Part shown: one piece after another, positions 1 through 64,000 of the stretch
How the letters are laid out: every line of letters starts with the position of its first letter
Position numbering within the stretch: position 1 is the stretch's first letter
NCBI GenBank assembly: GCA_023205875.1
Contig: CP060763.1
Span: 248,001-312,000 of the forward strand
Source of the DNA: Chloropicon primus
Lineage: Eukaryota
Direction of reading: 5' to 3'
Length of the DNA: 64,000 bases
Translations under genes and position numbers: made by a program
The notes under the pieces: model-generated
Seen by the model: the letters and a program-made list of their open reading frames with translations, nothing else
What the model was told of the DNA's origin: nothing
Databases searched by the model: none

Positions 1-158
1 ATGGTTCTCCTCGTCCTCGTTCTCGTCCTCGTTCTCGAAACGGAGGAGGAGGTCGAAGAGGAAGGGGAAGAGGAGGTCGAGGAGGAGGGGGAAGAACTTC
101 GTCCCTTCACGAAGAAGGCTTGGGATGACACGCTACTTGCCATGGCCTTGCACCACAT
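1..158 (-). CDS. 5' end of a gene running off the left edge; Ser/Arg/Thr-rich N-terminus resembling a plastid transit peptide
   Basis: Minus-strand reading from ATG 158 (or 143): MWCKAMASSVSSQAFFVKGRSSSPSSSTSSSPSSSTSSSVSRTRTRTRTRRT..., open to position 1. It has no acidic residues. Not in the ORF track because it has no stop in the window. Confidence 0.55.
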   Translation of the reverse strand, partial: MWCKAMASSVSSQAFFVKGRSSSPSSSTSSSPSSSTSSSVSRTRTRTRTRRT

Positions 159-244
159 CCTGGCCGCTCCTCTCGCCTCGCCTCAGCTGTTTTTTTTGGA
201 TGGGAGGACAGCAAGCTGCTGGCCTGATCTGGATGAAGGGGGAT

Positions 245-353
245 GGAATGGTAGGCGCAGGTTTCAAGGTGGCAATGGTGATGGCAATGGACATCCCAGG
301 GAGGGAGGGAATGGTAGGAGCAGGTTTCAAGGTGGCAATGGTGATGGCAATGG
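245..353. repeat. Direct repeat, two near-identical ~46-bp copies (245-290, 308-353)
   Basis: GGAATGGTAGG(C/A)GCAGGTTTCAAGGTGGCAATGGTGATGGCAATGG twice, period 63 bp. Confidence 0.9.
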
Positions 354-490
354 CAATGGATTGGATTGGTAGCTGTCCTTATAAGTTTATAGGATACAGA
401 GAGAATGTATGGATGGATAGATGTGTTGGTCCCGATATATATATATATATATAGCCTTCATCCGACATCTCACCTCAAAATCGTCTCATC

Positions 491-2212
491 TCAGGCTTGC
501 TGCTGAGCCCGCCGCCTCCCAAGAGAGAAGAGGGCAGCAATCGGAGACCACAGCCTCGAGAGGAAGCCCAGGACGAGGGCTCTTAAAAAGTTGAGCTTCT
601 CGAAGAAGGACAGCAGCCTCCTCTTGGCGTCGCTCTCCTCGTTGGTGGGCACGTCGTAGAGCTTCCAGCGCGCCAGGGGCGCCCAAGCCCTGGAGACGGA
701 CCAAGGGATGGAGAAGAAGGCGCAGATTCCCCTGATGAGAACGGCGGCCCTGCCGACCATGACGAGGTCCTGGGGGAAGCTCGCGATGCTCCTCACGGGG
801 CTGTTCTCTGAGAACTCATCCGGGGTGTAGTTCCCCGGCATCTCGGACAGGGAGTCGAACATCCAAACCGCGCACGCGCTGAGGGCGTCCTTCTTCGCCT
901 CTGGCGTGAGCTTGACGCCCATGTCCGCGACTATGTCGGCGATGCCGGAGAAATCCCTGTCCTCCTCCTCCAGCATCACGCAGAGTTCCGCCAGCTGGTT
1001 CTGCATCGTCTTGGTGAGCTGCTTGGTCTGGCCAAAGTCAATCAGGGCGATGTCCCCGTTGTTCAGCACCATGATGTTCCCTGGGTGTGGATCCCCATGA
1101 AACAATCCTCCCTCAAGGACCATCTGCCCAAAGCCCTTGGTCAAAGATTTGATCAGCTTCTCCCCTATCAGCTTGGCGAGGGCCTCGTTCGACGCGCCGC
1201 TCTCCTTGTTCTCCTCGCCAATCTGCGTCAGTGTCTTCCCGTCCAGGTAATCCATGACGAGGACTCTCTTGGTCACCATGCCCTCCACGGACCTCGGCGT
1301 CTTCAGCCAGGGCTTGTACCTCCTCGTCCCGTCCGGCTTCTTCTGAAGCAGGTCGTTTATCTTGTCCATGGCCTTGGCCTCCTGCCTGAAGTCCAGCTCG
1401 TCCTCCATCCTCTGAGCGATTTCGGTGAAGACCAAGTAGTAGTCCAGCGGAAGCAAGTCCTCGAAGGCCTTGGCGAACTTGATGACGTTCTGCACGTCAC
1501 CCCGGAGCTTGGGCTCAATGTACGGCCTCATCACCTTGACGGCGACAACCTTCCCGCTCTTCAGGGTTGCCTTGTGCACCTGGGCGACCGAGGCGCTGCC
1601 GAGGGGAACGTCCTCGAACTCAGAGAACGCCGACTCGATGGGCTCACCGTTCAGGAGCTCCTTGGAGACGACGGCCTTGACGACCTCCGCGGGCAGCGGG
1701 TCCAACCGATCCTGCAGCTCGCTCAGCCTGTCGATGTACTGCACCGGGAAAAGATCGACCCTCGTGGATATGAGCTGCCCGCTCTTGACGTAAAACCCCT
1801 TGAGCTCGTTCATCGTCCGCGAAAGCTTCGCCGAGCCCCACTGGTGCAGCCTGTCCCAAAGCAGATCCTTCTCGCCCTCCTTGTAGTTTGAAAAGTTCAG
1901 CCACTTCTCCGCGACAGCGTAAGCCACGATGATCGGCACGGTGTTGCTCCAGAACCTCAAGGTCCTCTCCACCCGCTGCGCAGGGGTCAGGGGAGGCTCC
2001 ACGCTCGACAACTCCCCGGCAGTCGACTGGGCCGCTCGACGCACCACCCTCTCCCCTCTCCACCCCAAGGCCCTTCCCTCCCTCCTTCCGCTCCCCCTGC
2101 CGCCCCTCTCGGGCAAACCGCGGCACGACGAGCATCCGTCGTGCCCTCTGTCCCGCCTGACACACGGTCCCTGCCTCACCGTCGCCGTTCTCCTCGTCGC
2201 CGCCCTCCTCAT
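491..2212 (-). CDS. ABC1/ABC1K (UbiB/AarF-family) atypical protein kinase, probably organelle-targeted
   Basis: LKGFYVKSGQLISTR, PLGSASVAQVHKA, VAVKV, ELDFRQEA, FHGDPHPGN and IDFG motifs; Arg-rich N-terminal extension. Confidence 0.93.
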   Translation of the reverse strand: MRRAATRRTATVRQGPCVRRDRGHDGCSSCRGLPERGGRGSGRREGRALGWRGERVVRRAAQSTAGELSSVEPPLTPAQRVERTLRFWSNTVPIIVAYAVAEKWLNFSNYKEGEKDLLWDRLHQWGSAKLSRTMNELKGFYVKSGQLISTRVDLFPVQYIDRLSELQDRLDPLPAEVVKAVVSKELLNGEPIESAFSEFEDVPLGSASVAQVHKATLKSGKVVAVKVMRPYIEPKLRGDVQNVIKFAKAFEDLLPLDYYLVFTEIAQRMEDELDFRQEAKAMDKINDLLQKKPDGTRRYKPWLKTPRSVEGMVTKRVLVMDYLDGKTLTQIGEENKESGASNEALAKLIGEKLIKSLTKGFGQMVLEGGLFHGDPHPGNIMVLNNGDIALIDFGQTKQLTKTMQNQLAELCVMLEEEDRDFSGIADIVADMGVKLTPEAKKDALSACAVWMFDSLSEMPGNYTPDEFSENSPVRSIASFPQDLVMVGRAAVLIRGICAFFSIPWSVSRAWAPLARWKLYDVPTNEESDAKRRLLSFFEKLNFLRALVLGFLSRLWSPIAALFSLGRRRAQQQA

Positions 2213-2634
2213 CCTCTCACTGCTCCCTCCAAGAGAGTCAAAGTCACGGTTCAGTTCCTCCTGACCTCGTCAACCTATCGTTTCATTGCAAACAAAGGGT
2301 CAAACGAAAGAGGAAGACGAGACGCATCCATTGACGGACGCCCCTTCCCTCGTCCCTCCCCCCCGCCGCCGAAAACAACCGCCTTCGAGGCGCTCTTACC
2401 TTCCTTCTTCCCCCCTCGAGCTAATCGATCCTCAGCAATCCTCAGCCGCTCATACGGGATCTGATCTCTTGCTGGAGAGGGAGAGGGCTGGATGCCCAAG
2501 AGAAAGGGACTGAGGGACTGGGGAGGCAATGTCGTGGGTTGTCGTCGTTTAGTCTCCCAAAATGAAATGATTAATATTAAAGGAATGAAGGAATCGTTGC
2601 CAATTCCCAATACAATTCCGTACGTCGTCGTCGC

Positions 2635-2692
2635 CGTTCGTTCGTTCGTTCGTTCGTTCGTTCGTTCGTTCGTTCGTTCGTTCGTTCGTTCG
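2635..2692. repeat. (CGTT)n microsatellite
   Basis: About 14 tandem CGTT units just past the stop of the minus-strand RRM gene. Confidence 0.95.
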
Positions 2693-2695
2693 TGT

Positions 2696-4363
2696 TTAGG
2701 AAAGTTCGATCAGGTTTCTTACGTACTTCTTCCTGTCCTCGTGGTTCCAACCCGCCGAGCTCTGAAGGACGGACATGGCCTTGACCATGTGGTTCTTGAG
2801 GGGATCGTCCGACCCTATGAGGTTGGTCATCTGGGAGATCTCCCTCTCCTCCGCGACCTTGCCGGCGGGAAGGCTGCTCTGCAGGATGCACCTCTTCCCA
2901 GCCCTCCTGATGTCTTCCTCGGCCCCTTGGCTGATCAGCTTCCAGTCCTCCTCCCCCACCTGAAGAATCTCCATCATTTCCTGCTTGTACTCCTCCACAA
3001 AGTCGCCCGCCGCAGCCGGGCCGTCGTCCGAGGCGGCCTCGTCCACCAAGAGCTCGCTCATGTTCACGGGCTGCACGGCGAGGTTCGGGTGGAACGCCGA
3101 AAGGAGGTCCGCCACGAGCTCCTCCTCGTGTTCGTGCCTCTCGTACTCGGTGAAGTACTCGTCGTAGTCGGCGGCCGCGGGGCCGACGCTGCCCTTGGCG
3201 GTCAGAATCTCCAGCATCTTGTCAAGGTTGTCGATTCTCTCCTTCTCCGCATCCTTGGCCTCCTCCTCCAGGTCCACCCTCGAGGAGGCGAAGGCGAACT
3301 CGCCCTGGCCTTGCCTTCGGAACCTGTTCGACCTCTTCACCTGACCCGACCTGACGTTCCCCTTGGGCTGCCCGTCCCTCCTCTGCCTCTGCTGCTGGGT
3401 CTCCCTGCCCTTCCTCCTCCTCATTCTCATCCTCTGGCTCTGGTCGTCCAAGTCCAAGTCCGCGGCCATGCCCACGCTGCCCGCGTCCCTGCTCACCGGC
3501 CTCTGGCGGGGGGCGTCCTCCCCCCCCGCAACGGCCCTCGACCTCCCCCTCGAGTCGCCGTCGTCGATGGTCAGCCACCGGTCTCCGAACTCGGTGCCGT
3601 CGAGGTCCTCCAGGGCTTTCACCTTGGCCTTGGGGTCCTCGAACTTGACGAAGCAGTAGCCCTTGTGCCTGTCCTGCTCCCTGTCCATCGGTATCCTGAC
3701 CTGCTGCACCCTCCCGCAGCTCTCGCCGAAGAGCTCCGTCAGCCCCTTCCTCACCTCGTCCTCCGACATGTTGTAGTTAAGGCCCTTCACGTAGATCGTG
3801 CGGTCCCGGTGCTGTTGACCCCGTCCCTGGTCGCCCCTCTCCCTCCCGTCCCTCTGCCGCCCACCCTGCTGCCTCCCCCTCCCTCCTCCACCTCTGCCCT
3901 TGCCCTCACCCAGACCCCTCCCTCCAAGTATCCTGGAAGCGAAACTCCCCCCGAGGGCGTCCTTGCCACGACCACGGCTCGCCATGGGCACGAACCTCCT
4001 CCGCCTGTCTCTTCCCTTCTCCTCCTCACCATCACCGTCCTTCTCCTTCCCAGCGTACTGCCTCCCGTGGAGGTACCCACCGCCACCGCCACCGCCGCCA
4101 ACACCGCCGCCTTTCCCCCTCCTCGCCCTCGCCCCTCCCTTCTTCTCCCCCTCCGCCTCGCCCTCCTTGTCCTTGCCCTCCGTGCTCATGCCTCTCCTCT
4201 CCTGCCCTTGGCCAAACCCAAACTTCAGCACCAACGCGTCCATCGAAGGCGGAACGCACGACGAAGAACCCGAAACCAACAGACCGCCGCTCGCGTAATG
4301 CCTCATGCCCAACGCATACCTCACGCCGGGCTTGGCCATGCTCATGCTCATGCTCAAGCTCAT
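2696..4363 (-). CDS. RRM RNA-binding protein with Gly/Arg-rich regions and an acidic helical C-terminal domain; probably mitochondrial
   Basis: RNP2 IYVKGL and RNP1 KGYCFVKF; presequence-like N-terminus ending RRGMST; C-terminal AMSVLQSSAGWNHEDRKKYVRNL. Confidence 0.8.
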   Translation of the reverse strand: MSLSMSMSMAKPGVRYALGMRHYASGGLLVSGSSSCVPPSMDALVLKFGFGQGQERRGMSTEGKDKEGEAEGEKKGGARARRGKGGGVGGGGGGGGYLHGRQYAGKEKDGDGEEEKGRDRRRRFVPMASRGRGKDALGGSFASRILGGRGLGEGKGRGGGGRGRQQGGRQRDGRERGDQGRGQQHRDRTIYVKGLNYNMSEDEVRKGLTELFGESCGRVQQVRIPMDREQDRHKGYCFVKFEDPKAKVKALEDLDGTEFGDRWLTIDDGDSRGRSRAVAGGEDAPRQRPVSRDAGSVGMAADLDLDDQSQRMRMRRRKGRETQQQRQRRDGQPKGNVRSGQVKRSNRFRRQGQGEFAFASSRVDLEEEAKDAEKERIDNLDKMLEILTAKGSVGPAAADYDEYFTEYERHEHEEELVADLLSAFHPNLAVQPVNMSELLVDEAASDDGPAAAGDFVEEYKQEMMEILQVGEEDWKLISQGAEEDIRRAGKRCILQSSLPAGKVAEEREISQMTNLIGSDDPLKNHMVKAMSVLQSSAGWNHEDRKKYVRNLIELS

Positions 4364-4968
4364 GGCTCTCCGTCGTCGTCGTCGTCGTCGTTCTTGTTGT
4401 GAAGTGTAACGCTCGAGGGGCGGGTCTCTCGAAAGAGGAAGAGATGCTCTTGGAGATGAACTCGTCCACCTCCTCGTGGCTCTCCGTCCCTCGCGACCGA
4501 TCGCTTTCTCTCCTCCCTCGCTCGCTCGTCGATCGCTCGCCTTCGCCGCCGTCGCCTTCTCTCTCTCCTCATTTTAAAACCCCACGAGAGAGTTGGAGGA
4601 AGAGAGCGATCGCGGGACTTTGCGGAGGATTTCCACGACGAGGGAGAGAGTAGGAAAGGAAGAGGAGGGAATAGACAGGTAGATCATCTCGAGATCTTTC
4701 CAACGAGCGTTCGCAAGCCTCGTTTGGGTCCAGAATCGCCACGATAGCATCGGGAAAGTGCATCCTGACTCGTCTCGAGAGCATCGGGAAGAGTGCCTTT
4801 GTCGAGGGATTCGCGGGCGAATAGAGTGATAAAAGGAGTAAACGAGCGCACCACACGAAGCTTTGGCTCGCGATCGCTCGGTAGATCGCTCGCTCGAAGC
4901 ATTTGGCGTCTGTTTGAGTTGTCTGCGACGGAGAGGACTGGTTTCGATGACGAGGAGGTGATTGGGAG

Positions 4969-5352
4969 ATGGGAGGGTCACCAGAGGGCACGAGGGGGAA
5001 CGTACTGGATGCAAGAGCGAGCGAGGGCCAAGGGGAAGGAGGTTCGTTGAGGACCAAGGGTGTTTTGTACGAGCACGTGAAGAACGAGCTGATCGAGAGC
5101 GGACACAAAGACAGGTTGTACAAGGAGTTGGCCCAGTCCCTGATAGACTGTGGTTGGCGCGACGAGCTCAAGGAGCACTGCAAGGAGGTGATGAAAGAGA
5201 AGAAGTCCACGAGTGAATTGAGTTTGGAAGCCCTGACGAAGGAGGTCATCGTGCACGCGCAAAAGTCTGTGCCCGACAGCGTGAAAGCGAATTTTTTCGA
5301 CAAGTTGAAGGAAGCCATCCTGCTGAACCAGAGCGGGGAGAGCGAGGACTGA
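4969..5352 (+). CDS. ENY2: Transcription and mRNA export factor ENY2/Sus1
   Basis: LIESGHKDRL...LIDCGWRDELKEHCKE...AQKSVPDSVK, the ENY2 signature; 127 aa. Confidence 0.9.
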   Translation: MGGSPEGTRGNVLDARASEGQGEGGSLRTKGVLYEHVKNELIESGHKDRLYKELAQSLIDCGWRDELKEHCKEVMKEKKSTSELSLEALTKEVIVHAQKSVPDSVKANFFDKLKEAILLNQSGESED

Positions 5353-5461
5353 GAGGCCAAGAGACACAGGCAAGCTAAACCACGGACAAGGACAAGCACA
5401 CACACACGCGCGCGCGCGCGCGCATACATACACAGAGAGAGGGAGAGAAAAAGAAAGAGAG

Positions 5462-7645
5462 ATGTCGAGCCCGGGGAGCGCGACGACGTCAGAGGACTCC
5501 ATGTCGAAGCCGCAGCAGGTGTTTCGGTCGAGGAGGCAGTCCTCCATACAGGCGAGCCCGCTTCCGTTGGCTCACGTCCACCTTCGGCCGGTGCTGAACC
5601 TCAGCCCGAGCTTCCTGACGAACGTGTCGAAGAGCTGCGTTTACGATGACACCCACAAGCAGCTCCTTGTCGTCGCGGACAACAAGCTGCTTTTCTGGAA
5701 CCTCCCCGAGATTGGCGTGGCCCACAGCGGCGGCCTTGGCGCGAGGAGGGGGGAAGGGGACAAGATCTCGAGCCCCGCCCCGGGGTCGCCGAAGGCGGCA
5801 GACTTCGCGAGCATGGACTCGGTGGTTAGCCCCCAAGTTTGCTTCCTCAGCCAAGGCCCGGTGATAACGGCGCGGTTCTCGCCGGACCGGAAGCTCTTGG
5901 CCGTCCAAAGGAGCGAGACGGAGATCGAATTCGTGAACCAGCAGGACGGGTCCCAGTTCTGGCAAAAGTGCAAGAGCAGCAGCAAGCTCGGGTTGGGACC
6001 AGAGGTGAAGCTTTTGGGCTTCTTCTGGTGCTCCGATATGGCTAAGTTCGACATCGTGTTCGTGACGACGGCTGGGCTGGAGCTGCACAAGCTCTTGGAC
6101 TCCAGGAAGGGGCTTCAGCTAAAGGACGCGAAGAAGCACCCGATTCGTTGGTACAAGTACACGGCCGACACTAGGCTTATTATTATTGCAACGGGAGACG
6201 ACTGCACGAGGCTGCTTGGGTACCAGTTTGCCCCGCAGGGCCTCATCAAGCTCCCGAGGTTCGACATTGACTTGCAGAATGAGGGAAAGTCAAAGGGCAA
6301 GCAGGCCCTCACCTCGGACTCCATTCACCCCATCGCGCTTTACGGCAAGCTCTTCTGCTGCCACATCAACCCCTTGGCGGAGAGGGTTGTGCTCTACAGG
6401 CTGTACAAGGACGCGATCATCAAGCAGTTCTCTTACCCGACCTACAGCCCCCACATGGGAATCAGCATCGTGGACAACCTCCTGCTGGTGCATCACATGA
6501 ACAGCGGGTTGGTCATGATCTTCGACATCATGACCAACAACATGCAGCCGTTCGTCTCCCCTTTGCCAGTTCTTTGCAAAGGGTCTGCGGCGGCGAGCTC
6601 GAACTACGCCGCCGCGGGCAGGCTGCAGAGCCCGGCGAACACGATGTCGCTGTCACCGTCCACGAGGAGCGAGTCGCTTTTGAGCGTCATGGCGTCCCAG
6701 GAGGAGGAGAACGACGGTGGTGAGGACAAAACCAACCCGTTCAAGAGGGGGAACAAGGCCGTGTGCGTTACCATGAGCAATTTTCTTCTTGCCATGGACG
6801 TCGGCAATGAGATGGTGTGGATGATCGAATTGGACTTGAACGCGATCGCCATGTCGTGCCCAAACAGGCTTCACACGATAAGCTTCTTGCACAGGCGGGT
6901 CGAGAGCAAGCACCCGAGGTGGAACCCCAAGAAGATGATCATTGGCACGGTAAAAACGATGGTGCAGGAAAACGAGAGCATCCCAATCCTCAAGCAGGCT
7001 TTTGACATCATTTGCTACGTCATCGCGTCTTCGCCCGGGTCGAACCTCTCGGAGCGGGCCGCCTCCCAGAAGGTCCCGTCCCCAGCGAAGCTTGCGAGCA
7101 ACAATGGTGGCATCGACCTTCAGCAGCTTCACGAGCAGATCTTCGAGTCTCTCTTCGAGGACCAAGCCGTGGAGCCAGCGCTCCTGTTCCGTGCCATGGA
7201 GACTTTCTATCTGTGCAGCAGCTCGTTCAGGCTGAAGCTGCCCCCCTGCTTCTTCGAGCTCATGATCGATATGCTGATCGCGATGAGGAAGTTTGAGGTG
7301 CTCACTCAGTATTTGTCGGGGCATTTTTTCGAGGACTCCAAAGATCTCGCCCGCAAGCTCGAGAGCTTGAGCGCGGACTACCCGCATATGTCCCAATATG
7401 CTCTGGACATGTATTTTAGGATGAAGGAGTACGACGAGTGCTGCGCGGTCCTCTTCAAGCACGGCAGGCTCATCGACGCCCTCAAGATGCTCAAGGACTA
7501 TCACTTGAGCTCCATCGCCCCCACGGCGTTCCTTGACGCTGCAGAGGCGGTGCAGGACCCCATGGTGTACGCGAGCGTGTACAGGTTCTGCAAAGAGTTC
7601 GTTCCGGGATTTCGAGCCAAACCTACTATGAATATGAATATGTAA
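5462..7645 (+). CDS. RMC1: Regulator of MON1-CCZ1 complex (Mic1/C18orf8 family)
   Basis: YDDTHKQLL, RFSPDRKLLAVQRS..EIEFVN, ISIVDNLLLVHH and a C-terminal Mic1-like domain (FEDSKDLA..L...QYALDM..R); 727 aa, intronless. Confidence 0.85.
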   Translation: MSSPGSATTSEDSMSKPQQVFRSRRQSSIQASPLPLAHVHLRPVLNLSPSFLTNVSKSCVYDDTHKQLLVVADNKLLFWNLPEIGVAHSGGLGARRGEGDKISSPAPGSPKAADFASMDSVVSPQVCFLSQGPVITARFSPDRKLLAVQRSETEIEFVNQQDGSQFWQKCKSSSKLGLGPEVKLLGFFWCSDMAKFDIVFVTTAGLELHKLLDSRKGLQLKDAKKHPIRWYKYTADTRLIIIATGDDCTRLLGYQFAPQGLIKLPRFDIDLQNEGKSKGKQALTSDSIHPIALYGKLFCCHINPLAERVVLYRLYKDAIIKQFSYPTYSPHMGISIVDNLLLVHHMNSGLVMIFDIMTNNMQPFVSPLPVLCKGSAAASSNYAAAGRLQSPANTMSLSPSTRSESLLSVMASQEEENDGGEDKTNPFKRGNKAVCVTMSNFLLAMDVGNEMVWMIELDLNAIAMSCPNRLHTISFLHRRVESKHPRWNPKKMIIGTVKTMVQENESIPILKQAFDIICYVIASSPGSNLSERAASQKVPSPAKLASNNGGIDLQQLHEQIFESLFEDQAVEPALLFRAMETFYLCSSSFRLKLPPCFFELMIDMLIAMRKFEVLTQYLSGHFFEDSKDLARKLESLSADYPHMSQYALDMYFRMKEYDECCAVLFKHGRLIDALKMLKDYHLSSIAPTAFLDAAEAVQDPMVYASVYRFCKEFVPGFRAKPTMNMNM

Positions 7646-7664
7646 TAAAAGTTCAAGTCTTTCC

Positions 7665-8694
7665 TTATCTCTTCTGCCAGTCCCTATCAGGTCTAGCGAG
7701 GTCGAAGCACTCCCTGGACCTGCCATAGGTATTGCCCCCGAGCCTCGAGATGGGCTGGAGCTCGTCCAAGCCAACGTACGTGCTTCCCGATGGCGTCTTC
7801 CTCGCGACGCCCTCGTTGACATGAAACATAACAATCTCCCCGACCACGACCGTGGCGGTGTCCTCGCCGTCGTACCCCTTCGTCTCGTACTTGTGCTTGA
7901 GCTTGCATTCCATGTGGACCGCAGACTCCTTGACGCGGGGAGGCTTCACCTTCAGAGAAGGCAGCTTCGTGAGTCCGGAAAGGGCCATCTCATCCACTTC
8001 AGGATCGTAGTTACCGCAAGTATGGTTGGCCTGTTGCGATGTTGGAAACCACCAGAGAGTCAGTAAGAGCAAGTTCATGCCACGCGACAGTCATTCTGTG
8101 GAGAAGAAACCACGAAATCATCCCAACTCAAGCGAAGTCAAGTAGAAGATGAAGACGGAGGAGACCATCATCATCATCACTTGTGTTCTATCCCAACGAT
8201 CCACTTACCTGTTCGAGGAACCACTCGGACAAGACATTGACGGTGAACTCCTTGGTGTCATCAATGTTCTCCATGGTATCCTTCTTCCCTCCTCCCCTGT
8301 GGCCTGCACGACAGATGCAAAGGATGACACAAGGTGGATCGTGCATGGCTGTGAAGTAAGAGAATGGAGCGAGGTTTTGCTTGCCGTCCTTGGAAACGGT
8401 TGAGACGAATGCGACAGGACGCGGCACAACGGCGCTAATGATCAAAGGGTAGCACTTCTTGCCACCAATGACCTTTGGATCCAACGCAACCATCTTGGAT
8501 TCCTCAATATGGTCCGGGATGGCGAGTTGTTGAGGCGGCTCCCAGTTGGGGTGAGGAGGTTTTCCCCAGACCTTGGGTTTGTTCATCGCGTTGAGTTTTC
8601 TTCCGAGGAGGAAAGTGACCGCTGCCCCGACGGAGAGGCCGAGGCCTGCCGCGATGGCTACCGAGGAAGCCGAGAACTTTGCTATGGAGGACAT
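7665..8694 (-). CDS. Flavin reductase-like FMN-binding protein (flavoredoxin/DIM6-NTAB family), 2 exons
   Basis: Exon1 8694-8209 (MSSIAK...ISAVVPRPVAFVST...NLAPFSYF...KKDTMENI...WFLEQ); GTAAGT..CAG intron 8208-8031; exon2 8030-7665 (ANHTCG...PPRVKESAVHMEC...PISRLGGNTY). The phase-0 join restores the domain. Confidence 0.9.
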
Positions 8695-8784
8695 TGGACG
8701 CCTTCTCCTTCTTCTTCTCCTTCCTGCAACGACGACGACGACGACGACAGCGTCAGCTCGGGTTCTGGCAGGCAGCTGAGCTGG

Positions 8785-8915
8785 GAGAGGAGGGAGAGGA
8801 GGGGGAGGAGGAGGGAGGAGGAGGAGGAGGGAGGAGGGAGGAGGGAGGAGGGAGGAGGGAGGGAGGAGGGAGGAGGGAGGAGGGAGGAGGGAGGAGGGAG
8901 GAGGGAGGAGGGAGG
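8785..8915. repeat. Polypurine (GGA/GAGG)-rich low-complexity tract
   Basis: About 130 bp made only of G and A in GGGAGGA-like units, upstream of the flavin reductase-like gene. Confidence 0.9.
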
Positions 8916-9172
8916 ACGGGTGATGGGCGTCCTTTTGGGGTAGAGGAGAAGGAGGAGGAGGGGTGATGGGTGGAGTGATGGGAGGGACAGGAGGTGGTGA
9001 AGGAATGACCCCTTTGTCCTCGTCCTCTGCTTTCTTCTTGATCTCTGGACTCTTATACGAATCTATAAAGTACAAATACGTCGTTGTTGCCTATTGTCCT
9101 CCTTTGACGCAACATGTTCATGGGAATATGAATACCATCCCTCTCTGATCTCTGATCGGATCACCAGCAAAG

Positions 9173-10167
9173 CTAAAGCTTCTGCTTCTTGTTGGAGTTG
9201 TGGTACGGCCGCAGAACCCACTCGTTCTCCGCCCAAGTCTGGTCCAAAGTTCCCAGCTTGACCTGGTACAGCTTGAGGTCGAACCTCGGTCCCTGCTCCT
9301 TGAGGATGACCTCCCTGGACTCCTTGTCCTTCTCAAAGCAGTGGTGCCTGAAGCAGATGAAGTCGGTCTTGTTGATGAAGGACACCGTCCTCTTGCTCTC
9401 CTCCTTCGTGCACGGGAACAGGTACTTTAGGATGTTGGAGGTCCTCTGCCCGAGCTTCGAGGTGAAGCTCTCCATGATGATGTGAGGGTTCGCCTGGGAC
9501 ACGGTACCGATCTCCTCGGAATCCTGAATATCGTGGCGCAGGACCGTGTTGTACATGCCAAAGTAAGCCGTCGGGCCAAAGGGAAGGTGGCAGATGATCA
9601 TGCCGTCCGGCTCGCCCCTGTGCTCCTGAACGAGAACAATGTCCGTGAAGTCGTGGGACCTGGCGGCCTCCACCATCTGGGGTATCACTTGGTTTCCCCT
9701 GTTCATCCTCTGCGAGTTGGGGAAGACCAGCTTCAGCTCCTTCGCGAAGGCCTTCAAGCGCGAGGACGGGTCCCTGCTCGTCGTGATGAGGACCTTGGGA
9801 TCCCGAGCCCCCGCCTTGTTGTACTCGTCGTCCACGTGGGTCCGCACGACCGCCGTGTTGTCGTCCTCCAGCTCCACCTCCTTCCTCAGCTGCTGCTCCT
9901 CCGCCCGGAGCTCCGTCGGCAGAGGCTTCGAGCGTCCCGCGAAAAGAGAGAGAGAGAGTTCCCCGAAAGTCAGCAGAACCTTCGTCGAAAAGAAACGGAA
10001 AACAACAAAAGGAAGAAGCATCCTTCCTTGGGGCCTGGTGCACTCACCTTGCCCTCCGCGAGAGCTTGCTTGACCTGCCTCTTCTTCTCATACTCCTCCT
10101 TCTCCTTCCCTTCCAAGCTCTTCCTGTACAAGTACTCGCGCCTCAGCCTCGCCTGGCGACGCAACAT
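9173..10167 (-). CDS. IMP4: U3 snoRNP protein IMP4 (Brix domain), 2 exons
   Basis: Exon1 10167-10048 (MLRRQARLRREYLYRKS...ALAEGK); intron 10047-9926 (GTGAGT...GCTGAC branch...AAG); exon2 9925-9173 (PLPTELR...ITTSRDPSSRL...EHRGEPDG...GPRFDLKLY). 290 aa. Confidence 0.95.
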
Positions 10168-11085
10168 GGTCCCACGAAGCTTCCTCCCCTCCCTCCCCTT
10201 TCTTCCCCCCTCTCTCTCCCCCTCGCCTCCTCCTGCGAGCTGCCGCGCCCCTCGCTTCTCTCCCTCTCAGAGCCCTTCCCTCCTCACTACGACGTCAAAC
10301 TCCGCAACCAAGCAGTCAATCGAAAGCCCTCGAGACAATGCTTCTTTCAAGCCCGGACTCACCCAGCCTCACGCGCGCCTCCGTCCCCTGTCAATCGCGA
10401 AACAAGTAGGCTCACGAGTCAGTTCCCTTTGCTCCAATCCTTTCCATGAACGTTTCTGAGTCAAATCTTGACGAAAACGTTCAAGCGATGTGTCCATCGA
10501 AAGGTCTAGACAAAACGCTTCGTTTGCCTTCTTCCTCCTCACCTCTACTGTCCTCCTTTCCTTTCAAATCCTGGCTCAAAGTCGCGACGCTCGCAAGTTC
10601 TCTCGCGATTCTCTCTCTCTCTCTCTTCGAGGCGGCTGGCGAGCAGTGGAGGAAAACGCCACGAGGCGCACGCGAGCGAGCGCGAGGGAGAGGTCAAGAA
10701 AGAGAGAGACAGGAAGGAGAGGGACGGGAGTGGGTGAAGCGTAGGGTGAGAGGGAACGATAGAGCGTCTCTTCCTCTTTCGAAAGAGCCCTCACTCGAGC
10801 CGAGTAACGTTCCGAGGAGGAAGGCAAGGACGCGGAGAGAGGAAGAGGAAGACGGAGAGGCAGGGAGAGGAGAGGAGGAGAGGAGGAGGCGTCGCTTGGG
10901 TTGAGGAGCGCAGACTCCTCTGGTGATTCGTCCTTCCTCTGGTGCGTTCCCGTCTCGCCTCGTGCCTTCGTTCTCGAGCGAAGGAGGGAAGAGGAGAGGA
11001 AGAGAGCCGAGCCCAAGGGGAGGGAGTGAGTGATCTCTCTCTGTCTCTCTCTCTCGTGTGGACGAGAGGAGAGGAGGGGAGCGAG

Positions 11086-11932
11086 ATGGCTGCGGAGCAG
11101 ACGGGTGGTGAGATCGTCCCCGCGGGGCCAAGCGAAGGAGGCGAGCCAGGGAGTGACCTCCAAGTCGTTGTCGCGCCGGGTCAGCGAACGAACGGTATTG
11201 TGCCAACGATACAAAACGTGGTCGCGACTGTGCAGGTGAGTTTTCTTTTTCGTCAGCAAAGAGTCAAGCGGCTTGGGTCTTGGTGTGGTGGCTGATACGA
11301 TCCTCCCTCTCTCTCTCTTTTTTTTTTTGGTTCTCTTCTCTTCTCTTCAGATGGGCTGCAAGCTGGACCTTCGGTCTATCGTGAGGCAAGCGCGTAATGC
11401 CGAGTACAACCCGAGGAGGTTCGCCGCGGTGATCATGCGCATAAGGGAGCCCAAGACGACGGCTCTGATGTTTGCCTCCGGTAAAATGGTGTGCACGGGT
11501 GCGAAGAGCGAGGCCATGTCTCAGCTTGCCGCGAAAAAGTATGTCAGAGTGGTGCAGAAGTGCGGCATGCCGGCAGAGTTCAAGGAGTTCAAAGTACAGA
11601 ATATGGTGGGGAGCTGCGACGTCCAGTTTCCCATCAGGCTGGAGGTCCTGGCGCACTCTCACTCCGTTTTCTGCAGTTACGAGCCTGAGATCTTCCCGGG
11701 TCTCATTTACAAAATGAAGCAGCCCAAAGTGGTCCTGCTCGTCTTCGTGTCGGGAAAGATTGTGCTTACGGGAGCCAAGTCGAGGCAGGACATCTACCAA
11801 GCCTTCGAGAACATCTACCCAGTGCTGCAAGAGTTCCGGAAAAGCGAGATCCTTACGCCGATACCCGTGGAGGCACGGGTCGGCAACAGCAGCGCGCAGG
11901 GCGGAGCGCAGCCACAACTTCCTGCCCCTTGA
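11086..11932 (+). CDS. TBP: TATA-box binding protein, 2 exons
   Basis: Exon1 11086-11235 (...[14 protein letters not shown]); GTGAGT..CAG intron 11236-11350; exon2 11351-11932 ([30 protein letters not shown]...[11 protein letters not shown]...[12 protein letters not shown]). Confidence 0.96.
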
Positions 11933-12018
11933 GAGTTTAGTGATAAAGTAAAAGAAAAAAAGATTGTTATATGAAAATATTTTCCCTCTCTTCTCCTCGG
12001 GGAGTCTCCCCTCTTTAC

Positions 12019-15000
12019 TCAGTGGAGGTTGTACGGCTGAAAGTGAGTCGCGAGCTGCTTTGGGTTGCATCTCTGACCGTTCTTCAGCGTGAACTTGAGG
12101 ATGTCCCTCGATGCCTCCTGGCGCGATGGCAGCTTCACCAGATTTGGGTGAAAAATGTGGGCCAGGAGCTCTATGCCATCCACGAGTCTCGGCCCAGGTC
12201 TCGAAAAGTAAGCGTGGTCGATGATGTAAACCTCCCCTTTGTATACAGCGGGGATGGACCACCAGCCAGGCATCGAAGCCAGTATGTTGACCTCAGAGAG
12301 AGTCTCCAGGGGGCTCGAGGAGCACGGCGTGAGGATCAGTATCTCCGGGGCGCATGCTCTCACCCTCTGCCAGTTAACCCTGTGGGCTAAAGCGCCTGGC
12401 TCCTGCAAAGGATCGAACCCCCCGGCGAGCGACTTCATTTCCGGGAGCCAGTGGCCGCCAAGCACCAGAGGTGAGAGCCCCTCGAAAGAGATCACCCTTG
12501 GCTTGTGCTCCGCCCTGGACACGACGTTCGCCACTTGCCTCAGCCTGTGTCTAAGGCTGGTGACCAGCTGGACCGCGGTGTCGTAAACACCGCAAGTCGT
12601 GCCAATTTCGATCAAGTGCTGGAAGACATCTGAGAGAATGTAAGCTTTGAGGTCCAAAACCGAGCACCCCACGGGCTGCTTCGTGGACTTGTCGATCAAA
12701 CCGGCTTGCGTCAAGGCCTCCGCAACGACGCTGGTGCTATCAGGACTGCAGGATTTGCACGTGCCCTGGGTGATGACTACTCCAGGCCTAGTGATGGAGA
12801 GCCACGTGACATCCAGGCGGAAAGGAATCTCTTTCCTGCCTCTCATCTCGGACAGCTTGGAATCGACTTGCTTTGCGCTCGGGGACGCGCCCAAGGATCT
12901 GCTCCCTCCGTGCTGCGAATGATCTCCTTCTCCGAATACCATGCTGTTGTTGTGGAATTTCAGCCTGCTCTGGCTCACGACATGCCGCCCCTGGTGAATG
13001 CTGATCGGGTAGTCGCACAGATCGGTTACCGCAACAAGCCTCTCCTCCAACCCGAGTGCACAGACCATCTCGGTTGCCTGGGGAGACAAGGAGCAAATGG
13101 CGAGCTCGCTTGGAATTGTGATGAATGAGACATCCGACCCCCCGGGCCTGTGCGACATGGAGCTCTTGAGGGTAAACTCCTCAATGTCCGCGTATGAGAT
13201 CGAACCCTTCTTTCCCTTGTACAAGCCCGACTTCCTCCTTCTTTCAGAAGATATGCTCTTTGTCTTCCCAGGCACGGCGTCGTTGAAGGAAAGCGCCTTG
13301 CTCACATTCCCCGCATCGCTGAAGTCCTGGTTTGGCAGGTTCGAACACGATATGCACCTCTGGTGAGACACGCCATTTGACTTTTGGGTGGCGTCATCCC
13401 CTGATGGAAGCGAGTGGCCCTCGTCCGAGCTGGAATTTTTGCTTCCCCCGCTGCTCGCGCTTTTGAGGTTGTTATAAATGGGGTTCATGTAGACCTCGCT
13501 CTCCGCCTTGAGGTGCATATCGCCCAGCTTCCTGACGATGGCGTTGCTCAGATCGTCCGCATCGACAAGGCTACACACACCAGCAAAGTGCGAGGCCAGA
13601 TTGGGATTGGACCTAAAATGCAAGTGCACAAAGGACGCCAGGACATTCTTGGCATTGTAGCCTTCCTTGGCCACTTTTTGCAAGTCCCCCGAGAGGCCCT
13701 CGAGTTTCACCTCGTAGATCTCTTTGTAGCTGCAGGGGGACAGAGCATCGCTGTCCTGCATCGCCAGGCTAAAGGCTTGGTTGAGGGACCCGCTGCCAAA
13801 CGACGGCTTCTTTGAATGATGGAACCCTCCTATCACTCTCTCCTCAACAATCTCGCTGAAGTGAAAGAACTGGCCCCGGATGACAGCCTCTGTCGGGAAA
13901 AGGCCATTCTTCCCGCGAGTCTTCACAGAAACGTAGCCTAAGTTGGCTTTCGGAGTCATCCTCGTTCTGAAGGGGAACACGCCCACCATGTTGTACTGCT
14001 GGGCCCCCTCCTCCCCCGCCGCTTCCAGGCTCTTGCTAAGGTACATCAGGCCGCCGCACTCGGCGTAGATGATACCCCCGCACTTGGCGAACGCGTGTAT
14101 CTCCTCCCGCATCCGGTGGTTCTCCTCCAACTTGGCAGCAAAGTTCTCCGGGTACCCTCCGCCGATATAGATCGCTTGAAGGTGCTTGGGCAACCCAGAA
14201 TCGTTCATGGGGGAGAAGAAAACCAACTCAGCCCCGTTCTCCTGCAGCATCAAAAGATTGTCGTGGTAGTAGAAGCAGAAAGCCTCGTCCCTCGCGACTC
14301 CGATCCTCGCGATGGGTTCTGGGAAAGACCTCTCGCTGCGCTCGCTTTCCAGGTCTCCAGGAATCCGTGCGCTCCTCGCAATGCCGAGCAGCTGCTCGGG
14401 GTCGAGGAGGTTCCTTGAGACCGACTCTAGACAGTCGAAATTCCTGCACTCGCTCGGGTACTTGAGCCCCAGGTGCCTCTCCGGGATCTCCATGTTCGCC
14501 CAAAACGGAATCGCCCCCAAGATGGCCGCGGATTTGCCTATCGCCTGCTCCAGCCACTGAACGTGCGGACTGCCCATGTAGAGCGCGCCAAAGTCCTCCC
14601 CCTCCGAAGCGCTTCCCACCTCAATGGAGTCGATTCCGCTCATGAACACCTTGTTCAAGACCGTCGCGGGCACATTCAAGTCCTTGTCGAAGAGCTGGAA
14701 GCCCCTCAGCTGAGCAGCCGCAGACCTTGACATGGCGGAGCAGTCCAGGACCAAGACGACCGGAGCTCCCAGCCACTTTGCTATCTCTGCCGTGCTCCCA
14801 AGCTCCGAGCTCCCGTCCCTGCCGTCGTACAACCCCATGCAGCCTTCGATCACCGCTACGATTGGCTCGTCCCCGGTTTCCCCCTCGTACTTGGTCCTTA
14901 TGGCGCAGTGAAACGCCTCGATGCACTCCTCCCTGCCGCCCAAGAGCCAGCCGTCCAAATTCACGCAGGGCCTGCTGGCCGCCCCGCCCGCGCAGGCGAA

Positions 15001-15486
15001 GGTCTCCAAGTGCTTCCCGTCAAGGAAGTCCGGCCCAACCTTGAAAGGCTGGATGAGGTACCCCGCCCTCCTCAGCGCCAGGGAGATGCACGAAGCCACC
15101 GTCGTCTTCCCCACTCCGCTGCTCGCCCCGGACACGACGAGGCACCCAGCAAGCTTCCCACTCGTGCTCGCGTGGGCCCCCGCCCCCGCCCTCTCCTCAA
15201 CCTTGGGCGAGGTGTCCTCCGCCCTGGGAGAAGCGTAGCTCCTGTCCGAGGAACCCTTGAGCTCGGCCAGGGCGACCTTGGCCTCCGCGAGCTCCGCCAC
15301 CAGGAAGTCATTCTCCCTGAGGAGCTCCGCCTTCTCCTCCACGAGTCGAAGCAGAGCCCTGGCTTCCGGCGAAGAGGGGGCCGAAGCGGAGGACGCGGAT
15401 GCCTCCGTCACCGGCGTCAACCTCACCTTGACATCATCCCCAACGCCTCCCTCCAACACCAGGTCACACCGCACCTCCTCGTCCAT
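12019..15486 (-). CDS. Fusion protein: N-terminal coiled coil, cobyrinate a,c-diamide synthase (CobB/CbiA; P-loop synthetase plus class I glutamine amidotransferase), Ser-rich linker, and BtuF-like cobalamin/Fe-siderophore-type binding domain
   Basis: CobB/CbiA motifs SGVGKTT, FKVGPDFLD, VIEGCMGLYDG, GSTAEIAK, ERHLGL, VARDEAFCFYY, GGGYPE, YAECGGLMYL and ASFVHLHF. C-terminal binding-domain motifs ICSLSPQATEMVCALG...CDYP, GHWLPEM..LAGG and YFSRPGPRLVDGIELLAHIFHP. One continuous 1155-aa ORF. Confidence 0.9.
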   Translation of the reverse strand: MDEEVRCDLVLEGGVGDDVKVRLTPVTEASASSASAPSSPEARALLRLVEEKAELLRENDFLVAELAEAKVALAELKGSSDRSYASPRAEDTSPKVEERAGAGAHASTSGKLAGCLVVSGASSGVGKTTVASCISLALRRAGYLIQPFKVGPDFLDGKHLETFACAGGAASRPCVNLDGWLLGGREECIEAFHCAIRTKYEGETGDEPIVAVIEGCMGLYDGRDGSSELGSTAEIAKWLGAPVVLVLDCSAMSRSAAAQLRGFQLFDKDLNVPATVLNKVFMSGIDSIEVGSASEGEDFGALYMGSPHVQWLEQAIGKSAAILGAIPFWANMEIPERHLGLKYPSECRNFDCLESVSRNLLDPEQLLGIARSARIPGDLESERSERSFPEPIARIGVARDEAFCFYYHDNLLMLQENGAELVFFSPMNDSGLPKHLQAIYIGGGYPENFAAKLEENHRMREEIHAFAKCGGIIYAECGGLMYLSKSLEAAGEEGAQQYNMVGVFPFRTRMTPKANLGYVSVKTRGKNGLFPTEAVIRGQFFHFSEIVEERVIGGFHHSKKPSFGSGSLNQAFSLAMQDSDALSPCSYKEIYEVKLEGLSGDLQKVAKEGYNAKNVLASFVHLHFRSNPNLASHFAGVCSLVDADDLSNAIVRKLGDMHLKAESEVYMNPIYNNLKSASSGGSKNSSSDEGHSLPSGDDATQKSNGVSHQRCISCSNLPNQDFSDAGNVSKALSFNDAVPGKTKSISSERRRKSGLYKGKKGSISYADIEEFTLKSSMSHRPGGSDVSFITIPSELAICSLSPQATEMVCALGLEERLVAVTDLCDYPISIHQGRHVVSQSRLKFHNNSMVFGEGDHSQHGGSRSLGASPSAKQVDSKLSEMRGRKEIPFRLDVTWLSITRPGVVITQGTCKSCSPDSTSVVAEALTQAGLIDKSTKQPVGCSVLDLKAYILSDVFQHLIEIGTTCGVYDTAVQLVTSLRHRLRQVANVVSRAEHKPRVISFEGLSPLVLGGHWLPEMKSLAGGFDPLQEPGALAHRVNWQRVRACAPEILILTPCSSSPLETLSEVNILASMPGWWSIPAVYKGEVYIIDHAYFSRPGPRLVDGIELLAHIFHPNLVKLPSRQEASRDILKFTLKNGQRCNPKQLATHFQPYNLH

Positions 15487-15885
15487 CCAAACCCTTCAAC
15501 GCTTCCACGAAAACGTCCGCGCGCAGCAGTCGTAACGGCCGTAACCGAAGGAATCGGGAGAGTGCATGAAAACACCGCGGCCGTAACCGAAGGCCCTCCG
15601 GATAACGTTGCACCTTGCTGGCCTGTTCTGAAGATGCTCAGTTGAAGCGTGTTCCTCTCTCCTTCGTGGAGGACAAACTTGGACGAGATCTTTCGACCGA
15701 CCACTTGTTCGAAAGCTGACGAGACGTAGGTTTTTGCTCTTCCCTTCCCTTCCCCTTCCGCCCTCGTCCTCGTCCTCCTTTTAGCGATCGAAACCAACCA
15801 GCTCCTCTCCTCTCCTCCACCCGATCGATGATCGGTCGATCGCGAATTCGCGCGCATCCAAAAACTGCGAAACAGACAGAGGAAG

Positions 15886-16252
15886 TCGAGTGCCGAGGGT
15901 TCAACCACGAACCTTTTGACGACGACAACGACGCGATTGTTGGAGAGGGAAAGGGAGGGCAGAGGTGAGGGTGGAAAGTGTGTCTCACGGCCTTTCGTTT
16001 GGTCCCTCACTTGACGCATTTGGTGCCTGGGAAGGGGCTGAGCATCTGCATCGAAGGGCGGGACGTTTGGGGAGAACAGGCGAGTGTCGAGGGTTTAACC
16101 ACGGACGCCGGAGCTTTTGACGACGACGACGCTATCATTGGAGAGGGAGAGGAAGGAAGTAGACCTCACGGTCTTTCGTTTGGTCCCTCACTTGACGCAT
16201 TTGGTGCCTGGGAAGGGGTTGAGCAACTGCCTCGAAGGGCGGACGTGTTGGG
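15886..16252. repeat. Imperfect tandem duplication of ~180 bp directly upstream of the ATG at 16253
   Basis: Copies at ~15886-16072 and ~16081-16252 share CGAGTG.CGAGGGTT.AACCACG, CTTTTGACGACGAC and an identical block CTTTCGTTTGGTCCCTCACTTGACGCATTTGGTGCCTGGGAAGGGG. Confidence 0.9.
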
Positions 16253-18037
16253 ATGGACATGAAGGACGTGGTGATACAGAGGCAGCAGTACCAGGGGAGC
16301 TCGAGGCCTTCGAGCGCTGGCCCTGGACCTCCGAGCTACGGCGTGAAGAGGATGAGCGTGGATGAGGAGAGGATTAAGATAAGGATGGCTCTGAGGGCTT
16401 TGGACGAGAGGGACTTGGACTCGAACATCATCTCCTGGCTGAAGCACGTTGCGGTGCAAGGGACGGAGAGGGAGACGCCGAGGCTTCTTTTGCTGGAGCT
16501 TTTCCAGGGCCTGGACGCGAGCAACGTGAACGGAAGGAAGCAGAGGTTCAGGTTGGCGCGGCACTTGGTGAACACGAGCGCTTGGGTGGAGTTCCACGAC
16601 ACGGTTCCAGCGATACTTAAGACGATGCTGAAGAGAGCGAGCGAGGAGAAGTCCCAGGGCCTGTACGAGGAGGAGGCGAAGTTCCTTCAGGACTTGACGG
16701 ACTGCGCCCTTCGCCTGGCGGCCGTGCAGGACGAGGGGAGGAGGGACTGGGTGGGCCAGAGCCTCGCCAAGCCCTTTCTCGACGTGGTATCCAAGACTCT
16801 GAACGCGCAGAAGATAGCGGGTTGCTCCAGGCACCTCCAGGCCATTTTGTCTGCCTGCGCCATGTCGACCCACATCGATTTGGATGTCTCCCAAGCCATC
16901 GCGAGGGACGTGTCGAGGAGGGTCGGCAAGGTCCTCCACCACCACCGCCAGCACTGCGCGAAAATTCCTGAAGTCTACGCCCTCATGGAGAAGTGCTGCG
17001 AGATCACCCAGCTTGAGCTCAGTCACCAGCAAGTCCAGACGCTAATTGAGCTGTTCTCCTCCTCCCTGGACAACAAGGACAACTGGCACGTCAGGAAGGC
17101 GGGTTTGGAGCTCCTCACCACGGTGAGCACCGTCTTCGTCGATGCACCAAAGTACCCCGGCGACTCGGAGGCGAGGGAGGTGCTGAGGAAGTACATGGGA
17201 GTGATTCAGGGCTGCCTCGACAAGGCGAGGTACGACAAAATCGTGCACGTGAGGAAAGCGATGCAGAAAGCCCAGGCAGCGTTCAACGCAGTAGAACTGG
17301 TTTCCTTTGACGATTATGCGGTGGAGCTGGAGGACCTGAGCCAGAAGCAGGCGGGGGCGCCACCTTCCAGATCCAACCGAGCCGCGCACTCGAGAAGGCC
17401 GTTCAGGAGGCCCCAGGCAAAGCTTGGCAATGATTTTGGGATCCAGATCTTCGTTCCCTTGGAGGACGAGAGCGAGCAGAACGAGATTGACCTCGTCAGG
17501 CGCGCGCCACTGGGCGACGGCAGGCAGCAGCAGGGCTTGAACAAGGATGCCTCCGTGTCCGCCACCAGCAGCCCAGAGGCCAGCCCGCAGGGCCGCAGGG
17601 TGGAGGAAGCAGGGGAAGGGTCGAGGGAAGCCGCGGGTGTGCCTGAGGGCCTCATGGAAGGGAAAGGGTTTCCGGGTGGTTTGGAATCGACCGCAAAGCC
17701 GTTTCAGGACTCGTTGATGGTGGAAGGACAAGGGAAGGAAGGGAAGGACCGCATGATGTCGGTGAGCAATCACACGTTAGAGTCCCTGCTGACGATACAC
17801 GCGCAGGAGATCGAGAAGTTCTACAGGGAGAAGGAGAAGGAGGAGCTCGAGAAGTTGAAAGAGAAGTTTGAGAAGCACTTCAAGAAACTTCAGGAGGCTT
17901 TCGAGAGGGACACGACGAAAGTGAAGAGCGTGATCCAAAGCGCGATAGACAAGGAGATCGATTTCTTCAAGGAAGACAGGCTGCCTAAGCTCGCAAAGCT
18001 GCTTTCAGAGAAAAGGGACAGCGCACCTGCTCAATAA
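16253..18037 (+). CDS. HEAT/ARM-repeat protein resembling TORTIFOLIA1/SPIRAL2-family microtubule-associated proteins, with a C-terminal coiled coil
   Basis: N-terminal KIRMALRALDERD, DNWHVRKAGLELL and LDKARYDKIVHVRKAMQKA resemble the TOR1/SPR2 HEAT region (DW.TRKAA...RFDKIKPVR). Later DFGIQIFVP and a Glu/Lys coiled coil. Confidence 0.6.
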   Translation: MDMKDVVIQRQQYQGSSRPSSAGPGPPSYGVKRMSVDEERIKIRMALRALDERDLDSNIISWLKHVAVQGTERETPRLLLLELFQGLDASNVNGRKQRFRLARHLVNTSAWVEFHDTVPAILKTMLKRASEEKSQGLYEEEAKFLQDLTDCALRLAAVQDEGRRDWVGQSLAKPFLDVVSKTLNAQKIAGCSRHLQAILSACAMSTHIDLDVSQAIARDVSRRVGKVLHHHRQHCAKIPEVYALMEKCCEITQLELSHQQVQTLIELFSSSLDNKDNWHVRKAGLELLTTVSTVFVDAPKYPGDSEAREVLRKYMGVIQGCLDKARYDKIVHVRKAMQKAQAAFNAVELVSFDDYAVELEDLSQKQAGAPPSRSNRAAHSRRPFRRPQAKLGNDFGIQIFVPLEDESEQNEIDLVRRAPLGDGRQQQGLNKDASVSATSSPEASPQGRRVEEAGEGSREAAGVPEGLMEGKGFPGGLESTAKPFQDSLMVEGQGKEGKDRMMSVSNHTLESLLTIHAQEIEKFYREKEKEELEKLKEKFEKHFKKLQEAFERDTTKVKSVIQSAIDKEIDFFKEDRLPKLAKLLSEKRDSAPAQ

Positions 18038-18073
18038 ACAACTCGAATTTACATTGGGACAACTACAAAAATA

Positions 18074-19582
18074 TTACGATTCCCCCTCATTTTTTTCGGT
18101 GGAGTACACATCGAAGTGAACCACCATTGGCCTGTGATCACTGAGATTGCACCAGCTCTTCCAGTCCATGCCGCTCGCGAAACTCACGTCTTCCACGTTA
18201 TCATAAGAATCGAGCGAGTTCAGAGTCCATTTGCCAGTGTCGAAGTCACTCTCCTCGCCCAAAGACGAGTAACCAACATCCATGTTATCGTCCGCCTCCA
18301 AGCCTTGAGCGCGCTTCTTCCCGAACTTTGGTCTGTGCATTTTCATATCGCAGGGCACGTCCCTAGGCAGCAGGTAAGCGTCCTCTGCCCGCAGCTCCAA
18401 CCCCTTGCTGACGTCGAAGGGCAGCATGTTCAGCTTGGACTGCGCGCCTGGGTCTCTCTTCGCGTTTGCGTTCGAATTTTGCTGGCTCACCTGATCCAGC
18501 GCAGGTTCTGCGTGACCGCCTCCCCCCCTTCCCTCGCTCGCTTCCGACATCCATATGTAATCCACCCCTTTCTGATTTTTTCTGTGGTCGCAGTGGGTGA
18601 TCCTCCGGATGCTCTGCTCGGCCCCTGTGGCCTCAGAGAAGGCGTCCAGGTACCCGCTCACCCTCATCTGGTTCGAGACTTGGTCGTCCAACGTGCCGTT
18701 AAAATCCCCCGAGATAACAATAGGCGTGCCGGGGGGGCAAGAGCCCTCGACAAACTGCTTGCTCTTTCCGACCATCACCTTGGCCTGCTCCAGCCTCGAG
18801 TACTCGTCCAGCGTGTGGTGGGGGTACGTCAGGTGGCTGGTGACGAACGCCATGGGGGACGAGCACTTGCCCGCGGCGGAGGGCTCCCGCGGGGCAGATC
18901 CTGGCTCGCCCGCGCCCCCTTCCATGTTAGCCATCTGCGCCAGAACCACCAAAGCGACCCTGTCGTGGCCGAACTTGCTGTGCTCCCTAAAGTAAATATC
19001 GTGCTGGTTCACGACGTGGAACTTCTCCTTGAGCATCAGGATAGCGACCCCGTCCTCGCTCCTCGTCCTCTGCAAGGAACTGATGGAGTACAGGTGGCCA
19101 AGTTCCTCCTGGTACAAGTCCCTCAAGTAGTCATTGAACCAGAACTCTTGCAGGCAGCACACGTCGCACCTCTGCTCCCGCAGCACCTCGATAATGCACT
19201 TGTGCCGCTTCATCGTTTTCGTCATGCTGGTGGACTCGTAGATTCCATCCGAGCGAAAGTAGCACGGGGCGAGGAGGTTGAACGTGAGAACCTTCAGCCG
19301 GCCCAGGAACGTCTTCCCCTCCTTCTCGTCCTCCTCCTGATGAGTCTCCTTCGACAAGGGGCGGTTGTCCCTCGCGCTGCTCGAGGTCGCCCTCGTCGCA
19401 CCCAGCACCCTCCGCCCCTCCGCCGGCCCTGGCTGCCCCCTCGCAACCCCAGCACTCGTCGTCGCCGAAAGTGCAAACGCCCTCTGCAATATCCTGGCCC
19501 TCGTGGTCAGCCTGCTCCCGCCTCCTTGCCAGGGCCTCACTCCACCGCAAAGAAACCTCTTGCACCGCCCTTGGTTCAGCAT
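18074..19582 (-). CDS. Endonuclease/exonuclease/phosphatase (EEP, DNase I-like) family protein with an organellar-type N-terminal extension
   Basis: TFNLLAP, CLQEFW, SHLTYPH, SGDFNG, THCDHR...GVDYIW and LSDHRP catalytic motifs; first ATG at 19582. Confidence 0.88.
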   Translation of the reverse strand: MLNQGRCKRFLCGGVRPWQGGGSRLTTRARILQRAFALSATTSAGVARGQPGPAEGRRVLGATRATSSSARDNRPLSKETHQEEDEKEGKTFLGRLKVLTFNLLAPCYFRSDGIYESTSMTKTMKRHKCIIEVLREQRCDVCCLQEFWFNDYLRDLYQEELGHLYSISSLQRTRSEDGVAILMLKEKFHVVNQHDIYFREHSKFGHDRVALVVLAQMANMEGGAGEPGSAPREPSAAGKCSSPMAFVTSHLTYPHHTLDEYSRLEQAKVMVGKSKQFVEGSCPPGTPIVISGDFNGTLDDQVSNQMRVSGYLDAFSEATGAEQSIRRITHCDHRKNQKGVDYIWMSEASEGRGGGGHAEPALDQVSQQNSNANAKRDPGAQSKLNMLPFDVSKGLELRAEDAYLLPRDVPCDMKMHRPKFGKKRAQGLEADDNMDVGYSSLGEESDFDTGKWTLNSLDSYDNVEDVSFASGMDWKSWCNLSDHRPMVVHFDVYSTEKNEGES

Positions 19583-20403
19583 CGTCGTCGTATACAAGCG
19601 AAGAGGACGAATCACTAACGCAGTATCCCGCTCACGGAGCACGCAGTCGACGCCAAGACCTTCACCTCATGCTCCTCCGCCTCCGTGCCTCTGTCCTCGC
19701 TGCGAAGAAACCACCTTCATTCAAGTCAATACAATTGTCCACAGAGCGTCAAAACTCTCGAGTGAGGTACCCATCGAGAGGTCACGAGACGATTCATCCC
19801 CTCTCACCCCTCGCTCCGTCCTCCTCCGCCCTCCCCATCGCCAACGCCGTCCAGAAACTCACCTCGTGCCCTCTCCTGCAGCTAACCCTTCCCTTGCGTG
19901 ACCACGTTTCTCGACCTCCCCGACGACAGGCTGCACCAAAATCCTCGATTTCGGGTTCTATCGAAAGAGCATGACGCGAAGCGTCGCAATCACCTCACCA
20001 CCGCGTCCCCTTACCCAACCCTCGACCAACCTCCTCGTGTCAAAGAGGACGAAACCCTCCGGTCGTGGCGCGGAAACTCGACCTCCACGTTTCTCAACTT
20101 TTTTTTTCTCTTTTTTCGTCCCCCAGGACAATGAACGCCACTCGTAGGAAGAAAACGCCTTCGCGAATCTGAGGTAAAATAACGTCACCCGGAGAAGGGA
20201 GAAAACCAGAAAAAAATGGATGAGACAGAAGTTGAAGGTGAGGAGGTGAACCTTTTCCCAATGCTGAGGCACCCTCGACCAACCGAGGAGCGCAGTCCTT
20301 GATCTCTTGACATTGAATTGAACGCTCAACAAATTCTGTCTCCTTTCCCTTTCTCTTTCTCTTTCTCTCTGCTTTTTTTTTTCGGGGTTTTGGTGTGGAC
20401 GCC

Positions 20404-20478
20404 ATCATCTTCATCTTCATCTTCATCTTCATCTTCATCTTCATCTTCATCTTCATCACCATCACCACCATCATCATC
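20404..20478. repeat. (TTCATC)n/(CAT)n microsatellite
   Basis: About 8 TTCATC units followed by CAC/CAT triplets. Confidence 0.9.
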
Positions 20479-20632
20479 GGCTTGGTTGGCGCACTGATCC
20501 TGTTTGCTTGTTGCAGCGTTGACGGTCTCCTCGAAGCACCCAAAGCTTTTCAGAGCTCTGCTGCAAATGGAGAGGACGGCGTCTTGCGGCGGACTGGCCG
20601 GTCGCATCGGAAGGTCAAGGAGGCTCGCTTCG

Positions 20633-21766
20633 ATGATGCCGAGGACAGCATCGCTGGGAGTGAGGTTGAGGAGCATGTGGTAAGTCACTGACGAACAACG
20701 AACATTCGAAAAGCTTGAGCCTGTGTTGCTGACGGTTTGATTTGATTCTCCCATTGGTCGCGTGCCTGTCACCAGGTTTGGCCTCGCCACCTGCGCCGCT
20801 GCGCTGACCTTCACCTCGGCCGCCTCGTCGAAGGGGCACGACTACGGCGCGGTGTTCAGCAAGGAGAGGGACGTGGGCATCAAGTTCGCCGACCTTCCTG
20901 GATTCACCCGGAGTGTCGTGGAGAGGGACCACGCCCTCATCACCCCGGAGTCCCGCGTGTGGTCGGGGACCCCCGGCTGGCAGAAGACCAGCACCGCTCA
21001 CCTGATAACTCCGTCGTTCCCCATGGGAGCGGAGCTCACCATGTACTTGGCGGACATGGCCACGGGGGGCGTCTTCAAGTCGGACGAGAAGGAACAGATG
21101 CACTTGGAGCGATTCGTCTTTGTCGTCGAGGGCTCCGTCTCCATCAACTGTGCCGACGGGCCTCTGACTCTCAAGGACGATGACTTTGCGTTCTTTCCTC
21201 CGGGCTACAAGCACGAGATCATCAATTTGGACGAAGCCAAGCTGGTCGTGTACGAGAGGCAGCACTTTTACTCCACGGAGACTGTGCCAGCATTCCACTC
21301 GGGGAGCACGTCAGACAAGCCGGTGAGTGCATTGCTTTTTTGCTTTGATCTCGCTCTCTCGCTCTCTCGCTCTGGCTGACTTCCTTCCCTTCTTCCTGCG
21401 CCGCACGTTGTCTGCTTGCGCTTGCAGATTTTGCCCGTCCCCGGAGAGATCTTCAAGCTGAGGAAGTGCCTTCCGGAGCAAGAGGAGTACGACTTCAACA
21501 TCCACGTCATGGACTTCGAGCCTGGAGAGTTCCTGAACATAAAGGAGGTCCACTACAACCAGCACGGGCTGCTTTTGCTGGAGGGCCAAGGCATCTACAG
21601 GCTCGGCGAGAGATGGTACTCGGTCCAAGCAGGAGATGCGATCTGGATGGCCCCGTTCGTCCCGCAGTGGTTCGGCGCTCTCGGCAAGAAGAGGTCGAGG
21701 TACATTCTCTACAAGGACACGTACCGCTCACCGGGCCACCTCATGACGGGTGGCGCGCACATGTAA
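20633..21766 (+). CDS. UGLYAH: (S)-ureidoglycine aminohydrolase (bicupin, allantoin catabolism), 3 exons, with a predicted signal peptide
   Basis: Exon1 20633-20679; intron 20680-20775 (GTAAGT..GCTGAC..CAG, phase 2); exon2 20776-21322; intron 21323-21427; exon3 21428-21766. Protein: MMPRTASLGVRLRSMWFGLATCAAALTFTSA...DLPGFTRSV..RDHALITPES...DFNIHVMDFEPGEFLNIKEVHYNQHGLLLLEGQGIYRLG...YILYKD. Confidence 0.92.
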
Positions 21767-21896
21767 GAGTTCTCGGCGACGTACGCGTACGTTGCACATC
21801 ATTCTATTCACAATTCAATTTAATATACAGCAAAGACCCAAACAAAGCTTCGGTGGCCCAAGATCGTCCCGAACAGATCCTCGGCCCTGCCCCAAC

Positions 21897-22618
21897 CTAA
21901 GGATTTATTTGCACGTCCTTGAAAAAGTAGACCGGGGTCACTTCCTTGCAGGCCCACTTTCGGCCCGACTTGTGCTTGTAGCACATCCCGCTCACGATCA
22001 CCTTCATGAGCACCTTTGGGGCCTTGGCGCACTTGCTGTTCTTGGGAAAGCTGGCCTCCGAGGCCTCCATGGGAGTCTTATACACGAAGAAGCACGAGTC
22101 CAGCGGCGGCCACCCGAAGGCGCCTCGCTTGGACACGGTCTTCTTTCCCAGCCAGTACTCTGTGCTCGAGTCGTACACCGACACGAGCTTCGTCCCCAAG
22201 GCGGCGACGAGCTTGTACATGACCGCCTTCCTCGGAATGATGTCAGGCGTCCAGTCCTTGGGCAATCTCGTTGAGGGGCACGAGCTCCACAGCCTTGAGC
22301 TCTGGATCAGCAGGATCTCCTCCTCCAGCTCCTCCTTTGCTCGAGTCAGGCAGTCCAGGCCCTGTGTTCCGTCGCCGTCGTCGCCATCGTTTGAGAGAGA
22401 GAGAGAGAGGGAGTTCTGTGTCAGTTCATGTGAAGTGCTCCGTTTGGTCATGACAGGAACGGGAAAAGAGACTCCAGAGTGGCCAAGATAAATCCTTTCC
22501 TCGTCGAACACTCATCTTGGGAGCTTTGACGAGTTCGTCATCCCCCCAAAAAAAACAGCATGGACGGCCAAAGCAACGAACTTAAACTTACCTCCTCGTA
22601 CTCGTCGCCCTCGAGCAT
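21897..22618 (-). CDS. Hypothetical protein, spliced; 5' end uncertain
   Basis: Candidate exon 22618-22592 (MLEGDEYEE), GTAAGT..CAG intron 22591-22362, and exon 22361-21897 in frame (YKLVAALGTKLVSVYDSSTEYWLG...FFVYKTPMEASEASFPKNS...APKVLMKV). Codon usage matches neighbouring genes. Confidence 0.65.
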
Positions 22619-23528
22619 CGTGGTTTCGCCTTTGAGTTCAAAAAAATGCAAAGCGCGCTGACGGGAATGCTCCGACCTTCCCGATGAGACCAAGTGAGCT
22701 CCTCACACACACACACGTGTCTGTCCCTTGGTTCCCCCTGCTGGTCGAATTATCGCACCCCCAGTGGTTCAAATCCTTCGACCTTGGGATCGACGGAAAG
22801 CCCTGAAGACGCACTAGATGGTTTTCAAACCCTCTCACCGCTCCAACACGCGCAAGAACCCCAAAATCCTTCACCTTTGCGTCCCCCTCGGTCCTCCCAA
22901 AAGCCAAGATTGCCAGGATTGTCCGAGGCCATTGTCCTCAACGGCTTACCTTCAATATCCTTGGAGAATTAACGTCATGTGCAGATGTTCGGAAAATCTC
23001 TTCAAATCGCTCAAAAAACCTAAAACTCAAAACTCGATCGCGCGCAGAGGACGACGACGACGACGACGACGACCGAGAGGTAAGGCCAACGCTTGGACGA
23101 CGACCGACACGACCCGAACGACGAGAGGTTGTATCTCTCAAACCCTTCTTCTCTCCGTTTCCGGTTTCGTTCTTCTTCTTCGTGTTTGAGGGACCTCTCC
23201 TCTGCTTTGGTTTTTTTTTTCTTTTTTTTTTGGTTGCGAGGAAGGAATGGAAGCCGTCTTTTGTTCTCCTCTCTCTCCGGTCCGCTTCCTTGGCTTGAGA
23301 GGTTGTGGTCGTGCCCCTTGTTTCGTAACTGACGTCCGAGCGTTACGCGTCCTTTGCTTTCGTCCAATTCGCGCAGCGTTTCCACGAAGAAGCTTCTTTG
23401 TGTTCTGTTGTTTCTTTGGGTTGTTTTGAACACGAGACGACGACGGCGATCGCAATCGCAATCGTATCGCTTTGGTTTGGAGAAAGTCTCTTCTTCTTCT
23501 TCTTGAGTGAAGGGTTGGTTTGGTCGAG

Positions 23529-25202
23529 ATGAGTTTGCGCCCGAGCAGTCGCGCGGAACAGCGCCGCAAGAGCAGCAAGAAGACGATCGATGCGGATGAG
23601 GCGAGGAAGAAGCGTGAGGAGGTGAGCATCGAGATCAGGAAGAGCAAGAGGGAGGAGCAGATGCAGAAGAGGAGGCAGTTCCAGCAGTCGATGGCGGGGC
23701 ACGGGTCGGATGTCGCCCAGCCTGCTGCCGGGGGGTTCTCCCAGGACATGTCGAGCTCTTCGGCCCAGGGTGGTCAGAACCAGTCCACCATCAAGCAGAA
23801 GCTGGAGCAGCTACCTCAGATGGTGCAGGGGGTGTTCACGGACGTTCCCGAGCACCAGCTGGAGGCCACGGTGTGGTTCCGGAAACTCCTGAGCATCGAG
23901 AGGAATCCCCCGATCGCAGAGGTCATCCAGGCCGGCGTCGTGGGTAAGTTCGTGGAGTTCCTCCGGCGGAACGACATTCCTCAGCTCCAGTTCGAGGCGG
24001 CCTGGGCTCTCACGAACATTGCGAGTGGAACGAGCGAGCACACCAAGGTCGTGATTCAGAACGGGGCCGTGCCGATCTTCGTCCACCTCTTGGAGTCCCC
24101 CTCGGAGGACGTCAGGGAACAGGCCGTCTGGGCCCTGGGAAACATCGCGGGAGACTCTCCCAAGTGCAGGGACCTGGTTCTCAACTCGAGGGCCATGCAG
24201 CCCCTCCTGGCTCAGCTCAACCCGCAGGCCAAGGTCACCATGCTCAGGAACGCCACGTGGACTCTGTCGAACTACTGCAGGGGAAAGCCCCAGCCGGCCT
24301 TCGAGCAGGTCAAGCCCGCTCTCCCCGTGCTGGCCCAGCTGGTGAACTCGACCGACGAGGACGTCCTGACCGACGCCCTGTGGGCTCTGAGCTACCTCTC
24401 GGACGGAACCAACGACAGAATCCAGGCGGTCATCGAGGTTAACGTCTGCAAGAGGCTCGTTGAGCTCCTGGTCCACCCGACCGCCGCCGTGCTCATCCCG
24501 GCCCTGAGGACCGTGGGTAACATCGTGACCGGGAACGACATGCAGACCCAAATCATCATCAACTGCGGGGCCCTCCAGTGCTTGTTGCAGCTTCTCACCA
24601 ACTACAACAAGAAAAGCATCAAGAAGGAGTCTTGCTGGACGATCAGCAACATCACCGCGGGGAACAAGGACCAGATCCAGGCGGTCATCGACTCGGGCAT
24701 CATCCCCCCCCTGGTCAACTTGCTCTCGAAGGCTGAGTTCGACATCAAGAAGGAGGCTGCCTGGGCCATCAGCAACGCCACCAGCGGAGGATCGGCCCAG
24801 CAGATTAGGTACTTGGCCTCCTGCCAGTGCATTCCTCCCTTGTGCGAGTTGCTCACCTGCTCTGACCCAAGGATCGTGACTGTTGCCATGGAGGGCCTGG
24901 AAAACATTCTCAAGGTCGGCGAGGCTGACAAGGGGCTCGCCGGACCAAGCGCTTTTAACGCTTTCGCCAAGGAGATCGACGAATGCGAGGGCCTCGACAA
25001 GATCGAGAACTTGCAGAACCACCAAAACACGGACATCTACAACAAGGCCGTGAACATCATAGAGGTCTACTTCGGAGGCGACGACGAGACCGAGGACCAG
25101 AACCTCGCTCCCTCCGTCGATCCCAACGCTCAAATGTACACCTTTAGTCAGCAAGGCATGCCGGTTCCACAGGGTGGTTTCAACTTTGCCCCTCCCCAGT
25201 AG
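23529..25202 (+). CDS. IMPA: Importin subunit alpha
   Basis: IBB domain ([25 protein letters not shown]) and ARM repeats ([43 protein letters not shown]). Confidence 0.98.
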
Positions 25203-25407
25203 GTTGAGAGGACTGCAAGAGAAGAGCGGAGGGAGGAGGGATGGATGGAGAGAAGAAGAAGAAGAAGAAGAAGAAGAAGAAGAGGGAAAAGAAAATTGAT
25301 TTGATTGAAAAATGTTCTGAGGGGAGGAAGAGTTTGCTTGGAACGGGGTTCATGCGCGGGAAGTATGCTATTCTCTTTCTCTAATCAGAATGAAGTGTGT
25401 TATATTT

Positions 25408-25869
25408 TTATCTTGAAAGCCTAAGGCACCTGACCACCAGCATGGCGATCGAGAACGCCGCCCACTCCTTCAGTGCGGAACGCAGCGACCTTCCCGCGGA
25501 GCCCGACCCCCCCTTGCGCTCCAGAGTCACAGCGAGCAAGGGCTCCTCGATCGTGAGAATTCCAAAGTCATCCGAGACCACCCCTTCGTTCTCTGGGTCT
25601 GCTCCCACGCTTATCGACACCTCGCGTCGGGAAGGGACGCAGACGCTCTCCTCGTCTGTGGACTTCTTGCAATCCACTTGGAACCCAAAGCCTTGCCCTA
25701 CCGGATCGAGGACCACTTGAATGAGATTCTCCTGCAGAAGGGGGACATGCTCGTCACCGCCCCCCACCGCGAAGCACGTCCCAACGCAGGACGCAGACGA
25801 CGAGGACCCAAAGTCCACCCGAAACGCCACGAAACCGACGCTTGCTCGACCGTTATGGTGCCCCTCCAT
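25408..25869 (-). CDS. Hypothetical protein with a hydrophobic C-terminus (possible tail anchor)
   Basis: ORF from the first ATG (25869) to 25408; fills the gap convergent with importin alpha; ends WAAFSIAMLVVRCLRLSR. No recognisable family. Confidence 0.4.
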   Translation of the reverse strand: MEGHHNGRASVGFVAFRVDFGSSSSASCVGTCFAVGGGDEHVPLLQENLIQVVLDPVGQGFGFQVDCKKSTDEESVCVPSRREVSISVGADPENEGVVSDDFGILTIEEPLLAVTLERKGGSGSAGRSLRSALKEWAAFSIAMLVVRCLRLSR

Positions 25870-26487
25870 CGCAGTCCCCCTCCAGTAATCCAGAACCGCC
25901 ACCGACCACGATCGACGCACAAGAGGACCGCGCCTCTCCTTTGACACCCCTTGACACCCTCTCCCCCTGACCGCGATCGCGATCGATCGATGGATCGATC
26001 GATCCCTCTGCTTGCTCTCCTCCTCCTCTCTCTCGCTCTCTCGCTCTCTTTCCTCTGAGGAGCCCTTTGGCGATCGATCGATCCAACCACAAGGAGCAAG
26101 AGCACAAGCACGAGTAAGACCGCGAGTAGGAGCACGAGCGAGAGCGCCACCTCCCCCCCTCCTCCCCTCCTCCCTGATCGTGATCGCGATCGATCGATCT
26201 GTTCCCCTTCCGCGATCGCTTGATCGCGATCGCTTTCCCCGCCGTCAGAGAGAAGTCGCGCGCGCGCGAGAGAGAGAGAGAGAGATCGCGAGAGGGGCGA
26301 CGGGACGGTCGGGGAAGGGGGAAGCGAGGTGTCCGAGGTGACTGACGAGATCGTGCGTGTCACGAGGTTTCCATCGAGCCATCGTTTCTTCGGTACGAGG
26401 CCGGCTTTCGTCTAGAACGACACGTACACACACACACGCACGCACAGAGAGAGACAGAGAGGTTTGGTTTGAGAGAGGAGGGGCAAG

Positions 26488-27606
26488 ATGTCTTCGGCGG
26501 AGCAGATCAACTTGAAGATCAAGGAGATTGAAGATGAGATGGCACGGACGCAGAAGAACAAGGCGACCAACCAGCACATGGGTCTCCTCAAGGCGAAGAT
26601 AGCCAAGCTGAAGAGGCAGCTTGTGGACGGACCTGCGGGTGGTGGTGGTGGTGGGAAGGGAGATGGGTTTGACGTGAACAAGAGTGGTGACGCGAGGATT
26701 GGTCTGGTCGGGTTTCCTTCGGTAGGAAAGTCGACGCTGCTTCAGGTGATGACGGGAACATTCTCCGAAGTCGCGGCGTACGAGTTTACGACTTTGACGT
26801 GCATCCCTGGAATCATTCGCCATCAGGGAGCCAAGCTGCAGATGTTGGACTTGCCGGGAATCATCGAAGGAGCGAAGGATGGCAAGGGTAGAGGTAGGCA
26901 GGTCATCGCGACTGCGAGGACGTGCAACGTGATTGTGATGGTGCTGGATGCTGCGAAGCCTTTGACTCACAAGGCGCTTATAGAGCACGAGCTGGAAGGG
27001 TTTGGTATGCGGTTGAACAAGTCTCCACCGGATATCACGTACAAGAAGAAGGACAAGGGAGGCGTGAACATCGTGGTGAACCGACCGCTGACCAAGATGA
27101 CGGAGGAGACGATGCGAGCGATCTGTAAGGAGTACCGCGTCATATCGGCAGACTTCATTATCAGGTGCGACCCGACGACGGACGAGTTCATCGACGTGCT
27201 GGAGGGCAACCGCGTGTACATCCCTTGCATTTACGTCATGAACAAGATCGACGCGCTGAGCCTCGAGGAGCTCGAGCTCCTGGACAAGGTGGAGCACTAC
27301 TGCCCGATAAGCGGAAACCTCAAGTGGAACCTGGAGGGCCTGCTGGAGAAGGTTTGGCAGTACTGCGACATGGTGAGGGTGTACACCAAGCCCAAGGGCC
27401 AGGACCCCGATTGGAACGACCCGGTCGTCCTTCCGAGGTCGAAGAGAACCGTGGAGGCCTTCTGCAACAGAATTCACAGGAACATGATCAAAAGCTTTAA
27501 GCACGCTATCGTGTGGGGAGTCAGCGCGAAGCATAGGCCCCAAACTGTCGGAAAGGACCACATCCTTGACGACGAGGACGTCGTCCAGATTGTGAAAAAG
27601 GTTTGA
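26488..27606 (+). CDS. DRG1: Developmentally regulated GTP-binding protein (OBG-type GTPase plus TGS domain)
   Basis: [40 protein letters not shown] and a C-terminal TGS domain ([30 protein letters not shown]). Confidence 0.96.
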
Positions 27607-27704
27607 GATAAGATATATAAGGGCCCTGCCTGTGTGTGGTGCCCGGCACTGTTGCTGTAAGTGCAGATCTATTAGTTGTGCCTTTCGTTTCTGTTTTTTT
27701 TTTT

Positions 27705-30700
27705 TCACTCGATGCAGGCCCACAAGAATTGCCTGGCGCTCTTGGGAATGTCCAAGTTGAGCAAAAGCTGCCAGTACAAGCAGCTGTTGGACATGGCCAC
27801 CTTCTCCGGTTGCTCGTGCTTCAGCTTAGCCAGAGCCCGCTTCCCGTGCTCCTCCGCAATTGGATTGCTCAGCTGCCCCAATGCAGACAACACGACGTCG
27901 TCCACCGCAACTTTGCGCTGGGAGCGCTTTGCCAACGTCCTCTCCCTGTGAGAGTCGCACCAGCGCTTGATGTGCATCATCGTTTTTCGCCGAGGAGAGT
28001 TCAGGTAGAGGCCCAGATCTCGTGGCATGCAGAGCTTTGCGAACCCATTCTTCACCCTGCGATCGACCGGAAAGACCTGCCAGCTCGAGTGCTTCTCCCT
28101 CAGATGATCTTCCACCGCTTCGCTGTTGCTGGCTATGTTCATCGCCACAAAGGCTTGCCCCCTCAGCATGAAGTTGGTCGACACCATCGCTACGAATGCT
28201 ATCGCATCGATTCCGCCGACTTCCACCACTTGCCTTCCAGCGTCCTCGCTCCCCGATGCGAACAGTGCAAGGTACCACAGGAATGCCTGCCTGTTGACGA
28301 AGGGCTCGTCGTCGTCATCGATCCGCTCGATCAGCATCTCAAGGATCTGGTGTTTGATCATCCAGTCCAGCCCTAGTTTGGTGCAGCCCAAGGAGTGAAA
28401 GACGTTTTCTATCGAAAGCTCGGTCATCGCCCTTTGGGTTTCTTCCACCAAAGCATCGTCATCACTCGAGCCCTTGTCGAAGATGCTGCTCCTCAGCCAG
28501 CTCTGCAGCCTTGAGCTCTGCAAGTTGTGCACCGTGTCCATGAAGCACGTGGTCTTCTCCTCCAGCAGCTGGTCCGTGATGTGGTTCTCCAGCCAGCCGC
28601 TCTCGTTCAAGAACTTGAAGCCGTCATCGTGCAGCAGCAGGTGCTCAAGAAGGACGGGGTAGCCCAGAACCTTATCCCCAAGTTTCGTGACCCCTGCAGT
28701 GATCAGGTACTTTGTGTACCCGAGAGAACAGAATTGAGCGGCGAGCAAGGCAAAGTGGGCCTTCTTCTCCTCCGTTCCAGCGTCCAAGGAATTGACGAAT
28801 AACTTTGCGAACCAAGCCACCGATTTCCTTGAGGACTCGTCATTCACACTCTTTGGGTGCGGGAGGCTCACCACGTTCCTTTGCACGCAAAGGATCGCGA
28901 ATCTGAACAGCCTGCTGTCCGCCTTGATCGAAGAGGAGAGGGTATTGCCCACAAGCTTCTGGGGGAAGTCGTTGATCTGCAGGCTGAGGCGGGCAAAGAT
29001 TTGGCGGCAGAGCTCCAAATTCCCGCCATCTTGGACGACCTGCTCAAGCGACTGCGAGATTCCAAACCTGTACAGCATGTGGATCCCCCTCCTGGTGTCT
29101 GCGATCTGCAGAACCATGCGTATCAGGCCAAAGGCGTGAGTGTGCTTGACCAGGGCCGGATGAAAAATTCTCCCCTTCTTGACATCCTTGGGGCCTATCT
29201 CCAACTCCAACCCCTTCACGATCGTTTCGAAGAGGTTCACCTCGGGCAGCTGATCCAAGAAGCTCGACTTTCCCGAGAGGAAGTTCCTGCCCTCCTCCGT
29301 CTCGATCAGGAGCTTCATCAACTCCATGCCGCACTGAACGCTGACCCTTCCCTTGTAATTGTCGATCGGGACGTCAGGAAGCCTCTTTGCGTAAAACGCA
29401 AATAATCTCTTCAAGAGCTTGCTGCGCATGCAGAGCTTGATCCCTTCTTCTGGAATCCCCTTGCAGAGGTCGAGTATCAAAGCAAAGTACTCCCACTTCC
29501 AATTCTTCCAATACTTTGAGCTGTACTTGAGAACCCCTGAGTCTGCAAGGAGTTCTTGCAGCTTTGCGAGCTTCTCCTCCAGCTCCAGGCTGCCTTCCTG
29601 CGCCTCGCCGCGATTGAAATCCTCCACAGAGATGCCGTTGCTCGCTGCAGCACTGTTTCCTTTCACTGTGCTCGATCTCAAAGTCTGCATGATGGTCTTC
29701 CTCTCCTGGGAGGCCGTTGAGGCAGCATTGCCATTATTCGAGGCGTTGGACCTCAGAACGATGCTCTGCAGCTTCCTCAGGCTGTGGTCCTTAATCTCTG
29801 ACTGAGAGACCAAGTAGCTCATTTCCGGAAGCTCTTGCTTGTCGCCGATAATGATGCCGGCTTCCCCCGCGCCCAGAATGCCCTCCTTCTCCTTGATGTT
29901 GTGGCACCCTTGCATCAAGATGAGCTTCTCTCTCCTCAAGCAGAAGTGGGACATCTCCAAAAAGGCATCCAGCAGCAATGGTATGGACCTCTTCGGCTCG
30001 AACGTCTGCTTCATGGCATTCTTCAGGTGAAAGTGCAGACCAGCGTCGAAGAGGGCGTTGACGAGCACACCCCTGTGCACTCTCTTCGCTAACTCCACGA
30101 AATTCTTTTTCCTGGGCGTGGCCTCGTCCGACTCGCACGGCATGGAATCAGAAGACGGTGGTGACGAGCCGCTGCCGCCGCTGTTGTGGCCCGAATCCTC
30201 CCAAAAGAAAACTCCGTCGAAATCGAGCTTGATCCCCGTCTTCTCGATCCAGTATTCCGCGGCACTCTCCTCCATCGGCAGGCCGAGCAATCCCGAAAAC
30301 AGCAAGATGAAGACGCACCTCACGATGCTCACCTTGGTATCCGCAAAGGCTTGAACGAGGACCTCCAACACCGACTTCTCTGCCTTGGTGTGAGTTGTCA
30401 GCAGGAACACTCCCGACCAGGACTGGGCCATCCGAAACAAGCCCTGCATGCAGTTTGGCAGCAGCTTGAGCGTATGGATCTGATCCCAACCCAAGATGTC
30501 TTCCTCGTCCTTGGGGACCTCAGAGATGGCAAGGTCCGTGAACGGGCTCAAGATGGGCCCAAAGACCGCAGCTGTGTCCCAACCTAGGTTCTTCCTCGCC
30601 GTGACGTGGGCGAGCATCGACGAAAGCGCCTGCTGGGACGCCATCGCGATTGTTTCCCTCTGCACTGCCTCCATGTTCAAGGCGTAAGTGCCTTCGACGT

Positions 30701-31421
30701 CCAGGAAGCTCAGCGTGCACAAGGTCAAAAGGAGTGGCTTCAGGTGCTTCAGGGATGAGATCTGATTCGGGAAGTTCATTGCGATGTTTCGGAGAACCTC
30801 CAAGGCCTTGAGCAAGACCCTTGGGTTGCATGGAGGGGCCTCTGAGTCCTCTTCTTCCTCGGCCACGCTGCAAGCGTTCACCACAGAAGGCAGCACGAGC
30901 TGCCAGGCTCGAACCTCGTCCCTCCAAGGGCCTGCCGGCTTTTTCAGAGATTCTTGCTGGCACAGGGAAAGGACGAGCTGCAGAGCTTCCAATTGCTCCT
31001 CCGTGGAGCCCCCTCCGCCATCGAGCGCCCTCACCAGGTGCAGCACAAACCTCTGTCCTTTCACCGCTGCTTCCTCCTCCGACTCTCCCTCCGAAGTGAG
31101 GTCGAAGACGTCAACCAGAATCTTGCTCCTTGCGATGTACGTCATCGCCCTCCACCCCGCCGTCCTCAAGAAGGCATCCGCGTGGCTCGTCAGCTTGTAC
31201 AGCGCCGGTGGCAATGCTTGAAATCCCTTGCCCCCAGCAACATCATCTTTTGTGTCGACTCCCGATGCGAGAGCCATACTGAGCTCGGCCTCGAAGTCTG
31301 CGAGGGCGAATTGCATGCTCTGGACCCCCTGGACCCCCTGAACATCAAGCTCGCACGTCCCAATGAACTCCATGAGCCTCGCGCAGGCCTTCTCCACGCT
31401 CTCCCTCCAGTTCAAAACCAT
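27705..31421 (-). CDS. RICTOR: RICTOR/Avo3/Ste20/Pianissimo-like ARM-repeat protein (TORC2 subunit-like), divergent; a 5' extension is possible
   Basis: Collinear RICTOR-like blocks: RMAQSWSGVFLL (N domain); LADSGVLKYSSKYWKNWKWE...SKLLKRLFAFY...CGMELMKLLIETEEGRNFL...RIFHP (M domain); LLLHDDGFKFLNESGWL; AFLWYLALFAS...IAFVAMVSTNFMLRGQAFVAMNIAS (V domain); LGQLSNPIAEEHGKRALAKLK...PKSARQFL (C-terminal). First ATG at 31421; the frame is open to 31511. Confidence 0.75.
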   Translation of the reverse strand: MVLNWRESVEKACARLMEFIGTCELDVQGVQGVQSMQFALADFEAELSMALASGVDTKDDVAGGKGFQALPPALYKLTSHADAFLRTAGWRAMTYIARSKILVDVFDLTSEGESEEEAAVKGQRFVLHLVRALDGGGGSTEEQLEALQLVLSLCQQESLKKPAGPWRDEVRAWQLVLPSVVNACSVAEEEEDSEAPPCNPRVLLKALEVLRNIAMNFPNQISSLKHLKPLLLTLCTLSFLDVEGTYALNMEAVQRETIAMASQQALSSMLAHVTARKNLGWDTAAVFGPILSPFTDLAISEVPKDEEDILGWDQIHTLKLLPNCMQGLFRMAQSWSGVFLLTTHTKAEKSVLEVLVQAFADTKVSIVRCVFILLFSGLLGLPMEESAAEYWIEKTGIKLDFDGVFFWEDSGHNSGGSGSSPPSSDSMPCESDEATPRKKNFVELAKRVHRGVLVNALFDAGLHFHLKNAMKQTFEPKRSIPLLLDAFLEMSHFCLRREKLILMQGCHNIKEKEGILGAGEAGIIIGDKQELPEMSYLVSQSEIKDHSLRKLQSIVLRSNASNNGNAASTASQERKTIMQTLRSSTVKGNSAAASNGISVEDFNRGEAQEGSLELEEKLAKLQELLADSGVLKYSSKYWKNWKWEYFALILDLCKGIPEEGIKLCMRSKLLKRLFAFYAKRLPDVPIDNYKGRVSVQCGMELMKLLIETEEGRNFLSGKSSFLDQLPEVNLFETIVKGLELEIGPKDVKKGRIFHPALVKHTHAFGLIRMVLQIADTRRGIHMLYRFGISQSLEQVVQDGGNLELCRQIFARLSLQINDFPQKLVGNTLSSSIKADSRLFRFAILCVQRNVVSLPHPKSVNDESSRKSVAWFAKLFVNSLDAGTEEKKAHFALLAAQFCSLGYTKYLITAGVTKLGDKVLGYPVLLEHLLLHDDGFKFLNESGWLENHITDQLLEEKTTCFMDTVHNLQSSRLQSWLRSSIFDKGSSDDDALVEETQRAMTELSIENVFHSLGCTKLGLDWMIKHQILEMLIERIDDDDEPFVNRQAFLWYLALFASGSEDAGRQVVEVGGIDAIAFVAMVSTNFMLRGQAFVAMNIASNSEAVEDHLREKHSSWQVFPVDRRVKNGFAKLCMPRDLGLYLNSPRRKTMMHIKRWCDSHRERTLAKRSQRKVAVDDVVLSALGQLSNPIAEEHGKRALAKLKHEQPEKVAMSNSCLYWQLLLNLDIPKSARQFLWACIE

Positions 31422-31926
31422 GGTTGGTTGAGTATCCTCTATTCCCTTGGCCTTGGCCTTGCTGTGCGTGCCTCTGAAACTTCCCCTTTCCCTCGTGCCC
31501 GATGATCTCAATGCGTCTCCAGCTGAATCCAGAATGACACCACCATCGGCTTAGCCATCGTACCGACCGCTGTGCTCCCTTGCTCTCGTCGCTCTCTTCC
31601 TCCTTCCACTTCCAAGGTATCGCCTTGGCCTTGCCAACTCTGTTCTGCTGGGTTCTGCCCAAGACGATGGAGCAGATGACGAGGACGACGAGGACGAGGA
31701 CGACGACGAGGAGGAGGAGGCTTGGACAGATGTGTTCCCCTTCCCCCTTCCGAGAGGGTTATGCCTTGGCCTCTGCATTACCTGTCCAAGACGATGGGGC
31801 TTGGGCTTTGGGAGAGAGGAAGAGAGGAAGAGAAAGAGAAGGGATGATGATGATGATGATGATGAAGAAGATGATAGACAAGGGACTGAGACTGAAAGAA
31901 AAATAATTACAACAACAACAACGAGA

Positions 31927-32772
31927 TCAGGGAAGCATGACTTCCATGATGAAGGACTTAATTGTCGACACTGCCTCGTCCGTGTGGTCCTCCAAGGCGT
32001 GGCTCCCGCCTTCGATGACGATGGAGCGGGCCCTGGAACCCATGGCAGCCGCTAACCGCTTGGCCTGGCCCACCGCGTCGACTTCCGAGTGAGGGATGTA
32101 TTCGTCCGCCCCGGACTGGAGAACCAGGGTGGGCACGCCGTCCATGTGCCCCAAAAGATTCTTCAATTCGGTGTCCGTGAGGTCAGAAGAGAACGCCTCG
32201 TCGTCCCCTCCCTTCGCGGCCAGCGACAGGAACCGCCTCGCAGTAATGGGCGACCCGTCCTCCTGTGTGGAGAGCGGCATCAGGACCTCCTGGCCACCGC
32301 TTTGGGCCACGAGGTCCTCGGCCAACTTGATGTTCTTCTCCGTCTGCCCGTGCATCCCGAGGGACTCCCGGTCGCTGACGGGTGCCTGCAGCACCACGAA
32401 GTCGGGCTTCCCGCCCCTCAAGCAGAATCGGACAGCATCCTGGCAGCCCGTGCTGTGCCCAATGACCCCGTACCGTGACACGGGCGGGTCTGACTCGCGC
32501 TGGAGAGCGGACACGAGGTCCGCGAGCTCGCCCGCGTCCTCGTCCAGGGAACATACGCCATACCCCTGGTGACTCGAGGTCAGCAAAGTTTGGACGGTGG
32601 AGATCCCAAGGCCATCCAACTCCCTGCAAAGCGGATCCACGTAACTCGTGGCGAACAGACCGTCCGTCAATCCGCCGACCACGATGGCGACTTTGTCATT
32701 CTTGCCGTAGCGAAAGGCCACGTTCGCACTCTTCGGCCCGTACTTGAACAGTGTCCCATCAAGCGCACGCAT
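31927..32772 (-). CDS. Alpha/beta-hydrolase, UPF0613/DUF1749 family
   Basis: VGGLTDGL, nucleophile GHSTGCQD, LQAPVSDRE, PITARRFLSL, DEAFSSDL, SGADEYIP and GGSH; first ATG at 32772. Confidence 0.92.
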   Translation of the reverse strand: MRALDGTLFKYGPKSANVAFRYGKNDKVAIVVGGLTDGLFATSYVDPLCRELDGLGISTVQTLLTSSHQGYGVCSLDEDAGELADLVSALQRESDPPVSRYGVIGHSTGCQDAVRFCLRGGKPDFVVLQAPVSDRESLGMHGQTEKNIKLAEDLVAQSGGQEVLMPLSTQEDGSPITARRFLSLAAKGGDDEAFSSDLTDTELKNLLGHMDGVPTLVLQSGADEYIPHSEVDAVGQAKRLAAAMGSRARSIVIEGGSHALEDHTDEAVSTIKSFIMEVMLP

Positions 32773-33339
32773 CGCGAACGCTTTCGGAACGATTCCCGCG
32801 TCAAATGGAGCGACCGAGGCACCGATCGAAAGCTCGCGACGAGACGCTTCACGAGGACACGATCTCAATTCGATCGCCGATCGCCGACCGCCTCCGATCG
32901 ATCGCAAGACCGCCGCCGCCCTTCCAGCCCCTTTGCCAGATCGATCAAAAAAAAATCTTCCTTTCACGTGGTGCGCTCAGATCGCTCTCGTCGGTATCGA
33001 CGACGCAGGGCAAAGGAGAGCACGAGGTTCAAGGCCGATCGGCGACGGGAGGCGGTCGGCGGAGTGGGTAGCGATCGCGACCTCGTGAAGCGTCTCATCA
33101 CGATCTTTCGGTCGGTCCGCTTTGACGCGGATTTCGTTGCGGAATAGAGGTGTAATCGCCTCGATCGTGACGACCCAGGCTAGGGCAAGGGGAGGTTTGC
33201 TTTGCCCCAACCCACGGCGAGAGGCGGAGGGGGTTGAGGCGAAGCTCTCTTCTTCTTCTTGATCATCGTCTCGTCGCGATCTTTCGCCTCTTTCGGCTTC
33301 GACGACGCGGATCGGCTCACTCTCGTGAAGAGCGTGAGC

Positions 33340-36300
33340 ATGTCCCTCGCGAGCAGAACGGTGAGGAGGGCGTCGGGTTGGAGCCGGGAGGGAAGGAGGG
33401 ACGGGCCGCGACAGGTTCTTTCCCGATCGCGGAGCGTGGCGAGGAGGGGGATCCTGGAGCGTTCGTCGGGAACTTGTAGAGCCGTGAGCTCGGATTACCA
33501 AAGCAGCAGCAGCAAAGGTTTCGAAGGGCACTTAGGCTTGAGCGGGGATGAGGACCCGGTGAGGGTGGTCCTTGGTCCGGGGGAGAGCTTGAGGCATGTG
33601 GCGCGGTGGGAACTCCCCGGCCCCGCGGGGGAGTGGGTGACGGCCACGGTGACCGCTCCCGCGGGTGGGGAGGGGAAGAGGGTGATCTGCGTGACCTCGA
33701 ACCACCCGGGGAACTTGGTTCTCCACTGGGGGGTGATGAAGCGGAACGCCGAGAAGCAGGGGTGGTACCTGCCGAACAAGAGGAGGGAGAGCGAGCTTCC
33801 GGTGGGGACGAAGGCGTACAAGAAGCGGGCTCTCCAGAGTCCCTTCACGCGCAAGCGGACGACGAGCTTTGGCTGCGAGGGGGAGCAGCAGGTGGTGATC
33901 GAGCTCGCGGAGGGCGAGGCGTACACCTGTTTCAACTTTGTGCTGAAGGACACGATCGAGAACGAGTGGTACAACTGCAGGGAGGAGGGCAGCAACTTTA
34001 CGATCCCGCTTGGACAAGGCGCGGAGGACAGGAGCAGCTCCCCTGCGGCGAAGGCCAAGTCGTCGACGGCAGCTGCGACGCCGGCGAGGAGGCAGGCCCC
34101 CATTCCCGAGCTTCCCGCGGACCTCTGTGGCATCTGGGCTTACATCAAGTGGGAGCACAGCGGGTGCCCTGAGAGAAGCGCGGTGGAAGCGGACAGGGAG
34201 TTCCAAGAGGGCATCGAGGAGATGAAGGCCTTCCTGCACGAGGGCTACGCGCTGGATGACTTGTGGAAGGTTGCGAACGGCGAGGAGAAGCTCAAGGACT
34301 TTTACAGGAGAACTTCGAGTGCTGGGGGGCTCTCGGAGCCCGCCAGCACCTCGAGGGCCGCCAAGGAGATCCTTGACGGGTTGAAACCGCTCGAGTTGGG
34401 CCAGCAACAGAGTCCAGGGGTGGTGGTGTTGCCTCCCGAGGAGATCCCGGAGCACCTTGTCGGAGTGCAGGCCTACATCCTTTGGGAGGAGGCCGGGAAG
34501 CCAGACGGAGCCGACTTTGGGGACCAGGCCAGGAGGGAGATCCAAGCGCTGGTGTCTCGAACCGGCATGACCCTCGACCAAGTGGAGGAGCATCTGAAGA
34601 AACCGAAGGGAGCTCAAGAGCGAGTGGAGGCTGAGAGGCCGAAGCCGGGAGGGGTCGCCCCTGCCCCGGTCCCTGAGGACCCGCTGCCCGAACCCAAGAC
34701 GGAGGTTGCACAGCAACGCCACCAGCAGGAAAGGGAAGAGAGGGCGCCCCCCACCGTCCCCGTTCCGGAGCCCGCAAAGCAGGGGAACGCCCTGCAGTGG
34801 ATCAAGCCAGAAAAGAAAGAGGGCTCCTCGGCCACTCCAGATCTCGTCCAGGAGGCCATCAAGTCCGAGTACTCAAAAGAGTCACCCCTCCAGGAGCTGA
34901 TACAGGCGGCCACCATCGATTCCTCGTCGGAAGGCAACGTGTCCTGGAAGCGAGTGTACCAGATGGGCAACTCTTGCAATTTGCTTGCAGTTGTCAGGGA
35001 TGAGACAGACACGGACGAATGGACTTTGACGCTTACGACAGATCTTCCAAACGAAGTGGAGCTGCACTGGGGCATCTTGAAGTCCAGCAGCCGAAGGAGC
35101 GCCTGGACCTTGCCAGAGACCAGCTTGTGGCCGTCGAAAACCGCGGAATGCGAAGATGGCATCAGTGTGGACACCGCTTTTGGTCAGTACAGATCGCCGC
35201 CAAGGGTTCCTTTGCAGCAAGTGAGCGTTAGGGTTCCGAAGTCCTTGGACGACATTTTTGGCATTGCGTTCGTGGTCAAGTCCAGCGACGCCACGCAGTG
35301 GTGGAAGGACGGGGGGCATAGCAACTTTGTCGTCCCATTCCCAAATCAGAACCAGCACGGCCAAGGCGACGACCTGCAGGATGCCTTGGTCGATGAAATC
35401 GTCGACAGGGAGAACAGGGACCAGTGGACCCTCATGCACAGGTTTAACGCCTGCAGCGAGCTCATCAGAGGGGTGATGGATGGGCACTTTGGGGACGACA
35501 GAACCAGAGGTTTCAGCACGCTGTTCATTTGGCTCCGCTATTCGAGCATGAGACAGCTCACTTGGCAGCGCAACTACAATACACAGCCTCGAATCTTGGC
35601 AGGGGCCCAAGAGAACCTCACCCTGGAGCTCACGAGGGCATTCAAGAACACTGCGGACTTTGGCTCGGCGCAGCAGTGGGCTCGCATGTGCATGAGTTGC
35701 GTCGGCAAGGGAGGGTCGAATGGGCAAAAGATCAGGGACGACATCTTGCACATTATGCACAGGCACAAGGTGAAGGAGGTGAAGGGCACGTGGATGGAGG
35801 AGTGGCACCAGAAGCTCCACAACAACACGACCCCGGACGACATTCCCATCTGCGAGGCTTACATCAGCTTTCTTGAGAGCGGCGGGAACAGGGATGTGTA
35901 CTGGAGCGTACTGAGCGAGGCAGGGCTGACGAGGGAGAGGCTCGAGAGCTTTGACAGGCCAATTCGATGCGAGCCGGAGGACTTTCCGGATAAGAGGGAT
36001 GGACTCATCCACGACTTCAGGGATTACCTCAGAACTTTGAAGAGCGTGCACAGCGGCACAGACTTGCAGACTGCGGCATCCGAGTGCCAGCAGGTCATCA
36101 ACGACCACAACGAGCTCAAGTCCAAGATGGGATACGTGCTGAGCCAGGCGGGGAGAAATTCCAGCGATCCTCACGCCGCGAGGGACTTCATCCAGTGTGC
36201 TGTCGATGCCAGGGCCATCCTGCACGGGATCGGTGCATTCTACAACACGCAGGATGATGGGAGGAGGGCCAGGGATTGCTTGTATCTTGACGCGGCCCTC

Positions 36301-38223
36301 GAGTCCCAAATCAGAGCCTGCGCTGAGTCGGCTGCTGGATCTCTGAGGACAGACTCGAGTGGGTGGGTCAGCGCAGCGCAGCTTGTTGAGCCCCTCCTGC
36401 AGAACCTCTGCCTCAGCACGGGAGACAACTCTGAGTTGTGCTACTGCTTGCAAGCGTGGCAAAATCTACCGGACCACTACAAGACCAACGCAAGCTTGGG
36501 AAAGGAAGAGGCTCTGCTGGTTTCCTCGGTCGTCGATAGAATGAAGCGAGCTGTTGGCGATCTGAGTGACATGACCACGTCCAACCTCCAGCCCATCGCC
36601 CATGCCATCGGTTCACGCACGGACTGTGACAGGTGGACTGTCGAACTATTCACCGAGGAGGTTGTCCGAGGGGGGCCAGCTTTCTCGGTCTCCCTTGTGC
36701 TGTCCATGCTTGAGCCCTCGCTGAGGTCGCTCGCGGAACTTGGATCGTGGCAGATTATCTCCCCGGCCGCAGACCCTGTCCTGAAGGGCGCGAAGGTGTT
36801 CAGATCTGAACAGCTTTACACTTGCATGAACCTCTCCTTCCCCTTTCCTTGCGTTCTGGTGTGCGACAGGGTGACGGGAGAAGAAGAAATTCCAGAGAAC
36901 TGCCTGGCTGTGCTCACAAGAGATTCCCCTGACATGCTTTCTCACATTGCAGTGAGAGCCCGGAACGAGAAAGTTCTGCTGGCCACGTGCCATGACGAGT
37001 CGGAATTTGAGAGCATCAAGGTGAAGGAAGCCGTTCCGATCGAGGATCTGGAGGCCATGGGCGGTGACGCTGGCGAAGGCAAGTGGTTTGCCCTGGAGAC
37101 GACCGCCAGCGGGTCTGTCACTTACAAGCGCGTCGACCCCCCAAAGGAGGGGGAAGGGAAGGGCCAGCACGCCGCAACGTCCAAGAGGAACTTGAAGATA
37201 AGCAGCCCAAAGTGGGTCGGGAAGTACGCCGTGGGAATGGACGAATTCGTCAGCGACGTCGTTGGGGCGAAGAGCAAGAATCTCGCTGGGCTCCGGGACA
37301 AAATTCCTGACTGGATCAACTTGCCGTCGTCCCTGACCATTCCCTTCGGCACCTTCGAGCACGTTTTGGATGATTGCGGCGAGAATGCTGAGATCTCAAA
37401 GGAGATTGCCAAGCTCACGAGGAAGAACGTCGTGGACAGGGACCCTGAACGATGCCTCGAGGAGGCAAAGCAGCTTGCGATGGGGGTGTACATCCCCGAT
37501 GAGATGTGGGGCGCCCTGGTGGAAGGAATGGGCAGCTCTGGCATCGAGTGGACCTTGAACACCAGCAAGGACGGGGCCGAGGAGCGGGAGCAGATTGCCC
37601 AGGCCGTCAAGAGCGTTTGGGCGAGCAAATTCAACCTCAGGGCATACTATTCGCTCAACAAGGCTCGGCTCAACTTCATGGACGTCAGAATGGCTGTCCT
37701 CATCCAGAAGGTCGTGAACGCCGAGTACGCCTTCGTCATCCACACCACCAACCCCTCCACGGGCGATGAGGGCGAGATTTACTGCGAGGTCGTCAAGGGT
37801 CTAGGGGAGGTCCTTGTGGGCAATTACCCCGGGAGAGCGCTCAGCTTCACTTGCGACAAGGAGGCCCTCGCCCGGGGAGAGGACAAGTCGATGCTCGCGG
37901 TAGAGAGCTTTCCCAGCAAGAGCGTGGGGCTCTACCTCCCAGAGTCCCTCATGTTCAGATCCGATTCGAACGGAGAGGACTTGGAGGGGTATGCGGGAGC
38001 CGGCCTGTACGACTCTGTGCCGCTCCACTACCCGGAGCCGCTCCGGGTGGACTACAGCAACGACCCGATCATGACGGATCCCAAGTTCAGGAAGGACCTC
38101 TTGACCAAGGTGGCCCGCGTCGGCCTCGAGCTCGAGGAGGTCCTGGGATCCCCCCAGGACATCGAGGGCTGCTTGGACAAGGAGGGAAACGTTTACGTTG
38201 TTCAGACCCGGCCGCAAATGTAG
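33340..38223 (+). CDS. GWD1: Alpha-glucan water dikinase (R1), chloroplastic
   Basis: Transit peptide; two CBM45-like LHWG domains; TLMHRFN; LTWQRNYNTQPR; EEWHQKLHNNTTPDD; phosphohistidine motif DMLSHIAVRARN; nucleotide-binding C-terminus (VGAKSKN, RSDSNGEDLEGYAGAGLYDS, VVQTRPQM). Confidence 0.97.
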   Translation: MSLASRTVRRASGWSREGRRDGPRQVLSRSRSVARRGILERSSGTCRAVSSDYQSSSSKGFEGHLGLSGDEDPVRVVLGPGESLRHVARWELPGPAGEWVTATVTAPAGGEGKRVICVTSNHPGNLVLHWGVMKRNAEKQGWYLPNKRRESELPVGTKAYKKRALQSPFTRKRTTSFGCEGEQQVVIELAEGEAYTCFNFVLKDTIENEWYNCREEGSNFTIPLGQGAEDRSSSPAAKAKSSTAAATPARRQAPIPELPADLCGIWAYIKWEHSGCPERSAVEADREFQEGIEEMKAFLHEGYALDDLWKVANGEEKLKDFYRRTSSAGGLSEPASTSRAAKEILDGLKPLELGQQQSPGVVVLPPEEIPEHLVGVQAYILWEEAGKPDGADFGDQARREIQALVSRTGMTLDQVEEHLKKPKGAQERVEAERPKPGGVAPAPVPEDPLPEPKTEVAQQRHQQEREERAPPTVPVPEPAKQGNALQWIKPEKKEGSSATPDLVQEAIKSEYSKESPLQELIQAATIDSSSEGNVSWKRVYQMGNSCNLLAVVRDETDTDEWTLTLTTDLPNEVELHWGILKSSSRRSAWTLPETSLWPSKTAECEDGISVDTAFGQYRSPPRVPLQQVSVRVPKSLDDIFGIAFVVKSSDATQWWKDGGHSNFVVPFPNQNQHGQGDDLQDALVDEIVDRENRDQWTLMHRFNACSELIRGVMDGHFGDDRTRGFSTLFIWLRYSSMRQLTWQRNYNTQPRILAGAQENLTLELTRAFKNTADFGSAQQWARMCMSCVGKGGSNGQKIRDDILHIMHRHKVKEVKGTWMEEWHQKLHNNTTPDDIPICEAYISFLESGGNRDVYWSVLSEAGLTRERLESFDRPIRCEPEDFPDKRDGLIHDFRDYLRTLKSVHSGTDLQTAASECQQVINDHNELKSKMGYVLSQAGRNSSDPHAARDFIQCAVDARAILHGIGAFYNTQDDGRRARDCLYLDAALESQIRACAESAAGSLRTDSSGWVSAAQLVEPLLQNLCLSTGDNSELCYCLQAWQNLPDHYKTNASLGKEEALLVSSVVDRMKRAVGDLSDMTTSNLQPIAHAIGSRTDCDRWTVELFTEEVVRGGPAFSVSLVLSMLEPSLRSLAELGSWQIISPAADPVLKGAKVFRSEQLYTCMNLSFPFPCVLVCDRVTGEEEIPENCLAVLTRDSPDMLSHIAVRARNEKVLLATCHDESEFESIKVKEAVPIEDLEAMGGDAGEGKWFALETTASGSVTYKRVDPPKEGEGKGQHAATSKRNLKISSPKWVGKYAVGMDEFVSDVVGAKSKNLAGLRDKIPDWINLPSSLTIPFGTFEHVLDDCGENAEISKEIAKLTRKNVVDRDPERCLEEAKQLAMGVYIPDEMWGALVEGMGSSGIEWTLNTSKDGAEEREQIAQAVKSVWASKFNLRAYYSLNKARLNFMDVRMAVLIQKVVNAEYAFVIHTTNPSTGDEGEIYCEVVKGLGEVLVGNYPGRALSFTCDKEALARGEDKSMLAVESFPSKSVGLYLPESLMFRSDSNGEDLEGYAGAGLYDSVPLHYPEPLRVDYSNDPIMTDPKFRKDLLTKVARVGLELEEVLGSPQDIEGCLDKEGNVYVVQTRPQM

Positions 38224-38334
38224 CCATTGTGCTCACCCGCTAAAGTCAGTTACATGTGCAAATGATTTTTTTTCCCTTCTACTTCTTCTTCTCAGAGTGT
38301 ACCGCGTGTGCGCTTCCACCCCACGCCACGAGTC

Positions 38335-38885
38335 TCAGTGCCCACCAACCTGGTGAACCATGACGTCGATCTCGTCGTTGTCCTCCATGCCCAATGCGTC
38401 TGGCGTGTCGTCAGGCTGGATCCTGTTCCCGTCGTAAAGGAACACGAGAGCGTCAAACCTCACGTCCTGCCTGTTGCAGTACGCATTCATCAACTTCTTC
38501 AGTGGAGTAGTCTTCTTGATCTTGAACACGATCTCGTCTCCATCCTGCATCATCAGCCCAGAGGAACAAAAACAAAAACAAAAACAAACGGACGTAACGC
38601 ACGCCAGTCAGAGAACGACAAGCCCAACGGAAGCCGAAACCATTCCATCCCAACAATGTGGTGCGATCTCTCCCTGGATCCCAAACACAACACAGAGAGA
38701 GAGACAGAGAGACAGAGAGAGGGAGCAAGGATCTTGGCATGGGTACCTTGGCTCTTCGCCGCCGAGAGAGAGAGAGAGAGAGAGGGAAAGCGGGTTTCGA
38801 TCCAGTTGCCGCGTCTTACCTGGCCCTTCACCTTGATGCTGAAATGCTCCGTGGATGCCGGCTTCTCTTCCTTCTGCTCCGCCAT
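38335..38885 (-). CDS. SUMO: Small ubiquitin-like modifier (SUMO/SMT3), 2 exons
   Basis: Exon1 38885-38820 ([22 protein letters not shown]); GTAAGA..CAG intron 38819-38545; exon2 38544-38335 ([23 protein letters not shown]...[12 protein letters not shown]), di-Gly followed by one propeptide residue. Confidence 0.96.
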
Positions 38886-39260
38886 AGCTCACAACTCCCT
38901 CTTCTGTATCGATCGATCACAAAAAAAAACCTGAAGAGGATTGAAGAAAAAAACGCGTGAGTCCCTCCATTCCTCGCCATCTGTTTCGACTGAGGGGTCG
39001 TTCGAACGACCGCGACAAAAGGAATCCATCTCCGCCTCCCTCCTCGGACAACGAAACCCATCTACGTCCTCAGAACACGCAAGAGAACTCACCTCTCTCT
39101 CCTCTCTCCTTTCGTCGACCGCCTGGATCGTTCTCTAGGGCTCTAGAGAGTGAGAGAAAGGCAGAGCTCGACCTCGAGGAGGGTGAGGACTTTGCAAGCG
39201 TTTTGAGGACGCAGAGGGGCAAGAAGGGCGAAAGGGAGCGACGGTGGAGGACGCTACGTC

Positions 39261-39280
39261 TCGCGAGCTTTCGATTGAGC
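39261..39280 (+). promoter_or_regulatory. Representative copy of a recurrent intergenic motif (TCGCGAGCTTTCGATTGAGC)
   Basis: Near-identical copies at 43971-43990 and 44148-44167, with variants in most 5' intergenic regions (see findings). Function is inferred. Confidence 0.5.
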
Positions 39281-39330
39281 GTTTGTTTGAAGAATTTGGC
39301 ACCCGGAGTGCACCGCGAAGAGACGAGAGG

Positions 39331-40155
39331 ATGACGTCGAGGGTGAGCGTGAGGAAGGTGTGGATGATCCAGGGGAGGCAGAGGTTGAGGCGTCCCTGTG
39401 GGCGGGTGGCGAGGAGGAGGGACTGCGCGATGGCGGCGTCGTCTTCTCCCGGAGGAGGGGACGACAAGGCCGGCTCGATGGACCTGGAGAGCGCGAGGGA
39501 GATGTTTGGCGTGCCCACCGGAGCGAGTTTCGATGAGGTGCTGAGGGCGAAGAAGAAGCTGAGGGCGAACAGCGACCACGAGCAGGAGACCATTGACGCG
39601 GCGTACGACGTTCTTCTGATGGATTCGCTCCGCAATCGCCAGGAGGGGAAGGGGGTCTCCAAGGACGTGAGGTACGCGGACGTTCCCAAGGCGAAGCCTG
39701 TGGCCCAGGTGGCGAACGAGCTCCTGCAGAAGCTTCCGGGGAACGTGCAAGTTCAGGTCGGGAGCAGAGGGAGCCGCTCGAGGGGCGAGGAGGAGAGTTC
39801 CCTGCCCTTGGAGGCCCTCAACGCGCAAAACGTGACTTTTGGCCTGATTTCCCTCTGGGTGCTGGCGCAGGCCGTCTCCAGCCCGGTCAGTTACGCGTAC
39901 GACAACCCGGGAAGTCAGATCGCCGCGGCCGTGATCGCATCCCTGTACTTTCAGAGGCAGGAGAAGGGCCAGAGCATTGGGAGGGCCGCGGCCATCACTT
40001 TCGGCGGTCTCCTCATCGGCACCCTCGCGGGAAGCGGAGTGGAGGCCCTGGTTAGGGTGGACATCTCCCCCTTCCTGGGATTTCATTCGCCGGCCATGGT
40101 CGTGGGGGAGTTCTCCGTCGTCGGAGTGTGGCTCGCTTGCGCTTTCCTCTTGTGA
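39331..40155 (+). CDS. CPP1: Chaperone-like protein of POR1 (CPP1/CDF1, DUF3353), chloroplastic
   Basis: J-like domain FGVPTGASFDEVLRAK...IDAAYDVLLMDSLRNRQEG...VRYAD followed by TM helices; transit peptide from ATG 39331. Confidence 0.85.
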   Translation: MTSRVSVRKVWMIQGRQRLRRPCGRVARRRDCAMAASSSPGGGDDKAGSMDLESAREMFGVPTGASFDEVLRAKKKLRANSDHEQETIDAAYDVLLMDSLRNRQEGKGVSKDVRYADVPKAKPVAQVANELLQKLPGNVQVQVGSRGSRSRGEEESSLPLEALNAQNVTFGLISLWVLAQAVSSPVSYAYDNPGSQIAAAVIASLYFQRQEKGQSIGRAAAITFGGLLIGTLAGSGVEALVRVDISPFLGFHSPAMVVGEFSVVGVWLACAFLL

Positions 40156-40325
40156 TGACACCCCTCTCCCCCCTTTTTTTGTACCTTTCCGGGAGCGAGG
40201 CCTCTGTACCTGTACCATAAAAACAACAGTTTTCTATTCATTCTTTTGTCACAACAACAAACACAGTAGTGGGTTTACAAATATAAATACACCAAAAAAG
40301 GTTCTTCGGGGACTCCAGCCCCAAC

Positions 40326-43300
40326 TTACTTGTTCATGGCGCTAACAATGGCGTGGCAGATGCTCCTCATTTCTGAAGAGCACGTCGTTTCCCTCGCCGA
40401 CCTCGACATGACTTGCTCGAGATCCTGCAGAACATCTTTGCAGCACAATATCAAGTCGTCCTTGGTGAGCAGGCAAGCTGCCACTCGTGCGGCCGCGACT
40501 TGGACTTTGGACGGCAGGCCCTTGCTCATGATGGAGATGATCATGCCAATCACGTCAGGGGCGAACTCTGCTACGACTGGACCCGGCAGGTGGTACGAGG
40601 ATATGAACAAGACTTGCAGCAGAATCTCGTCCAGAGGGAGGCACCCCTCGTCCGCGTAAGCCGCGCTCGTCCTGAAGACCATGTGCTTCAAGATTCCAGG
40701 GATGAGATGAGAAGCGTAGGCGTTACCCATCTTTGGGGATTCCTTGAGCCGCGGGCAGATCGTAATGAGAGAGTTTGCCAGGAAGGAGTGGGTCAGCAAA
40801 TCAAAGGACTTCTCCAGCCCAAGGACCGCGCCGAGTTTGTTGCTGCCCTCCTTGTCCTTGTCACAGAGCAAGACGCTGGCAACCTCCGCGAACGAGAACG
40901 CCATCGGATCGATGGCGAGGTCTCGATTCTCGAGCTTGAGGACCAGAATGGAACCAAAGCAATCGAGGCACCCCAACTGCGTTTTCTTTGATTCGTTGGA
41001 TCCAGATCCATCGTCGCCGCTGACTGAGGAAACAGCCTTGAAGAGCGCAAGGACCTCCTTGGCAAGCAAGTCACACCTGGTGTGCAGGGTCATTGGGGCA
41101 GAGCCCTTGTGGTTTGCAAAGGAGCAGCAATACGCGTATAAGCATGCGCGCGACAAGGCAAAGTTTCGGTCGCGAATGCCCTCCCTGAGGAGAGCAAGCA
41201 TCAAAGAAAAGGAGACGTTTGGGTTCACCTTTCCGCAGAGCTCGGAGCAAAGCTTCCTCACCTGCAGATCTTCCGATGGATCTGTCATCCTCTTCAGAAG
41301 ATGCCCGAGCAGGTCGTCACACAGGTGCAAGTCGTCATCGGTCAGCAGCCTCGTCTCGAGTCTCATTGCAACGACTTCATCAAAGCAGAGTTTCGACACA
41401 ATCCTGAGCACGAGGAAAGGATGGAGACGGTCGAATACCGTGACAGCCTCCTGCTGACCAGCGCTATCCAGGCTCCTCAAGGCGGACGTTACGAAGTCCG
41501 AGACCAATGCACTCTCGCTGCTCAGTTGAGGTGAAAGACCGCTGAGCACCTGTATCCAAAGTTGATTTGATTTGTCTGCAGCTGAAGTCTTGAGAACTAC
41601 GCGAAGGAGGACTCCCCAAAACTTCGAAGTCTTGTCCTTCTCACCCAAATCTCTCATTGTTTTTGCTGCTTTCTTAGGATCCGTCTTTTCCACAAACTTC
41701 TGAAAAGCGCTTTCGACCGAAGGGTGATCCTCCGGCCCGATCTTCGCGAGAAACTCCAACAGCATCCCTGTGTCCAGCGGCTGCTCTTCGTCCACCGTCT
41801 CTGAAACGTGGAGGAGACTTTCAATCACATTTCTGGCGGGGAGCTTGCTGAGCACCAGCCTCACTTCGTCCTCCACTGCTTTTGACTTCAAACCGACGAT
41901 GCGGTCAGAGATAGCAGCCAGCTTGTCTTCAAACACATTCCCGGCGGTCTGGATGCCCATCCCAAGAATTGCATCCAGGGCGGCGAGACCACCCCGCAGG
42001 CTTCCGGGATCACTCCCTTCGCAAAGCAGTCCCGTCAACTCGTTCACCGCCAGGACGGAGCACATTGGATTGGTGAGCAAACCTCTGAGCAGCTCTGTGG
42101 ACACATTGGAGCAGCTTGTGCAAGATTTGAGGACGGACGTCACAAAATCTTTCGCGGCCGCACTGGAAACCTCCTCGCCGCTCCCGTAGCCTTCCACCTC
42201 TACCATGGCAAACACGGATATCCTGGAAGCCAGATCGCACAGTGGGAGGCCCAAGGAGGACGACGACGAGGTGATTCCCACCATGGCGTCCAAGACACCC
42301 TCAAGGTAGCGAACCCCCGCTTCTGTGCTGGGCTCGTACCTGCCCAACCCGATGACAATGCCCGCGGAGACTAGTTTGCGGAATATCGCCTCGTGGATGA
42401 GAAGCAGGTCGTTGCCATCTTTCCCGGGGGCGGCGGACGCGTATTTCAGTGCAGAAGTTGCCTTCTTGAGCGTGGCTCCGTCGCCAGCGTCGTACTTTTC
42501 CGTGATCGAGCGGTACGTTTTCAGATCAAAAAGCAAGAGAGGCGACCACTCTACCCAGCAACAGGCGTGAATGACCTTGGCGTTGTCCTCGTCCTTGTTT
42601 GCGAACCGGAAAGATTCCATCTTCGAAACGCGCTTCTTCATCACCCCAAGGGACTGGATCATGATTCGAGAATTGTGGATGACGCCCCCGTTGCCTGCCA
42701 GCGCCATTGCCCACTCTTCGTGCCTCTCCAGGAGTTGGACTAGCAAAGGCAGCTTCTCCCATAACCACTGGGCGGAGGACAGAAACGTCTCCGAGTTGCT
42801 GGAAGGCACCGGAACGCTTGAGTGCAAACGATCCAGCGAAAGGATCTCAATCACCACAAGCAGCACGCAGTCCGATGCTATCGATGTCAGCTTTGTTGGC
42901 ACGCCCTGCGCCTCCCCGACCCCGACCCCCGCGCACACCTGAAGCAGAGAAGGGAACGTCCCCGACAGCGCCCGCAGTCTCTCGTCCTTCTCCTCCGTCG
43001 TCCAATTGCTCTTGGTCGACTCCCTCACCAGAGTGGAGAGTATCAGAACGCACGCGTACTTCACCTCTTGGCTTCCCTTGGACAACGCCAAGGCGAGGCA
43101 AGAAGAAAACTTGCAGAGCTCCGCCTCGAAAAAGTTGGACACCAGCCTGAGCAGCAGGCCCCTGCGCTCCAGATCCTCGCACGTGCACCACTCGTCCAGC
43201 AGTGGCATCACTATCGCCAGAAGATCCTCCAGAGTCGCCTCGATTCGCGTGAAGTGTTCCCACAGGGACGAGAGTGCCTCGTGCTCCACCTTGTTCCTCT

Positions 43301-43487
43301 TGTGCTCCACGAAGGCATAGTGGTTCATACTCCGCAACGCACCGGCTTTCCTCCTGCACAACTTCTTCAACCTCGCATTGTCTAATCCAAGGATCAGAGC
43401 AAGAGACACGCCGACGTGAACCCCTCCGCCGCCTGCCACCTCCTCGCTCGTGGATGCCATGGCCAAAGGCATCTTGGAGGCTGCCAT
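40326..43487 (-). CDS. Large ARM/HEAT-repeat protein of unknown function
   Basis: 1053-aa Leu-rich helical ORF. VFDRLHPFLVLRI and QVRKLCSELCGKVNP recall a conserved uncharacterised plant ARM-repeat family. Confidence 0.7.
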   Translation of the reverse strand: MAASKMPLAMASTSEEVAGGGGVHVGVSLALILGLDNARLKKLCRRKAGALRSMNHYAFVEHKRNKVEHEALSSLWEHFTRIEATLEDLLAIVMPLLDEWCTCEDLERRGLLLRLVSNFFEAELCKFSSCLALALSKGSQEVKYACVLILSTLVRESTKSNWTTEEKDERLRALSGTFPSLLQVCAGVGVGEAQGVPTKLTSIASDCVLLVVIEILSLDRLHSSVPVPSSNSETFLSSAQWLWEKLPLLVQLLERHEEWAMALAGNGGVIHNSRIMIQSLGVMKKRVSKMESFRFANKDEDNAKVIHACCWVEWSPLLLFDLKTYRSITEKYDAGDGATLKKATSALKYASAAPGKDGNDLLLIHEAIFRKLVSAGIVIGLGRYEPSTEAGVRYLEGVLDAMVGITSSSSSLGLPLCDLASRISVFAMVEVEGYGSGEEVSSAAAKDFVTSVLKSCTSCSNVSTELLRGLLTNPMCSVLAVNELTGLLCEGSDPGSLRGGLAALDAILGMGIQTAGNVFEDKLAAISDRIVGLKSKAVEDEVRLVLSKLPARNVIESLLHVSETVDEEQPLDTGMLLEFLAKIGPEDHPSVESAFQKFVEKTDPKKAAKTMRDLGEKDKTSKFWGVLLRVVLKTSAADKSNQLWIQVLSGLSPQLSSESALVSDFVTSALRSLDSAGQQEAVTVFDRLHPFLVLRIVSKLCFDEVVAMRLETRLLTDDDLHLCDDLLGHLLKRMTDPSEDLQVRKLCSELCGKVNPNVSFSLMLALLREGIRDRNFALSRACLYAYCCSFANHKGSAPMTLHTRCDLLAKEVLALFKAVSSVSGDDGSGSNESKKTQLGCLDCFGSILVLKLENRDLAIDPMAFSFAEVASVLLCDKDKEGSNKLGAVLGLEKSFDLLTHSFLANSLITICPRLKESPKMGNAYASHLIPGILKHMVFRTSAAYADEGCLPLDEILLQVLFISSYHLPGPVVAEFAPDVIGMIISIMSKGLPSKVQVAAARVAACLLTKDDLILCCKDVLQDLEQVMSRSARETTCSSEMRSICHAIVSAMNK

Positions 43488-43864
43488 GATGTTGGACGAC
43501 GTTTCTCGTTCTCAAAACCTCACCAGGGCACCATTCCTTTCATGCGAAGAATCGTTCGAAAGATCTTGACGAGAGGAACTCCGATTTTAGCCGCCTTTCT
43601 AGCGTTCTCGTCCTCTGATCCTCCCCTCACACCATGTTCTCATCCCCTGGCCTTCGATGGAATCCACGACAAACGTTTCAGTTCTTCCTCGATTCTTGGT
43701 CATTCCTTTCGAGGTCGGTGTCTACGGAAAGCTGACGAGGCGTGTGTTCGCGTGATTCCTTTTTCGTCGTCGTCCCTCGTTCCCCGTTTCGTCCCCAGTC
43801 CCTCCTCCGTCTCCCTCTCCCTCTCGTCCCTCCGGAGGGCGCAGCAGGGACAGACGACAGAGCA

Positions 43865-43916
43865 GAGCGAGCGAAGGGAGCGAGCGAAGGGAGCGAGCGA
43901 AGGGAGCGAGCGAAGG
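43865..43916. repeat. 13-bp minisatellite (GAGCGAGCGAAGG)x4
   Basis: Four perfect tandem units in the divergent intergenic region. Confidence 0.9.
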
Positions 43917-44213
43917 GAGGGGAGGGAGAGGGAGGAGAGCGGGAGGGAGGGAGCAGGGGGAAGATTCGTGTCGCGAGCTTTCGAATGAGCACTCGCACGA
44001 AAGAATCGGTCCAGTGAGGAGGATTTGAGGACGGGAAAGAGGTCGAGGCAGCGGCATCGAGAGAAGGGATCGAGTGAGCAAGAGGGGCGCCGAGGCAGGG
44101 ACGGGAGAGAGGGGAGGAGGGGAAGGCATACTGACGGAAGTATCTTGTCGCGATCTTTCGAACGAGCGGTCGCATGAAAGAATTGGTTGAGTGAGGAGGG
44201 AGGGGAGAGCACG

Positions 44214-45308
44214 ATGGCACCATCACGAGCGAGTGGAAGGGATGGAGAGAAGGAGTTTGTGGTGGCGTTGGAGAGGAGGGAGGAGAGAGAGAGGGCAAGG
44301 AGGGTGGACAAGTGGAAGGCTGCGGTGTCGGGTGCGATCTCCGGTGCGGTTTCTCGGACGTTGGTGAACCCTCTTGACGTGATCAAGATACGTTTCCAGA
44401 TTCAGAGGGAAGGTACCGTGAAGATGGCCAAAACAGCGAGGGGGAAGTACGTCGGAGTGACGCAGGCTCTGGGATGCATCGTGAGGGAGGAAGGAGTGAG
44501 GGGCCTGTGGAAGGGGACAGTGCCGGGATTGCTGCTGACGGTGCCGTACTGCGCGGTGCAGTTCCTTGCGCTGGAGACGTTCAGGAGCGCGTTCCAGAGG
44601 AGGAGGATAGGTGTGGAAGGGGACAACAGAGAGGTGTTGAGTATGGACAGGACGATGTCCTTCGCCGGTGGGGCCTTTGCAGGTGTAGCGGCAACGGCTG
44701 CGAGTTATCCTTTCGACCTGCTGCGGACGACCATGGCAGCCCAGGGGGTGCCGAAGCAGTACCCGACGGTGTTTCACGCGGCGAGAGGGATCGTGGCGCA
44801 GAGGGGAGTCTTCCGTGGATTATACGCCGGCCTCGGGGCGACGGTGGTGGAGATCATTCCCTACGCTGCCCTCCAGTTTGGTCTTTACGACATTTTCACT
44901 GCGGCTTACGACAGGCACGTTCACGCCGCGGTCGGGTCGCCCTCCGAAGGGGGAACGGGGAAGAAGGTTGCGGTGGATTGGAGCTACCTTGTGTCGAAGC
45001 CTTTCGTGTGCGGCTTGGCCTCCGGGTTCATCGCCAAATTTGCGACGCATCCCCTTGACGTCGTGAAGAAAAGGTACCAGGTCGCGGGACTGAAGAGATC
45101 CGCGACTTATGGCAAGGGGTTCGGGGTGAAGGAAGTAGCGGTCTTGGGCATCTTCAGGCTGCTGACCAAGACGGTGAGGGAGGAGGGCTTGCAAGGCATT
45201 TACAAGGGGGTCACGCCGAGCCTCCTGAAGGCGGCTCCCAGCGCAGCAATCACATTTGCGATGTACTCCCTCGCGATGGACTACATGAGCTCTGCAGCGC
45301 AGGGGTAA
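44214..45308 (+). CDS. Mitochondrial carrier family protein, likely thiamine pyrophosphate carrier (SLC25A19/Tpc1-like)
   Basis: Three carrier repeats: PLDVIKIRFQIQ, YPFDLLRT and HPLDVVKKRYQ. The blocks GTVPGLLLTVPYCAVQF and EIIPYAALQFG resemble plant TPP carriers. Confidence 0.85.
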   Translation: MAPSRASGRDGEKEFVVALERREERERARRVDKWKAAVSGAISGAVSRTLVNPLDVIKIRFQIQREGTVKMAKTARGKYVGVTQALGCIVREEGVRGLWKGTVPGLLLTVPYCAVQFLALETFRSAFQRRRIGVEGDNREVLSMDRTMSFAGGAFAGVAATAASYPFDLLRTTMAAQGVPKQYPTVFHAARGIVAQRGVFRGLYAGLGATVVEIIPYAALQFGLYDIFTAAYDRHVHAAVGSPSEGGTGKKVAVDWSYLVSKPFVCGLASGFIAKFATHPLDVVKKRYQVAGLKRSATYGKGFGVKEVAVLGIFRLLTKTVREEGLQGIYKGVTPSLLKAAPSAAITFAMYSLAMDYMSSAAQG

Positions 45309-45415
45309 TGGATTGGATTCTTTTATTATATATGAGAAGATTAAATATACATCGAGCACCACGACGGTCGCTCTTTGTCAATGAATTGGGAGTGGACGAG
45401 TGGACTGGCGCCTCG

Positions 45416-46419
45416 TCACGAGCGCAGAATCTCCCACACGTCGACGACTCTCTCCTCGACGCTCCCGTCGTCAAACTCTGGGGGGATGGGCGACATGAGA
45501 GCATCGATGGATGCCTTTGCGACCTTCGATGCGCTCGCGGCCGGAACGAGAAGCCTCTGCAAGACACTGGGGAAGACCGAGCCCTGCACGATTGACTTGA
45601 CGAGTGGGTTCCCCAAAAGGACTTCCAGGGGCTTTCCGACCATCGACAGGGGGATTGGAACGGCGCTTCCGACGTACCGGGTCCCGTGAACCATTCCGGG
45701 TCGAACTGCCGTGCCGGTGCCTGACGGAAACAATTGAAACAAGGACCTCTCCGCCGTGTCCTTGCCGTCAAAGTAACCCTTGAGCAAGTCCCTCAGAGGC
45801 GGACCGTAATCGTGCGCCGAGATGAAGACGGCCCTCGCCACGCCGCGCGCCTTGGCCTCCTCGAAGACTCTCACATTCGCCTCCCCGCAGATCTTCCTCA
45901 TGTGGTCGTGGCTCCCGAACCCCCCGACGCACGACACGACCCCGGCCGCCCCTTCGAGGTACTCCTCGGGCCACTCGCTCGCCTGAGACGGATGAACAAG
46001 GATCAAGGTCAGTGGCAGTGGCAGTGGCAGTGGCAGTGGCAGTCCAACAAACGAACGAACGAACGAACGACGACGACGGCGAAGACGACGACCCAGCCAG
46101 CTCATGGCGCTGTCGAGAGGAGGACTGAGGACAAAAGAACTTTTGTAGAGATTCAATTCAGGTGACTGACCTTGAGAGCATCTCCCTTCCGCCAGGTGAC
46201 ATGCGCCGCCCAGTCCGAGTCCACCACCTGCTTCGCTGCAGGTTCCCCACTCCTTGTCACAGAGACCACCGTCGCTCCTCGCTCCACGGCAGCCTTGCAC
46301 ACGGCAGAACCCACGAAGCCGGATCCGCCCACCACGACCACCTTGGTAGCCATGGACGCCGCCACGCAAACCCTCACGCCCAACGCTGAACCTCTCATGC
46401 CTCCACCTGCACCTGGCAT
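45416..46419 (-). CDS. NAD(P)-binding Rossmann-fold protein (atypical SDR/epimerase-like), 2 exons
   Basis: Exon1 from ATG 46419 (alternatives 46398, 46353) to 46171 (VVVGGSGFVGSAVC...WRKGDALK); GTCAGT..CAG intron 46170-45983; exon2 45982-45416 (VVSCVGGFGS...FISAHD...GYFDGK...RPGMVHGTR). Confidence 0.88.
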
Positions 46420-47432
46420 GGGAAGACACACAGATCCATCGAGGCAAAGGGGATTCAGACACTCCGTCCTACCTTGGCCGTCACTGAACCATTTTTCTCG
46501 ACCAAAGGCTCATTCGAAAGAGAAAGACACGATTCTTCGATACATGCTAACCTCATCCCTCGGTTCGTGCTCCCTCGTCCACCATCGCGTCCTCAAAACC
46601 CACCTTGTCTCCAATCGTGATCTTATCCCCTTGGAATTAAACTCTGGACCTCAAGACGACCTTTCGTTCCCCCCTACCTGTCTCACCGAAACTGTGAAAA
46701 TCCCAGTAAAATGTATTTCATTTACCGAAGATCTTCTATTAGACTATTCATGAGTGTAACCTAGTGTACACCATTGTGAGGCATAAAAGTCAAAGTTTTT
46801 CGTATTTCCTTAATCAGAGGCGAGAGAGAGAGAGGGAGATTCAATCCGTTGGTCCACCTTTACGATGGACAACGTCACCTCTTGGACCTTTTCACTTCGT
46901 CTTTGATTAAGCGATTCCCTTTCGCGATGGAACGTGTTTGGTGGAAGTCCAATCCGAGAGCGAAGACGCTCGAGAGAAGAGAAGACGAGAGAGTCGGCAG
47001 CGGAGGAAGGGCCAGGGTCAAGAGGTCATCAGCAAGCTCAAGGGCACCTGAGCGGCAGCTGCATTAGCATCACTAGCGGAGCTTCTTGCCTCTCAAAACA
47101 AACACACAAAAGTGTGGAGGAAAGGAAATCTCTTGCTCTTGCCACTCACTTTGTGAAACCGCAACCAAGCCTTCTGCATTGAATTGAATTGAATTCACAA
47201 CACACACACGCACACAAGAAGGCCAACACCTTGGCTCGGTCTTGGGCATTGACTGAGGCAACCCGGTTTGGCGTTGGGATTAGGAATTCATTCATTCCAT
47301 TGGTGGTTCGCGTGAAGAGGGAGGGAGGCGTCTCATCTCTTGGTCTTGCTTGTGAAACGCCAATCGAAGAGACTTGTGTTGTTGCATCCCCCCCTGTGGT
47401 TTGTGTGGTTTGTGGTTTCATACGTAGAAACC

Positions 47433-50400
47433 ATGGACCTCCTTTCGCAATGGCTTCAGGATGAGGTGGGGATGAAGATTGTTGGGACATTGGAGAGCCG
47501 CTTCGCATCGGGGTACGCGTTCGGTGAGCTCCTGAGCAAGTTCAACTTGCAGAACGACTTTGTTCACTTCGAGGACAGCGATTCTCCGGATGCCATGATC
47601 AACAACTTCACCAGGCTTCAGTTGACTTTCTCCAAGTTGAAGATAAAGTTGGACTCAAGCTCTGCGAGTGCAATCATGAGCGGAGAGAAGGGAGTCGCTG
47701 CTAGGTTTGTTTACGACATAAAGGTGGCTATGGACACGTTCAGGAAGGAGTTGTCCGCGGGGAACAACACGTACTCGCACTCGAACTTCGGAGTGGAAAC
47801 GAAGCTATCGTTGGCTTTGTTGGAAACCAAAGCGAACTCGGATCGGGTGAATTATACGAACAAGATGCATGAGATCTTCGAGCACAACGTGAGGAGAAGG
47901 GTTCCTGATCCTGGGACGATTAGGGAGGCGGTTCACTTGCACAAGTTCAGCGCCGAGCGAGCCAGGCAGGAGAGGAAAGTTGCTGAGACGAAGCATCAGA
48001 CGCAGAGGGAGCTGGACTTCAAGAGGAAGACGTTCCGGGAGGACCTGTTGAGCAAGATGTCCCTGAGGAAGCAGAGGGGCAAGGATCTGGAGGACTCGAT
48101 CATACAGTCGCACACGGCGAGCATGACTCACAGGAGGCAGCTCGAGAAGCAGGAGCTCGCCATCGAGAGCGCCCTGTCCCGGAAGAGGGAGGGGTTCAAG
48201 CTCCTCGCGAACAAGACCGCGGGGGTCGAGGCCAGAGACGGGATCGATGACTTCGAGAACACCCTGAAGAAGCTCGGGATCGGCGAACAGAAGCAGGACA
48301 GCGCGCTCGAGCCCCTGAACACCTCGGCCGAGGAGCACATCGTCAAGATCAAGAGCATGGTCCCCGACAAGTCCTTCTGGAACACGACCAAGGACGATTA
48401 CATGAACACGGTGAAGGCGAGGGTGTCCGAGGAGTCTGCGGCCCGCAAGGAGAGGGAGAAGAAGAGAAAGAAGCTCTTGCTGGAGAGGCAGCAGGCCCAC
48501 GTGGAGGCGGCCCAAGTCAGGCGTAACACGATGGTCATCTCGGCCCTGACGGGCAAGAGCAACGAGGAGCAAAGGGTTCAGGACCGACTCTCTCAGTTAG
48601 ACAAGGAGAACCAGAGCATGAGGGACAACAGGCGGAACCTCGACATGCAGCACGAGGAGAGGGATAGCCAGGACCTGGACCTCACCTTGAAGAGAGAGGC
48701 AGAGATGCAGAAGAAGCGCCTGGACCAGTACAGGAGGGAGACCGAGGAGGGTGAGATCAGGTGGACCTCTCTCAAGGAGAAGGCCCTCAAGGAAAAGAAA
48801 GTGAGGAGAGAGACGTTCGCGAGGAGCATCACGAACCAGCTGGTGGAGCTTGCCGAGAAGATGATCAAGTACCGCGAGATCACGAACGCCAAGGTGCCGA
48901 AGAGCGAGTACATGAACTGGGTGGCGATGATCACGTCTGGCATGGCGTCTCAAAAGTCCGATTCAACGTCGAGCGAGAAGGACAAGGAGCCCGATGAGAT
49001 CAAGAGAGCCTTGGACATGTCTTCCGTGCAAAATTATTTGAACAACAACGGAGAGTGGGACGTGGGCATCACTTGCGAGTGCAACGAGGAGCTCGTCAAG
49101 ATCATCTCAGAGCTTTCCAAGGAAGAGGACTCGCCCCTCGAGCACACTTTCGGCCACATGGACTCCGACTGTGATCTCAAGGTTGCCGTGGTGGGAGGCT
49201 TTGCTTCGGGAAAGTCGACGCTCGCCGCAAAGCTTGCGACCGCGTTCAACCTCCATGTCATCGATGTGGACAAGCTCGTTGACAACGCCGTGACTGTGTG
49301 CTCTGCTCCCCCGGCGGAGGACGGGGAGGGCTCCCCCCAGGACGAGAAGCTGGTCCAGCTGAGCAGAGAGATCAAGAGCATCCTGAACCAGGGCAAGGAC
49401 ATTGAGGACGAGTACATTGTGAAGCTGATCCTTTTGGAGATCTCCAAGATCAAAGAGCAGGCCCGAGAAAGCGAGAAGGGGCTGCAGGGCTTCGTTCTTG
49501 ATGGATTCCCCAGCTCCAAGGACCAAGCAGCGCTCCTGGAGAAGTACATGACGGGACTTGACCTGGAGAAGGTCAAGGCGAGGAAAGAAAATGCTTCCAA
49601 GATTGCCCCCCCTCTGGAGAGCAAGACCGCTAACATTGACGGCACCCTTGTCTCAGGCCTTGACGCTGTGTTCCGCTTGAACATGGATGACGAGAGCCTC
49701 GCACTCAAGAGAGTTCTCGGCAAGAGGGTGGATCCAGAGACCCAGCAAGTGTACCACTTGGAGTTCAACCCGCCGCCAATTGACGACGCCGGCCTCGTGG
49801 AGCGCCTGGAGGAGGTGCAAAACTCCATTACCGACCTCAGCATCATCGAAGCCAGGCTGAACCACTTCGCGGAGGGCAAGGGCGCCCTTGACGGCTGGCT
49901 GAGGATGTTCTCGAACTTGCTGCACCCCATCGAGGCGGCCGAGGGCATCGAAAGCATCCAAACTACCGCTGGAGAGACCTTGTCCAACATCTTCGAAGAG
50001 AAGAAGAGGGCAAAGGAAGCAATTGTGGCCCTTGAGTCGGCAACGAACGCCGAGGAGGCTGCAAAGGCTGCGATGGAGGCAGCGATCCAAGCCAGAAGCG
50101 CATGTGAGCAGGCGGCACAGCAGCTGCTCTTGGCGAAGAAGGCGGAAATCGAAGCAAGCAGCATGCTGGAAGCCAACCCCGAGGAAACGGATGCCAAGGA
50201 CGTGCTGAGCCAGAAGAGCGCGGAGTTGTGCCAGACGCACTTTGAGAGCGTCCAAAAGGCCGCCCAGGAGTCTCAAAAGTTCGCAGAAGAGGCGCAGAAG
50301 GCCGCGGAAAGCGCCAAGGAGTCCGCGGATACTTGCAAGAGCAAGACAGAAAACATCTCGCTGTCCACTTCGGCTAGGATAGAGGCCCAGCAGTCGGCCA

Positions 50401-52442
50401 CGAGCGCGGAGGAGGCCAGCAAGAGCGCGGCAGAGCTCGCGGAGAAGGCTCAGTTGGAGCTGAAAGCGGCGGAGGAAGCCACGAAGAAGGCCTCCAAGAC
50501 GCTTTCGTCGGAAGAACCCGAGGAGAGCCCAGAAGAGGACGAGGCGAACGAGACGACTGAGGGCGAGCAGGCCGAAAGCGGCGCTGACACCGAAGTCGTC
50601 AGCACCGAGATAAGTCAGGAGGCCAAGTCGAACCTTTGGAAGAGGTGGCAGTGCATGGAAAAGATGTACATCTCCGGCCTCCTCCAGGTCTTCTCCAAGC
50701 TGAGGGACCACCGTTACAGTGTCCTCAACAATTTTGTGGACGTCCGGGAAAGCTTTTTGGGATTCTTGAACACTCCTGACAAGAAGCAAGAGATCGTGAC
50801 CGAGTTCCAAAAGAAGTTCAACAGCATTGATGATGACTTGAGGCGGCGGCGTGAGGCCAAGGCCGAGCTCCTGCTGAGGTCAGACGAGCTCTGCGACACC
50901 CTGTGGGACATTTGCGACAAGAGAAAGAAGGAGTGGATGGAGGAAGTGGGGGAGATCGAATCCGATTCTTTCGTGGACGACCACAGTGGCTTGCTTCTTG
51001 CCATGTTCCAAGCGGTCTGTCAGCTGGAAATGGACAGGCTTGCGGTGACATGTTCTATCATCCGCGACCACCACAACGCAAAGTCGAACCTCTCCCACGA
51101 GGAGCACGCGGAGATTGATGTTCCTTACATCACGACTGTTGAGGAGCTGCCCGAGCAGTACAGAACGGCAAAGCCGGCGGACCCGGAGTGGTTTGCAGAG
51201 GCCGAGAGCCTGCCAGGGTTCCAAGCCAGCCTTGCGGCAAACGTTGCCTTCGTGACTTACATGACGAAGACGAGTTTGGCCGAAGACTCTCCGGACGAGC
51301 TCAAGGAGGCGCTTGCCAAGGAGCACCATGACGCCTTGAAGAGACTTCACCGCGTCGTCACGGCGGCTTCCAAGTACAAGACTGACCTTGACACCATATC
51401 CAGCAACATCTTTGCGCTCCTGAAGGAGTGGCTGAACGCCCGGTACGTCGGATCTTGCAGTGCTGTGAGTGCCCTGGGCGACACGATCAGGCAGGCCGCG
51501 AAGGCCGGGGAGAAGCTGCTGTACAGCATCAAGATCGAGGCCGACCAGCTCATCATCGACGAGAACGTCTTGGTGAACAAGTGCAGGGAGGCACCAAAGA
51601 GCTCTCTGGATACCCACAAGGGCGACTTCAAGCAGCTGTCGTTCAGGCAGCTGCAGATCTTGTCCATCGCGATGAAGAGGATTGCGCACGCGGACATGGT
51701 GAGAATCTCTGATGCGATCGAGGTTCTCATCCGATTCACGGGTGAGCATCTGGAGGGTTACAAGGGAATCGATAGCTTGAAGATCCACAACGTTCTGAGG
51801 ACGTTTGATGTGGAGAGCACGAACCACATCTCGTGCTCGCACTTCCTTTCTTGCCTCCTGATAACGTCCGTGCCGCACGTCATGACTTCCAAGGAGCGGG
51901 AAATCATGAGAGCGATGCGCGAGTACGGCAACGTGAAGCCCGAGTCCGGGCTGATCACAAGGGACGACTTCGCTGCGATCAAGTTGTGGTGGGAAGAAAG
52001 GGAAGGGGTCAGAGAGGAGGAAAAGCGCATCAAGATGCTGTGGTTCGACCTCTTCGCGAACGACGAGGGAAAGGCTTCCTTCCAGAAGATCTTGACCGCC
52101 ATGTGCACGGACCACACCGTCGAGTCTGTTCTCACGAAGATCACGCAAGTGTACTCGAAGTACGGCACTGGGCCGGATGGGGAGCTGATCGCATCCAAGG
52201 TCTTGGGCGTTTCCGACATGTACAACGTGGCTTACCCCGAGACGCCCGAGCCGCTGCAGATTTTGGACGCGAAGACCTTTAGCGAGGCACAAGTGTCGTC
52301 GAAGCTCACCGAGTGCATGGAGGAAGGTAGCGAGGCCACCGTTGACGTCGGCAAGGCCCTTTCCTTAGACGCTTCCGCGTTCTTGGGCAAGCTGCTGCAG
52401 AGATATATGTACAAAGATTTCTTCTCTTTATTGAGGCTGTAG
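47433..52442 (+). CDS. SPEF2: Sperm flagellar protein 2 / central-pair protein CPC1-like (CH-like domain, coiled coil, adenylate kinase-like domain, C-terminal EF-hand-like region)
   Basis: N-terminal LSQWLQDEV...FASGYAFGELLSKFNLQ..F...NNFTRL; ADK-like GGFASGKST, GFVLDGFP and RVDPETQQVYHLEFNPP; C-terminal FNSIDDDLR...KAELLLRSDELCDTLWDICD. Confidence 0.88.
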   Translation: MDLLSQWLQDEVGMKIVGTLESRFASGYAFGELLSKFNLQNDFVHFEDSDSPDAMINNFTRLQLTFSKLKIKLDSSSASAIMSGEKGVAARFVYDIKVAMDTFRKELSAGNNTYSHSNFGVETKLSLALLETKANSDRVNYTNKMHEIFEHNVRRRVPDPGTIREAVHLHKFSAERARQERKVAETKHQTQRELDFKRKTFREDLLSKMSLRKQRGKDLEDSIIQSHTASMTHRRQLEKQELAIESALSRKREGFKLLANKTAGVEARDGIDDFENTLKKLGIGEQKQDSALEPLNTSAEEHIVKIKSMVPDKSFWNTTKDDYMNTVKARVSEESAARKEREKKRKKLLLERQQAHVEAAQVRRNTMVISALTGKSNEEQRVQDRLSQLDKENQSMRDNRRNLDMQHEERDSQDLDLTLKREAEMQKKRLDQYRRETEEGEIRWTSLKEKALKEKKVRRETFARSITNQLVELAEKMIKYREITNAKVPKSEYMNWVAMITSGMASQKSDSTSSEKDKEPDEIKRALDMSSVQNYLNNNGEWDVGITCECNEELVKIISELSKEEDSPLEHTFGHMDSDCDLKVAVVGGFASGKSTLAAKLATAFNLHVIDVDKLVDNAVTVCSAPPAEDGEGSPQDEKLVQLSREIKSILNQGKDIEDEYIVKLILLEISKIKEQARESEKGLQGFVLDGFPSSKDQAALLEKYMTGLDLEKVKARKENASKIAPPLESKTANIDGTLVSGLDAVFRLNMDDESLALKRVLGKRVDPETQQVYHLEFNPPPIDDAGLVERLEEVQNSITDLSIIEARLNHFAEGKGALDGWLRMFSNLLHPIEAAEGIESIQTTAGETLSNIFEEKKRAKEAIVALESATNAEEAAKAAMEAAIQARSACEQAAQQLLLAKKAEIEASSMLEANPEETDAKDVLSQKSAELCQTHFESVQKAAQESQKFAEEAQKAAESAKESADTCKSKTENISLSTSARIEAQQSATSAEEASKSAAELAEKAQLELKAAEEATKKASKTLSSEEPEESPEEDEANETTEGEQAESGADTEVVSTEISQEAKSNLWKRWQCMEKMYISGLLQVFSKLRDHRYSVLNNFVDVRESFLGFLNTPDKKQEIVTEFQKKFNSIDDDLRRRREAKAELLLRSDELCDTLWDICDKRKKEWMEEVGEIESDSFVDDHSGLLLAMFQAVCQLEMDRLAVTCSIIRDHHNAKSNLSHEEHAEIDVPYITTVEELPEQYRTAKPADPEWFAEAESLPGFQASLAANVAFVTYMTKTSLAEDSPDELKEALAKEHHDALKRLHRVVTAASKYKTDLDTISSNIFALLKEWLNARYVGSCSAVSALGDTIRQAAKAGEKLLYSIKIEADQLIIDENVLVNKCREAPKSSLDTHKGDFKQLSFRQLQILSIAMKRIAHADMVRISDAIEVLIRFTGEHLEGYKGIDSLKIHNVLRTFDVESTNHISCSHFLSCLLITSVPHVMTSKEREIMRAMREYGNVKPESGLITRDDFAAIKLWWEEREGVREEEKRIKMLWFDLFANDEGKASFQKILTAMCTDHTVESVLTKITQVYSKYGTGPDGELIASKVLGVSDMYNVAYPETPEPLQILDAKTFSEAQVSSKLTECMEEGSEATVDVGKALSLDASAFLGKLLQRYMYKDFFSLLRL

Positions 52443-52489
52443 AAAAAACAATTTACTTTTCCACGTGAAAGCGTTCCTACTACTCGCTC

Positions 52490-53920
52490 TTACTCTTCTG
52501 TCGCAGGGGCTTCCTCCACTGGCTCCTCCACTGCCTCCGGGGCCTCCGTCACCGCCTTCTCGAACGCAACGTCTTGGATGTACTCTTCTCGTTCTAGGTG
52601 GCACAACACGTCGTACATGAACTCGACGTATTCGCTGTACGTGACCATTCCGTTCTCGTCCTCGTCCATGGCCGAAAGAAGCGCGTGGATCTCCTTTGGC
52701 CTCAGCTGAAGCTCTCCCGTGCCCAAAGTCATCAAAGCCTCGAAGCACTCGTTCCTATCCAAGGTGCCGGTGTTGTCCTCATCGGCCTCCAGGAAGACTG
52801 CAGTGAGCAGGTCCAGGACCTTGTCCTTGTCGACTCCTCGCATGAGCTGGGACCCGGAAGCCTTGGAGACGTTGACCACGGCCTTGGTGCGCTTGTATTG
52901 TGATTCGTAGTCTATGAATGTGAAGATAAGCTGCGCTGCTTTGCGCGAGAACATAGCGTAGTCGACCAAGCCTCCCTTGTCGGGCTGACTCTCGGAGAAG
53001 ACCACGGAGATCTGCAAGTCTGTCAAACCAAGGAGCTCGTAAGAGTACTCCTTGAGGAAGGTCTTGATGTCACTCTGGTGCAGCAAGCCGATCTGGTCCG
53101 TGTCCGCCGCCTCGAACATGAGAAGCAAGTCCTTCTCGAGCTCGTTGGCTGGGAACTTCCTCTGGTCCTCGAGAATCTCATTCGTGAAGTGCCAGACCAT
53201 GATCTCGTAGCACTTTGTCGCAAACTCCTGCCAAGATATCTTGCCGTCCATGTCCGTGTCCGCCTCGGCCATGAGAAGGTTCACCTCCCTCTTCGTGAGC
53301 CCAAGGCCCGCGTACCTCAAGCAGTGCTTGAACTCCTTTCTGTCCAAGTACCCGTTCTTGTCCTGGTCAGCGGCAAGGAAAGACTTCCCGAGCTGCTCCA
53401 AAAAGTCCTCCTGGTACATGCCCTTGATGAGAATGGCCTCTGCCATCTCCGCAGCATCGGCCTGCTCCTTCTTCATCTCGTTCTCCAACTCGTCCTTGGC
53501 CTTGAATGCCTGGAGCACCTGCACCATGAAAGGCACAAACTCGTTGTACTCGATGCACCCGTCATCGTTCTCGTCGCATTCGATCATGATCTTCCTGTAG
53601 TCTCTCTTGCTCAAGTTCAAGTCAGTGCTCCTCAAGACGTCCTGGAACTCTTTCCTGTCCAGGTAGCCGTTCCCATCCTTATCCGCTGACAAGAATATCT
53701 CCGTGATGAAGGACTCCATCTCCTCGGGACCCATGTCGAGAAGGCTCGTCTGCTGGGCCTTCTGCTCCTCGGTCTGAATGTCCAGCAAGTTCTTGAAGTA
53801 AGCCGCACCGAATTCGTAGATATTCTCAGGCTGCTCCCTCAAAATCTCCCTCGTCAGCTCCTTGAGCAAAGGAGGGAACGCCTCCGGGATGGTATAAGGC
53901 TTCTGGTAACGAGAAGACAT
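52490..53920 (-). CDS. RSP7: Radial spoke protein 7-like (RIIa dimerisation/docking domain plus multiple EF-hands)
   Basis: N-terminal YQKPYTIPEAFPPLLKELTREILREQPENIYEFGAAYF (RIIa); EF-hands DKDGNGYLD, DENDDGCIEYNE, DQDKNGYLD, DTDMDGKISWQE, DEDNTGTLD and DEDENGMVTYSE. Confidence 0.85.
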   Translation of the reverse strand: MSSRYQKPYTIPEAFPPLLKELTREILREQPENIYEFGAAYFKNLLDIQTEEQKAQQTSLLDMGPEEMESFITEIFLSADKDGNGYLDRKEFQDVLRSTDLNLSKRDYRKIMIECDENDDGCIEYNEFVPFMVQVLQAFKAKDELENEMKKEQADAAEMAEAILIKGMYQEDFLEQLGKSFLAADQDKNGYLDRKEFKHCLRYAGLGLTKREVNLLMAEADTDMDGKISWQEFATKCYEIMVWHFTNEILEDQRKFPANELEKDLLLMFEAADTDQIGLLHQSDIKTFLKEYSYELLGLTDLQISVVFSESQPDKGGLVDYAMFSRKAAQLIFTFIDYESQYKRTKAVVNVSKASGSQLMRGVDKDKVLDLLTAVFLEADEDNTGTLDRNECFEALMTLGTGELQLRPKEIHALLSAMDEDENGMVTYSEYVEFMYDVLCHLEREEYIQDVAFEKAVTEAPEAVEEPVEEAPATEE

Positions 53921-54310
53921 CTTCCTTGGTAAAACAATTAGAAGGAGAAGAGTATCCTAGACCTAGACCTAGAAGATATGAAACACAACTTCACAACCGC
54001 AAGTCAAGCGCACAAGTCAAGAGGCTTGCTCCCTCCCCTCCCCTCGCAATGATGAATGAGGGCGTCTGACCGAAAAATTCTTGGAAACCAATTCTTCCAT
54101 TTTCTTCATTCCATTTTTTTTTTAATCCATCGGTTCAGATTGTGTAGTACCGCCTTCTTGGGAAGGTCGTGGGTGGTGTCCCAGGGAAAACTCTAATTTC
54201 GTGGAACGGTCTTGGTCTTGGGTCAGACAAGAGCCCTCTTCTCTTCTTCTTCTCTTCTCTTCTCTTCTTCTTCTTCGAGAGGAGGAGTCAAGAGGCTTGG
54301 GGGGGAGGTA

Positions 54311-54540
54311 ATCTCAGTTTTGGGCTTGGTAGTCATGGAACTCGCTCTCCGGGCCTGGCCTGGCTTGAGGTCTCAACAGGAGCTTTGGGTGATCTCAGTT
54401 TTGTAGTCATGGATGTCATGGAACTCGCTCTCCGGGCCTGGCCTGGCTTGAGGTCTCAACAGGAGCTTTGGGTGATCTCAGTTTTGTAGTCATGGATGTC
54501 ATGGAACTCGCTCTCCGGGCTTGACCTGGCTTGAGGCCTC
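54311..54540. repeat. Tandem repeat, ~83-bp unit, ~2.8 copies
   Basis: Unit ATCTCAGTTTTGTAGTCATGGATGTCATGGAACTCGCTCTCCGGGCCTGGCCTGGCTTGAGGTCTCAACAGGAGCTTTGGGTG, starting at ~54311, 54392 and 54475. Confidence 0.95.
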
Positions 54541-54567
54541 GAGATTACACATAGATTACACAAGACT

Positions 54568-55515
54568 CTAGGAGACTTTCCCACAATGCCTCGCCGCCTC
54601 GTAGGACGCCGGCCTCTTGACGCTCAGCGTCAGCCCAAGGATTTGAAAGCCATCCAGGTCGAGCGCGGCGGTGCAAAGGTCCTTGTCCCTGAACTCCAAG
54701 AAGCAATACTTTCCGCCCGAGTGCATGTTGATGCCGCACACGGGGAGGTTGCAGTTCGGAAACACGGCGGTGAGGGACTCGTTGAACAAGCGGATGATCT
54801 GGTCCTTGTTGATGCTCCCCGGCTGGATGTTCCCCACGTAAACCTGGAGAGCGAGTGTCCGAGAGGTAGAAGAGAAGAAAGACGACGTTCGCGTGTCAGT
54901 GAACTCTTTTGGAACTCCTGCGAGCAAGAAAAGCGGGCGGCGGGCGTGAAAATCGACCTCACTCACCTCCCTCTCACATTTCGAGGATTTCCTCTGCTGC
55001 TGCTGCTGCTGCGCCTCCAAGAAAGCTTTTCGGGCCAAGGCCTGCTCGTCAGCGACCGTCCACGCCGGACCTGCCCCGGGCACGAGCGCCGACCCGGTGG
55101 CCGCCGGCGCAGCCTGGCCCGGAGCCGTCTGCACCTGCCTGCGCAGCCGCTGCAGGAGGAAGGCCTGCTCGGCCTCAGCTTTCTCCGCAGCCAGCCGTTG
55201 CGCAGCCATCCATTCCCCTGCGCCAGCGACGAGACCACGCGCCTCCTCGTGCCCACCCTCTCTATCCCCCCATCGGCTCCGCTTCCTCCGCCTCGTAGGA
55301 GGCCTGTTGCTGTGGTCCTGGTCCCCCTGTCTATCTCCTCGCCCACCCCTCGCCGACGACCGGTACCCCTCCCTGCTCCTCGACCTGCTCCTCGACCTCC
55401 GACTCGACCGCCTCCCTTCTCCAGACCTTGACCTCGACCTCGATCGAGAACGAGAACGAGAACGAGAACGACCCCTCCGCCTCTCCCTTCCCCTTCTCTC
55501 CACCTCCCTCGTCAT
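54568..55515 (-). CDS. RS-domain protein with a single U2AF65-like RRM, 2 exons
   Basis: Exon1 55515-54967 (RS repeats, RRRKRSRWG); GTGAGT..CAG intron 54966-54844; exon2 54843-54568 (VYVGNI...KYCFLEFR...TAALDLDG...LSVKRPASY, like U2AF65 RRM1). Confidence 0.82.
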   Translation of the reverse strand: MTREVERRGRERRRGRSRSRSRSRSRSRSRSGEGRRSSRRSRSRSRSREGYRSSARGGRGDRQGDQDHSNRPPTRRRKRSRWGDREGGHEEARGLVAGAGEWMAAQRLAAEKAEAEQAFLLQRLRRQVQTAPGQAAPAATGSALVPGAGPAWTVADEQALARKAFLEAQQQQQQRKSSKCEREVSEVDFHARRPLFLLAGVPKEFTDTRTSSFFSSTSRTLALQVYVGNIQPGSINKDQIIRLFNESLTAVFPNCNLPVCGINMHSGGKYCFLEFRDKDLCTAALDLDGFQILGLTLSVKRPASYEAARHCGKVS

Positions 55516-56117
55516 CCCTCTCGATCGCTCGATCCCCACAAACCTCTCTCGCGTCCTCAATTCCTCACCACCCAGTCAAATCTTTCGACCAAGGTCTCTT
55601 TCGAAAGATCAGAGCACAACGCTCCCGCCTGCGTCACCCTCCGTCGCCCCCTCGACCCGCGCCGTTGCCCCTTGCTCCCTCTCTCCCTCCCTCTCGATCG
55701 ATCGCAGCGATCGATCGCCCGCTTGTCTCAATGGAGTGTAATGTTTTTTTGGTTTTTTTTTGGTTTTCAAACTTGGTCGTGTTTCTGTCGTTCTTCTGCC
55801 GTTACGGAGGGTCTGCGCTTGTGCTTCATTGGAGGACGGAGAGGGTTGAGCGAGGAGGGGACATAGGAACTGGACAAAAGTTCGTCTCGAGAGCTTTCCA
55901 TACATACCTTACTTGACTTTTTTGACGCTCCGGATAGGGTGGACGAAGGGCGAGGAAGTTTGGATTAGGTTGAGGTTGTGGCTGTCCGTTGGTGACGGAG
56001 CAGGAGGTTGGATTGGTGGCGCCCTTGTCGTGAGAGAGGAGTTAGTTGCTTCGGGGAGAGCGAGGCTGTTGTATTGTGTCCGCTTTCTTCGCGCAACTTT
56101 GGAATTCACCCATCACC

Positions 56118-59100
56118 ATGTGGTTCCAGGAGAAAGAGAACGGAGAGATACACATCGTGGCCTCCGCGAGAGGGATCACCTCGTGCCAGGGGTTGCTGGA
56201 GTCCTTGGAGGAGTCCAAGTACAAGAGGGTGACGAAGGCTGACGTCTCGTTCAATTCTCTCAAGTCGCTCCGAGGCTTGGAGGCTTTGTCGTCCTTGAGG
56301 AGCCTGGACATCAGATGCAACAACGTGTCGTCCCTAAGAGACCTCCTGCCCGTGCTGCAGAGGTGCGACGAGCTCAGGCACGTGCGGATGAAAGAGTGCG
56401 GGAGGTTCGCGAAGGACCCCAAGGTGTACGCGCAGGACGTTTGCAGAGAAGTTCCGGGGCTTCAGACCGTAGACGGCATCAAGAACGCGTACATGCTTAG
56501 CGAGCAGCAGCAGCGAGCGCAGAGGTTCCTGAACAGGGTCTTCGGGATTGGCCCGAACCAGATCGCAGACCTCGACCTGAACGGGAAAGAGATCTGCGGG
56601 GAAGACTTTGCTTGCGTGCTCCGGGCGCTGTCGCACCTTCCGGTCATCAGACTCCAGATGCAAAACAACCCCGCGTCCCAGATACGGGGCTACAGGTGCT
56701 ACGTCGTCTCGATGGTGAAGTCGCTGAAGATCCTGGATGGCCGACCCGTGACAAGCGACGAGAGGGTGAACGCAACTCGCGAGATTTCCCAAGTGACGAA
56801 AGAAGTGGCCTCCGTGCAGCTTGAGGTGGACAAGCAGCGAGTCATCCAAACGATGCTGGGGAGGAGCCCCTCCACCTCGGTGTCCTTTTCTTACCCCAAG
56901 AGCGCCACCTCGATGTACAGGGACATCTACGAAAACAGTAGTTTTGTCATCGAGGAGCTCAACGCAGAGGATTACGAGAGGCAAAAGAGATGCACAGGCC
57001 ACTCTGCTGATCCGGTCACGCCGGGCCAGGACTTTCGGGCGCTGACGCCGTCGACGTCAAACTCCTCCCTTGCTCCGAGGAAATTGTCCTTCTCGGAGGT
57101 CAGCAAGCCACCACAGTCGCAGCCCAGGACCGGCACAAAGGGGAAAATCAACCTCATGCTGGTCGCGTCAAAGCCGCTGCGGGAGGACATTGTCGAGTTT
57201 TTGGAGGACGATGAGACGGGCGCGCCTCTCGTGAAAAATTTGGACATGCCAGAAATCTTCAGAGGGCTTGAGAACGCCCCCATACAAGCGATATCTGGAA
57301 GGATATGGTCCAAGCTCGAGATACTTGTGAACTACTTGCAGATTTACAGGCTGATCTTCAGGTTCAGCATTCCTTGGCCGGCCATTTGGTAAGCACACCC
57401 TAGGGCGCGCAGACACACCTCTTCGCTTCGCGAGCCATTCTTGTGGTTACTGACCCGTTTCCCCTTTCTCCGTAGGTTTGGCCTGAACAACGAGAGCGAC
57501 ATCACGACTTGGATATTCCACTACGTGCCCAGTTTGCTGTTTCAAGGCAAGCAGAAATCAAACAAGACCAACTTGGCCATCTTTTTGGTCTTCCTTTTCC
57601 TGCCGATCCTGCTGCTTGGAGTTTTCTTTGCGAGCGTTGTGGACCGAATCGTACCCCAAAAGGTGGACAACATCATCCTTAAAATCAGTGGGTACTCTTG
57701 GAAAATGCTGAGGAAGCGAGCCGCACTGTTTGGCATGACAGTCTCTTACCTTCCTCTTGCGAACTCGATGCTGTCCATGTTGATTCCCACGAGGAGCGAA
57801 GGCGGTGCCATTGTCATTAAGGGCTTGCCCTACACTCCCTGGCCAAACCATATCTCTGAGTTCGTCCTCAGTGAGCACTGGCCTATGATAGTAGCGTTCG
57901 TTGCAGGCCTTGTCTACATCATCGGCATTCCTTGCGTTTGGTCTTTGCTTATCAGAAAGGGGTCAAGGGAAGCGAGCGCGGCCCACGCCGTCGACGAAGT
58001 TGGAAAGCAGATCATCGATCTGAGACAAGACTTGTACATGGCGCGCGAGAAAGGAGAGGCAACTTCAAGTTACGAAGCAGAGATGGAGGACCTCATCATT
58101 GAAAGGGAAAGGGCCTATGACCTGCTTTATGCAAAAGCGGTGCGTGAATACCACAAGCCCCAAACGTTCCTATTCGAGGACTACCACGAGGTTGCCAAGT
58201 ACTGGAAAATCGTGATCATGGTCTGGAAGATAGTCATGCTGATCAACGTTCTTGGCCTTGGTGCTTTGGCGTTCACGATGAGCGCGAAATTCATTCCCGT
58301 CCAAACCACGTGCGGGTTGGTGTTTGTGGGCACTATGCTGGTGACTTCCTGCGTGAAAAGGCCATTTCAAGCCTCAAGTGAAAACATGCTCGAGATAGTC
58401 CTGATTGGAGCGAATCTCATGAACGCGTCCATTGGATTCTTACTCTCCATCGTGGCGCAGGCTCGGTCTGACGAGATCGTGCACGACCTCTTCAACTCTG
58501 ACGAGGTGTCAGGCAATGTGACGGGAGGCATCCTGATCATCGTCAATGCCTTGGCGGTGTGTTTTGCAATTGGGGTCATCGTGGCAACTCCCTGGCTCAA
58601 CAGGTTGTCGAGAAACGAAATCAAAAGATTGAAGGACTACAATATACAGCACGCTGTGCGGCAGCTCCAAAGCCAAGCGAGCACTCAGGTTCCAGAGAAG
58701 GGTACAAGCTCAGCGCGCGCAACGTCGTCGAACGCGAAGTCTCGCCTGGGGTCCGCGCAAGGTTCAGAGCTTAAGCAAAGGAGGCCGCGAAAGACGCCGA
58801 GCAGCAGGCAAGGCTCAAAAGCTTGCACTCCAACTTTTGACCCAAACAATCTTCACGAGGAGATGCACAATATGGCACGGGCCTGCAACAGCATGCCTTG
58901 CAACAGCCGGGAGAGCAAGAAATCACAAGGCAGCAGCAAGAAACAGCCGCTGAAGAAAAGCAAGAGCATCATCATGCAGCTGTTTGATGGAAATTATTCG
59001 AGCCCATTTTACAAGAGGTTGCAGAGGTTGAGAAACGCATCACCAAACTCAGCGGGCGGCCAAGGACTTGATGAGCACATGGCGCCCAATTCTGTGAACA

Positions 59101-59144
59101 GAGAAAGCTCCGGGAAAAGCCCTCTGCCTTACGCGTCTCCCTGA
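56118..59144 (+). CDS. Leucine-rich repeat protein with a C-terminal multi-pass (about 7-TM) membrane domain, 2 exons; 5' end uncertain
   Basis: Exon 56118-57388 (SDS22-like LRRs ADVSFNSLKSLRGLEALSSLRSLDIRCNNV, LRR-cap YRCYVVSMVKSLKILDG); GTAAGC..TAG intron 57389-57475 (phase 2, TG|G); exon 57476-59144 with several hydrophobic helices. Confidence 0.8.
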
Positions 59145-59209
59145 ATGAGACAAGGTTCGATAAAGAATAATGATCGTATTTTACAACTTTGGTTAATGGT
59201 ACAGACCAG

Positions 59210-60808
59210 TCATTTGTTGGTGAGGCTCTCACTCCTTGATAGAATGGCTTTGACATCCAAATGCACCGCAGGCATTATGACATCCTTTCCGATATTGCTC
59301 TCCGCCATAATCTTCTTCTCTTTTGGTTTCCTTTCCTTTCCTTCTTCAGCCTCCTCCTCCCCTCCTGCTTCCTCCTCAGTTTTCGTTTCCCCTTCCACCA
59401 CCTTCCTCCGCCTTTCCTCCTCCGCTTCATCAATCTTGTCGCGCCAGGTGTGAGCCCAGTGGTGTACCATGAAGGAAGTCACCGGGTAATCCTTGTTTGC
59501 ATTGCCGAGCCTTGATATCTTCCGGCACAGCTGCACTTTAGGATTTGGCGCCTCGCCTCCCCTGAGGTAGATTGGCTTGTGAGTCCTGATGATGTGCTCG
59601 CACCGGGTGTGCATGTCCTGTTTCACATCAAAAGCGGGTGCAGTCACATCGGGCTGAAGGAAAACACAACCTCTCGTGAGATCGGGGTTGCTTTGAATGA
59701 CACGATCCATCGCAATCGGGCCCGTGATGCTCGTGGCATCCTTCAACTCGTTTGGCATCTTGTCAGCGTAGTGGTTCTTCATCGCATGGGGGAGGAATCC
59801 CTTCCACAAAGGATGCCCGGGCCTGGCTCCCAGAAAGGCGTTTCCTATCACGTGGTACTTGTTGTACACGAGGACGGCGTGGACTTCCGGCTCCAGACCA
59901 ATCATGCACCCAGGTTTCTGGAGAGCCTCCGCCAGGCCATCCAGGGGCTGGAGCGGCTCCATGTCCATGTCAGCGTAGTACCCGCCATGCAAGTCAAGCA
60001 CGAGGTACCTGAAGACGTCAGACTTCTCGGCGGTCACCTTCATCTCGCTGTAGAAGGAATAGTATTCGGGGTAGTGATCTTTGATCAGCCGGTCACACTC
60101 CTCGTCCGTCCAGATCTTGATCTCCCAGTTCGGGTTCAGGTACTTCCACTTCATCTGGATCTTCCGAAAGAGCTCGGGCATGTCCTCGTCAAAGAGCTCG
60201 GCCGTTTTCCACGTGAAGTGGAGCTTTCTGGGAATGTCCTCGAACGCCCGGTCCCTCCGTCGCCGCCGCGCGGCGGCCGCTTCCTCCTCGTCGAACCAAT
60301 TCTCCGCCGCGAGCTCCTCGTAGCGAAGAGACTTGTGGAGCTCCGAAAGTTTCGGCAAAGGAAGACTGGTCCAATTGGACAGAAACTCTTTGCTGCGGGG
60401 AAACTTGACGTTCTTGCGCAAAAAGTCTAGCTCGTCGTACGTCTTCAACTTATTGTCGTCCCTCCTTATTTTGGAACTCAGGCTCCCAAAGTTCAAGTTG
60501 GGCGCAGCCTTTGCGAACTCACCACCAGGACCGCCACCTCTCCCCTGCAGGCGGCCCCCACTTGGCCCTGGCTCGGCCCCGGACCGTCCTGATTCCTCTT
60601 CACTCCGCTCTTGACCCGGCAGCTTAACTGCTCTGCTCTTGACTTGGCCCAAGTCTGCAGCCTCCTGGCTTCCTCCCTCCTTGGGCGTCGAAAACCAGGT
60701 GCCGACATAAAGCAGGTACACGACGAGGACAACGGCGAGTCCAATGGAGGTCCGCCACGACTCGACCCTCCTCCCTCTTCGGGTCCCTGGCCTCATCCTG
60801 GACCCCAT
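59210..60808 (-). CDS. Glycosyltransferase family 32 (DXD sugar-binding; OCH1/SUR1-type), type II membrane protein
   Basis: N-terminal TM helix; IPRKLHFTWK, WKYLNPNWE..IWTD, KSDVFRYLVL...GGYYADMD and TGP motifs; first ATG at 60808. Confidence 0.9.
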   Translation of the reverse strand: MGSRMRPGTRRGRRVESWRTSIGLAVVLVVYLLYVGTWFSTPKEGGSQEAADLGQVKSRAVKLPGQERSEEESGRSGAEPGPSGGRLQGRGGGPGGEFAKAAPNLNFGSLSSKIRRDDNKLKTYDELDFLRKNVKFPRSKEFLSNWTSLPLPKLSELHKSLRYEELAAENWFDEEEAAAARRRRRDRAFEDIPRKLHFTWKTAELFDEDMPELFRKIQMKWKYLNPNWEIKIWTDEECDRLIKDHYPEYYSFYSEMKVTAEKSDVFRYLVLDLHGGYYADMDMEPLQPLDGLAEALQKPGCMIGLEPEVHAVLVYNKYHVIGNAFLGARPGHPLWKGFLPHAMKNHYADKMPNELKDATSITGPIAMDRVIQSNPDLTRGCVFLQPDVTAPAFDVKQDMHTRCEHIIRTHKPIYLRGGEAPNPKVQLCRKISRLGNANKDYPVTSFMVHHWAHTWRDKIDEAEEERRRKVVEGETKTEEEAGGEEEAEEGKERKPKEKKIMAESNIGKDVIMPAVHLDVKAILSRSESLTNK

Positions 60809-61594
60809 GGCCCACTGCAAGCCCAAACACAAAAGCACAGAATGGAACTCATCAGTACTCTCGATCTTCCTCACCGGAGCGCCGATCCCTTCGTGAGAGA
60901 GGTCGATCGCGAGAGAAAGACGTAACGGCTCGACTTGTCCCTCTCCTCCTCGCCGAAAAACGACAGAAACCTCGCTCGCTTACCTTTGAAGATGCTGTCC
61001 ATTGGAAACAGAAAGCAGGAAACAAATGGCTCAGTTTCGTCAAATCCTCGTCACTTTGTCATTCCTTTCGATGGAGAGTTCGTTGGAAAGATCTCAAGAC
61101 GAGGAATCATGCGACATTGTCAACCCCTCCTCCTCCTCTCCTCGCTCTCCTCCCTCGCCTCTCTCCGCCGGTCACTGCTTACCTCCGCCTCCAGGAAAAC
61201 TCCCTTTACGAGGAGGTAGAGGACGACCGCGTTGGGTTGTGTGTGGAAGAACGGCACGAGGAGAGCGAGGAAACGGAGGAGGAGAAGGTAAAAAGCGATA
61301 GCGTTACGTCCGTTACTTCCTCCTCTTTCGAACGAGTATTCCCTCGAGAGAAATGGACCCGGGATGAGGACGCCAGGACTGATGGATCCCTTTTTTGTTT
61401 TGTTTTGTTGATGGTGGTGGTGGTGGTGATGGCTAGGGGAAGGGGCGAGGACGGCGAGGAGGAAGGGATCGAGGTGTTCAGGGCGAGTCTATATCGCAAG
61501 ATCTTTCGATTGATACTCGTGTCGTTGGTTTTGGTTGCCATTTTCGCCTTCGATTGGCTTTGATCAAGAGGTGAAGGCGAGGTGGCCGAGAGGG

Positions 61595-62116
61595 ATGAGG
61601 AGGGAGGAAGGGGTCGAGGAGGAGGTTGGCGCGTCGGAAAGAGGGGAGAAGGGGAGCCAGGATGGCAGAGAAGGATGTGATGATGAGGTTAACCGCTCAG
61701 GGTCGCGTCGGAAGCAGCAGAGGAGGAGGGACTTCAGCAAGTTGGAGGACTTTTACTATCCTTCTCCTGAGGTTGCGAGGCTTCTGGAGGGTCGAGGAGG
61801 TACAGGGGAGGTGGACAAGGGGTTGAGGGGGATCCTGGGAAGGGTGGAGGCGGAGGACGTCGCGACAAGCGAGGGAGAGGAGGAGGAGGCCTCAGGAGAG
61901 GAAGTGGTGGACATCCGTCCACCGAGGTTTGCAAAGTACGATAGGCCGGTGGACCTGGTCGAGGGGGTTTTGCGGGGCACGGAGACGATGGTGTGCGTGG
62001 GGGAGCTGGACACGGTCGGGGGGATTCAGAAGCTCGGGAAGCAAGCGGAGGGAGCCGCCCCGGCAGGACCAGCAACCCAAGAACAGCGGCGGGGACCGGG
62101 GGAGCAGGGAGAGTGA
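61595..62116 (+). CDS. Hypothetical acidic protein
   Basis: ATG 61595 to TGA 62116, G-rich coding-like composition, with TGTAA at 62213-62217 downstream. No recognisable family. Confidence 0.4.
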   Translation: MRREEGVEEEVGASERGEKGSQDGREGCDDEVNRSGSRRKQQRRRDFSKLEDFYYPSPEVARLLEGRGGTGEVDKGLRGILGRVEAEDVATSEGEEEEASGEEVVDIRPPRFAKYDRPVDLVEGVLRGTETMVCVGELDTVGGIQKLGKQAEGAAPAGPATQEQRRGPGEQGE

Positions 62117-62713
62117 GGACGTGCAGGCGTGTGCACACAAAGAAAGCGAATGCGCGAAAGCGTGGCGAGGTGGCGTCACCACCCAATTTCGCCTTGCTGA
62201 CCAGCAAGACTCTGTAAAACCAGCTCTGCATCGAATCCACGCGACGACGACGAGAAAGTGCTCTTGTTTATTTTTTTGCGTACCTCCTCGCCTTTCGAAG
62301 ACGCTAGGGGCGTGTCATCGCGACACGGCGAGATCTCATCAATCGAATGATCTCGGCAAGTGCTCTCGCCTCGCCCCCAATCGCCGCGATGCTCTCTCCC
62401 TCGCACCGCGTGAACCAGTCCGTCCCTCCGTTCTCATCATCCATCCATCCACCTTGTGGATCCCCATGCATGGCGTGATGGTGGCGTCCAAGGACGACTC
62501 AAACGAAAGACCTTGAGACAAGGAATCGTGTTACACACCTCCCTTCCTCCTCTCCTCCCCCTTCCCTCTCCTCCCTCTCCTCCAAAGCCTCCTCCTCTCC
62601 TCCATCATCGCACAACAGCACGTGGCCGAGTTGCCTGCCAAGGTGGACAAAAACGTTTCGAGAGGGTGGCCGCCAGCAGCAGCAGCAGCAGCAGCAGCGT
62701 CACGACGAGCGTC

Positions 62714-64000
62714 ATGAGAGTCGTCGCCACGAGGACGTGGAGGGCACAGAGGGTTACCAGCGAAGTTGTCAAGCCATTCGCCAACTCTTTCGTAAGGTCA
62801 AGCTCTAACACGAGAGCGAGAGCGAGAGGAATCCCAACAAGAGATCGAGTTCCTGTACGAGTGATCCACGAAACGTTGTCGAGTTGTAGGGTCTCTGGAC
62901 CGGTACGAGCAGCAGCTCCGTCGGCAGACATGAGTCAAGGGCAAGGCATGAAGGGAATGAAGGGGAAGGCGCTTGTATCGGTGTCGGACAAGAGCGGCGT
63001 CGTGGAGTTAGCTCGTGGGCTCGTCGATTTGGGATACGAGGTGGTGAGCACCGGAGGAAGTTTCAAGGCCATTAGCGAGGCTGGAGTTGCCGTGTCTCAA
63101 GTGGAGTCGATGACGAACTTCCCTGAGATGTTGGATGGGAGGGTGAAGACGCTGCATCCTGCGGTGCATGGAGGAATCCTCGCGAGGAGGGACCTCGAGG
63201 ACCACATGGAAGCCATGGAGAACCAGAACTTTGGACTCATCGATGTGGTGGTGTGCAACCTGTATCCGTTCAGGGCGACGGTGACCGGCAGCAGTGAGAT
63301 CGCGTTCCAGGACGCGATCGAGAAGATCGACATTGGGGGGCCCACGCTCATCAGGGCGGCTGCGAAGAACCACAAGCACGTGACGGTGATCGTTGATCCG
63401 ACGGACTACACGGACGTTCTGACGGCCCTGGGCAGCGGGGAGGAGGGGTCCGCGGAGAAGTTGAGGACCCACCTGGCCTGGAAGGCCTTCCAGCACGTCT
63501 CGAGCTACGACTCGAACGTGTCCGAGTGGCTGTGGGAGAATGGCGGAGGCAAGGGCGAGGACGCGGCGTCCGCCCCGCCGGAGAAGACGATTCCCGTCAA
63601 GCTCGTGAACACGTTGAGGTACGGGGAGAACCCTCACCAGAAGGCCGCGTTTTACGTGGACCAGTCTCTCGGGGAGCACGACGCCGGCGGCCTCGCTCTC
63701 AGCACGCAGCACCACGGCAAGGAGATGAGCTTCAACAATTTCTTGGACGGCGACGCTGCTTACTCTTGCGTGTGCGACTTCGTGGAGCCAACGTGCGTCA
63801 TTGTCAAGCACACGAACCCCTGTGGGGTGGCAAGCGCCCACTCCGGCCAGGACGACCCCAACGACCTCAGGCAAGCCTACCGGTGGGCGGTCGAGGCCGA
63901 TCCTGTGAGCGCCTTTGGCGGGATCGTGGCTTTCAACCGACCCGTCACTGAGGAGCTGGCCAAGGAAATCAGGGAGTTCAGAAGTCCTCAAGACGGTGAC
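62714..64000 (+). CDS. purH: Bifunctional AICAR transformylase/IMP cyclohydrolase with an organellar transit peptide; 3'-partial
   Basis: Open from ATG 62714 to the window end (absent from the ORF track): KALVSVSDKSG, VVSTGGS, FPEMLDGRVKTLHPAVHGGILARR, VVCNLYPF, IDIGGPTLIRAAAKNH, LRYGENPHQKA, HGKEMSFNN, IVKHTNPCGVA and DPVSAFGGIVAFN. Confidence 0.97.
   Translation, partial: MRVVATRTWRAQRVTSEVVKPFANSFVRSSSNTRARARGIPTRDRVPVRVIHETLSSCRVSGPVRAAAPSADMSQGQGMKGMKGKALVSVSDKSGVVELARGLVDLGYEVVSTGGSFKAISEAGVAVSQVESMTNFPEMLDGRVKTLHPAVHGGILARRDLEDHMEAMENQNFGLIDVVVCNLYPFRATVTGSSEIAFQDAIEKIDIGGPTLIRAAAKNHKHVTVIVDPTDYTDVLTALGSGEEGSAEKLRTHLAWKAFQHVSSYDSNVSEWLWENGGGKGEDAASAPPEKTIPVKLVNTLRYGENPHQKAAFYVDQSLGEHDAGGLALSTQHHGKEMSFNNFLDGDAAYSCVCDFVEPTCVIVKHTNPCGVASAHSGQDDPNDLRQAYRWAVEADPVSAFGGIVAFNRPVTEELAKEIREFRSPQDGD

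Follow-up and report, generated by a model that had tools for sequence, protein, structure and literature searches.

RICTOR is the scaffold of TORC2, a complex in growth signaling. In human cells, SIN1 is required for RICTOR to join mTOR; the armadillo-type N-terminal domain of RICTOR provides the mTOR contacts and its C-terminal domain covers the rapamycin (FRB) site (PMC7673708). For PiaA in the TORC2 of Dictyostelium there is a tested function, in Akt-type kinase activation and macropinosome size (10.1101/417923). Reviews and two recent surveys describe TORC2 as missing from green algae and plants and trace its disappearance to the root of the plant supergroup (PMC5745459, PMC9664231, PMC12467227), and RICTOR was scored absent in 13 of 14 chlorophytes, the other one not being assessable (10.64898/2026.09.26.754375). 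A 2025 survey (PMC12467227) claims total loss of TORC2 in Archaeplastida. Chloropicon primus, with a RICTOR score of 193 bits, was recorded there as absent, and the methods set green-algal matches aside as contaminants or improper annotation. The same survey gives 186 bits for RICTOR of C. roscoffensis and a SIN1 score of 109 bits for the Cymbomonas genome, records a SIN1 score for neither Chloropicon species, and lists many lineages with RICTOR that have no detectable SIN1. Supplement 3 of a 2021 study (PMC8245530) holds, without comment, RICTOR- and SIN1-type matches in C. primus. Among the datasets of its table, which covers only 17 predicted phagotrophs of 90, PiaA/RICTOR is present in 7 (Chloropicon, Cymbomonas, Pterosperma, Dolichomastix, Crustomastix) and RIP3/SIN1 in 4, C. 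primus included, although that RIP3 match is given just as 0 or 1 and might reflect a generic domain. All 4 are among the 7 with PiaA; PiaA comes without RIP3 in C. laureae, Crustomastix and Pterosperma, and no dataset of Mesostigma or Nephroselmis, and none of six from Pyramimonas, is scored positive for PiaA. For C. primus, supplements of PMC12467227 and PMC6731263 record TOR (A3770_10p60410), LST8 and RAPTOR. The RICTOR signal was already in two supplements, and databases label the protein automatically as RICTOR_M-containing; we found no main text that claims a RICTOR.

We analyzed a window of 64,000 nucleotides of contig CP060763.1 from C. primus, a tiny green alga of the sea. Our reading, to which we give a probability of about two in three, is that it encodes a native, intact and fast-evolving RICTOR, shared with Cymbomonas, likely ancestral in green algae and likely scaffolding a TORC2-type complex on TOR and LST8. 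The original prediction of an intact RICTOR-like frame of about 1240 residues held to the exact coordinates, and every motif it quoted was found in its place (Table 1). The protein is 99.5% identical to C. primus QDZ23331.1 / A3770_10p58490 (6 residue differences), and its start codon is backed by the same start point in relatives (P0003, P0005/P0037, P0041). Two runs of one study, guessed to be RNA, yielded contigs on both neighbors of RICTOR and 0 on RICTOR, which is uninformative either way.

Table 1. Features of the RICTOR locus; positions are those of the window.
Feature	Position	Strand	Remarks
RICTOR gene	27705..31421	-	single open frame, 1238 aa, without internal stop
N-terminal armadillo-type domain	29913..31226	-	~residues 66-503, boundaries approximate; human-RICTOR profile match from ~residue 97 and model
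Linker, poorly conserved, low-confidence	29595..29912	-	~residues 504-609
HEAT-like domain	28086..29594	-	~residues 610-1112; contains RICTOR_M and RICTOR_V
Pfam RICTOR_M	28923-29177	-	residues 749-833
Pfam RICTOR_V	28095-28286	-	
Basic residues K636, K668, K671, R672	29406..29516	-	alignment to human RICTOR
3-residue deletion site	29382..29396	-	common to green-algal group
Two-stranded hairpin	28023..28082	-	residues 1114-1133, strands in both models
C-terminal four-helix block	27711..27899	-	residues 1175-1237, model; block conserved across RICTORs
SWSGVFLL	30399-30422	-	
DSGVL	29529-29543	-	
KNWKWE	29490-29507	-	
KRLFAFY	29391-29411	-	
LMKLLIETEEG	29289-29321	-	
GFKFLNESGWL	28590-28622	-	
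LWYLA	28266-28280	-	
LRGQAFVAMNIAS	28128-28166	-	
LSNPI	27858-27872	-	
ARQFL	27723-27737	-	
DRG-type GTPase neighbor	26488..27606	+	syntenic in L001; Pfam
DUF1749 hydrolase neighbor	31927..32772	-	syntenic in L001; Pfam
Importin alpha neighbor	23529..25202	+	syntenic in L001; Pfam

Homology to RICTOR, the core of the prediction, is borne out by distant profile matches, a colinear match to the human protein, the tree and the predicted fold. Of the four Pfam families named for checking, RICTOR_M passed on the single protein (28 bits against a cut-off of 27), RICTOR_V fell below its cut-off (E 3e-4) in the correct order, and RICTOR_N and RasGEF_N_2 were undetected. Across the four Chloropicon-type proteins, RICTOR_N was detected in one (E 0.0034) and RasGEF_N_2 in none; both regions of the Chloropicon protein still align by profile. 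A profile search of 1.84 billion proteins returned 38 matches, 6 Chloropicon-type and 32 distant. Thirty of the distant matches carry RICTOR families, 23 of them all four; the other 2 are short fragments without Pfam families, and Pfam marks none of the 32 as a generic repeat protein. An 8-row profile of the green group matched human RICTOR colinearly in one stretch (E 9e-27) and yeast TSC11/Avo3 with E 3e-21. Conversely, a profile of 24 non-green RICTORs gave the protein 200.8 bits over a single stretch (residues 257-1237), well above chance, a value that is not fully independent since those rows were mostly chosen by the Chloropicon profile; the independent PANTHER score is 193.2 (PMC12467227 Table S1). 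With the 24-row profile the reversed protein gave -3.3 bits, shuffles gave at most 1.3 (90 reported of 200), and importin alpha, a TORTIFOLIA-like protein and a 1053-aa ORF from the window gave at most 4.9, the RMC1 control being unreported. PDB searches with the single sequence or a 4-row profile left human and yeast RICTOR unmatched at E up to 10 and returned generic armadillo or unrelated proteins, designed armadillo repeats in the case of the single sequence.

The RICTOR three-part fold is present in the predicted models, and the suggested structure comparison placed human RICTOR first with both. Foldseek on the deep model gave TM 0.61/0.63 and E 8e-19 for human RICTOR, as compared to TM 0.23 and E 8e-7 for the next protein, a result that is partly circular because the model alignment consisted of RICTORs. 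A low-confidence model from Chloropicon-type rows only (5 rows, pLDDT 49.9), used solely as an independent fold check, also ranked RICTOR first (E 8e-13 versus 3e-6). In the linker, pLDDT is below 50 at protein residues 516-609 (model residues 451-544), and residues 501-600 are 61% identical to the copy in a second species (L001), as compared to 84% for residues 301-400 of the armadillo domain. The predicted motif order stands, but the label "M-domain" does not: the block so named, at residues 627-711, precedes Pfam RICTOR_M and opens the HEAT-like domain, which has the nucleotide pocket. The four basic residues in this block are the counterparts of human A-site K541, R572, R575 and R576 (identities from PMC7673708), the K541 counterpart being placed by spacing from W546/W548. 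These pocket residues, conserved from yeast to human, are kept here; the first, K636, is not found in all green relatives. The nearby deletion occurs in 9 of 9 green-group rows covering the site, in P0058 and P0141 too, and in 0 of 24 other RICTORs. The hairpin is likely the 'PR anchor' described in PMC7673708, and the C-terminal block, by analogy, likely the cover of the rapamycin (FRB) site of TOR.

By analogy with TORC2 of humans and yeast, the armadillo domain would dock on TOR and the C-terminal helices would cover the rapamycin site; a divergent SIN1 would insert between the armadillo domain and the HEAT-like one and recruit an AGC-family kinase; the output would be control of the plasma membrane and actin. 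A RICTOR relic without canonical TORC2, in a changed role that is SIN1-free or TOR-free, is an unlikely explanation. No inner branch of the tree is longer than the Chloropicon stem (1.6 to 2.5 changes per column), and this high divergence fits relaxed or changed function; the Pfam signal is weakest in the TOR-contacting N-terminal domain, and a SIN1 score is missing for the two Chloropicon genomes (PMC12467227). Against a relic, the structured parts, with the C-terminal block and the A-site residues among them, are all preserved in their order, the armadillo stretch is strongly conserved in L001, a RIP3/SIN1 match is listed for C. primus (PMC8245530), and RICTOR without detectable SIN1 is common in PMC12467227. 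Between TORC2 and a repurposed RICTOR, we lean toward TORC2.

The best match outside Chloropicon is Cymbomonas KAK3265428.1 at 114 bits; RICTORs outside the green group reach at most 62. Chloropicon and Cymbomonas form a branch with 100/100 support under two models, in a first tree of 34 rows and a second with 21 of these, from which 13 near-duplicates or surplus reference rows were dropped; further tests used 15 to 17 rows. With the shared deletion, this gives the two copies one origin. Grouping of Chloropicon with fungi was rejected (p-AU 6e-55), and neither fungi nor animals nor any starred reference group encloses the green group. It adjoins Rhodelphis at 83/96 and 83/90, unstarred, in trees with long branches that come together and with mostly unnamed reference rows. 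With single lineages its position was open or elsewhere, and we leave Rhodelphis unclaimed as sister. Word-based searches with the alignment and with the Cymbomonas protein turned up no additional green alga by name; they detect shared words only, so this does not show absence.

A rival account is early TORC2 loss in the plant supergroup followed by one ancient transfer of RICTOR from another eukaryote into an early prey-eating green alga. In its favor, the sister of the green group is not settled by the tree, the PiaA-negative datasets of PMC8245530 include Mesostigma, Nephroselmis and Pyramimonas, and there is no streptophyte copy among the named matches. We consider a transfer improbable, somewhat more so than a relic: the green group is nested neither in fungi or animals nor in a starred group, Rhodelphis marinus, the nearest row in two trees, has a four-domain RICTOR, and SIN1-type matches accompany RICTOR, which needs a second transfer. 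Descent is the likelier account. TORC2 was likely retained in early green algae and then likely lost more than once among their descendants, and the Chloropicon and Cymbomonas group supports the prediction that loss within Viridiplantae was patchy rather than ancestral; Mamiellales, core chlorophytes and land plants would represent separate losses. A wider proposal is evenly balanced in our judgment: that a working TORC2 of TOR, LST8, RICTOR and a divergent SIN1 persists in at least three early-branching green classes as part of an ancestral feeding and actin toolkit, the green-plant ancestor having had TORC2 and its descendants having lost it repeatedly.

The native green-algal origin of the gene, argued in the original prediction from its surroundings, is supported. 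Pfam agreed with the identities of GWD1, CPP1 and PurH nearby, and the codon style (GC3 0.765, codon-usage correlation 0.947) is inside the range of 13 other genes measured. The order hydrolase-RICTOR-DRG-importin is the same in the second species (L001) at 67% identity, and dN/dS is 0.13, indicating purifying selection. In runs X1 and X2 (one sample), one contig each joins RICTOR to DRG, covering most or all of the latter, at the depth of the neighbors. A contaminant, or a generic ARM/HEAT protein wrongly scored as a RICTOR, would suit the discarding of green-algal matches in PMC12467227 and the designed armadillo repeats in the PDB search, and is already contradicted by synteny, dN/dS, codon use and contig bridging, the RICTOR families in 30 of 32 distant matches (the other 2 being blank fragments), window controls below 5 bits and a fold that matches RICTOR.

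A native RICTOR group of Chloropicon and Cymbomonas contradicts a single early loss of TORC2, and matches once discarded as contamination become real data. It may fit a rule that TORC2 stays where cells eat particles, a link with mixed support that we do not make a main claim as the specific reason for retention. PiaA is one of the features used by the predictor that rates C. primus as a likely phagotroph (0.707); C. roscoffensis, whose RICTOR reaches 186 bits, gets 0.002-0.109 from it, and the validated bacterivores Pyramimonas and Nephroselmis are scored PiaA-negative. Culturable green algae are available for testing TORC2 function. If green TORC2 does work, Chloropicon, a small sequenced photosynthetic cell, offers a system for asking which tasks TORC2 performed in the green lineage and what took them over in plants.

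Among known systems, Dictyostelium PiaA has an HMM that is scored as present in C. primus (PMC8245530). Yeast TSC11/Avo3 (9RSQ chain C), matched by profile at the E-value above, has the M and V domains in common with the Chloropicon protein, which is without the N-terminal HR1 region of several fungal-type matches. The Cymbomonas tetramitiformis protein (KAK3265428.1, hypothetical protein CYMTET_25887, partial) shares the deletion and lies on the same side of the 100/100 branch; it is 22% identical to Chloropicon, far less divergent from other RICTORs, and passes all four Pfam families. As compared to human RICTOR (6ZWM chain E, 7PE8 chain E), the Chloropicon protein has the 3-residue deletion after the A-site helix, its two main domains are separated by a linker of some 100 residues, and the long disordered phosphorylation region of 550 residues is absent. 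Despite only 15% identity in the structural alignment, the two proteins superpose at the TM scores given above, have a colinear profile match over approximately residues 97-995, share the basic A-site residues, and follow the same order of armadillo domain, HEAT-like domain and C-terminal helical block.

The RICTOR candidate P0001 is encoded by an unbroken frame of 1238 codons (27705-31421, minus strand), in which all the motifs quoted in the original prediction are present where they had been placed. Six residues separate it from QDZ23331.1 of Chloropicon primus, which NCBI lists as a hypothetical protein and UniRef automatically titles [quoted passage not shown]. NCBI taxonomy places C. primus in Chlorophyta, Chloropicophyceae; in the genome-paper supplement (PMC6731263) the gene maps to chromosome 10 and contains a heterozygous site whose frequency is 0.48. 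An in-frame ATG 119 codons 5' of the start opens 75 codons followed by a single stop (31551-31778, minus strand); because relatives begin at the downstream ATG, this frame could be either an upstream ORF or a coincidence. One Chloropicon-type RICTOR (P0005, P0024 and P0037, a single 90% cluster) appears split in several assemblies, into pieces of 890 and 345 aa, and is whole (1224 aa) in one; the cause may be an allelic frameshift, a small intron or an error.

P0001 is a RICTOR homolog, with a probability of about 0.99. When the four RICTOR families of Pfam were checked, RICTOR_M passed (residues 749-833, 28 bits vs a cut-off of 27), RICTOR_V fell below its cut-off (residues 1046-1109, E = 3e-4), and RICTOR_N and RasGEF_N_2 went unmatched; no Pfam family other than M and V appeared at E up to 10. 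Among four Chloropicon-type proteins, M and V occur in 4/4, N in one (weakly) and RasGEF_N_2 in 0/4. PDB searches with P0001 alone or a four-row profile did not reach RICTOR, so simple checks may dismiss the protein. A five-row profile run against 1.84 billion representatives gave 38 matches, 6 Chloropicon-type and 32 distant; a Pfam scan of 35 of the 38 found RICTOR families in 30 of the 32 distant matches (all four in 23) and none in two short fragments. An eight-row green-type profile matched human RICTOR in a single stretch (about human 97-995, E = 9e-27) and yeast TSC11 (E = 3e-21), ranking both above designed armadillo repeats. In the reverse test, a profile of 24 non-green RICTORs scored P0001 at 200.8 bits over residues 257-1237, a score that is partly dependent because the rows were partly picked by the query; shuffled P0001 reached at most 1.3 bits and the window proteins used as controls less than 5.

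A model of P0001 from a 41-row alignment (pLDDT 80.1, pTM 0.80) retrieved human RICTOR first, with TM 0.61/0.63 and the next protein at 0.23. Since that alignment includes RICTORs, the search was repeated with a model from Chloropicon-type rows alone, which is poor (pLDDT 49.9) and again placed human RICTOR first (E 8e-13 vs 3e-6). The Pfam RICTOR_M match, two-way profile matches and the predicted fold bear out the RICTOR assignment. Human RICTOR has the anchor of a long disordered region at the place of the P0001 hairpin (PMC7673708); by inference, the hairpin probably corresponds to that anchor, and the four-helix block to the human domain over the rapamycin (FRB) site of TOR.

Predicted anatomy of P0001, from the model and the description of human RICTOR
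Feature	Residues	Basis
Armadillo domain	about 66-503	model + PMC7673708
Loose linker	between armadillo and HEAT-like domains	model + PMC7673708
HEAT-like domain	about 610-1112	model + PMC7673708
Two-strand hairpin	1114-1133	model
C-terminal four-helix block	1175-1237	model

The gene is almost certainly native to the Chloropicon genome, as originally claimed against contamination. Metagenome contig L001 carries a RICTOR 67% identical to P0001, beside a hydrolase, a DRG GTPase and importin alpha in the order and orientation of the window. Between the two, RICTOR has a dN/dS of 0.13 and its three neighbours have 0.04, 0.06 and 0.27, with synonymous sites close to saturation. GC3 and codon use agree with 13 other measured window genes, and at least four more Chloropicon-type variants exist (51-70% identity). 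In two sequencing runs of one sample, a single contig, covered as deeply as the neighbours, runs through RICTOR and through the whole or the greater part of the DRG gene; this is weak support because it may be close to the window's own source. Elsewhere, the window encodes a CobB/CbiA-type cobyrinate diamide synthase fused to a periplasmic-binding-protein-like domain (12019-15486, minus strand), an enzyme of the vitamin B12 pathway type in a green alga; an ORF of 1053 aa that Pfam leaves unmatched at E 0.001 (40326-43487, minus strand); and a CPC1/SPEF2 flagellar central-pair protein with an RIIa/EF-hand protein (47433-53920), in an alga described as non-motile. Flagellar genes in C. primus were noted by PMC8245530.

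Outside Chloropicon, the highest-scoring match is KAK3265428.1 of Cymbomonas tetramitiformis (114 bits), followed by one protein at 98 bits; further RICTORs score no more than 62 bits. Both under LG+G4 (34 rows) and under a mixture model (21 rows), a 100/100 branch separates five Chloropicon-type rows, Cymbomonas and four rows that may or may not be green algae from the other rows; long branches come together there. An independent character points the same way: a deletion of 3 residues is present in 9/9 covering green-group rows and 0/24 other RICTORs. The Chloropicon and Cymbomonas RICTORs very likely have a single green origin. Environmental RICTORs that carry the deletion include P0043, P0066, P0076, P0084, P0085-P0089 and P0141; most P0043-type clusters lie on contigs close to 5 kb long. 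Descent from the eukaryote ancestor is the simpler reading; less probably, one old transfer may have brought RICTOR into green algae. A grouping of Chloropicon with fungi was rejected when forced on the tree. The RICTOR of Rhodelphis marinus (P0053), a species placed beside the red algae, contains the four Pfam families and is the green group's nearest row in the 34- and 21-row trees, with unstarred support, a placement that does not persist in trees with single lineages. If the red-algal position holds, this RICTOR too would speak against a loss at the root of the plant supergroup.

TORC2 is called wholly absent from Archaeplastida by PMC12467227, which excluded green-algal RICTOR matches as contaminants or improper annotation; early loss is likewise stated in PMC5745459 and PMC9664231. 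Table S1 of PMC12467227 gives RICTOR scores for C. primus (193.2), C. roscoffensis (186) and Cymbomonas (342.2) that are medium to high on its scale, yet called absent, and a Cymbomonas SIN1 score of 109.3; the 48 chlorophyte rows in supplement part 6 have no score. RICTOR is absent from 13/14 chlorophytes in 10.64898/2026.09.26.754375, whose main text names neither Chloropicon nor Cymbomonas and whose supplements may bear on the point. Among the matches listed in the PMC8245530 supplement, PiaA/RICTOR occurs in 7/17 predicted phagotrophic green algae and RIP3/SIN1 in 4/17; C. primus is scored for both, with the main text silent. A single row in the supplement of PMC12301720 reads "RICTOR_M domain-containing protein"; neither its main text nor that of PMC5741210 mentions RICTOR. 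Literature searches, with most subscription journals outside their reach, found no paper on Chloropicon with RICTOR and none claiming a green-algal RICTOR. The family has a new member in a lineage for which its absence is stated, its green signal having sat unclaimed in supplements and once been expressly discarded; this analysis establishes the homology, the native status and a common green origin.

TOR, LST8 and RAPTOR are listed for C. primus in supplements (PMC12467227, PMC6731263), and the RICTOR gene is intact and under purifying selection. By analogy, P0001 probably belongs to a TOR-bound complex. Its armadillo domain would bind TOR, and the protein would cover the rapamycin site (PMC7673708, PMC9440446); with a divergent SIN1 it would activate an AGC kinase and so control membrane and actin. 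SIN1 is the weak link, with a match in PMC8245530 and none in PMC12467227. The TOR gene (A3770_10p60410) is, by locus tag, on RICTOR's chromosome outside the window, probably by chance. A tie between RICTOR retention and particle feeding is attractive, on evidence that is mixed and partly circular. In alignment, the human nucleotide-pocket residues K541, R572, R575 and R576 are matched by K636, K668, K671 and R672 of P0001. The membrane and actin output proposed for Chloropicon would resemble that of Dictyostelium TORC2 in fluid uptake (10.1101/417923).
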